Notes under the pieces: model-generated
The model's database searches: none
What the model was told of the DNA's origin: nothing
Seen by the model: only the letters and a program-made list of their open reading frames with translations
NCBI GenBank assembly: GCA_002269645.1
Contig: NIVC01000988.1
Span: forward strand, 310,001-374,000
Direction: 5' to 3'
Length of the DNA stretch: 64,000 bases
DNA from: Macrostomum lignano
Taxonomy: Eukaryota
Position numbers and translations under genes: made by a program
Shown here: in pieces, positions 1 to 64,000 of the stretch
Numbering within the stretch: the stretch's first letter is position 1
How the letters are laid out: the number at the start of each line of letters is the position of its first letter

Positions 1-1657
1 AGACGACTAGAATCGCCGAGACATCCCATCCGGCTCCCTTCCTTGGGGTCCCAGGGGATAAAGGGGATAAAATGGGGATCTCATGTCAACTTAAGGCTCT
101 GGAATGGAGCCCGAAGTTCAGCTCCGGACCAAACCGACTGCAATCGATAACTTGTCGGCCCAGACGACTAGAATCGCCGAGACATCCCATCCGGCTCCCT
201 TCCTTGGGGTCCCAGGGGATAAAGGGGATAAAATGGGGATCTCATGTCAACTTAAGGCTCTGGAATGGAGCCCGAAGTTCAGCTCCGGACCAAACCGACT
301 GCAATCGATAACTTGTCGGCCCAGACGACTAGAATCGCCGAGACATCCCATCCGGCTCCCTTCCTTGGGGTCCCAGGGGATAAAGGGGATAAAATGGGGA
401 TCTCATGTCAACTTAAGGCTCTGGAATGGAGCCCGAAGTTCAGCTCCGGACCAAACCGACTGCAATCGATAACTTGTCGGCCCAGACGACTAGAATCGCC
501 GAGACATCCCATCCGGCTCCTTTTCTTGGGGTCCCAGGGGATAAAGGGGATAAAATGGGGATCTCATGTCAACTTAAGGCTCTGGAATGGAGCCCGAAGT
601 TCAGCTCCGGACCAAACCGACTGCAATCGATAACTTGTCGGCCCAGACGACTAGAATCGCCGAGACATCCCATCCGGCTCCCTTCCTTGGGGTCCCAGGG
701 GATAAAGGGGATAAAATGGGGATCTCATGTCAACTTAAGGCTCTGGAATGGAGCCCGAAGTTCAGCTCCGGACCAAACCGACTGCAATCGATAACTTGTC
801 GGCCCAGACGACTAGAATCGCCGAGACATCCCATCCGGCTCCTTTTCTTGGGGTCCCAGGGGATAAAGGGGATAAAATGGGGATCTCATGTCAACTTAAG
901 GCTCTGGAATGGAGCCCGAAGTTCAGCTCCGGACCAAACCGACTGCAATCGATAACTTGTCGGCCCAGACGACTAGAATCGCCGAGACATCCCATCCGGC
1001 TCCCTTCCTTGGGGTCCCAGGGGATAAAGGGGATAAAATGGGGATCTCATGTCAACTTAAGGCTCTGGAATGGAGCCCGAAGTTCAGCTCCGGACCAAAC
1101 CGACTGCAATCGATAACTTGTCGGCCCAGACGACTAGAATCGCCGAGACATCCCATCCGGCTCCCTTCCTTGGGGTCCCAGGGGATAAAGGGGATAAAAT
1201 GGGGATCTCATGTCAACTTAAGGCTCTGGAATGGAGCCCGAAGTTCAGCTCCGGACCAAACCGACTGCAATCGATAACTTGTCGGCCCAGACGACTAGAA
1301 TCGCCGAGACATCCCATCCGGCTCCCTTCCTTGGGGTCCCAGGGGATAAAGGGGATAAAATGGGGATCTCATGTCAACTTAAGGCTCTGGAATGGAGCCC
1401 GAAGTTCAGCTCCGGACCAAACCGACTGCAATCGATAACTTGTCGGCCCAGACGACTAGAATCGCCGAGACATCCCATCCGGCTCCCTTCCTTGGGGTCC
1501 CAGGGGATAAAGGGGATAAAATGGGGATCTCATGTCAACTTAAGGCTCTGGAATGGAGCCCGAAGTTCAGCTCCGGACCAAACCGACTGCAATCGATAAC
1601 TTGTCGGCCCAGACGACTAGAATCGCAGAGACATCCCATCCGGCTCCCTTCCTTGGG
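1..1657 (+). repeat. 161-bp tandem satellite, about 10.3 near-identical copies, runs off the window start (left arm of a foldback-like structure)
   Basis: The unit AGACGACTAGAATCGCC...TTGTCGGCCC recurs every 161 bp, and the identical 122-aa ORFs are spaced 161 bp apart. Confidence 0.97.
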
Positions 1658-2225
1658 CTGACTGAAACTCCTCTCGCTGGCCTCTAAACTGTTGCTCAGT
1701 AGGCTTTCGCTGCTGTGGTAAAGCGTTTTCTCTAGCATAAAGTCTGGCAACAAGGCTGCGTGGAAGAGCGAAATCAACAAAGCGAAGGCCGGCACCAGAC
1801 CTTCGATAGCTACATATGTATCTTGGTGGTAAGCGTAGCAGCCCAGGAGTTTGAGCACTGCCATTACGCTCGTACATGACAATCGCAGCCTGCAGTCCTA
1901 CTTCCTGCTTTTGCTGACGAGTAGAAGCCAGGAAGAAGTTGCAATCCTGGATCTCTAAAACCAAAGCGATTGTCCGCTGCTGTCACACACTCTAAGAATC
2001 ACGCGGTAGGATTTTGAATTATGGCGCGAGAAAACGACAAAATCAAATCAAGAAAAATCAAGACGGATGCCACCGACCGAATCGGTTGCTCCAGTTTTCT
2101 AGCGGCGTCGCTTGCCGAAACTTCCAACACTCCCGGCGGCTTGGATGTGTAAATCAAAGTCTCTCCAGGAGTCACCTTCGTAGCTATCGAGAACCTCCTT
2201 GACACGAATGTTTTGAATGTAATAA

Positions 2226-2953
2226 TCGTCTGGGCCGACAAGTTATCGATTGCAGTCGGTTTGGTCCGGAGCTGAACTTCGGGCTCCATTCCAGAGCCTT
2301 AAGTTGACATGAGATCCCCATTTTATCCCCTTTATCCCCTGGGACCCCAAGGAAGGGAGCCGGATGGGATGTCTCGGCGATTCTAGTCGTCTGGGCCGAC
2401 AAGTTATCGATTGCAGTCGGTTTGGTCCGGAGCTGAACTTCGGGCTCCATTCCAGAGCCTTAAGTTGACATGAGATCCCCATTTTATCCCCTTTATCCCC
2501 TGGGACCCCAAGGAAGGGAGCCGGATGGGATGTCTCGGCGATTCTAGTCGTCTGGGCCGACAAGTTATCGATTGCAGTCGGTTTGGTCCGGAGCTGAACT
2601 TCGGGCTCCATTCCAGAGCCTTAAGTTGACATGAGATCCCCATTTTATCCCCTTTATCCCCTGGGACCCCAAGGAAGGGAGCCGGATGGGATGTCTCGGC
2701 GATTCTAGTCGTCTGGGCCGACAAGTTATCGATTGCAGTCGGTTTGGTCCGGAGCTGAACTTCGGGCTCTATTCCAGAGCCTTAAGTTGACATGAGATCC
2801 CCATTTTATCCCCTTTATCCCCTGGGACCCCAAGAAAAGGAGCCGGATGGGATGTCTCGGCGATTCTAGTCGTCTGGGCCGACAAGTTATCGATTGCAGT
2901 CGGTTTGGGCCGGAGCTGAACTTCGGGCTCCATTCTGGTGCTTAAGTTGACAT
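2226..2953 (-). repeat. Same 161-bp satellite in inverted orientation, about 4.5 copies (right arm)
   Basis: Reverse complement of the 1-1657 unit; the same ORFs appear on the minus strand. Confidence 0.97.
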
Positions 2954-3332
2954 CCCCTTTATGAGTTACCGTATTCCAAGGAACTTGACACACTCTTCCA
3001 CCTTTTTATTTCTACTTTACCGCTATAAATGTCTAATTATCGCATTCCTAAGCAGCATGTTCAAGCGTAGTACTTTTTCAGCTAAAAGTTCAAATTAGTA
3101 GATTAACATTAATCACAAGTTCTAGGTATAATCTATTTCTGTCTCTGCTGAAGACTTTTCTAACCGCGCAATACCTGCATAGATCGATACCACCAGCAAA
3201 AGTATTTGCGGATGTTACATAACTCAAGTCGAGTACTTAACACGCGCCTCAAACTTCATCCCGTTACTATGTGCAACCTCTAAATGTTGTTGACTATCTA
3301 AGTCTAAAAGTTAAGCTAAGCGCAAGAGCTAC

Positions 3333-3877
3333 AGGTAACACTCCTATCTAACAGGTGACACTCCTGTCTAACAGGTGACACTCCTGTCTAACAGGTAACA
3401 CTCCTATCTAACAGGTGACACTCCTGTCTAACAGGTAACACTCCTATCTAACAGGTGACACTCCTGTCTAACAGGTGACAATCCTGTCTAACAGGTGACA
3501 CTCCTGTCTAACAGGTGACACTCCTATCTAACAGGTGACACTCCTGTCTAACAGGTGACAATCCTGTCTAACAGGTGACACTCCTGTCTAACAGGTGACA
3601 CTTCTGTTTAACGGGTAGCAATCCTGTCTAACAGGTGAAACTCCTGTCTAACAGGTGGCACTCCTGTCTAACAGGTGACACTCCTGTCTAACAGGTGACA
3701 CTTCTGTTTAACGGGTAGCAATCCTGTCTAACAGGTGAAACTCCTGTCTAACAGGTGACACTCCTGTCTAACAAGTGACACTTCTGTTTAACGGGTAGCA
3801 ATCCTGTCTAACAGGTGAAACTCCTGTCTAACAGGTGACACTCCTGTCTAACAGGTGACACTTCTGTATAACAGGTA
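3333..3877 (+). repeat. 20-bp minisatellite (CTAACAGGTGACACTCCTGT)n, first block
   Basis: Direct inspection. Confidence 0.95.
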
Positions 3878-4774
3878 TCATTTTTCAATGATTTCAATGA
3901 TGATGCAATTATAACTGACCTTGTTGATTTCACATGTAACGCATTCCCATAAAAACCGATACAGATCCCTTCTATTTAAGATTCTTCCGGTCAGACAACT
4001 GTAAAACAGGAGCAGGATAATGAAAAAGAAGGCAAAGGAAATTAATTAGACAGAACAACAGACCAGTAAATGAGTTTCTTTACAAAAGAGAATAGATTGA
4101 TAGATAGATCGTAATAGATTGATATACAAGCACCTAACAGTGTACATGTAATAGGAACAAGCCCATTCAAAGCCAATTAACTGAATGAGTGACGGAGGAA
4201 CCCATCGCCATCCTCCCATTTCCTATGCACGTCTTTGGCAGGGAAATCGAAACGCCCACGCACTCCAACAAATTATAATCCCTCTAAGCACTGCGCCTCC
4301 CGCGCCGGGTAAGACACAATTGACAATGCAATTCAGAAATTTGTTTTGATTTTAATCTCACTGATGCATCCGTTCCCCGCTACTCTCTTCGGTACCCGCT
4401 GCCCTCTCAGTCTAATTGAAATAATGAAATTGAATGTACAATTTTTGCAAAAACAAATTAACCTAAATATGTTGACATTCTTACTGTAAGTAGCGCTTTC
4501 CGAATAAATAAAACTTTTTTATGAGAGCTGACTGAGTCCTAAAAAAGAAACAGAACACTAAAACAAAAAATGACAAGACAATAAGAATGCAGTGGATTTT
4601 TTTCAAGGAAAACGTTGTGTTTTTCACTTTTATCCATGATTCCATAGAAATAGAATATTAATGAACAAAGGTGTAATAAACATATTTATTTATATTTCTA
4701 CCAATAATTACTAATGAGATTTATCAGCATATGCCTTTTTGATTTTCAGGTGCAAAAATTAATCAAAAAGGTCC

Positions 4775-5672
4775 TGTTTAACAGGTGACACTCTTGTCTA
4801 ACAAGTGAAACTCCTGTCTAACAAGTGACACTCCTGTCTAACAAGTGACACTCCTGTCTAACAGGTGACACTCCTGTCTAACAGGTGACACTCCTGTCTA
4901 ACATGTGACACTCCTGTCTAACAAGTGACACTCCTGTCTAACAAGTGACACTCCTGTCTAACAGGTGACACTCTTGTCTAACAGGTGACACTCCTGTCTA
5001 ACAGGTGACACTCCTGTCTAACAAGTGACACTCCTGTCTAACAGGTGACACTCTTGTCTAACAGGTGACACTCCTGTCTAACAGGTGACACTCTTGTCTA
5101 ACAGGTGACACTCCTGTCTAACAGGTGACACTCCTGTCTAACAGGTGACACTCCTGTCTAACAGGTGACACTCTTGTCTAACAGGTGACACTCCTGTCTA
5201 ACAGGTGACACTCTTGTCTAACATGTGACACTCCTGTCTAACAGGTGACACTCTTGTCTAACAGGTGACACTCCTGTCTAACAGGTGACACTCTTGTCTA
5301 ACAGGTGACACTCCTGTCTAACAGGTGACACTCCTGTCTAACAGGTGACACTCCTGTCTAACAGGTGACACTCTTGTCTAACAGGTGACACTCCTGTCTA
5401 ACAGGTGACACTCCTGTCTAACAGGTGACAGCTTTGTCTAACAGGTAACACCACTTTTATCTAACAGGTGACACTCCTGTCTAACAGGTGACACTCCTGT
5501 CTAACAGGTGACAGCTTTGTCTAACTGGTAACACCACTTTTATCTAACAGGTGACACTCCTGTCTAACAGGTGACACTCCTGTCTAACAGGTAACACTCC
5601 TGTCTAACAGGTAACACTCCTGTCTAACAGGTGCCAGCCTTGTCTAACAGCTGACAGCCCTGTCTAACAGGT
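4775..5672 (+). repeat. 20-bp minisatellite (CTAACAGGTGACACTCCTGT)n, second block, same orientation
   Basis: Direct inspection; separated from the first block by about 0.9 kb of non-repetitive sequence. Confidence 0.95.
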
Positions 5673-5981
5673 GGTAATCTAACAAGCTGTGCAAAAAGCA
5701 TCTAAAATTTCAATTGACGATACGCTCGTACCTCATTGCACTCTTCACACAAAATATTAAATAAACAAAAATTATAAAACCATATTTAACATATTGCACT
5801 GGACACAAGCATTTTTACGTTATTAATTTTTATGAATATTTTTCTTTTACAATAAAACAAAATAATGAGCGAACGAAAAAATCTCAAAACTAAAGACGTA
5901 ACACTTAAAAAAACGAATTTTCTAAAACAAAACACAACAACACAACAACAAAATACGCTGTCATGATGGTAAAAGTCAGCG

Positions 5982-6625
5982 TCACAGGGCGCGCTTCATG
6001 GCTTGGGCGCGAACAAAGGCCGCGCCACCGGCAGTGTCCGGGGCGCCGGCGTCAGCCAGCAGACAGTCGACATAACGCCGAGTTCGCGCTTGACCTCGCC
6101 GGTAGGGTGCCTGCAGCGTGAGCAGCAGCACCTCCTGCACCGGCTGTGGGCAGTACGACTCGGCGCGGATGAGATGGCCTGCGAGCTGGAGTCGCCGACG
6201 GCGCAGTAGATCACTTGGACGTGGCAGGCCAGCGCGGCGATAGAGTGCCGCGTTGGTGACTCGCTCGACGCCGATGTTGAAGGCGGCGCGCAGCAGACCA
6301 GCGTGCGCCGCATCGACTTGCTGTTCGAGTGAGTCCGTCAGCGTCCAGGTCTCGGCGTTGTACAGCAGGACGGTCTCGATTACCGCCTGGAACAGCGCCG
6401 CCCTCTGGCGGTCCGGTAGGGCCTCGGACTGCAGGACTGCCCTCACAGAACGAAAGGCAGCCCAGGCAAGCCCGCGGCGGCGTCGCAGGTCCTCGCGAGC
6501 GTCTGGAACCAGACCGCCGAGGTAGACGAACTGCTGACATCGCGGGAGTTCGGTCGCCTGCCCGTCAGCGCCTCGGCAAAATATTGCAGCCTCGATGTCG
6601 TCCGGCACGCAGAGCACAACGGACA
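5982..6625 (-). mobile_element. 5'-truncated non-LTR retrotransposon (RTE-like), C-terminal RT/thumb region
   Basis: GC-rich island in AT-rich DNA. Translation FVYLGG...RRRGLAWAAF...LFQAVIETVLLYNAETWTLT...RRRRLQLAGHLIR matches the typical RTE-clade C-terminus. The N-terminal part of ORF 5982-6701 is low-complexity flank. Confidence 0.85.
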
Positions 6626-6929
6626 AAAACAAAAACAAAACACAAAACACAAAACACAAACACAAAAACAAAAAGTTAAAGTAATACGCACTGGCTTTCA
6701 TTGGAAGCTGATTAGTTATTATAAAATTATAATACAGATTTGTAAATCTATTAGTAGGATATATACGAACTATAGTAGTAGGTTGTAATATTGATTTACG
6801 CGCAGAAAAAACGTAAATTCACATTTTAACTAATATATTAAGACATTTGATTGCTTCTACAGCGCTGGTAGAAAAAAATAGCAGATTTTTCATATGCATT
6901 TTCATACAGATATGAAAGTGATTCTCATA

Positions 6930-8365
6930 AAGATTAAGGGCCACTCTCCTGAAGATTTGAAGGCGATTCTCATGGAGATTTAAGGGCAATTTTTACAGAG
7001 ATATGAGGGTGATTCTTAGAGATGAGGCTGCTTCTCAAGGAAATTTGAGGGCGATTCTCGTGAAGATTTGAGGGCGATTCTCATAGTGAGTTGAGAGTGA
7101 TTCTTATCGAGACTTGAGGGCGATTCTTATGGAGATTTGAGGGCGATTCTCATAGTGATTTGAGAGTGATTCTTATGGAGACTTGAGGGCGATTCTCACA
7201 GTGATTTGAGAGTGATTCTCATGGAGATTTGAGGGCGATTCTCATGGAGATTTGAAAGTGATTCTCATGGAGATTTGAGGGCGATTCTCATGGAGATTTG
7301 AGGGCGATTCTCATGGAGATTCGAGGGCGATTCTCATAATGATTTGAGAGTGATTCTCATGGAGATTTGAGGGCGATTCTCATGGAGATTCGAGGGCGAT
7401 TCTCATGGAGATTTGAGAGTGATTCTCATGGAGATTTGAGGGCGATTCTCATGGAGATTTGAAAGTGATTCTCATGGAGATTTGAGGGCGATTCTCATGG
7501 AGATTTGAGAGTGATTCTCATGGAAATTTGAGAGTGATTCTCATGGAGATTTGAGGGCGATTCTCACAGTGATTTGAGGGCGATTCTCATGGAGATTTGA
7601 GAGTGATTCTCATGGAGATTTGGGGGCGATTCACATGGAGATTTGAGGGCGATTCTCACAGTGATTTGAGGGCGATTCTCATGGAGATTCGAGGGCGATT
7701 CTCACAGTGATTTGAGGGAGATTCTCATGGAGATTTAAAGGCAATTCTTACAGAGATTTGAGGGCGATTCTCATGGAGATTTGAGAGTGATTCTCATGGA
7801 AATTTGAGAGTGATTCTCATAGAGGTTTGAGAGTGATTCTCATGGAAATTTGAGAGTGATTCTCATAAAGATTTGAGAGTGATTCTCATGGAAATTTGAG
7901 AGTGATTCTCATAAAGATTTGAGAGTGATTCTTATGGAGATTTGAGGGCGATTCTCTTGGAAATTAGAGAGTGATTCTCATGGAGATTTGAGAGTGATTC
8001 TCATGGAAATTTGAGGGCGATTCTCATGGAGATTTGAGGGCGATTCTCATGGAGATTTAAGGGCAATTCTTAGAGATTCGCGGGCGATTCTCATGGAGAT
8101 TTGAGGGCGATTCTCATTCTCATGGAGATTTAAGGGCAATTCTTAGAGATTTGCGGGCGATTCTCATGGAGATTTAAGGGCAATTCTTGGAGATTTGACG
8201 GCGATTCTCATGGAGATTTGAGGGCGATTCTCATGGAGATTTGAGGGCGATTCTCATGGAGATTTAAGGGCAATTCTTAGAGATTCGCGGGCGATTCTCA
8301 TGGAGATTTGAGGGCGATTCTCATGGAGATTTAAGGGCAATTCTTGGAGATTTGAGGGCGATTCT
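6930..8365 (+). repeat. 23-bp minisatellite (GATTCTCATGGAGATTTGAGGGC)n
   Basis: Direct inspection. Confidence 0.95.
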
Positions 8366-8497
8366 TTGTCAACACGAAAAACAAGACTGATTGTTAAATT
8401 AATAATTAATTTCAGTAGGAATTCTTCTAATAGTACACACTATTTTTACTAACTATAATATGCGGTATAGTTAAGCTTTAAAATTAATTTATATAGT

Positions 8498-8686
8498 TTA
8501 CATATTGTACATGTACTGGGCAACAACTACAAAGACCAAGGACAAAAAGAAGTATATGTTCAGCTGTAGATGAAAGATCAATACCGACAATATAGTAGTG
8601 AGTACCATGGCCGCCGAGACTAGGAACAGCTTGCTGATGTTGGAGGCGAATTTCATAATAACTCCCATGATCATCCCGCCAATTGC
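8498..8686 (-). CDS. SLC35A4: SLC35A4-like nucleotide-sugar transporter, last coding exon (4 of 4)
   Basis: Acceptor ctctgcag|GCAATT, phase 0. AIGGMIMGVIMKFASNISKLFLVS...YMYNM*. Confidence 0.9.
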   Translation of the reverse strand, partial: AIGGMIMGVIMKFASNISKLFLVSAAMVLTTILSVLIFHLQLNIYFFLSLVFVVVAQYMYNM

Positions 8687-8779
8687 CTGCAGAGGAAAAC
8701 GTGTTAATGTTTGATAACTTAATAACTTCACAAGGCTGGCTTGGGGTCTACAGGGAATTAAATTGAGAAATTAGTTCTA

Positions 8780-9290
8780 TAGGAATTGCCCTGATGGGAA
8801 TTCTGTAGAAGGGGAATTATCCTGATTGTAATTCTCCAGTAAGGAGAATTATCCTGATGAGAATTTACCAGAGGGAATTATCCTGATAGGAATTATTCAG
8901 TTAAGAGAATTATACAAGGGGAAATTTACCAGAGAGGGGAATTATCCTAATGTGAATAGATCAGTAGGAGAATTATTCTGATGGGAATTCCCCAGTAAGG
9001 AAAATTATTCTCATGGAAATTCTCCACTAAAGAGAATTATCCTGACGGGAATTCTCCAGAGAGGGGAATTATCCTGACGGGAATTCTCCAGAGAGGGGAA
9101 TTATCCTGACGGGAATTCTCCAGAGAGGGGAATTATCCTGATGGGAATTCTCCACAGAGGGGAATTATCCTGATGGGAATTCTCCAGAGAGGGGAATTAT
9201 CCTGATGGGAATTCTCCAGAGAGCGAAATTATCCTGATGGGAATTTACCAGCGAGGGTAATTGGCCTAGCGGAATTCTATAAGGAGAATT
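8780..9290 (+). repeat. About 32-bp minisatellite (GGGAATTATCCTGATGGGAATTCTCCAGAGAG)n in SLC35A4 intron 3
   Basis: Direct inspection; degenerate at the edges. Confidence 0.9.
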
Positions 9291-9408
9291 TTAAGTAGCT
9301 AGGTAGAAATTGCTCAGCATGGAATTAATGTAGAGAGAACTCTTGAAGAGGGAATTACAGTAGCCTAAAGCTAATTAAATTTAGTACAATTTACATTCAT
9401 TAACTGAC

Positions 9409-9840
9409 CTGAGATAAGATTAGCACCCAAGTCAAAAAGGTGAATCCGCGAAACAGATCGAACGAGCTGTCGGACCTGCCACGAGCCTGGACAACAAAGG
9501 TTAGCAAATTGACGGCAACTCCAAAGACGTAAAGCAGAGCGTTCTGCATGTTGATATTGAGAGCCGGCTGCTTTTTGAGCACGTATTCGGTGTAAACTCC
9601 AGCCAGACCGGACACTGTGCAATAGGCGCTGATCATGAACAGGCCCAGCGGTGTGATGTGCAGGGTGGATGCCTTATTGATGTCAGGAGCTCCGGTGCTT
9701 CGTTGCAGTCCGCCCCAGCTGTTGCTGACCCCGGCAGCGAAGAGGACAAACAGAGATGCCCACTGGATCTGGCTGAGCGGCTTCTTGATTATAAGCCGGA
9801 ATAGCACGGCCGTTGTGAGGATTTTCAGATTTCCCAGCAC
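9409..9840 (-). CDS. SLC35A4: SLC35A4-like transporter, coding exon 3
   Basis: ccccaag|GTG...TCTCAG|gtcagt, 432 nt. VLGNLKILTTAVLF...LHITPLGL...SGLAGVYTEYVLK...QNALLYVFG. The LHITPLG motif is characteristic of SLC35A4. Confidence 0.93.
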
Positions 9841-10049
9841 CTTGGGGTGTTTTGTAGGTAGTTAATGAGGATTAGTTTGCATTGCTATAGCTAGTTAGCT
9901 ATTAGTGAACAGGCATGTAAACTCTATGATTTGGGGGTTGGCCCTCATGGCATAAGGAATCACTTAGACTGGGATGTCAAAATTTAGAATAAAATGAGAT
10001 AGCAGATTTGGTTTAGTGAGATTTTGAGGGTCTCGGTTCGGGATCGGTG

Positions 10050-10405
10050 GGATCACAGATTATGGATCAGTGGGATCACAGATTAGGGATCAGTGGGATC
10101 ACAGATTAGGGATCAGTGGGATCACAGATTGGGATCAGTGGGATCACAGATTAGGGATCAGTGGGATCACAGATTGGGATCAGTGGGATCACAGATTAGG
10201 GATCAGTGGGATCACAGATTAGGGATCGGTGGGATCCCAGATTAGGGATCAGTGGGATCACAGATTAGGGATCGGTGGGATCACAGATTAGGGATCAGTG
10301 GGATCACAGATTAGGGATCAGTGGGATCACAGATTAGGGATCGGTGGGATCACAGATTAGGGATCAGTGGGATCACAGATTAGGGATCAGTGGGATCTCA
10401 GATTG
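10050..10405 (+). repeat. 23-bp minisatellite (GATCAGTGGGATCACAGATTAGG)n in SLC35A4 intron 2
   Basis: Direct inspection. Confidence 0.95.
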
Positions 10406-10454
10406 GTGATCATTAAAAATATCAATTATAAACAAGCACACAAGCAACAGGCAC

Positions 10455-10728
10455 CTGATAAGTGGCCGGGTCCATCTGCAGCTGAATGTACACGGCAAGA
10501 TTGTTATTAAGAGCGTACAGCAGAGCCGGAACCAGGTAGAGCACGGCTCCCCGAGGCGAAGGCAGTTCGAACCGACCCAGACGCCGAGCCTCAGGCAGAT
10601 ACAGACCCAGCGATAAAAACAGCTTTGTAAACTCGGTGATCAGCACCATGCTTGACGAGGACCAGGGGATGGCGCCATCAACTTCCATGAGGTGAACCAG
10701 GATGGTGTAGGATGAGTACACGAGGGTG
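10455..10728 (-). CDS. SLC35A4: SLC35A4-like transporter, coding exon 2
   Basis: cttcacag|C...TATCAG|gtgcct. SSMVLITEFTKL...PALLYALNNNLAVY...MDPATYQ joins in frame to VLGNLKI. Confidence 0.93.
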
Positions 10729-10775
10729 CTGTGAAGGTTAGGGAAGAGCGGTAACATGCATTAGCACTCTGGATA

Positions 10776-11165
10776 TTACTCAGACGAGATGGGATTTCAG
10801 TGTCGAGGAAAATCCCCAAATCAACTCAGATGAGATGGGATTTCAGTCTAGGGGAAAATCCCCAAATTCCCAAAATCTACTCAGATGAGATGGGTTTTCA
10901 GTCTAGGGGAAAATCCCCAAATTCCCAAAATCAACTCAGATGAGATGGGTTTTCAGTCTAGGGGAAAATCCCCAAATTCCCAAAATCAACTCAGATGAGA
11001 TGGGATTTCAGTCACGGGGAAAAATCCCAAATCTACTCAGAAGATGAGATGGGATTTTAGTTTCAGAAAGAATTCCCAAATCTACTTAGATGAGATGGGA
11101 TTTCAGTCTTGGTGAAAAATCCCTAAAATACTACTACGAAGATGTGAGGAGATTTCAGTTTCGGG
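10776..11165 (+). repeat. Degenerate repeat of about 45-55 bp (ACTCAGATGAGATGGGATTTCAG...CCCAAA) in SLC35A4 intron 1
   Basis: Direct inspection. Confidence 0.85.
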
Positions 11166-11234
11166 AAAAACCTCCGAAACGTACTCACATACTATAATGC
11201 ACCTCACATTAAAAGAAAGATTATTTTAACTTAC

Positions 11235-11455
11235 CCAACAACGAACAGAAATTTAAACAGCACTGGATTCATGTAGGGCTCTTTAACGACTCCACTATTG
11301 GAGTCTGTTAGAGTCGCAGAAGCAGAGCTAACAGGACCGGATTCTGGGGACTGCTTATGCAGATGATGATGATGCAGATTGCGCTGACTATCCGACGGTT
11401 CCATACAGACAGACGACATTTCAGTATCGGAATTTTGCTCCTGGGAAGACTTCAT
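11235..11455 (-). CDS. SLC35A4: SLC35A4-like transporter, coding exon 1 (start ATG at 11455 is tentative)
   Basis: Ends GTTGG|gtaagt in phase 2, matching exon 2 and giving LFKFLFVVG-TLVYSSY (TM1). Exon acceptor ttttttgcag at 11518. Total CDS 1116 nt. Confidence 0.75.
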
Positions 11456-11974
11456 TGACAAACGCTGGGGACAATTTTTAGCATTCGACAAGAGGAACAC
11501 TTGAGAAATTGAGTTAGCTGCAAAAAACACAGAGAGAGAGAGAGAAATAGAAGACAAAAAATGTAGTCAGCCAGCCTATCTGCAGACGGAAGCAACCCTA
11601 GCAAAAAAAAGAAACTAAAAAAATCGCCTGACTTCAGCGCTTGAAAGAAAAACCAATCTATAGCTAGCTGACATTATAAAACTCTACAAAAGAACCTTTC
11701 TATTTGTCCAGCCGCTAGCGTTGCCACAATATCCAAAAGTCAACTACCTTTTCTATGCACACTTTTACAACGGATTGTGTTTTGTCGAGGTTATGTTGAA
11801 AAAGATTAACAACTTTGAATGAAATAATTTAAGCAGATTATATGGCAACAGCAGAAGTTGAAATGGTAACAAAAATTTTGTTCCTTTTCACTGGATTTTA
11901 TAGAATAAAAAATGTAAGAGTATTTACACAAGGCTGACAGTGAGAGACTAAGGCTGGAGTGAGAAAGTTGGATT

Positions 11975-12810
11975 GACAGAGTGAGAGATTGGAGTGCCAG
12001 AGTGAGAGATTGGAGTGCCAAAGTGAAAGATTGGAGTGCCAGAGTCAGAGATTGGAGTGCCAGAGTGACAGATTGGAGTGCCAGGGTGAGAGATTGGAGT
12101 GCCAGAGTGAGAGATTGGAGTGCCAGGGTGAGAGATTGGAGTGCCAGAATGAGAAATTGGAGTGCCAGGGTCAGAGATTGGAGTGCCAGAGTGAGAGATT
12201 GGAGTGCCAGGGTGAGAGATTGGAGTGCCAGAGTGAGAGATTGGAGTGCCAGGGTGAGAGATTGAAGTGCCAGAGTGAGAGATTGGAGTGCCAGAGTGAG
12301 AGATTGGAGTGTCAGAGTGAGAGATTGGAGTGTCAGAGTGAGAAACTGGAGTGCCAGCGTGAGAGATTGGAGTGAATGAATGAGAGATTTAGGTGCCACA
12401 GTGAGAGATTGAAGTGAAGTGAATGAATGAGAAACGTAAGTGCCAGAGTGAGAGATTGGAGTGCCAGAGTGAGAGATTGGAGTGCCAGAGTGAGAGATTG
12501 GAGTGCCAGAGTGAGAGATTGGAGTGCCAGAGTGAGAGATTGGAGTGCCAGAGTGAGAGATTGGAGTGCCAGAGTGAGAGATTGGAGTGTCAGAGTGAGA
12601 GATTGGAGTGTCAGAGTGAGAAACTGGAGTGCCAGCGTGAGAGATTGGAGTGAATGAATGAGAAACTGAAGTGCCAGCGTGAGAGATTGGAGTGAATGAA
12701 TGAGAAACTGGAGTGCCAGAGTGAGAGATTGGAGTGAATGAATGAGAAACTGGAGTGCAAGAGCGAGAGATTGGAGTGCCAGAATGGGAGATTGGAGTGC
12801 CAAAGTGAGA
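11975..12810 (+). repeat. 21-bp minisatellite (GAGAGATTGGAGTGCCAGAGT)n
   Basis: Direct inspection; gives 7-aa periodic ORFs. Confidence 0.95.
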
Positions 12811-13149
12811 TATTGGAATTCAAAAGTGAGCTGTACTCAGTGAGAAAAAGTATTTGCAGTCTACTTGCATAGCTCAAACAAAATAGTTCTAAAATTTTAA
12901 AGAAACAAAGCCAGACATTTGTTTACTGTAAGGTAGAAAATCTATAGTATTGAATTGACTGAACTAAAGCCATTGAAATTCAAACAATAGGCCCTACGCT
13001 TTTGTTTGCTATTCAGCGAAACTAAGGATCAAGATTTAGGATAAAATTAAGAGCTCTCAGGAGCGTTAAGAAACTGATCTTTTTAAAATGGATACAGCCT
13101 TTAATGGAGATACACTGAACGACTTCCACTAAAGTGTGACACACCATTT

Positions 13150-13920
13150 AGCACTCTTTACACACTAGTTTGGCACTTCTTTACACACCAGTTTGGCACT
13201 CTTTACACACCAGTTTGGCACTCTTTACACACTAGTTTGGCACTCTTTACACACCAGTTTGGCACTCTTTACACACCAGTTTGGCACTCTTTACACACTA
13301 GTTTGGCACTCTTTACACACCAGTTTGGCACTCTTTACACACCAGTTTGGCACTCTTTACACACCAGTTTGGCACTCTTTACACACCAGTTTGGCACTCT
13401 TTACACACTAGTTTGGCACTCTTTACACACCAGTTTGGCACTCTTTACACACCAGTTTGGCACTCTTTACACACCAGTTTGGCACTCTTTACACACCAGT
13501 TTGGCACTCTTTACACACCAGTTTGGCACTTCTTTACACACCAGTTTGGCACTCTTTACACACCAGTTTGGCACTCTTTACACACCAGTTTGGCACTTCT
13601 TTACACACCAGTTTGGCACTCTTTACACACCAGTTTGGCACTCTTTACACACCAGTTTGGCACTCTTTACATACCAGTATGGCACTCTTTACATACCAGT
13701 ATGGCACTCTTTACACACCAGTTTGGCACTCTACACACCATTTGGCACTCTTTCCATCCCAGTTTGGCACTCTTTAAACACACCAGTTTGGCACTATTTA
13801 CACACTATTTGGCACTTTTTACAACCAGTTTGGCACTCCTTACATATCATTTGGCACTCTTTACACCCACTTTGGGACTCTACAAACAGTTTGGCACTCT
13901 TTACACCCAGTTTGGCATTT
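13150..13920 (+). repeat. 22-bp minisatellite (CACCAGTTTGGCACTCTTTACA)n
   Basis: Direct inspection. Confidence 0.95.
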
Positions 13921-16544
13921 GGAGATACTTGTATGACTTCTTTAAACAAAATAGTTACATTATATGTATTTTTAAATTTTGCAACTATTGAAACTTTGCA
14001 ACTAGGCATCTATAACTATTAAAGCTTATAAAAACATATGTTCCTATTATTATTATTCATGGAAACAAAAAATAAGCCTACTATACTACATTTTTTAGAC
14101 TTAGTAATTTTAATCCTATAATATTAGTTGTATGGATAATAAATCTTGGCAATTGTCAAGTTTCATTTAATAAACTGTTTTGATTCTAGGAAATTTATCT
14201 ATTAACTATTTTAAGCAGGAATAAAAATTTTAAGGGATTAAGCCTAGGTAAGCACTATTTCTACATTTCAAAACTTGTTATAATGTATTTGATTCTAGAA
14301 AGCTACAGTAGTCTATGGCCAAAACTGTTTACTATATAAACAAAACTTATTGACTACAATGTAGAACCTATCCAAGTAATACTTTTTGAGGACAAAGTTA
14401 TTAATAGATCAGCCTCTAACTTTTGTAGCTTCCTGTCCTAAGAGTCAAGTAGTCTCTGGCCATATTATCATATTATGGAAATATATGCCCAAAATTCTTA
14501 TATACAAATGTTTTAGCTAGTATACATGTAGCATACAAGGAAGAAAAATAGGCCTAGTTAAAGGAAGAAAATTATAAATTTCTAGCATTATCATTGGATT
14601 AAAATTATTAACTAGGCCTATACTTGTTCAAGCTTGCAGCATAGTGTATAAAAGCATAGAAATATTTGACATCATTGTGTAATTATGCGAAATAATCCTT
14701 TGCTATAATATATATAAGTTTTAATTTTTTAAATTAAATCGTAACAACAAATTAGGTTTTCAAATTATATAGGCCCTAATAAAATTTTCTACCAATTTCC
14801 TAGATTCAAAAAATTTAACAAACAAAATTTGATAGTGGGGTAATAGTTAAGTCTTTCTAATAGTTAATTACTTAAGTCTTTTTATCACATTTTTAATAAC
14901 TATCTATAAAAATAGGCCTGACATCCTTTTGCTTTATTTCCTTTCAGCTAAGATGTCTATAATAAAATATATATCATTAAAAATGAAGAAACTAGATAGG
15001 CCTAGTGCACTTAATAAGGTCTAGTTAGGCAATTAAATTTTTCATTGAACAGAATCAAGAATATATAATTAAATTAATAAATTATGATTACAAATATATA
15101 TTACAAATTTGATTCCCATCCCTTCAATGCAACATACTAAAATTAAATGAGTTGTTTATCACTAACATATTATAAATTCTAAATATACTTAATGCCAAAA
15201 AATAACATTAAAATTGACTAGGCCTTATTTTAGGCCTAAGTAGCCTGATTCTGCTTGGCAGCATGGATTGGTAGGTCTAAACTACTACACCAAAAAATTA
15301 TTTTGTTTCACGAAGGAATGGCAACTGCAACTACATAGCCTATCGATTTAAACAGGAAATAGTTCAGATATAAAATTGGTTTCTAAAGTCAAAGACGAAA
15401 AGAGAATGCAAATTTCCTGTTCAGTCTTGAGTTTTCTCGTCTTGAGTGAGTCCTTAATTAATATAATACACCACAAATGAGTCTGAAAAAGAGAAAGCTA
15501 AAACTCTCTGATCAGAGTCAGACTCCAATACTTTATCTTTCCGTGTTGCATGCATTGATTACTAGGCCTTATTTTTATTGCTAGGGCCCATTGCGAAGTG
15601 ACCGTTATGCTTAGACAGCTAAGTGAAGATATAAGATATACTTACGCGCGGGCCTTTCATGCATCATCGTGGTTTAAATCGGTGTGATAACTGAGGGTCT
15701 GTATAAAAGCAGGGCACCATTGGCACATTGGACACCCCTTATGTTAACAAAAATCGAGTTTTGATCGTTGTTTTGCTTGAATAAATATACTTTGGCTTTC
15801 GAATAAAAATGTAAATATTTATTTATAATTGCACTTTTTCATCCATATACTAAAAATGGTCTGTCGGTATGTGTGTGTGTGTATGTGTGTGTGTGTGATC
15901 GATTTTAGCAAAAACGGCTCAACCGATTTTCTTCGAACTTGCACTGTTCGATCAGAAATTTTCCCGTGACGGTACATGCATCGCGGCTAAGAAATTGCTT
16001 GATGCTAAAGGGATTAAATATTCGAAAAACATGCTTTTTTGCAAAGGTCAAGCATCGAAATGCATTGTAAGAATGCTAGCAGAAAAACTGACTGGTTGAA
16101 TTCTGATTCTAAAATAGATTGCATCACAATACACTTTGTTTATCGTCTGTGTACTGGCTGAATTTGACACTCAATTGAATTGCGTCACAGCTTTGAGTGT
16201 GAAAGCATAGCGCAGTACTGAATTTATATTACGTAACCATATTGTTAACTTTCATAGACACTGGTACTGACTTGCCTAAGAAATTGATTATGTCATAACT
16301 GCTTCGTGTGACTTTTAACTCTACCTGACTTGGTGTGAGTGTTGAATTATATAAGTGGTACAAATTCACTGATAACTTCGATGAGAGCTAGACTAGAGCT
16401 GAACAGACCAGACTGCTAATGCAGCGACCTAGGTTCGAATCTAAGTAGTTTAAAAGTAGTAGTATAAATTTTTTTATTAAAAGCTTTTATTAAATATTTA
16501 GTCCTTTAATAAAACATTTAGTCCTTTAATAAAACAAAACTTAG

Positions 16545-17975
16545 ATTACTGCACTCGATAAGCCAAGGATTATTGCTATTAATAAACCAAGGATTACTGC
16601 ACTCAATAAGCCAAGGATTATTGCTATTAATAAACCAAGGATTAATGCACTTGATTAATCAAGGATTATTGCTATTAATAAACCAAGGATTACTGCACTC
16701 GATAAGCCAAGGATTATTGCTATTAATAAACCAAGGATTACTGCACTTGGCAAACCAAGGATTACTGCACTCGATAAGCCAAGGATTATTGCTATTAATA
16801 AACCAAGGATTACTGCACTCAATAAACCAAGGACTATTGCTCTTGGCAAACCAAGGATTACTGCACTTGATTAATCAAGGATTATTGCTATTAATAAACC
16901 AATGATTACTGCACTCGATAAGCCAAGGATTATTGCTATTAATAAACCAAGGATTACTGCACTCGATAAGCCATGGATTATTGCTATTAATAAACCAAGA
17001 ATTACTGCACTTGGCAAACCAAGGATTACTGCACTCGATAAGCCAAGGATTATTGCTATTAATAAACCAAGGATTAATGCACTTGATTAATCAAGGATTA
17101 TTGCTATTAATAAACCAAGGATTACTGCACTTGGCAAACCAAGGATTACTGCACTCGATAAGCCAAGGATTATTGCTATTAATAAACCAAGGATTACTGC
17201 ACTCAATAAACCAAGGACTATTGCTCTTGGCAAACCAAGGATTACTGCACTTGATTAATCAAGGATTATTGCTATTAATAAACCAATGATTACTGCACTC
17301 GATAAGCCAAGGATTATTGCTATTAATAAACCAAGGATTACTGCACTCGATAAGCCATGGATTATTGCTATTAATAAACCAAGGATTACTGCACTTGGCA
17401 AACCAAGGATTACTGCACTCGATAAGCCAAGCATTATTGCTATTAATAAACCAAGGATTAATGCACTTGATTAATCAAGGATTATTGCTATTAATAAACC
17501 AAGGATTACTGCACTCGATAAGCCATGGATTATTGCTATTAATAAACCAAGGATTACTGCACTCAATAAACCAAGGACTATTGCTCTGGGCAAACCAAGG
17601 ATTACTGCACTTGATTAATCAAGGATTATTGCTATTATTAAACCAAGGATTACTGCACTTGATTAATCAAGGATTATTGCTATTATTAAACCAAGGATTA
17701 CTGCACTCGATAAGCCAAGGATTATTGCTTTTAATAAACCAATGATTACTGCACTCGATAAGCCATGGATTATTGCTATTAATAAACCAAGGATTACTGC
17801 ACTTGGCAAACCAAGGATTACTGCACTCGATAAGCCATGGATTATTGCTATTAATAAACCAAGGATTACTGCACTCGATAAGCCAAAGATTATTGGTCTT
17901 AATAAACCAAGGATTACTTCACTCCATAGCCAAGGATTACTTCACTCCATAGCCAAGGATTACTGCGCTTGATAA
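16545..17975 (+). repeat. 24-bp satellite with two alternating variants and a 384-bp higher-order repeat, inside Helitron copy 1
   Basis: CCAAGGATTACTGCACTCGATAAG and CCAAGGATTATTGCTATTAATAAA. Near-identical ORFs at 16902/17286 and 16933/17317 are 384 bp apart. Confidence 0.9.
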
Positions 17976-18007
17976 GCTTGGCTACATGTATAGGATTATT
18001 TCTATCC

Positions 18008-18660
18008 AGGGATGCTTGCTATTTAGGGATTCTTGCTATTTGCAGGATGCTTGCTATCTGGAAGGATGCTTCTACATTATTTGGGGGATGCTTGCTATCT
18101 GGAAGGATGCTTCTACATTATTTGGGGGATGCTTGCTATCTGGAAGGATGCTTCTACATTATTTGGGGGATGCTTGCTATCTGGAAGGATGCTTCTACAT
18201 TATTTGGGGGATGCTTGCTATCTGGAAGGATGCTTCTACATTATTTGGGGGATGCTTGCTATCTGGAAGGATACTTCTACATTATTTGGGGGATGCTTGC
18301 TATCTGGAAGGATGCTTCTACATTATTTGGGGGATGCTTGCTATCTGGAAGGATGCTTCTACATTATTTGGGGGATGCTTGCTATCTGGAAGGATGCTTC
18401 TACATTATTTGGGGGATGCTTGCTATTTGGCTGGATGCTTTTATCCGGGAGATGCTTCTATTTGGGGGATGCTTGCTATCTGCAGATGCTTGCTATCTGC
18501 AGATGCTTGCTATCTGGGTGGATGCTTGCTAGGAGTATTAGGGGATGCTTGCTATCTGGGTAGATGCTTGCTAGGAGTATTAGGGGATGCTTGCTATCTG
18601 CGGTTGCTTACTTTTGGAGGAGGGTGCTTGCTACTGGGGGGATGCTTGCTGTCTTGGGAA
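18008..18660 (+). repeat. 41-bp minisatellite (GATGCTTGCTATCTGGAAGGATGCTTCTACATTATTTGGGG)n inside Helitron copy 1
   Basis: Direct inspection. Confidence 0.93.
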
Positions 18661-19504
18661 TATTTTCTATTTAGGGGTAATGACTGTGATCTTTGTGAAA
18701 GCTATATTTTCTTGTCTGTTTGTTAATTTTAGAAAAAAATAGATTCATTGCAAATATCATTGTCCGTGACAATTTTAAATGAATAAGGTGATTTTTAAAA
18801 GTGATGAAGGACTTGGTTTTTAAGAAAATGTGCTTTTTCATTGATTTCCATAAACTATTTTTGCTTCATTCTTATTGGGCGCCCCGAAGGGGGGCCGCAC
18901 TAGATTGCTAGTCCTATATACTAAAAATGGTCTGTCTGTGTCTATGTGATCGATTAGAGAAAAAATGGCTGGACCGATTTTGTTCGAACTTGCACTGTTC
19001 GATCAGAAATTTTCCCGTGACGGTACATGCATCGTGGCTAAGAAATTGCTCGATGCTAAAGGCATTAAATATTCGAAAAACATGCTTTTTTGCAAAGGTC
19101 AAGCAAACTTTTCGACTTGAAATGCATTGTAAGAATGCTAGAGAAAAAACTGACTGGTTGAATTCTGATTCTGAAATAGATTGCATCATAACTGAATTGT
19201 AACTCAGTGTGGAAGCGTAGCACCAGACTTGATTTAAATTGCGTAACCATATTGTTAACTGATACTGACTGACTGAGAAACTGATTATGTCATAACTGCT
19301 TCGTGTGATTTACTCTATGCTTGGATTTTAAAGTGTTGAATTATATAAGTGAAAAATTTCATGTTATCAAAACGATGAGAGCTAGCCTAGAGGTGAACGG
19401 ACTGAACTGCTAAATGCAGCGACGATGGTTCGAATTTTCATTGAGTATAATTTTTTTAATTAAAGCTTTTCAACGTCAGGAAAACTAAAAGACTTTTTAA
19501 AAGG

Positions 19505-21850
19505 AAGCGTCATGTAAAAATCATAGAAGCGTCATGTAAAAATCATAGAAGCGTCATGTAAAAAATCATAGAAGCGTCATGTAAAATTTTAGAAGCGTCA
19601 TGTAAACAATCATTGAAGCGTCATGTAAAAATCATAAAAGCGTCATGTAAAAATCATAGAAGCGTCATGTAAACAATCATAGAAGCGTCATGTAAAAAAT
19701 CGTAGAAGCGTCATATAAAAATCATAAAAGCGTCATGTAAAAATCATAGAAGCGTCATGTAAACAATCATTGAAGCGTCATGTAAAAATCATAGAAGCGT
19801 CATGAAAAAATAGTAGAAGCGTCATTTAAAAATCATAGAAGCGTCATGAAAAAATCATAGAAGCGTCATGCAAACAATCATAGAAGCGTCATGTAAAAAT
19901 CATAGAAGCGTCATGTAAAAAATCATAGAAGCGTCATTTTAAAAAATCATAGAAGCGTCATGTAAAAAATCATAGCAGCGCCATGTAAAAATCGTAGAAG
20001 CGTCATGTAAAAATCGTAGAAGTGTCATGTAAAAAATCATAGAAGCGTCATGTAAACAGTCATAGAAGCGTCATGTAAAAATTATAGAAGCGTCATATAA
20101 ACAATTATAGAAGCGTCATGTAAACAATCATAGAAGCGTCATGCAAACAATCATAGAAGCGTCATGTAAAAATCATAGAACCGTTATATAAACAATCATA
20201 GAAGCGTCATGCAAACAATCATAGAAGCGTCATGTAAAAATCATACAAGCGTCATGCAAACCATAATAGAAGCGTCATGTAAAAATCATAGAAGCGTCAT
20301 GTAAACAATCATAGTAGCGTCATGTAAAAATCATACAAGCGTCATGCAAACAATCATAGAAGCGTCATGTAAAAATCATAGAAGCGTCATATAAACAATT
20401 ATAGACGCGTCATGTAAACAATCATAGAAGCGTCATGCAAACAATCATTGAAGCGTCATGCAAACAATCATAGAAGCGTCATGCAAACAATCATAGAAGC
20501 GTCATGCAAACAATCATTGAAGCGTCATGCAAACAATCATAGAAGCGTCATGCAAACAATCATAGAAGCGTCATGAAAAAATCATAGAAGCGTCATGCAA
20601 ACAATCATAGAAGCGTCATGAAAAATCATAGAAGCGTCATGCAAACAATCATAGAAGCGTCATGTAAAAATCATAGAAGCGTCATGTAAAAATCATACAA
20701 GCGTCATGCAAACCATAATAGAAGCGTCATGTAAAAATCATAGAAGCGTCATGTAAACAATCATAGTAGCGTCATGTAAAAATCATACAAGCGTCATGCA
20801 AACCATAATAGAAGTGTCATGTAAAAATCATAGAAGCGTCATATAAACAATTATAGACGCGTCATGTAAACAATCATACAAGCGTCATGCAAACCATAAT
20901 AGAAGCGTCATGTAAAAATCATAGAAGCGTCATGTAAACAATCATAGTAGCGTCATGTAAAAATCATACAAGCGTCATGCAAACCATAATAGAAGTGTCA
21001 TGTAAAAATCATAGAAGCGTCATATAAACAATTATAGACGCGTCATGTAAACAATCATAGAAGCGTCATGCAAACAATCATTGAAGCGTCATGCAAACAA
21101 TCATTGAAGCGTCATGTAAAAATCATAGAAGCGTCATGTAAAAAATCATAGAAGCGTCATGTAAAAAATCATAGTAGCGTCATGTAAAAATCATACAAGC
21201 GTCATGCAAACCATAATAGAAGCGTCATGTAAAAATCATAGAAGCGTCATATAAACAATTATAGACGCGTCATGTAAACAATCATAGAAGCGTCATGCAA
21301 ACAATCATTGAAGCGTCATGTAAAAATCATAGAAGCGTCATGTAAAAAATCATAGAAGCGTCATGTAAACAATCGTAGAAGCGTCACGCAAACAATCATT
21401 GAAGCGTCATGTAAAAATCATAGAAGCGTCATGAAAAAATAGTAGAAACGTCATTTAAAAATCATAGAAGCGTCATGTAAACAATCATAGTAGCGTCATG
21501 TAAAAATCATACAAGCGTCATGCAAACCATAATAGAAGTGTCATGTAAAAATCATAGAAGCGTCATATAAACAATTATAGACGCGTCATGTAAACAATCA
21601 TAGAAGCGTCATATAAAAATCATAAAAGCGTCATGTAAAAATCATAGAAGCGTCATGTAAAAAATCATAGAAGCGTCATTTTAAAAAATCATAGAAGCGT
21701 CATGTAAAAAATCATAGAAGCGTCATGTAAAAATCGTAGAAGCCTCATATAAAAACTAATGAAAGTGTCATTTAAAAAATTAAGAAGCATAATGGAAGAA
21801 TATAAGAAGCGTCATGTAAAAATCAAAAGAAGCGTCATGTCAGACATGAG
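19505..21850 (+). repeat. 22/23-bp satellite (ATAGAAGCGTCATGTAAA[C]AATC)n in Helitron copy 2
   Basis: Direct inspection. Confidence 0.95.
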
Positions 21851-22645
21851 AGGTGTCATATAAAAATTAAATGAAGCTATAGTACAGCACTGTGCTGGGG
21901 AGAATTACTGAGACGTCAAGGCTCACAGAGAATAACTGAGATTACAGGGGGGGGGGGGTTCTGAGATGTCAAAGCAAAAGTCAGAAGCTACTTCAAAGTT
22001 CATGTACTTTACTCAATTTTTTATTACATTCTTTGTTGGCTCGCCATGGGGGGCGCTGATAGAAGCAGAGTTATGTAAAAAATAAAAGTAGCACTATGTA
22101 TACATAAAAGAAAAGTCATGTCGAAGTTAAAAGATTCATTTAGGAATTGCTACGATGTCAAAGCTTGGTGGAAATCGTTATAGTGCTGTGATTCTTAAAG
22201 AAGGAATCACTAAAATTCCAAGGCTTAGGGGAGAAGAATTGCTGAGATTTCAAGGCTTTAGGTTGGGTTAAAGTTAGGTTTAGGTCAGGTGTGGGTTGAG
22301 GGTTATATTTTATCGGGTTTCAAGGTTAACAAGGGATTTTTTAGATTTCAAGATTTATGGGGGCATCGCTGACATGTCAAGGCTCACGGGGGTATAAATG
22401 AGATTTCAAGGCTTAAGTCAGAAGCTACATGTAGTTTATTGAAAACTTTTTATTACATTATTTGTTGACTCCTCAGGGCTCGCTGATACGAGCTAAAAAA
22501 AGCGTAATGTAAAAATAAAAGAAGCTTCATGTCGAAGTTAAGAGATTCATTTGGGAATCCCTACGATGTCGAGGCTTGCATGCAGGGAATCGCTATAATG
22601 CTGTAGTAGTGCTATAATGACTCAGAAAACTGAAATTTCAATGCT

Positions 22646-22719
22646 TTAGGGTTAGGTTAGGGTTAGGGTTAGGGTTAGGGTTAGGGTTAGGGTTGGGCTA
22701 GGGTTAGGGTTAGGGTTAG
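22646..22719 (+). repeat. Interstitial telomere-like (TTAGGG)n tract in Helitron copy 2
   Basis: About 12 perfect or near-perfect TTAGGG units; further degenerate tracts near 22260, 22980-23070 and 23230. Confidence 0.92.
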
Positions 22720-23962
22720 AAGGTTGACAGATTTTTTTAGATTTCAAGGCTTTTTGGGGGCATCGCTGAGATGTCAAGGGGGGAAGTTGATTTGTTAAAG
22801 CTTGTGGGGGGAATTACTGACATTTCAAGGCTTACAAGGGACTTCTGAGGTATGTTGCTAAGAGATGCTACATGTAGTTTATTACAAAATTTGTACTGCA
22901 TTTTTGGCTCCCTAACGCTAAGATACTAAGCTAAAAAATACTACTAGCACTTCACAAACTTATGCAGATGTCAGGCTGTAGGGTTAGTGTTAGGGTTGGT
23001 ATTAGGGTTTAGGTTTAAGGTTAGGTTCAGGGTTATTATGTTAAGATTTGGGTTAGGGTTAGGGTTAAGGAGCTTATAACTTAGCTCATGTACCTTATTA
23101 AAAATGTTTATCATGGAAGCATCATGCAAAAATAATGGAAGCGTCATGCAAAAACAATGGAAGCGTCATGCCAAAAATCATAGAAGCATCGATCATGCAA
23201 AAACTCATAGACAGAATATTGAATTTAGGGTTTTGGTTAGGGTTAGAAGTTTGACAGTAGATTTTTTAAGATTTCAAGGCTACATGTAGCTTATTAAAAA
23301 AACGTGTATTGCATTTCTTTGGCTCCCCAACGGGGGGCGTAGATTGCTAGTCCTATATACTAAAAATGGTCTGTCTGTGTCTATGTGATCGATTAGAGAA
23401 AAAATGGCTGTACCGATTTTGTTCGAACTTGCACTGTTCGATCAGAAATTTTCCCGTGACTGTACATGCATCGTGGCTAAGAAATTTCTTGATGCTAAAG
23501 GCATTAAATATTCGAAAAACATGCTTTTTTGCAAAGGTCAAGCAAACTTTTCGACTTGAAATGCATTGTAAGAATGCTAGAGAAAAAACTGACTGGTTGA
23601 ATTCTGATTCTGAAATAGATTGCATCATAACTGAATTGTAACTCCGACTTGAATTGAAAATGCAGTGTGGAAGCGTAGCACCAGACTTGATTTAGATTGC
23701 GTAACCATATTGTTAACTGATACTGACTGACTGAGAAACTGATTATGTCATAACTGCTTCGTGTGATTTACTCTATGCTTGGATTTTAAAGTGTTGAATT
23801 ATATAAGTGCAAAATTTGATGTTATCAAAACGATGAGAGCTAGCCTAGAGGTGAACAAACTGAACTGTTAAATGCAGCGACGATGGTTCGAATTTTCATA
23901 GAGTATAATTTTTTAATTAAAGCTTTTCAACGTAAGGAAAACTAAAAGACTTTTTAAAAAGA

Positions 23963-25165
23963 ATCGTCATGTAAAAATCATAGAAGCGTCATGTAAAAAA
24001 TCATAGAAGCGTCATGTAAACAATCATAGAAGCGTCATGTAAAAAATCATAGAAGCGTCATGTAAAAAATCATAGAAGCGTCATGTAAAAAATCATAGAA
24101 GCGTCATGTAAACAATCATAGAAGCGTCATGTAAACAATCATAGAAGCGTCATGTAAACAATCATAGAAGCGTCATGTAAACAATCATAGAAGCGTCATT
24201 TAAACAATCATAGAAGCGTCATGTAAACAATCATAGAAGCGTCATGTAAAAAATCATAGAAGCGTCATGTAAACAATCATAGAAGCGCCATGTAAAAAAT
24301 CATAGAAGCGTCATGTAAAAAGCATAGAAGCGTCATGTAAAAATCATAGAAGCGTCGTATAAACAATCATAGAAGCGTCATGTAAACAATCATAGAAGCG
24401 TCATGTAAAAAATCATAGAAGCGTCATGTAAACAATCATAGAAGCGTCATGAAACAATCATAGAAGCGTCATGTAAAAAATCATAGAAGCGTCATGTAAA
24501 AAGCATAGAAGCGTCATGTAAAAATCATAGAAGCGTCGTATAAACAATCATAGAAGCGTCATGTAAACAATCATAGAAGCGTCATGTAAACAATCATAGA
24601 AGCGTCATGTAAACAATCATAGAAGCGTCATGAAACAATCATAGAAGCGTCATGTAAACAATCATAGAAGCGTCATGTAAAAAGCATAGAAGCGTCATGT
24701 AAAAATCATAGAAGCGTCGTATAAACAATCATAGAAGCGTCATGTAAACAATCATAGAAGCGTCATGTAAAAATCATAAAAGCGTCATGTAAAAATCATT
24801 GAAGCGTCCTGCAGAAATCGTAGAAGCGTCATGAAATAATCATAGAAGCGTCATGTAAAAAATCATAGAAGCGTCATGTAAACAATCATAGAAGCGTCAT
24901 GTAAACAATCATAGAAGCGTCATGTAAACAATCATGGAAGCGTTATGTAAAAAAATCATAGAAGCGTCATGTAAAAAGCATAGAAGCGTCATATAAACAA
25001 TCATAGAAGCGTCATATAAAAAATCATAGAAGTGTCATGTAAAAATCATAGAAGCGTCATGAAAAAATCATAGGAGCCTCATTTAAAAACTAATTAAAGT
25101 GTCATTTAAAAAATTAAGAAGCATCATGGTAGAATAAAAGAAGCGTCATGTCAGACATGAAGGGT
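23963..25165 (+). repeat. 22/23-bp satellite in Helitron copy 3 (same family as 19505-21850)
   Basis: Direct inspection. Confidence 0.95.
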
Positions 25166-25988
25166 GTCATGTAAAAATTAAATGCAGCTATAATGCTGTG
25201 CTGGGGAGAAAAACTGAGACGTAAAGGCTCTCAGAGAATAACTGAGATTACGGGGGGGTTCTGAGATGTCAAAGCAAAAGTCAGAAGCTACTTCAAAGTT
25301 CATGTACTTTACTCAATTTTTTTATTGCATTATTTGTTGGCTCGCCACGGGGGGGGCGCTGATAGAAGAAGAGTCATGTAAAAAATAAAAGTAGCACTAC
25401 GTATACATAAAAGAAAAGTCATGTCGAAGTTAAAAGATTCATTTGGGAATTGCTACGATGTCAAAGCTTGGTGGAAATCGTTATAGTGCTGTGATTCTTA
25501 AAGAAGGAATCACTAAAATGTCAAGGCTTAGGGGAGAAGAATTGCTGAGATTTCAAGGCTTTAGGTTGGGTTAAAGTTAGGTTTAGGTCAGGTGTGGGTT
25601 GAGGGTTATATTTTATCGGATTTCAAGGTTAACAGAATAACAGGGGATTTTTTAGATTTCAAGGTTTATGGGGGCCATCGCTGACATGTTAAGACTTACG
25701 GGGGAATATCTGAGATGTCAAGGTTCACGGGGGTATAAATGAGATTTCAAGGCTAAAGTCAGAAGCTACATGTAGTTTATTGAAAACTTTTTATTACATT
25801 ATTTGATGCCTCCTCTGGGGAGGGATCGCTGATAAAAAAAGCGTAATGTAAAAAATAAAATAAGCTTCATGTCGAAGTTAAGAGATTCATTTGGGAATCT
25901 CTACGATGTCGAGGCTTGCAGGGAATCGCTATAATGCTGTAGTAGTGCTATAATGACTCTTAGAGAGAATTACTGAAATTTCAATGCT

Positions 25989-26050
25989 TTAGGGTTAGGT
26001 TAGGGTTAGGGTTAGGGTTAGGGTTAGGGTTAGGCTAGGGTTAGGGTTAG
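25989..26050 (+). repeat. Interstitial (TTAGGG)n tract in Helitron copy 3
   Basis: About 10 units, in the same sequence context as the copy 2 tract. Confidence 0.92.
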
Positions 26051-29000
26051 AAGGTTGACAGATATTTTTAGATTTCCAAGGCTTATTTGGGGCATTGCTG
26101 AGATGTCAAGGGGGGAAGTTGATATGTTAAAGCTTGTGGGGGGGAATTACTGACATGTCAAGGCTTACAAGGTTTGACAGGAGATTTTTTAAGATTTCAA
26201 GGATACATGTAGTTTATTAAAAAAACGTGTATTGCATTTCTTTGGCTCCCCAACGGGGGGCGTAGATTGCTAGTATACTTCTAACAACCATGAGATTGGT
26301 AGTATCAACAAGTTTTATTCTACATTTAAATTCATTTCTTATCTTGCTTTATTGTCGAACTACTTTCGGTACGTCATTTTCATTTACCTAGTTGGTGCAC
26401 TTACAGAAAACATAGAAACATTAAATGCCGTTTCTTGTCCTCAATAAACGTTGGAAAAAGTGAGCAGCAGACTAGTTGCAGAATTTTATTGCCGGACATG
26501 GCATATTTGACTATTTGCAGCTGCTCTGGCTTGTTTACTGCCTTTCCATAAATCAACAGCAATGGTGAAAGTGAATCTAATCCTTCTCTCTCTCTCTCCC
26601 ATAATGTTAATGATTGATTTGCTGTTAATATGGATTTTTAAAATCCCCCGTGTCTTAAATAAAAAAACGAATAATTTTTTAAGTTGTGATTTCCATCAAA
26701 ATGCAATTAATTAATGTTTTAAAAACATTTAAACTCAATAAATTATTTATTCTCTTATCAAATAGAATCCAACTCTAGAATCTTTTTCAAGGAAGGAATA
26801 CTAACTATCCTTAATATTCAATATGCATGATAATAAAGCAGTGCATTACTTTTTCAATTTAGAGAATCTAACAAGGAAATAAATATAATTTAGTACAGTA
26901 CCATTGTAAGCAAAAAAACATAAGTTTACAGGTACAATTTTTTGTAAAGATAGATACAGCGGAAAATTAAAATTTGACAAAAGAATACCACAAACACTAA
27001 AAATGGGGAGAAAAAGTATTACAAACATTGGCATTAATAAAAAAGTAATAAATATTGCAGCTGAGCAAATGAAATTAGCAATTAAACAATGCAATGAGTT
27101 AAATGATAAATAACAAAGAAATGCTAAATAACATCTAGCAATGTATATTAAAGTAATTGAAGTGCACTCTGAGTTGAAAGGCTTACAACTCATAAAGTAC
27201 AGTTTAAATGCAATGTAACTTTTTATTTATTTGTAACTTTATAACAATAGAAATCATTACCATAAGCAATTGTATGAAAAGTTGCTATTAATAGTCTTAT
27301 GTACTTTATCTCTACTCTAAGAGCTAACTTTCTATAAATATATATGATTCCTTGTATAAAATTAGGGATTCTTTAAAAAATTCATGCTGCAATATGCATA
27401 TATCACACTCTTGACCCAAGAAAATTATTGAAAGTGGTCAACCAATTAGCACAAAAAAATTATAGACGGCTGTAATGGTGCAAGTGGTGTTTCGGCACAC
27501 CACTTAAATTAAAGTTGAAATTTTTGGAGCAGTTACACTAAAGAAAATTATTATTTTATAAAATTAAGAGAGGCTAATAAAATTAGTAGGGCTTGAATTG
27601 AATAATATGCTGTGAAGACTCAAACTTGTAAGCCAAGAAGGCTAGAATTAGGGTTAGCAATTAGGCAATTAGGCGAACTATAGACATTAAGGAATGTGTA
27701 GGTATTAAATAAATAAATCATGCAGGTGCTAATAGTAGCTTAAAACCTATCACTTGGTCCCTTAGAATGCCATAATTTTGGACATTAGAATTAAAATATA
27801 GTGTTTTACTGATTGGGAACTTGTTCTTATTGGAAAACTTCTCATAAATATAGAAATATTAATATAAACAATACGAATAAATTTGCCTATTAAAACTTTG
27901 TGGCATTTGTAGGATTTTAGAAGAAGGAAGTATACCCTGCAACATACGTGCAGAATATTTATGTGCTAAAGGATTTAGGTCTGAAATAAATGACAATAAA
28001 TGTTATGTGAAGATGGTTTATATGTTGTTTTTTCAAAGTGTCATATATAAACTTTCAGTAAAAAGACTTCTTGGTCTGTGAGGTAGATTTTTTACTTATA
28101 TGCTTGCATTTTTTAACTCATAATTTAAATGATTAGCACAATTTCTTAAATATCATGACTTGGCAAATTATTCATAATAATGTTTTCTTAAAAGGATTGT
28201 ATGTAAAGAAGAGACTGTAATTTGAACTTTCACTGAGTAGCTATTCCTTTTTTTGTTGGTTGAAATCATACAAAAAGTAATTGAACTAATAAAAGAAGAA
28301 GCTTGGAAATTATTAATTTAATCATCATCTTACAAAGTAAAAAAAACTTTTTGGGTGCAATTTTTTCATCAAATAATCTGCCAATGTATTAACTTTTTTA
28401 ATATAGAAATACTTGCAATTTGGAATATCCAAAGTTCGTTCTTCATGAAGTAATCCTAACAAAATAAGTTGTGGTTTTTTGATAAGAGCAGAATGCTTCA
28501 TCATTTTATGGAAAATTGAGTTCTGACTATTAGTTTGATCATTTCATATATCAGGCATATTTAGCATTAAATCGGTACGCCTGTAGTACAGAACCTTCGG
28601 GTAGTAAAATCACAGTGTAATAGCATTGCAAGCTGCAGTTTTTGCATGTGCGATTATTTTAAAAAATCGAATGCCAAATTAAACATGTACAAAAAACGAT
28701 AATACAAAGAATATTTAACAAATCATCTATCACGAAAGCAAGGATGTCATTTCTATTATTATCAATTTTTTAAATTATTTAAAAGTATCTCCGCAAGTTT
28801 ATTCTGCATTTTCATATCTAATTTTGTTATAAAAAGGGGTGTCCAATGTGTCCAATGTGCCAGTGCCAGCTTTTATACACACCCTGATAACTGATTTCTT
28901 ACGGAGTAGGCACTATTATAACACACCATTTTGTTTATAATTAAGTTTATAATTTTGTATTAAAATTAATTTTGTTTATTATAATTACTTTATTAAACTT

Positions 29001-30039
29001 TCGACTTTCTCAAACTCAATATTTATTTCCTGATTATAAGGACGCAAAAAACCACTATATGCGTGCTTTTGAAAGTTGAAACTAGGTTCTAAACTACACG
29101 GTAACTGTACTGGTGCGATTTTAAAATTCAATGTCTGTGCCCTTTTCGGACTTGAGCTTGCTGCTTTTAGGAAATAATAATTTAAGATTTTAAAGAGCAT
29201 GACATTGGCAGACTTTAAGAGTTTTAACGGAGAAAATTTTATCGGATAGTCTAAATCTCCAGGTTACATGTAGATAAGAGTTAGCTGAGGCCATGCAGTT
29301 ACGTGATGCTCTCCGAGGCCGTTGCCATATGACTCCCTCTCTCTTATCGGCAGCGTCGATCCTTAGATGTCACTTACCTGTTTCTGAAATTAGGCTTATT
29401 ACGTCAAAAATGTGTGGAAAATGGCAAACATAATGGGGGTGAGCGTGCGAGAATAGGGAAATGAGTTAGTGATCATGCATATTATTATTGTTTTCAAAGG
29501 ATAGTAAAAGATAGTAGATCAATAGATGAATTAAAACTCATACGAGAGTAAAGTGGAAAGATAGAAGGAATAATGAGAGGGAATTGAGGAGGGTTACACC
29601 AGATAGGCAAGCTTATAGAGAGACGGGAGTGGTTGCAGCTAGGGAGTTTTAAAGCAGAGTGGTCTACTGCACAGAGAGGCGGCATCTATGCTAAACAAAA
29701 TAGATGCTGCCTCTCTGTCTCTGTGGATACAACAATGTGGAACAAATAAAATAGATTTATTTTTTTATTTTTTTTCATATTCTATATAGCGACTAACTGG
29801 GCATTAAAAAATTATTTGCGCAAGGATATCTCATTTTTTGCCCGCAAGCGGTTTTTTATTTCTGACTGCATAGGATAGTTCTTGGATTTATTGAAATAAA
29901 AACAGCTTGATAAACTCGTGAGAAACCCATTATTGTGCAAAATAATTGGGAGCATTTTTTTAAGAAAACTGCATGCTTATTTAAACTTGTTAGACTGTAC
30001 AATTTCGGAATCTACCTTTGTAATTAAGGACTCGATCGC

Positions 30040-32345
30040 CAAGGTAGAATAGCTACCAGAGTGAAAGCTGTGATCCTCTGATCCGAAACGGATCGAGCGA
30101 AGACTGCCACCGCGGCCGCAGCTCGCGAAGTTGATTTCGCTGCATTTTGTAAATCAACAGAGAGCAGCGAGCCGGAAGCTCCAGTGGCTGCCAAGTAAGA
30201 TGAAGATCCTGGACCGGACATCCATGTTAACTGCGTGCCCAGAGAAGAAATCGACAAGGTGAGAGCACTTAAAAAATCTTCGGCGCATATACAATAGGCT
30301 TCTATCTACTCATGGCTGGTCCAAGAAAATTACAAAGGCTGTTGAACTCTTAAGGCGGTCACTCCAGAGCAAGTACCGCAAAATTCGATTACTGCGTTCA
30401 AAGCATTGGCAAATTAAACAAAGAGCCAAGACCCTAAAAGATGTGATTCGAGAGTTAAGGGCCAAATGTATTTTGAATGAAGCTGCTGCATCTCGGCTGA
30501 ATTTCTTGCCCTCCGATTCACTGCTTAGCAGCATTTTGCCAAGCAAGATTGCTAAGAGGACAAGAATATTCTCCCACGAAGTGCGGAAATTCGCCTCCAC
30601 ATTGCACTTTTACAGCCCGAAGGCCTATGCGTATGCGAGACAGTACTTTCAGCTTTCACATCCAGCTTCGCTTAGAAGATGGCTCTCGAATGCGAAATGC
30701 TTTCCAGGATTTTGTGACCAAGCCTTTCAGGAACTTTCTCGGTGACGCAGCTCCAATGATGGCCGATCCTTCGACTACTGCAACGTTGTAGCTGATGGAA
30801 ATGTCACTGGAAGCGATGGTTGAGTGGAATTCAAATGAAGGCAGTTTCTTTGGCTATGTTGACAAAAAGCGATGGCAAGTCAACTGGTCAGGAGGCAACT
30901 TCAGCATTGGTAGTGATGGCAGTGGGTCTCAAGAGCTATTGGAAGCTACCTTTAGGATATTTTCTAGTGAGCGGAGTTGATGGCGAATTTCTTTCAAGTG
31001 TCGTAGAGGAATCAATCCAGCGGCTCTACCAGGTTGGCGAATTATTGCCTCGTCATTTACATGCGATGGGACTCAGCACAATATTCGAGCGATCGAGCTT
31101 CTTGGTGCCAGAATAAGCTCTCCCAATGAGATCGTTGCCTCTTTCCCACACCCCTGCGATCCCGGCATTCAGGTTTCAGCCTTCTTGGATGTGCCGCACA
31201 TGCTGAAGCTGATTCGAAACCAGTGGCAGTCCCTGGGAACATTTGTTTGGCCGGACAGAGGAAATATTGATTGGAAATATGTGTGCATGTTGCAGCAAGT
31301 ACAGGAGAGCCATGGACTCAGACTAGGCAATAAGCTGAGCAGGCATCACATTAACATTGCTAATTTAAAGATGAAAGTTTATTTGGCCTCACAACTTTTT
31401 AGTAAGTCGGTGGCTGACTCGTTACGATGGGTGCACAAGCAAAGCTTGGCCGGATTTAATCATTCCGATGTATTAGTGACAGCAGATTTTATTGAGCACA
31501 TGAATGATCTGTTCGATGCGTTCAACTCGAAGCGATGGTAAATTATGGGGCTAAAATGGCTCTAAGAGCTGACAACCGGCCTGACTGGATCGACTTCTCC
31601 ACTGACTCGATCCAGCTTCTCAAGAGCTTAGAAACTCCAGCTAGATTCAAAATCGTTGACACTGCAAAGAAGACAGGATTTTTAGGCTTCATCACCAATT
31701 GCCTTGCCGTTATTGCGCTTGCCAAGTATTTATTTTCAACTGGCGAATTCTTCTTTCTTTGCACTTACAAGCTGTCTCAGGATTTTCTAGAATCCATCCA
31801 GCACTGTACTCGTATGAATGCATCTAATTGATTGTGAGATTTGCCAGTCTATTGTGTATCAATTGCCAGAGCAGTTGTGCGAAGCATGTTGAAAGTTGTC
31901 GAATGTGCTCCGTGCAGGTCAGCTCTGACTGCCAGCTCCGAGACGCCACCAGCTTTTCGTGCCCCTTGCTCACTTGTTGCCTTGAAGAATTTTTTGAACA
32001 AGGAAGGAACTGGCGGCTCGATTTTTCCAGCAGCTATGTCTTCCTACTCAGTGCTGAGTCTGTTATTCGATGTGCCAGCTGTAACAGCCAATTCTCCAGT
32101 GACGTAGCAGTTCACGAGACTTTGCGCAAGTCGAGCAATCTGTTCCGTGAGCTTGACTCGCATTCGGCATCCGCGAGCAGCGGCATTGAGTCGCACAAGC
32201 TCCATTTAATTCGAGTCATGACCCTGCTCTTCACAAAGATCAGAATGAAAAACTAGCTAAAGAACTTTCTCGCGCAGGAAGGAGACCAGGAAGGAGGCAG
32301 AGACTACTTCGAGCAGCAATATTTCTTAATTTATAGTATATTCGA
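30040..32345 (+). pseudogene. P-element/THAP9-like transposase pseudogene
   Basis: Fragments across frames: FASTLHFYSPKAYAY, D/EMSL, WKLPLGYFLV, DVPHMLKLIRN, GLRLGNKLS..KMKVYLASQLFSKSVADSL, DLFDAFNS, KTGFLGF, TYKLSQDFLE. In-frame stop at 30743-30745 and a frameshift within the catalytic DEM motif at about 30797. Confidence 0.9.
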
Positions 32346-33004
32346 AACCAGGTGAGCTATTTATTGACTTAACTTCTATGCTATCAGCAAAAACAAAAAG
32401 TCTCATTTTGTCTGCAAGCGTTTTTGTACGACGGTTTTTTAGTTTTTAATAAATAAATCTAAAATAATACTGGATTTAAACTGTTAAATTGCTAGTTGCA
32501 CATAAAGTTGGTTAAATGGTTAGCAATCCGTGTTCCATGGCAAAAGGCAACAATTAATACAGCGGGCCCAATGACTGAGGGGTAGGAAAGGAAGGGAAGC
32601 CAAAAATATCGATCGTGAGGGCGTGGGAGCTGGGGTGCCATTTTTCCTACTTGGAAAGAGGCACACATTTCTTGCCCCACAATGCGCAGTCTAGTTATAC
32701 TTATTGGTCTGTGAGGAATACGTCTAATTGAGACGCCATATGCTACAGGTGCCTCTTGTCTGGCCACAATGGGCAAGAAACTCTCCGAAGAGATCGCATG
32801 TCTCTGCAGTCAGCTGTCACATAACAAATCAGAAACTATCTAGCGGAAACCAAACGCCACACAGCAACAAGAATTGAGTTTCAAGCCAAGCAGAGCAAAG
32901 CAAAGCAAAACGTCGGAGCGCTGATTAAAGTCCCGGAAAATAGCGAGTAGTTGTGTGATTTCTCTGACGTCACAAACGAAATACAAATTGCCACGTTAAA
33001 GACC

Positions 33005-33320
33005 AGAAGGGAGAGGGGAAGGAGAGTGGGGAGAGGGGAGAGGAGAGACGGGAGAGGGGAGAGGGGAGAGGGGAGAGGAGAGAGGGGAGAAAGAGGAGAG
33101 AGATGGAGAGAAGAGAGAGGAGGGAGAGGAGGGGAGAGGAGGGGAGAGGAGGGAGAGGAGAGAGAGGAGGGAGAGGAGGGAGAGGAGAGAGAGGAGGGAG
33201 AGGAGAGAGAGGAGGGAGAGGAGGGAGAGGAGGGAGAGGAGGGAGAGGTGGGGCGAGGGAGAGGTGAGGGGAGGAGAGAGAAGAGACGGGAAAGGAGAGA
33301 GTGGAGAGGGGAGAGGGGAG
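33005..33320 (+). repeat. Polypurine (GGA/GA-rich) tract
   Basis: Almost pure G/A on the plus strand. Confidence 0.95.
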
Positions 33321-33702
33321 AATTTGGAAATTAGGTTTTTCCAACTCTTGTCAGAGTCTATCACACATGAAGTGCTCTGTGTTTGCACACAGACAATTTC
33401 TGCAGCACTCCCACTGTGTGAGAGTCGAGATAAAATAATCCACAGTTGCGATCAATGTGCCTCTACAGTAGCATCTGTAAAAGAAAACGTACAATACTAC
33501 TTTCAGTTTTCAGCACTCTGAGTCAAAAAATGAAATGCACTTTTACTAAATATTGGAAATAAAGTTTGCTTACGTATAACTTTTGAGTCAACTGGTGCAG
33601 ATGTTCCGAGGCAGTGTGCATGAAAAACCGAGGGTAAAGTATAGGACAGAGAATGTACCTGAAAGATGTAGATAGACAGGTATTCACTGTCTCTTGAATG
33701 TA

Positions 33703-33731
33703 GATAGATAGATAGATAGATAGATAGATAT

Positions 33732-33764
<33 letters not shown>

Positions 33765-33765
33765 C

Positions 33766-33813
<48 letters not shown>

Positions 33814-33827
33814 GGATAGATAGATAA

Positions 33828-33907
<80 letters not shown>

Positions 33908-33913
33908 TAGATA
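33703..33913 (+). repeat. (GATA)n microsatellite
   Basis: Direct inspection. Confidence 0.97.
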
Positions 33914-33954
33914 GCGAGAAAGAGCGAGCGAAGCGAGCTCTTTCGAGCTTGCTT

Positions 33955-34035
33955 GCCGCAGCCAATCAAGCTGAATGCACGCACACAAGATCACCGGAAA
34001 CGATTAAGGCAGCTGGAAAGCCAATGGGCGCGGTA
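33955..34035 (+). promoter_or_regulatory. Two CCAAT boxes (AGCCAATCA, AGCCAATGG) upstream of the TRPC gene; possible promoter
   Basis: NF-Y-like matches at 33962 and 34021 in a GC-rich island between GATA arrays. Motif match only. Confidence 0.25.
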
Positions 34036-34111
34036 AGCGCTTTTATCCAGAGGAACTACCTGCTGGAACCAGCCTGCCGTTCGAAAATCAGACTACTCAA
34101 GTAGTGCAAAA

Positions 34112-34446
<335 letters not shown>

Positions 34447-35746
34447 CTAACCATTGAAACAGCACGGCAAAATCGATAATAAGGAAAGGATTGAATAAAC
34501 AAAATGGCAGACTGAAGGCGGGGAGGCTGGCATGGGCAGCAAATGCTTCATCGATTCAGCTTGACCTTCCACAACTCTCTCTCACACAGGCAGTCGAGCT
34601 GAGGGTTGATCTGAGGATCTGGGATATAGGATATGGGAGCAAACAATTGCACCTGCTCCCAGTCGTTATCTCTGTCCGCTCTCTCAGCTGCCGCAGACTC
34701 TTTTGAGCATGCCAAATATGATAGCGATTCGCTGCCATCCAATCCGACTCCGCCAATTCCGCCCACTTTGTCTCCCTTCGTCTCTTTAACCTTCTACCCC
34801 TACCCTCCACCTTTCTCTCCCCGATTCGCTCTCTCCGAGAACCGGTTCGCTCGGCAAAAAAAATGCAGAGCTCACACCGGCCCCTGGTGAGCGCGGTTGC
34901 TTAAATTGGAAACAGTCGCAGCTTCCCTGTCTGGCAGGTTTTTATCCCTCATCTCAATTCATTTCTTTCTTGGCGAGCCTCCTTGACAATAGCATAGTCA
35001 AGTCAGTCAACTCAGTCAAGTCAGTCAGCTCAGTCAAATCAGTCAAGTCAGTCAACTCAGTCAACTCAGTCAAATTCATCGATAGAGAATTGCAATCTAT
35101 CGCATTAGGACTGAATTTCGACAATTGTAAGTAACTACTAAGTTGATATCAACATATTTTATCTCTCCACCTGTCTTGTCTGTCAAACGTCTTGTCTGCC
35201 AACCTGGCTTGTGTATCAACCTGTCTGTATGTCAATCTGTCATGTCTATCAACTTGTCATATCTGTCAAACTGTCTGTCTGTCAACCTGTCGTGTCTGTC
35301 AAACTGTCTGTCTGTCAACCTGTCGTGTCTGTCAATCTGTCTGTCTGTCAACCTGTCGTGTCTGCCAACCTGTCCTGTCTGTTAAGCAATAAATGCGTGC
35401 GAAATATTGTTTTGCCGTTAAGCTTCTATATGCTCTATAAATCTGTCAAATCTCACCAACTGCCAGGATTTCAACACCGATCCAACAGCGCAATGGACAA
35501 AGTTTGGCGCGATGCCAAAAAGCAACAACAGCAGCGGTCACCGCTCCTGGCTCAGGGGCGGTGGATGTGGCTCGGTCCGGCCCTCTGTGCTCAGCCTTTG
35601 TCGCTGGCTCTGTCAGCGGTAAGGGTTTGGTACCTGGTCCGGTTATTTCGAGCTCGGTCCGCAGTCAACAACAGCAGCAACAGCAGGAGCAGCAGCAGCA
35701 GCCTCAGCATCAAACGTTCGACCGCACACAGGAGCTGTCGCAAGTC

Positions 35747-36133
35747 ATGGAGGAGCTCGGCATCGACCTGAGCGTCAGCGGCGGCGGCTTCGCAAGCGGC
35801 GACGACGGGACGGTCGGCGGCCTGCTGCAGAAGGAGGCGGACCTGAACAGCAACGAGCGCCGCTACCTGCTCGCCGTGGAGATGGGCGACATGCCTACAG
35901 TGAAGCAGTACATTGAAAATGCCTCTGGACTCGGCATCGACGTGAATTGCGTCGATTCGCTTGGTCGATCCGCTGTACTCATTGCGATTGAATTGGAGCA
36001 CATTGAGCTGCTCGAACTGCTGCTGGGATGCAATCTCAAGCTTGGCGACGCCTTGTTGCACGCCATACAAGAGGAGAACGTGGTGGCCGTTGAGATGCTG
36101 CTCAATGCACAAGTGGACAAATTGGCCGGAACG
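35747..36133 (+). CDS. Trpgamma: TRPC/TRP-gamma-like channel, coding exon 1 (ankyrin repeats). The frame is open upstream to about 35467, so the true start is uncertain.
   Basis: ERRYLLAVEMGD...NCVDSLGRSAVLIAIE...GDALLHAI; donor ACG|gtaagg, phase 0. Confidence 0.88.
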
Positions 36134-36185
36134 GTAAGGCGTTGAGATGATTTCTTATCTCTGGCAATTAAATATAGAGCAAAGT

Positions 36186-36915
36186 GCAAGACCAATTATG
36201 AGGGCAGGTGTTACAACAACTATGAGGGCAGGTGTTAGACCAATTATGAGGGCAGGTGTTAGACCAATTATGAGGGCAAGTGTTAGACCAATTATGAGGG
36301 CAGGTGTTAGACCAACTATGAGGGCAAGTGTTAGACCAATTATGAGGGCAGGTGTTAGACCAATTATGAGGGCAGGTGTTACAACAACTATGAGGGCAGG
36401 TGTTAGACCAATTATGAGGGCAGGTGTTAGACCAATTATGAGGGCAAGTGTTAGACCAATTATGAGGGCAGGTGTTAGACCAACTATGAGGGCAAGTGTT
36501 AGACCAATTATGAGGGCAGGTGTTAGACCAATTATGAGGGCAGGTGTTAGACCAATTATGAGGGCAGGTGTTAAACCAGTTATGAGGGCATGTGTTAGAC
36601 CAATTATGAGGGCATGTGTTAGACCAATTATGAGGGCAGGTGTTAGACCAATTATGAGGACAGGTGTTAGATCAATTATGAGGGCAGGTGTTAGACCAAA
36701 TAAGTGGGAAGGTGTTAGACCAGTTATGAGGGCACGTGTTAGACCAATTATGAGGGCACGTGTTAGACCAATTATGAGGGCAGGTGTTAGACCAAATAAG
36801 TGGGCAGGTGTTAAACCAGTTATGAGGGCACGTGTTAGACCAATTATGAGGGCAGGTGTTCGACAAAGTAGGAAGACAGGTGTTTCACTAACTATAAGAG
36901 GTGTTCGACCAATTA
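36186..36915 (+). repeat. 24-bp minisatellite (GTTAGACCAATTATGAGGGCAGGT)n, TRPC intron 1
   Basis: Direct inspection. Confidence 0.95.
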
Positions 36916-38996
36916 TGAGCTATTTTCAATAAAAATGATCATATAATTTATATTTTATACTCTGATCAATTAGTCACCAATCACAATTTGCTTCGCACTA
37001 AGAGCACTGACCAATGGCTTCCAAGCTGCTGTCCTTTCGTTGTCCTTGTTTTAACATAATGACACCGCACTTACTAAAAAAATAGGCGTATAAACGTAAG
37101 TCATAAAAATTTTGTTATACTCGTAAATTGCAGAATATTTTAACAGCATTGCATCCGCCGTCCGCACTGTTTCTGCACCTGAAGCGATGCGAAAAGGTGT
37201 CTTAATGTTGTCTAATTTGCGTCGAAGCATTCTTATTTTTGTTTATTTCTTCTAAATTTTAACAGTGTCCCGCTTTGATACACTATTTTAGCTATCTAGA
37301 TTTTAGCTTAGTAAATCTACTCTTAAAGTCGCATCGTTCTATCCATTTTATAAATTTGTTTCTAATTCTGCTAAAGCCAATTTTTCGTAACTTTATAACC
37401 TTGCTCATATGGTCTTTCGATGGCCAGCCCTTTTATCATCTGATCAGTTGATAGATAAAGCGAAAACAGTATTGACATTAGATCATCTTGGTAAATAACA
37501 TTAAGCCTTTATGAATCATAAAACCGGGAGCTCATGGGTGGTGTGAATCGCACGTCAATCTTACTGACCAATTCGGTCCTGTCTGACTATCTGATATTGA
37601 CAACCTGGTGTTGTTAGTGCTTGAGTCTGAGTACATGCCTAACGTTGCTGCGTACGTTTGCAACCTCTTCGCGTCACTAATTACACAAGCGCCATAACTG
37701 CCAAACTGACTCAGAATGCCAGTAGGAATATATGAGCTATCTAAGCAGAAGAAAGTGAAAGAGGGACTTACGAGTAAGGCAAAAGAGACAGAACTATCGT
37801 CAAAGAAAGAGGAATTAGTGAATTCAACAGCCTCTTCAATCTGCCTTTTTTGACTTTCGCTGCGCTGTGCAAATAAGCGATATGGCTTCAAGGACAATGT
37901 CCTCAGTATGTCCTTAATATGTACTATTGCCTTGAAGTAGTCGTCTAAATAATAGCACATCAGATGTACACCGGGAGTTGAGGATGGCACAAGAGGAAAC
38001 GAAAACATGACCAACATGCTGGCTTTCAGGCAGAGGGTAGGAGGATCAAGTCGGGACAAAGTCAAACAAATTCCCTCTTTAAGTTCTCGTTATTATAGCA
38101 GTACGATCGTTCGGTACACATTGTGACGGCTGCATTGAGTCTCTGCTGAGCTGCGTGGGCTGGGTTTGAGCTAACAGGTTTGGGAATCATTCGGAGAGAA
38201 GGAAAGGATGGAGTGAAAGGCACACTTCAGCCCGTTTCCACTTTAGCTACTTGTTCTGCAAGTGTCTCATTGCTCGCAATATCCATGTCAGTCGAGAGTG
38301 CTGTTACAAAAAAGGTCTGAGTGGCCGAATGTTTGCTCATTAATTATTAATTGGCATAGTAATAGTACACGCGTCAACTCGAAGCCACGCGTGATTCGCA
38401 ATAGCTACTGTTTGTAATTTGAGCACAAAAAAATAAATGGAAAGTAGCTCTCACGTAGAAGACAACCTGGACTGAAAAAAATCGGGATCAATATTTATCA
38501 AAACCAGCTGTTTCGTTAGGCACAGTAAAACCTCGCACTGAATCTATGCAGGAATTACTAAAAAAATATACGAGGCTTATGAAGAAAGATTGTAGATCTT
38601 GTCATTCCTAATCGATATGAAGAAACTTTCGTCAACTAAAAAAAGTACGATTGGAGGTGCTTCAATAGACCTAAGTTTCACACTTAGGAATTTTGACGTA
38701 CTAATTTGATATTTGGAGATGTGATCTCCAAATATTTGCATATGTGAAATCCAATTTTAGACAATCAGAACAACCTAAACTTGGGTCCTTATGACAATCG
38801 AATTTAGACAATCAGGACACCTGACATTAGAACTTCACGACACCCTAATCCGCCAGGCCGTCAGTACACCTGAAATTTGGCTACTCGCTAAAGAACTCTT
38901 TACGAACTTGAAATAAAACACATTGTTGGGCTATAAGACCAAACATGAACATTGAGATACGTTGCATGACCTCCTTGACCTACCGTCAATTTTCAG

Positions 38997-39620
38997 GTGA
39001 CAGACATTGTCGAGCCCTACACGACTCCCGCTGTATCTGGTAGCTTCACCCCAGACATCACGCCGATCATCCTAGCGGCGCACATTGACAACTACGAGAT
39101 TCTGAGGATGCTGCTGGACCGCGGCGACCGGGTGCCTAAACCGCACGAGCTGCGCTGCGCTTGCGCCGACTGCGTTCGCGCCCAACGCGAGGACAGCCTG
39201 CGACATTCCAAATCGCGTATCAACGCCTATAAGGCTTTGGCGAGTCCCGCACTGATCTGCCTGTCAAGCAAGGATCCGATTTTGACAGCTTTCGAACTGA
39301 GCTGGGAGATGCGTCGCTTAGGCAGGCTAGAGAACGAGTTCAAATCGGAGTACGAGTCCTTGTCGGTGCAGTGTCAGAACTATGCGACCGCTCTGTTGGA
39401 GCAGACGAGAAGCTCGCACGAGTTGGCCATCGTGCTCAATCATGAGGTTGGCCAGGGCGGAGCTAGAATTGCTTCAGTCTCGAGAGCCTCTGGCGGTGGC
39501 GGTGGTGGCGACAGCGGCGGCGGTGTTGTCTTCGGCGGAGAACCATCGGATGAACTCGGCGAGGCGGAGCGGATGCACTTATCCCGACTAAAGCTAGCTA
39601 TCAAGTACAAGCAAAAGAAG
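38997..39620 (+). CDS. Trpgamma: TRPC channel exon 2
   Basis: ttttcag|GTG...AAG|gtaagg. [56 protein letters not shown]. Confidence 0.96.
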
Positions 39621-39696
39621 GTAAGGAATTGATATTGCTGCATAGATTTTGGTAGTGTATTGAACTCCAAACTACTTTAGAAACTGGAATGCACTT

Positions 39697-40330
39697 TCAA
39701 TGGCATCCTATTGAGCCCGGATGTTCTTGAGTTGAATGGCATCCTATTGAACCCGGATGTTCTTGAGTTGAATGGCATCCTATTGAACCCGAATGTTCTT
39801 GAGTTGAATGGCATCCTATTGAACCCGGATGTTCTTGAGTTGAATGGCATCCTATTGAACCCGGATGTTCTTGAGTTGAATGGCATCCTATTGAACCCGG
39901 ATGTTCTTGCGTTGAATGGCATCCTATTGAACCCGGATGTTCTTGCGTTGAATGACATCCTATTGAACCCGGATGTTCTTGAGTTGAATGGCATCCTATT
40001 GAACCCGGATGTTCTTGAGTTGAATGGCATCCTATTGAATCCGGATGTTCTTGAGTTGAATGGCATCCTATTGAATCCGGATGTTCTTGAGTTGAATGGC
40101 ATCCTATTGAACCCGGATGTTCTTGCGTTGAATGGCATCCTATTGAACCCGGATGTTCTTGAGTTGAATGGCATCCTATTGAACCCGGATGTTCTTGAGT
40201 TGAATGGCATCCTATTGAACCCGGATGTTCTTGAGTTGAATGGCATCCTATTGAACCCGGATGTTCTTGAGTTGAATGGCATCCTATTGAACCCGGATGT
40301 TCTTGAGTTGAATGGCATCCTATTGAACAC
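39697..40330 (+). repeat. 36-bp minisatellite (AATGGCATCCTATTGAACCCGGATGTTCTTGAGTTG)n, TRPC intron 2
   Basis: Direct inspection. Confidence 0.96.
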
Positions 40331-41097
40331 GGGTGCTTTTTACGTCAACTGATAATCTTTCTAAGACAATGTCAAAGGATACCTCACTAATTTCAAGCCC
40401 CAACTGCAAAGTCCAGAATTGATTACTTTCGATCAAAGATCTTCCCAAAGTTACATAAAAACACTATGTGCTTTTTGCTACACTCGAAGACAACTCATAT
40501 ATAGGATGAGAAGGAACTCAACCTCACCGTCGCTACATTCTGTTGGTGATCTGTTAATCAAATTTTCTAAAAATTGTATAGCTAAAAGCCAGATGAGATA
40601 GTTGCAAAGCGGTACATTTGTGAACGACCGCTTATAAAGCTCAGCTTTGGCAAAAAAAAACTGAAACGTTCAATTTCCAGGGCGTGGTCGAGAGTTAGCC
40701 GAATTGGTTTAGGATGGATTAATAGCAAAAAATAATCTGGATCCGTTTTCCGTTTATCCTGTATTTCGATCTTCTAGGTGTGGCCTTTGATCTTTGCTCT
40801 GCCGATTTTTCCTTTTTCGTGCGCCAATCATACTCATGCATCAAAGGGAATACAAAATGAAAGTGAAGTCCCACTCACTCAATGGCTTAACTGTGCTTGC
40901 CAATCACAGCAAGTTTTTCTATTTCTGATGGCAAAGAAACTGGACTGGATACTATTTTCTCCATTTTACTGGACGAGAAAAAAAATGTCATTGTTGCTAT
41001 TCTTTCTTTCGATTTACCCTATCCTTCCTTTAAGGTATCCTTACATCTCTTCTGGGGTGTGCTAACTTAAGTCTGAGTTGCTCTATCTCAGATGCAG

Positions 41098-41780
41098 TGT
41101 GCTATCGTTGAGGTGTTCTATCTTTCACGTGTTCTATCTTTCAGGTGTTCTATCTTTCAGGTGTTCTATCTTTCAAGTGTTCTATCTTTCACGTGTTCTA
41201 TCTTTCAGGTGTTCTATCTTTAAGGTGTTCTATCTTTCAGGTGTTCTATCTTTCAGGTGTTCTATCTTTCAGGTGTTCTATCTTTCAGGTGTTCTATCTT
41301 TCAGGTGTTCTATCTTTCAAGTGTTCTATCTTTCACGTGTTCTATCTTTCACGTGTTCTATCTATCAGGTGTTCTATCTTTCAGGTGTTCTATCTTTCAG
41401 GTGTTCTATCTTTCAGGTGTTCTATCTTTCAGGTGTTCTATCTTTCAGGTGTTCTATCTTTCAGGTGTTCTATCTTTCAGGTGTTCTATCTTTCAGGTGT
41501 TCTATCTTTCAGGTGTTCTATCTTTCAGGTGTTCTATCTTTCAGGTGTTCTATCTTTCAGGTGTTCTATCTTTCAGGTGTTCTATCTTTCAGGTGTTCTA
41601 TCTTTCAGGTGTTCTATCTTTCAAGTGTTCTATCTTTCAGGTGTTCTATCTTTCAGGTGTTCTATCTTTCAGGTGTTCTATCTTCGAAGTGTTCTATCTT
41701 TCAGGTGTTCTATCTTTCAGGTGTTCTATCTTTCAGGTGTTCTATCTTTCAGGAGTTCTATCTTCGAAGTGTTCTATCTC
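41098..41780 (+). repeat. 16-bp minisatellite (TGTTCTATCTTTCAGG)n, about 40 copies, TRPC intron 2
   Basis: Direct inspection. Confidence 0.96.
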
Positions 41781-41901
41781 TTCATTATCTTACATCTCTT
41801 ATGCATTTCTAATTTTCCTAAACTATCAATGTATTTCTCTTGCATTCCCTCAAAGTATTCAAGACTTGAATACCTGAAAATTTGACACTGTAAAATTGCA
41901 G

Positions 41902-42136
41902 TTCGTGGCGCATCCTCACTGCCAGCAGCTGCTCGCCGCCCTCTGGTACGACGGCCTGCCCGGATTTCGTCGAAAGCACATGGTGTTCCAGATCGGAATG
42001 ATTGGCACCTTTGCCGGCATATTTCCTGTGCTGGCCATGTTCTACCTACTGGCGCCCCGGTCCAGCCTGGGTCAGAAAATTCGGAAACCGTTTATTAAGT
42101 TTATCTGTCACAGCGCATCTTACCTGCTGTTTCTGG
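41902..42136 (+). CDS. Trpgamma: TRPC channel exon 3
   Basis: ttgcag|TTC...CTGG|gtgagc. [11 protein letters not shown]...[11 protein letters not shown]...[17 protein letters not shown]. Confidence 0.96.
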
Positions 42137-42189
42137 GTGAGCTTAAAGACTGAGATTTAACGACAAAAAATAATAATAAAAAGACACAC

Positions 42190-42480
<291 letters not shown>

Positions 42481-42489
42481 CTCTTACGA

Positions 42490-45400
42490 CTGTCTGTGTG
42501 TTTAGCGGGACCTGAGTTATGTTAATGCGTTACGTGGACCACGCAATTCCGGTTAAAAAATAGAGTCTGTTTTGACAACGCGAAAGGCTAGCTAGGGTTA
42601 TCTTTTTGTTAACTTGACGGAATAGCCAGTTCGGGGAAACTGTGGTGGTTCACTAACTACGTTTTGGGGACCGGGTTAGGTGGACCGCAAAAAAACAGTT
42701 GGTTTAGTTAGACCTCTTTCGTTGTAGAAAATTTATTGCTTTAAACTGTTCTTTTGAACTATTAAAACAGAAATTCTCAAAAAGAACAGATAAAAGGGTT
42801 ACGACGTCATTTAATGAAAATATCCCAAGTTCAAACCAATTTATTTAGCATTACTAATCGGGTTAATCGGGTTAAACAAATGTACGATCGCATTAGTTAG
42901 TTGCGTCGCGTGAATACAAGAAGGTGAATGAAAATAAAGCATTTTGAAAATAAATACAGAATCATATCAAATACTAACTGTAAACTCATTAAAACTAATT
43001 TAGGTCAAAATGTATGCTTCAAATACATGTTAACAAACGTAAGATTCCATTAGTTAAAAAGGTCATCCGAGTACGAGCCTACAAGAAGTTGAAGGGCATT
43101 TTTAATAACGACAAAAGTTACTAAAACTGAAATTAAATTGATTTGACTACATCAGTCCTATTATACTGAATGAGTTGGTGAGCAATCATATGATAAGCCA
43201 ATCATTTTACCGACTTTCATCTTTTCGTTCACGCAGATGATGGATTAATCTTCTTATTTTTTCTACGAAATATTCTCCTGGACCTTCCCTGCCTCCGTGG
43301 TCCGGGACCGCTTCTGTTATTGATCTGTCATTGCCTCTCTCACGAATTTCAGCTTACTCAGCCATCGAATCCACTTTCGTCAGCTCAGCTTCTTTTACAG
43401 TTCGTTTTAACCTTCATCTCGGTGAAACGCAGTCAGTCTCGTCGAGCTCAGGCGAACAAAATCAACCACAGGCTCCTACAAAGGTAGAAAATAAAATTAA
43501 CTGACAATCAAACAGACACAGAAATCTGTTCCAGTTGTGTCTGTAGGTTATGTGGACCACCTCAGACCCAGAGCCTCAAACAGACAGAGAAATCTGTTCG
43601 AGTTGTGTCTGTAGGTGAGGTGAACCACCTTCTGAGAGCCTAAGCCTCAAACAGACTTAGAGAGCTGCTTCAGTTGTGTCTATAGGTTATGTGGACCACC
43701 TAAGAGCCAGAGCCTCAAACAGACAGAGAAATCTGTTCGAGTTGTGTCTGTAGGTTAGGTGGACCAGCTACTGAGAGCCAAAGCCTCAAACAGACTGAGA
43801 GAGCTGCTTCAGTTGTGTCTGTAGGTTATGTGGACCACCTAAGAGCCAGAGCCTCAAACAGACAGAGAAATCTGTTCGAGTTGTGTCTGTAGGTTAGGTG
43901 GACCACCTAAGAGCCAGAGCCTCAAACAGACAGAGAAATCTGTTCGAGTTGTGTCTGTAGGTTAGGTGGACCAGCTACTCCAAAGCACTTCTAGGCGATA
44001 GTCTGAGCCAGGAATCTCCGAGAGACTTTCGTTACACATCCAGATGTTCTGCCTTGATGCTGGACTAGCTCACTTTCTAGGAATCTGTTCTGATTGCATT
44101 CTAACAAACTGAAGCATTCTCGGCACTAAACTTTCTCGGCGGCTCTGAGATCCAGAGCCTCAAACAGACAGAAATCTGTTCGAGTTGTGTCTGTAGGTTA
44201 GGTGGACCAGCTACTCCACAGCACTTCTAGGCGATAATCTGAGCCAGGAGTCTCCGAGAGACTTTCGTTACACATCCAGATGTTCTGCCTTGATGCTGGA
44301 CTAGCTCACTTTCTAGGAATCTGTTCTGATTGCATTCTAACAAACTGAAGCATTTTCTGCACTAAACTTTCTCGGCGGCTCTGAGAGCCAGAGCCTAAAC
44401 AGACAGAGAAATCTGTTCGAGTTGTGTCTGTAGGTTAGGTGGACCAGCTACTCCACAGCACTTCTAGGCGATAATCTGAGCCAGGAGTCTCCGAGAGACT
44501 TTCGTTACACATCCAGATGTTCTGCCTTGATGCTGGACTGGCTCACTTTCTAGGAATCTGTTCTGATTGCATTCTAACAAACTGAAGCATTCTCGGCACT
44601 AAACTTTCTCGGCGGCTCTGAGAGCCAGAGCCTCAAACAGACAGAGAAATCTGTTCGAGTTGTGTCTGTAGGTTAGGTGGACCAGCTATTCTACAGCACT
44701 TCTAGGCGATAATCTGAGCCAGGAATCTCCGAGAGCCTCTCGTTACACATCCAGATGTTCTGCCTTGATGCTGGACTAGCTCACTTTCTAGGAATCTGTT
44801 CTGATTGCATTCTAACAAACTGAAGCATTCTCGGCACTAAACTTTCTCGGCGGCTCTGAGAGCCAGAGCCTCAAACAGACAGAGAAATCTGTTCGAGTTG
44901 TGTCTGTAGGTTAGGTGGACCAGCTACTCCACAGCACTTCTAAGCGATAATCTGAGCCAGGAGTCTCCGAGAGATTTTCGTTACACATCCAGATGTTCTG
45001 CCTTGATGCTGGACTAGCTCACTTTCTAGGAATCTGTTCTGATTGCATTCTAACAAACTGAAGCATTTTCTGCACTAAACTTTCTCGGCGGCTCTGAGAG
45101 CCAGAGCCTAAACAGACAGAGAAATCTGTTCGAGTTGTGTCTGTAGGTTAGGTGGACCACCTTCTGAGAGCCAAAGCCTCAAACAGACTGAGAGAGCTGC
45201 TTCAGTTGTGTCTGTAGGTTATGAGGACCACCTAAGAGCCAGAGCCTCAAACAGACAGAGAAATCTGTTCGAGTTGTGTCTGTAGGTTAGGTGGACCAGC
45301 TACTCCACAGCACTTCTAGGCGATAATCTGAGCCAGGAGTCTCCGAGAGACTTTCGTTACACATCCAGATGTTCTGCCTTGATGCTGGACTAGCTCACTT

Positions 45401-48400
45401 TCTAGGAATCTGTTCTGATTGCATTCTAACAAACTGAAGCATTTTCTGCACTAAACTTTCTCGGCGGCTCTGAGAGCCAGAGCCTAAACAGACAGAGAAA
45501 TCTGTTCGAGTTGTGTCTGTAGGTTAGGTGGACCAGCTACTCCACAGCACTTCTAGGCGATAATCTGAGCCAGGAGTCTCCGAGAGACTTTCGTTACACA
45601 TCCAGATGTTCTGCCTCGATGCTGGACTAGCTCACTTTCTAGGAATCTGTTCTGATTGCATTCTAACAAACTGAAGCATTCTCGGCACTAAACTTTCTCG
45701 GCGGCTCTGAGAGCCAGAGCCTCAAACAGACAGAGAAATCTGTTCGAGTTGTGTCTGTAGGTTAGGTGGACCAGCTACTGAGAGCCAAAGCCTCAAACAG
45801 ACTGAGAGAGCTGCTTCAGTTGTGTCTGTAGGTTATGTGGACCACCTAAGAGCCAGAGCCCTAAACAGACAGAGAAATCTGTTCGAGTTGTGTCTGTAGG
45901 TTAGGTGGACCAGCTACTCCACAGCACTTCTAGGCGATAATCTGAGCCAGGAATCTCCGAGAGCCTCTCGTTACACATCCAGATGTTCTACCTCGATGCT
46001 GGACTAGCTCACTTTCTAGGAATATGTTCTGATTGCATTCTAACAAACTGAAGCATTCTCGGCACTAAACTTTCTCGGCGGCTCTGAGAGCCAGAGCCTA
46101 AATAGACAGAGAAATCTGTTCGAGTTGTGTCTGTAGGTTAGGTGGACCACCTTCTGAGAGCCAAAGCCTCAAACAGACTGAGAGAGCTGCTTCAGTTGTG
46201 TCTGTAGGTTATGAGGACCACCTAAGAGCCAGAGCCTCAAACAGACAGAGAAATCTGTTCGAGTTGTGTCTGTAGGTTAGGTGGACCAGCTACTCCACAG
46301 CACTTCTAGGCGATAATCTGAGCCAGGAGTCTCCGAGAGACTTTCGTTACACATCCAGATGTTCTGCCTTGATGCTGGACTAGCTCACTTTCTAGGAATC
46401 TGTTCTGATTGCATTCTAACAAACTGAAGCATTCTCGGCACTAAACTTTCTCGGCGGCTCTGAGAGCCAGAGCCTCAAACAGACAGAGAAATCTGTTCGA
46501 GTTGTGTCTGTAGGTTAGGTGGACCAGCTACTCCAAAGCACTTCTAGGCGATAATCTGAGCCAGGAATCTCCGAGAGCCTCTCGTTACACATCCAGATGT
46601 TCTGCCTTGATGCTGGACTAGCTCACTTTCTAGGAATCTGTTCTGATTGCATTCTAACAAACTGAAGCATTCTCGGCACTAAACTTTCTCGGCGGCTCTG
46701 AGAGCCAGAGCCTCAAACAGACAGAGAAATCTGTGTCGAGTTGTGTCTGTAGGTTAGGTGGACCAGCTACTGAGAGCCAAAGCCTCAAACAGACTGAGAG
46801 AGCTGCTTCAGTTGTGTCTGTAGGTTATGTGGACCACCTAAGAGCCAGAGCCCTAAACAGACAGAGAAATCTGTTCGAGTTGTGTCTGTAGGTTAGGTGG
46901 ACCAGCTACTCCACAGCACTTCTAGGCGATAATCTGAGCCAGGAATCTCCGAGAGCCTCTCGTTACACATCCAGATGTTCTACCTCGATGCTGGACTAGC
47001 TCACTTTCTAGGAATATGTTCTGATTGCATTCTAACAAACTGAAGCATTCTCGGCACTAAACTTTCTCGGCGGCTCTGAGAGCCAGAGCCTCAAACAGAC
47101 AGAGAAATCTGTTCGAGTTGTGTCTGTAGGTTAGGTGGACCACCTTCTGAGAGCCAAAGCCTCAAACAGACTGAGAGAGCTGATTCAGTTGTGTCTGTAG
47201 GTTAGGTGGACCAGCTTCTCTACAGCAATTGAGTTGCAGGCCTTGCAGCTAGCTACTTTGAGATCATCAAACGAAACTCACTTTTCTGGACTCGGTGTCG
47301 ACGGATTTGCGAGCAGACTGATGATTTTCACCAGGCGATGCGGCTTCTTCGATTTCGCAGTGGCTTTTTGCGACTGTGTTTTTTTAGTTTTTATTTTAGG
47401 CTTGGCGTCCTTTTTTGCGGGTCATCATATCTTGGTTGTAGATTACAGTTTTTGGCACAATAAATTTATATATGGATGAAACTTGGAGTAAGGATTAACA
47501 TTAGACCTATTAAGTATAAAAAAACCGTTCTAATCTATACAATTGCAATCCTTTAGAGTTGTATAGTATGGATTATAAGTACTTTCTTTTAAACTGTCTG
47601 TGTCTGGTCTCACTACGCCATGGTTTACGTGGACCACCCGCTTAGACATTATATATCCCTCTCTCCACTGTCTTACCTTCAGAACGCTTGCGGGTTTCCT
47701 ATTGGCTGCGGTCGGTCCCATTGTTGGGGTGGATCTATCCTCCTAAGTGTTAACCAGCCAAATATAGAAAGGGAGGTCTGTCTGTCTGTCTGTTCCAACC
47801 CTATACTCCTGCACATGTGTTTACGAGGACCAAACAGACAGTGAGTGTTAGGCTGACTGTTAATGCGTTCTTAGTTTTACTGGGACCGCAATCAAGACCC
47901 GATCGCTAGCTAAAAGGCCCTTCTTAATTGCGTCCTCTTGATCAAATCTTTTGCATGTACATGTATGAATTGTCCTTTTCAATTAGGTAAATTGCATCTT
48001 CAACTTTGCACTTGAAAGGCTGCAGCTTAGGATCTTCTTCTTCCAACATTGGAGGAGGATAGAACAGGATATCCCATAGTGTTTAGGATAGAATTGGCAA
48101 GCACTTAATTCATGAAGTTGCTATTTTCTTCTTGTGTAATGGTAGAGCCTCAGAAATTCGCATTTACACAGTGTGGCTATCAAGGACCACTGGGAGTTCT
48201 TGAGAAGTCATTGAAGAATACTATTTAAGCTTCACTTAAATATCTTTCTTGTCTCGGAGTCTTTATCGTTTGATCTGGTTAGCGAATTGGATTTCTTTAC
48301 GTTGGTGTCTTACTCTGTGAGTCTGTGCTCAGAGTACGATACCGGAATTGCTGGAACTGAGCTAATTAAATGGAGTTTAAAGTTTACTGTATCAAATTCA

Positions 48401-48944
48401 TTTCGCATACGAGGTTTCAGAATTTTTAATTAACCTGCGCACCTACTTGAATGTCAAAGAACTGAACGCATATTGTTTTAAAGCCAGTAGCGGTCATAAT
48501 ATGATGCCAACATAGCCCTTTGTTCGTAAGGTAATGATCTGTAAAAAATTCAGTTTTGCATCGAATCTATGCTTAATAACTGCTATACACAAACAGACAC
48601 AAACAGACACAAACAGACACAAACAGACACAAACAGACGATTTTCGAAAAATTTTCTAAAATTTTTCGGTTTACGTGGACCAGACTCGCTCGGTTTAGGT
48701 AGACCAGGCTGGAGGTCCAGCTAAACTGAAATGCAAATAACTTTGGAAAAATCCATGCTAGACATCCCAAAATTGCTTAAGCCTTTCTTGACCCGCCTGA
48801 CATTAATGTGAGATCCTCATCAACGTCTTAACCCCACCAGAGACAAAATTATTTGGTGGTCCACCTAAGTGGTCTACCTACACCGGTTGGTCCAGCTAAC
48901 GAGGCTACTGAACTTCCAAAAAGTCCACGTAAACACACAGACAG
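42490..48944. mobile_element. Putative TIR-bounded non-autonomous element inserted in a (GACA)n tract
   Basis: Left CTGTCTGTGTGTTTAGCGGGAC versus right GTCCACGTAAACACACAGACAG (19 of 22 inverted match). GTGGACCA motifs occur near both ends and in the internal satellite. No TSD found. Confidence 0.45.
43500..47215 (+). repeat. Composite satellite: about 238-bp units interspersed with about 62-bp subunits (GAGCCAGAGCCTCAAACAGACAGAGAAATCTGTTCGAGTTGTGTCTGTAGGTTAGGTGGACCA)
   Basis: Direct inspection; unit spacing measured at 44385, 44622 and 44860. Confidence 0.93.
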
Positions 48945-48948
48945 TAGA

Positions 48949-49922
<974 letters not shown>

Positions 49923-49945
49923 ACGTTCAGTCCCTAAATTTTCAG

Positions 49946-50068
49946 GCTTTCTTGTGCTGGCGGCGATTCGCATTGAGGACATTCTGATGAACACGCTGGA
50001 ACAGAAGTTGCAAGAGCGAGGTCCCGAGCCGTCAATTGTGGAATGGATCATTGTAGTCTATGTGATGG
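49946..50068 (+). CDS. Trpgamma: TRPC channel exon 4 (absent from the ORF track)
   Basis: ttttcag|GC TTT...ATG G|gtgcgt, phase 1/1. [11 protein letters not shown]...[19 protein letters not shown]. Confidence 0.93.
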
Positions 50069-50232
50069 GTGCGTCTGTCGTGAGGGACATATTTGTATAT
50101 ATATTGTAGTTAAAAGCTGTTGTAAAAGCAAAAATTTTATTGGAAGCCTAAAGGACACCTGCAATATTTGATGTCTTGTTTACTGTCCCAACGTCTTCGT
50201 GGATGTTCCGGTCTCTTAGTGGGTGTACGTGT

Positions 50233-50797
50233 ATCTTGGTTGGCGCCCCTGTCTCTTGGTTGGCGCCCCTGTCTCTTGGTTGGCGCCCCTGTCTCTTGGT
50301 TGGCGCCCCTGTCTCTTGGTTGGCACCCCTGTCTCTTGGTTGGCGCCTCTGTCTCTTGGTTGGCGCCCCTGTCTCTTGGTTGGCACCCCTGTCTCTTGGT
50401 TGGCGCCCCTGTCTCTTGGTTGGCACCCCTGTCTCTTGGTTGGCGCCCCTGTCTCTTGGTTGGCGCCCCTGTCTCTTGGTTGGCACCCCTGTCTCTTGGT
50501 TGGCGCCCCTGTCTCTTGGTTGGCGCCCCTGTCTCTTGGTTGGCACCCCTGTCTCTTGCGCCCCTGTCTCTTGGTTGGCACCCCTGTCTCTTGGTGGGCA
50601 CCCCTGTCTCTTGGTTGGCGCCCCTGTCTCTTGGTGGGTGTCCCTGTCTCTTGGTTGGCGCCCCTGTCTCTTGGTTGGCACCCCTGTCTCTTGGTGGGTG
50701 TCCCTGTCTCTTGGTGGGTGTCCCTGTCTCTTGGTTGGCGCCCTTGTCTTTTGGTTGGCGCCCCTGTCTCTTGGTTGGCGGCCCTGTCTCTTGGTTG
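50233..50797 (+). repeat. 20-bp minisatellite (TTGGTTGGCGCCCCTGTCTC)n
   Basis: Direct inspection. Confidence 0.96.
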
Positions 50798-51756
50798 CGC
50801 CTATAACGAAAACATCACTGCTTTTAGTAAAAAACGCAAGTACATTTCTGACGCAGGATAATAGGAAAACGATACCAAGTGATGGAAAGCTCCCATAAAA
50901 AATTAATTTAGGATATCTGTCAGCCTTATGATATACATGTATGATCTCAGCAGATGGCATCAGTAATTCTGCTATTCCATATGAAAGCAAATGACTCTGC
51001 CTCGAAAATAGTGATTGGAAAGTCACGGGAGCAGAGCGCAGAGTCAGCTATAGATAAAGATGGTAAGCAGGCCACAGGTGGAGGCTGTGCCGAGGTAACC
51101 TTACCCCATGCTTTTGCGCGAATGCTTTCAGACTGCAAGGTAAAAAAAACACGGAAGCAGCAGGAGCAAATTTTAATGCACGCCCGAAACATCGATTCGC
51201 CTTTCAGTCGAGTCTTTTATCGACATCTTTCTGCGCTTGAATAATTCAGTCATGAGGTTGACATCAGGCTTTTTGACCCGCAGTATTTTCAAAGCCGCTG
51301 CTGTAGACATGAGGAGCAGCAAGCATAAAAGCGAATCGCCGGCTTGCTTGTTTAGGAAATGCATCCCAAATCTCATGCTAGAATCGACTCCCCGGCTTTC
51401 GACAGCTAAGCAGACGAGTCACGACAGGGGGAGCAGCTGCGGGCTTGTTCTGAGCCTTGGGCCGAATTCACGAAATGCCAGATTATTTGCCGTATGGGGG
51501 ATTCTGACTGGGGGATTTTCGCTTGAAAGGGAAGAGGGATTTGAAAATGCTGGACTTAATTAAACCCTGTGGCTGCAAGAACCTGGGCGTGGCTTCGGCT
51601 GTCTTTTAAAACAGTCAGCCTCACTAACTCATCCGTGACCCCTCGTCTCGTTGTTCATGCTCTGCCTGCAACAGCTTATCGATGGCATGCTTTCTGATTA
51701 ATTAATTTCATAATGTTCATTGTGACAAGTCAACTATGAATCTCTTACTACTGCAG

Positions 51757-51896
51757 GCTTTGTATGGCAGGAGGTGAAACAGCTGTGGAGCGAAGGTGCC
51801 AAGGCGTACGTGACAGACATGTGGAACTTGCTGGATTTCGCTACCAACTCTTTGTACATCGCAACCATCACGTTGCGGGGAGTGGCCTGGTATCTG
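51757..51896 (+). CDS. Trpgamma: TRPC channel exon 5
   Basis: ctgcag|GC TTT GTA TGG...CTG|gtgcgt. FVWQEVKQLWSEG...WNLLDFATNSLYIATITLR. Confidence 0.95.
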
Positions 51897-51981
51897 GTGC
51901 GTGCTGCTAAAGTTTTTGTCAAACCATAAAATGCGGGTAGATGCTGTCCCGTGGGATCGTCGAACGGTTGTTGGGAAGACT

Positions 51982-52641
51982 GGGACTGAGACATTACAGT
52001 AGACTGAGACTGAGACACTATAGTAGACTGGGACTGAGATACTACAGTAGATTGGGACTGAGACACTACAGTAGATTGGGACTGAGACACTACCGTAGAT
52101 TGGGACTGAGATACTACAGTAGATTGGGACTGAGACACTACAGCAGACTGGGACTGAGACACTACCGTAGATTGGGACTGAGATACTACAGTAGACTGAG
52201 ACTGAGACACTACAGTAGACTGAGACTGAGACACTACAGTAGATTGGGACTGAGATACTACAGTAGATTGGGACTGAGAAACTACAGTAGACTGAGACTG
52301 AGACACTACAGTAGACTGAGACTGAGACACTACAGTAGATTGGGACTGAGACACTACAGTAGATTGGGACTGAGACACTACCGTAGATTGGGACTGAGAT
52401 ACTACAGTAGATTGGGACTGAGACACTACAGTAGACTGGGACTGAGACACTACCGTAGATTGGGACTGAGATACTACAGTAGACTGAGACTGCTACACTA
52501 CAGTAGATTGGGACTGAGACACTACAGTAGATTGGGACTGAGACACTACAGTAGATTGGGACTGAGACACTACAGTAGATTGGGACTGAGACACTACAGT
52601 AGATTGGGACTGAGACACTACAGTAGATTGGGACTGAGACT
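51982..52641 (+). repeat. 24-bp minisatellite (GGGACTGAGACACTACAGTAGATT)n
   Basis: Direct inspection. Confidence 0.95.
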
Positions 52642-52670
52642 ATCATGACAATCATATCATTGATCACCAG

Positions 52671-53044
52671 GTGCGCCTGGGAAGCGGTATGAAGAATGTC
52701 CACCGCGAGAACTGGGACGCTTACGATCCAACGCTGATATCCGAGTGCCTGTTCGCCACGGCCAACATCTTCTCGATGCTGAAGCTGGTGTACATATTCA
52801 CTGTCAATCCGCACTTAGGACCGTTGCAAATCTCTCTCGGACGAATGCTGTCCGACATTCTCAAATTCCTGTTTGTGGTTGTTCTAGTACTAGTCAGCTT
52901 TGCCTGCGGCTTCAACCAGCTCTACTGGTTCTACGCGTACGAGAGGAATAAATATTGTCAGGATAATCGCTTTTATTTCGGCATCACTGGTGACGCTTTG
53001 GACAAATATCAGTATTGCGTAACCAGGGGCAGAACCTTCTCCAA
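52671..53044 (+). CDS. Trpgamma: TRPC channel exon 6 (S4-S5)
   Basis: caccag|GTG...TCCAA|gtgagt. [25 protein letters not shown]...[18 protein letters not shown]...[12 protein letters not shown]. Confidence 0.96.
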
Positions 53045-53135
53045 GTGAGTAATAGTCCTAATTGATGGACTGGCTGATTTAAGCCTGCATTTTGGGCCTC
53101 AACTTTCCAATTGGCTGGTATGAATTTATGGCACC

Positions 53136-53610
53136 CCCCTTAGACTACCACTCACTCCAATGAAATAGGTCACGTGACAATGAAATGAAGAGGCACCTCC
53201 TCAAACGAAATCCCCCCCTAGACTACCACTAACTCTAATGAAATAGGTCACGTGACAATGAAATGAAGAGTCGCCTCCTCAAACGAAATGCCCCCCCTAG
53301 ACTACCACTCACTCTAATGAAATAGGTCACGTGACAATGAAATGAAGAGTCGCCTCCTCAAACGAAATTCCCCCCCCCCCTAGACTACCACTAACTCCAA
53401 TGAAATAGGTCACGTGACAATGAAATGAAGAGTCGCCTCCTCAAACGAAATGCCCCCCCCCTAGACTACCACTCACTCTAACGAAATAGGTCACGTGACA
53501 ATGAAATGAAGAGTCGCCTCCTTAAACGAAATGCCCCCTCTAGACTACCACTCACTCTAATGAAATAGGTCACGTGACAATGAAATGAAGAGTCGCCTCC
53601 TCAAACGAAA
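53136..53610 (+). repeat. About 80-bp tandem repeat, 6 copies, each with palindromic GTCACGTGAC
   Basis: Direct inspection. Confidence 0.92.
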
Positions 53611-54371
53611 CGGCGCCTTAAATCAAAGATCAAAGGCGGCATTTCATTTCAACTCAAAGTGTTCATTTCAAATAGCTAGATGCATAACAAGGCGGACGGT
53701 TTCTTTTAATGAAAGTTTTCTGCTACAGATATGAACTAAAAAAGAGGTTTACCAAATTATGAAGAGAAAAGCATGGTTAGCATGGTAAGCCTTCGGCTCT
53801 TGGTAACACAACTCATTTTTTCACCCAAATGTTCGAACTGTATTGACGTTTCTTTATTGTTTTTAACTTACTCGTAGTTATTCGTTAAATTCTAATTGAA
53901 ATTGCGTGCTTCGCTTGAACTGTTACGGGTATCATAGTCATGCAACTTATGGTTTAGCAATAAGTCAACTCTAACACACACTTGCGTCAACGCGGGCAGG
54001 CAGGCAATTCAATATGGCCAAACGCTTGCGGTTTATCACCGTTGACTATCTCTTAAGCAGCTAAGTCAGGAGTGCCAATTCAGGAAATGAAATACATGTA
54101 GGTGGTCGAATATTGAAGCCTTATCTAAGTTTATTAAATCATTAGTCAAAGTAAAACTTTTCAATGTTTATACAATTTTAAAGCGTAGTCAACTGATACT
54201 TGGAGAGTTCAAAGTCAGTCTTTGCTTGCCTATTTGACGAAAATGATGCACTGTGACGCATGTAGGGCGATTAGAAAAATTGTCCATTTACCATAACTAA
54301 CAATTAATATTGCTCCACAAAAACGTACAGAACATGGATTAATCTATCGCTCAATATTCCTAATTTGACAG

Positions 54372-54472
54372 TCTGTTCGAGATCACCCAGACGCTATACT
54401 GGTCAGCCTACGGTTTAATAGACCTGTCCAACACCGACCTGGAGTATCAGCACTCATTCACGCAGTTTGTCG
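54372..54472 (+). CDS. Trpgamma: TRPC channel exon 7 (pore helix)
   Basis: tttgacag|T CTG TTC...GTC G|gtgagt. NLFEITQTLYWSAYGLIDL...FTQFVG. Confidence 0.93.
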
Positions 54473-54934
54473 GTGAGTGCGGGCTATCAGCATACAGTAA
54501 AACAAAATCGATACAAGCAATGGAGAATTTGTCCACCGAAACACGTTTTAGCGGTATATGCTTCTGGCATTGGATGTTAAAACATCAATTTACATTATAA
54601 AAAAGGAACTGTTCTGATTGGAAAACAATCAGCACACATGTTACGCACAGAAATCCATGTTTAAATTAAAAAGAATCACAGACGCCAAGTACAACAGACA
54701 GAATACTTTTTTACAGCATACGTGTGAATAAAATTGTGAAATAATCATTGATGCACATTCAGAAGCCTAGTGACGAGTTCTATTTTTACAGTACTTGATC
54801 GAGCTGAACTATCAGAAACAATTAAAGATACGTCTGATATCTACTAAAAAAGATTATGTTAATTAATGTTATAAATAACAAAAATTTTAAAGAAACCCCG
54901 CTATCGTAAGAGCAATGATGCTGAATTGTTGCAA

Positions 54935-55229
54935 TCAAATTTTCCTGCTAAAAGTAGCGGCCCCTACACCTCTGGCTGGTAGAGGTGGTAAATTTCTTTC
55001 GCTAAAGTCGATGGGCTCTTCGTAGACACCTGAATCGGGTCTGCCGGGCCGATCACTTTGTTCCTGTCCGTACTGCATTTGCTGCCGCTCTGTGCTGGTG
55101 ATGTAGGCCGGGTTGGTGCAGTTTGGCAGCTGCGGGTACTGCCCCTCCACCCCAGAAGTTCCAAGCGGCAGGTCCAGGCCGATCCCGTCGCGATTATAGC
55201 TCACCCCGCTGACTAAAATTGGCCGCCGC
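54935..55229 (-). CDS. Nested Delta-like (C2-DSL) gene, exon 7 (cytoplasmic tail, stop)
   Basis: Acceptor ccaaag|G, phase 2, gives RRRPILVSGVSYNRDG...NCTNPAY...GVYEEPI...PPLPARG...SRKI*. Confidence 0.75.
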
Positions 55230-55377
55230 CTTTGGCGTTGGGAGGCGAGTTACAAGTACGCATAAGGGATACGCACGTAGACATGCACACACTAGTATCG
55301 AAAATCAGACGGAGCTACTCTGCTCCATTACTAAATTATTGGGAACCGACTCAAAATAACAACTATGGTATTCTTAC

Positions 55378-55717
55378 CTTCTTCGTCTTCTTGAGCAGAG
55401 CAGTACAGAAGTTACGGCGGTGATGATCCCAATCACGACCAGCATCAGTATGACCACCAGCACCAGATCCAGTCTGGAACTTAAAATTTGCACAATCGAT
55501 GGCTGCACGTCTGAGGCTTGATTAACTTCGCCACTGTTCATGCTGACACTCTGCGAAGTACGAGTACTTGTGGTGCTTTGTAGCAGGGAGCTGGCCGACT
55601 TAGACTCTGTAGATACCGACGGACTTGTTCCGATTGCAGCGGTTGATGAAGTCACTGTTGTTTTAGTTGTTGCTTGAACTGTTGTTGCACTGGTTGCCGC
55701 TTCAGGATTGCAAGTTT
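55378..55717 (-). CDS. Nested Delta-like gene, exon 6 (last DSL Cys, Ser/Thr stalk, transmembrane helix)
   Basis: tttttccag|AA ACT TGC...AGA AG|gtaaga. T/S-rich stalk, LVLVVILMLVVIGIITAVTSVLLC, then poly-Arg stop-transfer. Confidence 0.85.
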
Positions 55718-56185
55718 CTGGAAAAATAAAACAAATCAATAGAATCTAGGGGGTGTCTGTAGGTGGTTTTAGGGAAGGATTTTAAAGCAGGCATCGTGAA
55801 GTGGCTTGGACACTTGGAAACGATAAGTGCGGATGAACTAGTTCGGTATTTGATAATGACAAAAGGCAAACAGGAGAACGTTGTGCGCTTCTTGCAATTC
55901 TGTCCAAATTGTGCTATCCTGAGCTTTAAACTGACGTGAAATCCACATTTTGTCCAGCGAATCCCCTGGATGGGATGATGTTTTGTTTGCGTTCCTAGTC
56001 AACTGGCCTGAAGAATTCACTTTTTGAGGCTCTACGAGTATTTCAGCGCTTAAGTCAACAATACATTTGCCAATTTTAGAAAACCTGTCGCTTTTCAATG
56101 CCTGTACCTGAAGGAAACTATTAAAAAGTACTTTCTGTAACTGATCGAGACACTTAAAAATATGTAAGACAATATTATTACTAAC

Positions 56186-56313
56186 CTGGCAATGAGCAAA
56201 CTAATATTCCGTCAGAATTGCAACTCCATCCGGATTGTACAGAGCGACAAAGTTTGTCACATTTTTGGCCATAGAAGTTCAAGTCGCACCGGTGCCAAAC
56301 AGACAGTCGCATT
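56186..56313 (-). CDS. Nested Delta-like gene, exon 5 (DSL domain)
   Basis: tacacag|A ATG...CCA G|gttagt. RLSVWHRCDLNFYGQKCDKLCRSVQSGWSCNSDGILVCSLP has DSL-type C-x8-C-x3-C spacing with the F/YYG motif. Confidence 0.85.
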
Positions 56314-56393
56314 CTGTGTAATTTCAGCGACAGTGGTGTCTCATTCTTATTCTAAAAACTTTAATAAAGCTTTGTAGTATTGATCTGACTCAC

Positions 56394-56584
56394 TTGATCG
56401 ATATCGGAGCTGGTGCCAAAGAACCCAATTCAAGTTTTCTGATCCTGTCCGAGTCGGGATCGAAGGGTTCGCCGTGCAGAAACGGTCTCGGTAGGTCATC
56501 CAGTTGCTGGAAGAAATCAGCAATTTCGTCTCTGTCTAAATCGAACAAGCACTCCTTGACCTTGATGCCGATGGTGATTGGAAA
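56394..56584 (-). CDS. Nested Delta-like gene, exon 4 (end of C2/MNNL-like domain)
   Basis: ttttttag|TTT CCA...ATC AA|gtgagt; 191 nt, open. Confidence 0.8.
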
Positions 56585-56678
56585 CTAAAAAAATGCAGTT
56601 ATTATTTTCAAGTTAACTTGATTTACATGTATTAATTGATTTCAGCAAGGTCAGGGCACTGGCACAAAAATCACTTAC

Positions 56679-56796
56679 TATGTAAGGGGAATGCATCCGA
56701 TAACGCAACGGATTTGGTAGCGCCGTGCCAATTGTGTTCTCAAACAAAATATGATTTTTGTTGTTGAAACAGTCAGACTTTTTCTCGTCCAAACCC
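56679..56796 (-). CDS. Nested Delta-like gene, exon 3
   Basis: ttcacag|G GGT...TAC ATA|gtaagt. DC...LPNPLRY resembles the C-x-n-NPI segment of Delta N-termini. Acceptor choice is inferred from frame. Confidence 0.7.
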
Positions 56797-56870
56797 CTGT
56801 GAATTGGCAGTTCAACTCTAAGAAATAAACGCAAAATTTAACAAAGGCTTCCATTGGCTTTTGGGCTTAC

Positions 56871-56995
56871 CAGCCGCCTCTAACTTCAATGATGAACTTC
56901 GGGTCGCAAGGTCGGCCGCTGTCGCAGTTGGCGTGATCAGCTTTCAAGCCAAGATGGTTTTCAAATTCGTCGAATTTCACAAAGAATGTTCCATT
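56871..56995 (-). CDS. Nested Delta-like gene, exon 2 (start of C2/MNNL-like domain)
   Basis: ttctcag|AAT GGA...GGC TG|gtaagc. NGTFFVKFDEFENHLGLKADHANCDSGRPCDPKFIIEV resembles Delta G.FE.....F.N..G......CC...C...F.V. Confidence 0.82.
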
Positions 56996-57100
56996 CTGAG
57001 AAGCAAGCGGTAGTTACATGCGATTCTCAAGTCATGATATCTTGCTCAAAGATTGTACCGTTATATCTAAATAATTCAATTTTCTTGCAAATGTACTCAC

Positions 57101-57169
57101 TGCTTCAACGATGGATATTAAAGGAGTGGAGAGCAGAAACGCTAAACGCAATAAATTTGTAGTAACCAT
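57101..57169 (-). CDS. Nested Delta-like gene, exon 1 (signal peptide)
   Basis: ATG...GAA GCA|gtgagt. MVTTNLLRLAFLLSTPLISIVEA with a VEA cleavage-type motif. The seven exons total 1266 nt (421 aa plus stop). Confidence 0.78.
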
Positions 57170-57838
57170 ATCGCTAGCATATAGTGTTGAAATGTAGAAT
57201 TTTCTCAATTTTTGTCACCAAGGCGTTTTCTTATATGCCTGCTGATATTTATTAATTGGCGTCTTGACTATCGCTTCGTAATAGCAGATTTGGCTTAGCG
57301 ATATCAAATGCCAGACTTATCCACAACTAGGTTTATAACACTTCTTAGCAGCCGCAAGGCTGTATAGGGCCAACGTACGCAACTTCGTGGCTTTTCTATG
57401 ACATCAGTCGCTACAGTTTCAAAGGCAAGCTGAGAGGGTTTAAAATTGGTTTAGCTAAAAGCTATTATTGGACTGACTGAACTTAGCGAAGTGACGAATC
57501 AAAATTTCGTCCCTCCAATCAAAGGTTCCTCTATTTTTTGCGACGGTAAAATAATGTAATTTAAGAACGTAATGATTTTACAAATTCCATACACTAAAAA
57601 TGGTTTGTCGGTATCTATCTTAAGCTCTAAGCACGAAGATTGCACAGTTGCACAGGAAGAAATTTACCGAACCAAAAAAACCAGGTGCGAGCGGAAAATG
57701 CATGGAAAAGCATCAACTTGAACTCAAAGACGGGAATGCTTCGTTTTTTTCGGGTGCTAATCAGCAGTAATAAGCGGTAGATTTAAACAAATTCTATTTT
57801 TAGAAATCAAACTTTCAACTGCCATTTAAATTCCGCAG

Positions 57839-57933
57839 GCAAACTCATGTTCGGAGCATTCTGCGCCATCACTTTTATTGTGCTGCTCAATATGCTGATC
57901 GCGATGATGAATTGCAGCTATGAGTACATTGCG
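57839..57933 (+). CDS. Trpgamma: TRPC channel exon 8 (S6)
   Basis: ttccgcag|GC AAA...GCG|gtaaga. GKLMFGAFCAITFIVLLNMLIAMMNCSYEYIA. Confidence 0.95.
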
Positions 57934-58324
57934 GTAAGACGCCTTTGCTTTGTTTTGTATGCACTTATAAGTCCTAATCTGTATCGGTTCTAATGGATTT
58001 ACTGGCTTTTCATTAGCTTGTAAAAACCTTCGTGATCTCGATGCTAGGTCATGTCCAAAGTACGTCGTTGTAAAAATTGGTAAAATCTAGGGTTCTATTG
58101 AATAATCGGTAATATCTAAGGTTGTAATAAAGAATACAGCATATTTAGGATCCTACTAAAAGTACATGTAGTTGGCAGTAAAAAGGATCATATCCAGAGT
58201 CTAATCCTGTGTCCTACGAGTACTAAAGATATCGTGCGCAAGGTCCTGATGAATCAAGGTCATGCAGGTATCTAGGATCACAATTAAAATATCACTTCCG
58301 GGATCCCAGTGAAAAAATTGGTGA

Positions 58325-58699
<375 letters not shown>

Positions 58700-59159
58700 T
58701 GAGCTGCGAAAGAATTCATGATATTAGTATCAACAATTGGAAGTCATCAAGACCGAGTTCTATTGCACAATACAAAATCTAGGCGAAAATTCACGTGACT
58801 GTGGGTCTTACAACGATTTAAGCACACTAAGCTATTATAAGAATCGTGTGTTTTTGCTGGAAGACTTCATTTATGTTATTTATACCCGTTTTGGCCGCAC
58901 CGAATAAGTCCATGGTCCGATTTTAAAACGCTTATTTGTCCCGGCCAAAAAAACGATCAAAATAAATGAGACAGACGAATGAGCCGCGGGAAAGTACTTA
59001 AAGAAATACATGTTCAAGCAACAGATTACAATGCTTTAGAATAGCGAACAGTTGTTATGTTAAACAGTTTCTTTGGCTTGATCAGCTCAATCAAAGTAGA
59101 CAATCACGCGAAATTTGGTCTAGCCCGCACAGCTCCACATTGGAACCCCAAATCACGGA

Positions 59160-59370
59160 ACTCATCAGAGTTCTCTTCTCTTCGCACGTCGGCTCTCATT
59201 GAATTCCACGTCCTTCCAGAGGCTCCATGGCTTTCCGCATTGGTTGAACAAGTAGCGTTGCAGCATGCTGTAAATAATCCTTCAGCGTAGAAGCGCCATA
59301 GCGATCACCACTTTTATTTCGGATCTCTAAGATAAACTACTTAAGGTATCGCGCTTGCTCAACTGGGATA
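59160..59370 (-). pseudogene. Crypton-like (tyrosine-recombinase DNA transposon / DUF3504-related) fragment
   Basis: FILEIRNKSGDRYGASTLK /frameshift/ IIYSMLQRYLFNQCGKPWSLWKDVEFNESRRAKRREL* resembles the F..EIR.K.G..Y...TL......LQRYL......D.EF..SR pattern of animal Cryptons (recalled pattern, not searched). Confidence 0.5.
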
Positions 59371-59807
59371 GTCGGTTGCGGGTGCCAATGGCAAGTCACT
59401 CAAGACAGCTTCGACTTCAGCAAGACTAAGTGGTTCAAAGCCGACGCAGTCAACATCACTCATGTTGAAAATATTGTAACTCGAAAATGTCACAAAAATT
59501 AAAGAGATTTAGTAGAGACAACCACTCACTCTTAAATACCTACATGTAACGCAGTTATTTTCGTCAACTGCATCAAACCAACATTTCTCTATGTTTAAAA
59601 CTTACATTCTCTGACAGTAAAAACAGTTCTGGGCCACTGTACACCCTTTGTGATTGCACGCCCGTGTACATATCCGTGTGCGTATGCGTACTAAGAGGCC
59701 AGGGGCCCGTACTACGAGCGGTCTACTGTATTGTACTGTACTGTGGGGTCTTCAATCTCAAAAGAAGGTTTCTAATCAGTACGCTACGTACGCATCAATA
59801 CTTGCAG

Positions 59808-59991
59808 AACGTTATGCGAGACCTTGTCAAGCGCTACCTCATGGCCAGAACGAGAGCCGACGAGAAGCAGGGCGTCACGGAGGATGACTTGAACGAGATC
59901 AAAGGCGACATTTCCTCATTTCGCTTTGAACTGTTGGAGATTCTGCGCACCAATGGCATGAAGACGCCGGCTTATACTCAGCAGAGATCGA
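59808..59991 (+). CDS. Trpgamma: TRPC channel exon 11 (C-terminal coiled coil)
   Basis: cttgcag|AAC...TCG A|gtgagt. VMRDLVKRYL...GVTEDDLNEIKGDISSFRFELLEIL. Confidence 0.95.
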
Positions 59992-60074
59992 GTGAGTGGC
60001 GGGGTCTGGGGTGGCTGGGAGACTGCGGATTTTGCGTGAACTTGGAAGAAGAGAGCTGGGCTGGTTATGGGAGA

Positions 60075-60600
60075 ATTTGGATTCTTAGAATTCGAGAAAA
60101 GAGAGGACGGATTCTTAGAAAGAAAGGCCGGATTCTTAGAAAGAGAGGGCGGATTCTTAGAAAGAGAGGGCGGATTCTTAGAAAGAGAGGGCGGATTCTT
60201 AGAAAGAGAGGGTGGATTCTTAAAAAGAGAGGGTTGATTCTTAGAAAGAGAGGGTGGATTCTTAAAAAGAGAGGGTTGATTCTTAGAAAGAGAGGGTGGA
60301 TTCTTAAAAAGAGAGGGTTGATTCTTAGAAAGAGAGGGTTGATTCTTAGAAAGAGAGGGTGGATTCTTAAAAAGAGAGGGTTGATTCTTAGAAAGAGAGG
60401 GCAGATTTTTAGAAAGAGAAGAAAGAAGAATTTTAGGAAAAAGAGGACAAATTCTTAGAGTACCTGGTAGATTCCTGGTAGATATAGGGTAGATTCTTAG
60501 AATTCAAAGTAAGAGAAGGAGGATTCTTAGAATTCAAGAGTTTCAAGGAAAGAGAGCGGTTTCTTATAGAATTCGCGGAAAGAGAGGGCAGAATCGGAGA
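60075..60600 (+). repeat. 20-bp minisatellite (GGATTCTTAGAAAGAGAGGG)n
   Basis: Direct inspection. Confidence 0.92.
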
Positions 60601-61184
60601 GGGAAAGTGGTTTCTTAGAATTCAGGGAGGGAGGGGCGATTTCCTGGAATGTTAGGTTGGAAACAGACTGATTCTACAAAGAAGTTGAAGATGATGTTAG
60701 ATGATAGAAAGAGTAAAATATAACCTTACCTTCACAATGTAACACAAAAATGAGTGTAGGTGTGTCATACATCTGTGATGGAGAAACAGACAGAAGCAAT
60801 TTGAATGATAAAATTCGAGGAAAATAATATAATTAATACCCGGTTACGGTTGCAATTAGTAGGTAGCAGCTGTATCATAAGGCTGAGTGTTTACCCTCTC
60901 TATATTCCACACTCGGTTTATAACAAATCCACTGCAGTTCTCATGAATAAAAGAGGATTCAGTGATGGTGCGATAAGCGGATGCTGCTCTGTGGGAGTTC
61001 GGAGTAATTATAGATGTAGCCAGTAACTGCTCTGATCAGGATAGGAATTGGCAGCGTTGAAGACTCAGGTGATTTACATGAACTGCGGGAGGTGTTATCA
61101 CAATTATTGATTCCTCCTTTAGTATCAAATCTTCTCACTAAAAAGTGAATCACGCAGCGTTCTTTTTAATTGTAGTTAGTTTCT

Positions 61185-62497
<1,313 letters not shown>

Positions 62498-62540
62498 AAA
62501 TAATCTGTGACTCAAACCAAAATTGTTTGTTTAACTTCAG

Positions 62541-63004
62541 CCAAGCTCAGGCGCCGCGGCAGCAAGCGTACGATGCAGAGCCGGAGGCTGGGTACTCGCG
62601 GCGCCGGTTCCGCAGGGGACGAGTCGACAGCCGGGTTGGGTCAAACTGGTTTCGGCGTCATTAACAACAACAGCTTGGATAATAACAACAGTAATAGCTA
62701 CTACACCGGCAGCAATGGCAGTCTAACTGTGCCATCGCATTATCCAGACTTTGCAAACGAATCTACAATGCATCAACAGCAGCCGGCGCCTCCGCAGCAG
62801 CTTCCAGCTTCGTCAGCATCATCAATGGAGCTAACACTGAGCGCAGTTGATCTAGCTAGGCAGCAGCAGCTTCAGCAACAGACACCTTCAGAATCGAGAC
62901 TTCCAACAGCCAGTTTCGCATCGGGGCTGTCGTCCACCGAATCCGCCGACGGGCAACCTGAAATCAGTCTGGAAGCCAAAGAACGACGCAGCGATCTGGT
63001 GTGA
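62541..63004 (+). CDS. Trpgamma: TRPC channel exon 12 (low-complexity C-tail, stop)
   Basis: aacttcag|CC AAG is phase 1, consistent with exon 11. Total CDS from ATG 35747 is 2964 nt. Confidence 0.85.
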
Positions 63005-64000
63005 TGATGTTGCAACATTTGAAAAACAATATTTTTACAGCCTAGGATACTAAAACTCGACTGACGTACATGTATACTATAGGTCGTGGAATATTGTCTG
63101 ATTTGATTTTTTATGGTTTTGTATCACTCTAAGACAATGAACTTACGTACGGTATTTCGTCTGTGAAAGTAATACTAATTAATCGGTGATATTATCTGAT
63201 AGTATCTGATATTTTTATTATACAAGTTTTTCACAATGCCAGTCACAATGGCAATTAATATATACTCAACAAAATTGAAAACCACCAACCCCAGACTCAG
63301 TGCACCTAGATGAGCATGAAGCCGTACCTGAATTCAAACACTATGCCAATGCTGATCTACGGTCGCTGTTTGCAAAGTTTCTGAGTATACATACAGTTTC
63401 GGCCATTATTCTAGCAGTAACTGTTAATTGTGTAAAATGGCATCATCAGGACTGCTTTCCTACCTTTATTATCTGTTAACCTTTCCTAATGTAAAGTTTC
63501 TTTCAAATTAGCGTGGGAAATAAGTTTGGAATAATGCCATCTGTGCTGGGTAAAGTACATATAATGCACGGGTTTAGTATTGTTGCTTGGTTAATTAATA
63601 ATTGTGTCAAATTTTTTGTTACAAAACTTATATTCTTCATAATCATAATTAGCTGTTGTTGTGTCGCTGTGTGCAGGTTGCTCGGAACTATACTGCAAGA
63701 CGAAAAATTATGAGTATTTTCCTATATACATTCCAATGCAATCCAGAATCTCCATTCCAAATAAATTCAATTGCCTATCTAAATGATAGTTGCGCCTAAG
63801 GAGTAAATGGATTAGCAAGTAGTATCGTTGAATGTGCAGATATAAAATCGATATCTCTCAGCCACCTGCACCTCATGCGCGTAGAGGCCTATGCATGTAT
63901 TTATTAGCCACTGTAGCGTAGCGTGTAAAATACAAGAGCCTGTGTAGGCGGTTGAACACGCCAGATAGAGAATCGATAACCATTTAGCCACCACCCCAAC

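What the first reader, a model, noticed from the sequence alone, without database searches (positions are those of the whole stretch)
54935..57169. Hidden antisense gene in a TRPC intron encodes an EGF-less Delta-like (C2 + DSL) membrane ligand
Seen: seven exons join in frame through canonical GT-AG sites into 421 aa. The parts are a signal peptide, a C2/MNNL-like N-terminus (GTFFVKFDEFENHLG...CD...CDPKF), a six-Cys DSL domain (C-x8-C-x3-C-x8-C-x7-C-x5-C, shorter than canonical), then directly a Ser/Thr mucin-like stalk, a TM helix and a tail of about 100 aa. Established: canonical Delta/Serrate ligands are C2-DSL-EGF repeats, and EGF1-2 contribute to Notch binding. Inference: a stripped-down Notch ligand, cis-inhibitor or decoy, or a Notch-independent receptor. 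It is nested antisense in a sensory-type TRP channel gene, which could couple or mutually exclude their expression. Divergent DSL proteins are known in nematodes and spiralians, so novelty needs checking.
Basis: partly seen in the sequence, partly recalled or inferred. Interest (0 to 1): 0.8.

Follow-up and report, generated by a model that had tools for sequence, protein, structure and literature searches.

The report
EGF-less Delta-like gene inside TRPC intron
A real gene of the flatworm Macrostomum lignano, already annotated but never studied, sits backwards inside an intron of a TRPC ion-channel gene and encodes a stripped-down relative of the Notch ligand Delta that keeps the receptor-binding head but swaps the usual EGF rod for a mucin-like stalk.

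Summary
Seven GT-AG exons on the minus strand (57169-54935) join into 421 aa, identical to GenBank PAA73901.1 (BOX15_Mlig006308g1, Macrostomum lignano; UniProt name "DSL domain-containing protein"). That annotation was built from RNA-seq, so the gene is not hidden.

The protein has a signal peptide, a ~150-aa N-domain, a shortened six-Cys DSL, an 80-aa Ser/Thr stalk, one TM helix and a 103-aa tail.
- **DSL:** passes Pfam's cut-off (26.7 vs 24.2 bits).
- **N-domain:** misses Pfam MNNL but matches a Delta MNNL/C2 profile (hhalign P=5.5e-4; 0 of 300 shuffles reach the score).
- **EGF:** no EGF exon in any intron.

The host gene is a TRPC channel (TRP_2, Ion_trans, ankyrin, EWKFAR).

New here: the protein belongs to a family of at least three subfamilies, found only in M. 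lignano. A 41%-identical paralog lies antisense in the same intron of a paralogous TRPC gene (TRPC dS ~1.75), so the nesting is old.

Function is untested. The DSL Notch-contact face is only partly kept, and the tail has one lysine but conserved VYExP and PPLPAR motifs. An EGF-less Delta is already known in a sponge (AmqDelta4). I rate it a new variant of a known kind, of moderate interest.

The parts
57101..57169 (-). Exon 1: start codon and signal peptide (aa 1-23, MVTTNLLRLAFLLSTPLISIVEA)
   Evidence: The donor is GTGAGT. The product is identical to PAA73901.1.
56871..56995 (-). Exon 2: start of the MNNL/C2-like domain (NGTFFVKFDEFEN...CDSGRPCDPKF...)
   Evidence: Paralog P0004 has the same exon boundaries. 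This stretch carries the strongest part of the hhalign match to MNNL.
56679..56796 (-). Exon 3: middle of the MNNL/C2-like domain (includes SDC and NPL motifs)
   Evidence: The acceptor used lies 26 nt downstream of another AG that would create a TGA stop.
56394..56584 (-). Exon 4: C-terminal half of the MNNL/C2-like domain (FPITIGIKVKEC...LPRPFL...)
   Evidence: Exon boundaries are conserved in P0004.
56186..56313 (-). Exon 5: last strand of the N-domain and most of the DSL domain. The DSL is aa 177-213, at 56288-56186 plus 55717-55710.
   Evidence: Pfam PF01414 scores 26.7 bits against a cut-off of 24.2, over aa 177-208. All six Cys are invariant against 16-20 canonical Deltas.
55378..55717 (-). 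Exon 6: sixth DSL Cys, the Ser/Thr-rich stalk (aa 214-293, 55709-55470), the TM helix (aa 293-318, 55472-55395) and the poly-Arg stop-transfer
54935..55229 (-). Exon 7: cytoplasmic tail and stop codon. It carries NPAY (aa 363-366), SGVYEEP (55033-55013) and PPLPAR (54988-54971).
   Evidence: The VYExP and PPLPAR motifs are conserved in the 41%-identical paralog.
55718..56185 (-).
   Evidence: Pfam finds nothing in the sense-frame translations. No EGF-type six-Cys pattern occurs in any sense frame across the gene plus or minus 1 kb, in the window locus, its homeolog or the paralog locus.
54473..57838 (+). Intron of the host TRPC gene that contains the whole Delta-like gene in antisense
   Evidence: The donor is G|GTGAGT at 54472/54473 and the acceptor is CGCAG|GC at 57838/57839, joining ...FTQFVG to KLMFGAF... 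in frame.
35441..60455 (+). Host TRPC channel gene (approximate span). Exons were recognised at about 35441-36142, 38979-39629, 41878-42150, 51726-51926, 52638-53045, 54364-54472, 57839-57932, 58325-58699 and 59550-60455.
   Evidence: Pfam on the concatenated exon translations gives TRP_2 at 100.7 bits, Ion_trans at 79 bits, and Ank repeats. The EWKFAR TRP box is present. No gene is called here in the GenBank record.

Best explanation
Shown: this is a real, transcribed, protein-coding gene of Macrostomum lignano. It encodes a type I membrane protein of the Delta/Serrate/LAG-2 (DSL) superfamily. Its ectodomain is only the two-module head of a Notch ligand: a divergent MNNL/C2 beta-sandwich followed by a trimmed DSL domain. 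An ~80-residue Ser/Thr-rich stalk replaces the EGF repeats. The gene belongs to a small, fast-evolving family with at least three subfamilies. Two of them are shown to lie antisense in the same intron of paralogous TRPC channel genes, and the third lies antisense next to a TRPC exon, so the nested pair was duplicated as a unit long ago.

Inferred mechanism: the C2-DSL head is held away from the membrane by the stalk, which is probably O-glycosylated, and binds Notch. In the DLL4-Notch1 complex, as I recall it, all contacts come from these same two modules.

The tail has a single, penultimate lysine, so Mindbomb/Neuralized-type ubiquitin-driven trans-activation is unlikely. The protein more likely acts in one of two ways. 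It may be a DLL3-like cis-modulator or competitor of Notch. Or it may be a ligand that is internalised and signals through its own tail, using the conserved VYExP (pYxxP-type) and PPLPAR (PxxPxR SH3-type) motifs, plus an NPAY in this subfamily.
For: Gene reality:
- The model is identical to PAA73901.1.
- GenBank annotation of NIVC01 derives from a StringTie/TACO RNA-seq transcriptome plus TransDecoder (PMC5730564).
- Against the homeolog copy, exons differ by 1.4% with no indels, while introns differ by 3.4% with 37 gap positions.
- Intron positions are shared with the 41%-identical paralog.

DSL domain:
- Pfam score is above the gathering cut-off.
- The best PDB sequence hits are Drosophila Delta and DLL4, through the DSL region.
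- All six Cys are invariant in alignments with canonical Deltas.

MNNL/C2 domain:
- hhalign of the family N-domain alone against 23 canonical MNNL domains scores 28.1 (P=5.5e-4) and is collinear over residues 1-137 vs 1-157.
- 300 column shuffles give a mean of 12.8, sd 2.5 and maximum 21.4; the reversed sequence scores 12.3.
- Three of the four MNNL Cys columns are shared.
- An AlphaFold model built on a mixed alignment (pLDDT 59.7, pTM 0.62) has Jagged, DLL, Delta and Serrate C2-DSL structures as its top 24 Foldseek hits, followed by generic C2 domains.

No EGF.

Family and nesting.

Tail:
- One Lys in 103 residues; the motifs are conserved across paralogs.
- DLL3 has no lysines in its intracellular domain, is not ubiquitylated and signals poorly. 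Cis-inhibition does not need the ubiquitin ligases. A lysine-free Delta carrying an NPxY signal is active (PMC3241720).

Precedent: AmqDelta4 is MNNL-DSL-TM without EGF and is co-expressed with Notch (PMC3482393).
Against: - Pfam MNNL gives no hit even at E<=10.
- AlphaFold on the family-only alignment failed (pLDDT 37). The better model used an alignment containing canonical Deltas, so its fold match is not independent evidence.
- The conserved Notch-binding face of the DSL (human Jagged1 F199, R201, R203, D205, F207; PMC3415683) reads L, R, V, S, W here (alignment). The FGH loop and the GWxG loop are deleted.
- No binding, expression or phenotype data exist.
- No relative outside M. lignano was detected, so constraint is shown only among paralogs.
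- The homeolog dN/dS is roughly 0.3, my own estimate from 18 differences, which is not strong constraint.
Confidence: 0.5

Rival explanations
1. It is a Notch-independent surface receptor or adhesion molecule. The C2-DSL scaffold is inherited from a Delta ancestor but has been re-used for another partner or for lipid binding. Signalling would run inward through the conserved tyrosine and proline motifs of the tail.
For: - The DSL Notch face is largely replaced, and two DSL loops are deleted.
- The ectodomain evolves fast: paralogs are 41% identical, while the host TRPC paralogs are 89% identical across the same duplication.
- The best-conserved non-cysteine features between subfamilies are the tail motifs RP[DE]S[GD]VYE[ET]P and PPLPAR.
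- The tail has almost no lysine.
Against: - The head keeps exactly the two modules that contact Notch in canonical ligands.
- R201 and two hydrophobic or aromatic positions of the Notch face are kept, and paralog P0004 keeps FCRP.
- An EGF-less Delta in a sponge is co-expressed with Notch.
- No alternative partner is known.
Confidence: 0.35
2. It is an artefact or a decaying gene. Either the model is incomplete and has lost its EGF exons, or it is a chance string of ORFs, or it is a pseudogenised Delta fragment inside the intron.
For: - Two of the acceptors used lie downstream of stronger-looking AGs that would truncate the protein.
- Other M. lignano gene models (P0002, P0003) skip exon 3 and the DSL exon.
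- The TRPC host gene is itself missing from the GenBank annotation at this locus.
Against: - The 421-aa product comes from an RNA-seq-derived annotation.
- A homeolog copy keeps the full ORF with no exon indels.
- A 41%-identical paralog with three gene copies keeps the same architecture, cysteines and intron positions.
- No EGF pattern occurs in any intron of three loci.
- The TM helix and tail follow directly, in frame.
Confidence: 0.04
3. The N-terminal domain is a CUB domain rather than an MNNL/C2 domain, as the UniRef names of the alternative models (P0002, P0003: 'CUB domain-containing protein') suggest.
For: The only support is the automatic UniRef names. Both folds are beta-sandwiches of similar size.
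Against: - Pfam reports no CUB match at E<=10.
- The domain aligns significantly and collinearly with the MNNL profile.
- Its cysteines fall in MNNL cysteine columns.
- It sits directly in front of a DSL domain, as MNNL always does.
- The models that carry the CUB name lack exon 3, so their N-domain is incomplete.
Confidence: 0.02

Closest known systems
AmqDelta4 of the sponge Amphimedon queenslandica (GU385843; PMC3482393)
   Same: Both have a signal peptide, an MNNL domain, a DSL domain, no EGF repeats, a TM helix and a cytoplasmic tail. Both are one member of a lineage-specific expansion of Delta-like genes.
   Different: AmqDelta4's MNNL is recognised by standard domain software, while this one is not. 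This protein has a long Ser/Thr stalk, a DSL shortened by two loop deletions, and tail motifs of its own. Orthology is very unlikely (sponge vs flatworm), so independent loss of the EGF repeats is the simpler reading. I did not compare the two sequences.
Canonical Delta/DLL1/DLL4 (PDB 7alk, 4xbm, 4xlw, 5mvx)
   Same: Both have a C2/MNNL domain followed by a DSL at the N-terminus of a type I membrane protein. The DSL cysteines, the [FY]YG motif and the CR motif are shared, and so are three MNNL cysteine columns and the NP[IL] motif.
   Different: - It has no EGF repeats, where the Delta family has 5-9.
- The FGH and GWxG loops of the DSL are deleted.
- R203 and D205 of the Notch face are lost.
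- The tail is almost lysine-free and has no recognisable Mib/Neur docking motif.
- Identity to canonical heads is about 20%.
DLL3 (divergent vertebrate Delta, cis-acting)
   Same: Both are degenerate in the DSL region and have a lysine-free or nearly lysine-free intracellular domain. This suggests a ligand that does not trans-activate by ubiquitin-driven endocytosis (PMC3241720; PMC12166595).
   Different: DLL3 keeps six EGF repeats and is Golgi-retained (the latter from my own knowledge). This protein has no EGF repeats. There is no sequence relationship beyond the superfamily.
C. elegans DSL proteins (LAG-2, APX-1, DSL-1 and others)
   Same: Both are divergent, lineage-expanded DSL proteins that lack the DOS motif of EGF1-2.
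   Different: The nematode proteins keep at least one EGF repeat (one in DSL-1; PMC3415683). This protein has none.
Unnamed MNNL-(DSL)x7-TM gene on ENA contig ERZ28747376:ctg11026 (locus L004)
   Same: Both have an MNNL domain, then DSL, then a TM helix and a tail with no EGF repeat. It was found through DSL similarity to this protein.
   Different: It uses seven tandem DSL domains as the extracellular rod instead of a mucin-like stalk. The organism is unknown.

Membership tests
DSL (Delta/Serrate/LAG-2) ligand superfamily | A DSL domain with six cysteines that scores above the family threshold | tested here: met
   Pfam PF01414 scores 26.7 bits against a cut-off of 24.2, E=7e-6, over aa 177-208. 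All six Cys are invariant against canonical Deltas. Paralog P0004 scores only 17.2 bits.
DSL (Delta/Serrate/LAG-2) ligand superfamily | An N-terminal MNNL / C2 domain directly before the DSL | tested here: met
   This is met only at profile-profile level. Pfam MNNL gives no hit. hhalign against 23 canonical MNNL domains scores 28.1, P=5.5e-4, and 0 of 300 shuffles reach that score. Cysteine columns are shared. The AlphaFold model on a mixed alignment matches C2-DSL structures but is not independent evidence, and the family-only model failed.
DSL (Delta/Serrate/LAG-2) ligand superfamily | EGF-like repeats after the DSL (16 in Jagged, 5-9 in Delta, at least 1 in nematode ligands) | tested here: not met
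   The DSL is followed directly by the Ser/Thr stalk and the TM helix. Pfam finds no EGF domain in the protein or in the intron translations. There is no EGF cysteine pattern in three loci.
DSL (Delta/Serrate/LAG-2) ligand superfamily | Type I membrane topology (signal peptide, single TM helix, cytoplasmic tail) | tested here: met
   There is an N-terminal hydrophobic leader ending in VEA, and one hydrophobic segment at aa 293-318 (Kyte-Doolittle score up to 3.2) followed by R7. No dedicated signal-peptide predictor was available.
Functional Notch ligand | The conserved Notch-binding face of the DSL (human Jagged1 F199, R201, R203, D205, F207) | tested here: inconclusive
   The aligned residues are L, R, V, S, W: one identical, two conservative and two charged residues lost. 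P0004 keeps F and R only.
Functional Notch ligand | Lysines or E3-ligase docking motifs in the intracellular domain, for Mib/Neur-dependent trans-activation | tested here: not met
   The tail has one Lys (K420) in 103 residues. I did not run a formal search for Mib or Neur docking motifs. This is comparable to DLL3.
Functional Notch ligand | Physical binding to Notch EGF11-12 and an effect on Notch signalling | not testable with these tools
   This needs a binding assay, a reporter assay or RNAi.
CUB domain proteins (UniRef name of the alternative models) | A match to the CUB profile | tested here: not met
   No CUB family appears in the Pfam output at E<=10.
TRPC channels (host gene) | A TRP_2 domain, ankyrin repeats, six-TM Ion_trans domain and the EWKFAR TRP box | tested here: met
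   TRP_2 scores 100.7 bits, Ion_trans scores 79 bits, and Ank_2/Ank are found. EWKFAR followed by LPAPFN is present at 58325-58699.

The most novel reading that the evidence does not exclude
The TRPC/Delta-like nested pair may be a conserved functional unit. Antisense transcription through the channel's pore-encoding region could make expression of the EGF-less Delta-like protein and of the TRPC channel mutually exclusive, or tightly ordered, within a cell lineage. That would link a Notch-type fate decision to acquisition of a channel identity. The Delta-like protein would then be a new class of bilaterian Notch modulator: a C2-DSL head on a mucin stalk that is endocytosed or signals through SH2/SH3-type tail motifs instead of ubiquitin.
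Probability: 0.07. Interest if true: 0.7.

Novelty: new variant of a known kind. Interest (0 to 1): 0.4.

Why it matters
If the protein binds Notch, it would show that in a bilaterian the C2-DSL head alone, carried on a non-EGF stalk, is enough to make a Notch ligand or cis-inhibitor. It would also give a natural minimal ligand for studying what EGF1-2/DOS and intracellular ubiquitylation contribute.

If it does not bind Notch, it would be an example of the Delta head being re-used for another partner.

The family is fast-evolving and has been co-inherited with TRPC paralogs across an old duplication. M. lignano supports transgenesis and RNAi, so the question of nested-gene regulation can be tested directly.

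The gene itself is not a discovery, because it is already in GenBank and UniProt.

Tried and rejected
1. Naive joining at the best-looking acceptors of exons 3 and 5 gives a TGA or a frameshift. Only the downstream AGs give the 421-aa ORF.
2. AlphaFold on the five-sequence family alignment gave pLDDT 37, so that model was not used.
3. A word-indexed search with the family alignment returned only the two truncated M. lignano models and was uninformative.
4. A full HMMER scan of 1.84 billion representatives with the ectodomain found no N-domain relative outside M. lignano. It found only DSL-level hits to unnamed multi-DSL proteins.
5. A metagenome contig scan with the family alignment found no relative.
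6. hhalign against only four canonical MNNL domains was weak (P=0.0066). It improved with 23.
I re-ran it without them.
8. A literature search for the gene id found nothing, and a search for M. lignano Notch/Delta work found nothing specific.
9. An exact look-up of the third-subfamily model P0009 found no contig. Its TRPC neighbourhood could therefore only be inferred from the antisense-TRPC tail of P0010.
10. The CUB reading was rejected.
Full report

I read 54500-57600 and translated the minus strand in three frames. I then located the splice landmarks and assembled exons.

Joining at the most pyrimidine-rich acceptors fails. At exon 3 it creates TG+A = TGA, and at exon 5 it shifts the frame. 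Using the next AG downstream at both places gives a clean ORF of 1266 nt, or 421 aa plus a stop codon. The exons are 57169-57101, 56995-56871, 56796-56679, 56584-56394, 56313-56186, 55717-55378 and 55229-54935. All six introns are GT-AG.

- a hydrophobic leader ending in VEA
- the N-terminal motifs GTFFVKFDEFENHLG, CDSGRPCDPKF
- six DSL cysteines spaced 8, 3, 8, 7, 5
- an 80-residue stalk with 44% Ser/Thr
- one strong hydrophobic helix (aa 293-318) followed by seven arginines
- a 103-residue tail

**2. The gene is not hidden.**

A protein search returned a 421-aa protein that is 100% identical over its full length. It is 'hypothetical protein BOX15_Mlig006308g1 [Macrostomum lignano]' (PAA73901.1), which UniRef names 'DSL domain-containing protein'. 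It lies on contig NIVC01000988.1 of assembly GCA_002269645.1, and the window is bases 310001-374000 of that contig.

The GenBank annotation of this assembly was not made ab initio. It is a genome-guided transcriptome built from RNA-seq with StringTie and TACO, cut at trans-splice and poly(A) signals, with ORFs called by TransDecoder (PMC5730564).

Two UniRef-only models of near-identical copies (P0002, P0003) skip exon 3 and the DSL exon. They remove the centre of the N-domain, so I take them for mis-predictions.

**3. Domains.**

*DSL.* Pfam gives DSL (PF01414) at 26.7 bits, above the curated cut-off of 24.2, for aa 177-208. It gives no MNNL, EGF or CUB match even at E<=10. The best PDB sequence matches are Drosophila Delta (7alk) and human DLL4 (5mvx), through the DSL.

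*N-domain, profile test.* To test the C2/MNNL claim I verified canonical sequences against the PDB and retrieved Delta heads from diverse animals. I then compared a profile of the family N-domain alone (aa 24-176, with the DSL removed) with a profile of canonical MNNL domains.
- With four canonical sequences, hhalign gave P=0.0066.
- With 23 it gave a score of 28.1, P=5.5e-4. The alignment is collinear over 1-137 vs 1-157 and pairs GxFxhxhxxFxN, C..C..F.h, the third Cys, NP[IL], and the strand hxhxIxhW/K.
- 300 column-shuffled versions of the family alignment gave a mean of 12.8, sd 2.5 and maximum 21.4. The reversed alignment scored 12.3.
- In a MAFFT alignment with canonical heads, three of the four MNNL cysteine columns and all six DSL cysteines are invariant.

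*N-domain, structure models.* AlphaFold on the family alone failed (pLDDT 37). With 16 canonical heads added it gave an all-beta model (pLDDT 59.7, pTM 0.62). The top 24 Foldseek hits of that model are Jagged2, DLL1, DLL4, Delta, Jagged1 and Serrate C2-DSL structures (E from 1e-8 to 1e-6, TM about 0.5), followed by generic C2 domains. That model is steered by its alignment, so I count it as consistent, not independent.

*Overall.* The head is a divergent MNNL/C2 plus DSL. The DSL is shortened by deletion of the 'FGH' loop between Cys3 and Cys4 and of the 'GWxG' loop between Cys5 and Cys6.

**4. No EGF repeats.**

Pfam finds nothing in the sense-frame translations of that intron. A search for an EGF-type six-cysteine pattern, in all three sense frames across the gene plus or minus 1 kb, finds nothing in the window locus, its homeolog locus or the paralog locus. 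The sixth DSL cysteine, the stalk and the TM helix all lie in one exon.

**5. The host gene.**

The + strand exons around the gene carry textbook TRPC sequences. Pfam on their concatenation gives TRP_2 (100.7 bits), Ion_trans (79 bits) and ankyrin repeats. The TRP box EWKFAR is at 58325-58699.

The Delta-like gene lies wholly inside the intron 54473-57838. That intron joins ...FTQFVG to KLMFGAF..., the exons on either side of the pore region. The TRPC gene is not called in the GenBank record at this locus.

**6. Family and age of the nesting.**

A full HMMER scan of 1.84 billion representative proteins with the ectodomain found full-head relatives only in M. lignano.
- *Paralog group.* One group is 404 aa (P0004 = Mlig032942, with Mlig019093 and Mlig014464) and is 41% identical across the ectodomain. 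It has the same architecture, the same cysteines, a shorter Ala/Pro/Gln linker, and a tail sharing RP[DE]S[GD]VYE[ET]P and PPLPAR.
- *Third group.* A third group is known only from partial models (P0007, P0009, P0010).
- *Homeolog.* P0017 is the homeolog of the window gene. Against it, exons differ by 1.4% with no indels, and introns by 3.4% with 37 gap positions.
- *Intron positions.* Those around exons 2 and 4 are the same in P0004.

*Nesting in the other loci.* In the homeolog locus (L002) and the paralog locus (L003), tblastn with the window's TRPC exons shows the same arrangement. In L003, the TRPC exons homologous to 54364-54472 and 57839-57932 lie at 16061-15954 and 9531-9436 on the opposite strand. 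They bracket the Delta-like gene at 10001-14578, and the record there does call an Ion_trans gene. The C-terminus of the third-group model P0010 is the antisense translation of the TRPC '[11 protein letters not shown]' exon (78% over 32 aa). That copy also lies antisense next to a TRPC exon.

*Age and rates.* The TRPC paralogs differ by dS about 1.75 and dN 0.068 over 270 codons (89% amino-acid identity). The nested pair was therefore duplicated as a unit long ago. Since then the Delta-like protein has changed several times faster than its host.

**7. How it most likely works.**

*Shown.* The head consists of the two modules that make up the receptor-binding end of Notch ligands. It is carried on a mucin-like stalk, in a type I membrane protein.

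*The Notch face.* The conserved face of the DSL that is needed for both trans-activation and cis-inhibition is F199, R201, R203, D205, F207 in human Jagged1 (PMC3415683). It reads L, R, V, S, W here (alignment). That is partial conservation, so Notch binding is plausible but not assured.

*The tail.* It has one lysine in 103 residues. DLL3 has no lysine in its intracellular domain, is not ubiquitylated and signals poorly. Cis-inhibition does not require the E3 ligases. A lysine-free Delta fused to an NPxY endocytic signal is active (PMC3241720).

The tail has NPAY (aa 363-366, this subfamily only). It also has the motifs conserved across subfamilies, VYExP and PPLPAR. From general knowledge, these fit pYxxP SH2-type and PxxPxR SH3-type docking sites.

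*My best reading (confidence about 0.5).* It is a Notch-binding modulator that acts in cis, or as a ubiquitin-independent ligand. The main rival (0.35) is a Notch-independent receptor that re-uses the scaffold. An artefact or pseudogene (0.04) and a CUB domain (0.02) are essentially excluded.

**8. Comparison with what is known.**

Canonical ligands are MNNL-DSL-EGFn, and even the nematode DSL-1 keeps one EGF (PMC3415683).
- *Described precedent.* An EGF-less MNNL-DSL-TM Delta is already known in the sponge Amphimedon: AmqDelta4, which is co-expressed with Notch in larval ciliated cells (PMC3482393; PMC10970066).
- *Second case found here.* An unnamed gene on an ENA contig has an MNNL domain, seven tandem DSL domains, a TM helix and a tail.

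The architecture is therefore a recurrent variant and not a new category. I found no description of such a protein in flatworms, nor of this gene.

**9. Verdict.**

The structural interpretation is supported. 'Hidden' is wrong. The functional ideas and the TRPC-coupling idea are untested. I rate it a new variant of a known kind, with moderate interest (0.4). The most useful new facts are the paralog family and the ancient, conserved nesting in TRPC genes.

Noticed in passing
window 30263-32253 (+): There are ORFs of a P-element-like transposase (Pfam Tnp_P_element at 71.5 bits, TNP-like GTP-binding insertion domain at 116.6 bits) just upstream of the TRPC gene. The ORFs are split across frames, so the element may be degraded or may contain introns.
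   Followed up: partly
window 8487-10760 (-): Exons of a nucleotide-sugar transporter gene (Pfam Nuc_sug_transp at 74.9 and 22.8 bits) lie on the minus strand.
   Followed up: partly
window 1-3000; 11800-14000; 16500-18700; 42100-42500; 48800-50000; 50150-50800: Several long tandem-repeat or satellite arrays show up as repeated ORF translations. One has a unit of about 161 bp, present in both orientations at 1-3000. Short-unit arrays translating as DRQT/CLSV lie inside TRPC introns. These repeats may be why the TRPC gene was dropped from the GenBank annotation, which excluded transcripts overlapping repeats.
   Followed up: no
L004 (ENA ERZ28747376:ctg11026) 2184-5122 (+): An unknown eukaryote has a gene with an MNNL domain, seven tandem DSL domains, a TM exon and a tail containing GDGVYSTID, with no EGF repeat. 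A second MNNL-coding ORF lies downstream at 6227-6646. It is another EGF-less Delta-like architecture.
   Followed up: partly
window 52724-52921 (-) and protein P0010: The C-terminus of the M. lignano model P0010 (third DSL subfamily) is the antisense translation of a TRPC exon (78% identity over 32 aa). The model is therefore mis-extended, and this shows that the third subfamily also lies antisense beside a TRPC paralog.
   Followed up: yes
window ~56822 and 56351 (-): At exons 3 and 5, an AG with a stronger polypyrimidine tract lies 26 and 38 nt upstream of the acceptor actually used. Using either one gives a premature stop. This could allow unproductive splice variants.
   Followed up: partly
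window 54935-55377 vs L002: Intron 6 and exon 7 (the tail) are 100% identical between the two homeolog copies, whereas the ectodomain exons differ by 2-3%. This may reflect gene conversion or stronger constraint on the tail.
   Followed up: no
L002 1-694 and L003 1-4032: An alpha/beta-hydrolase (Abhydrolase_1) gene lies on the same side of the Delta-like/TRPC pair in both the homeolog and the paralog locus, so the shared synteny extends beyond the nested pair.
   Followed up: no
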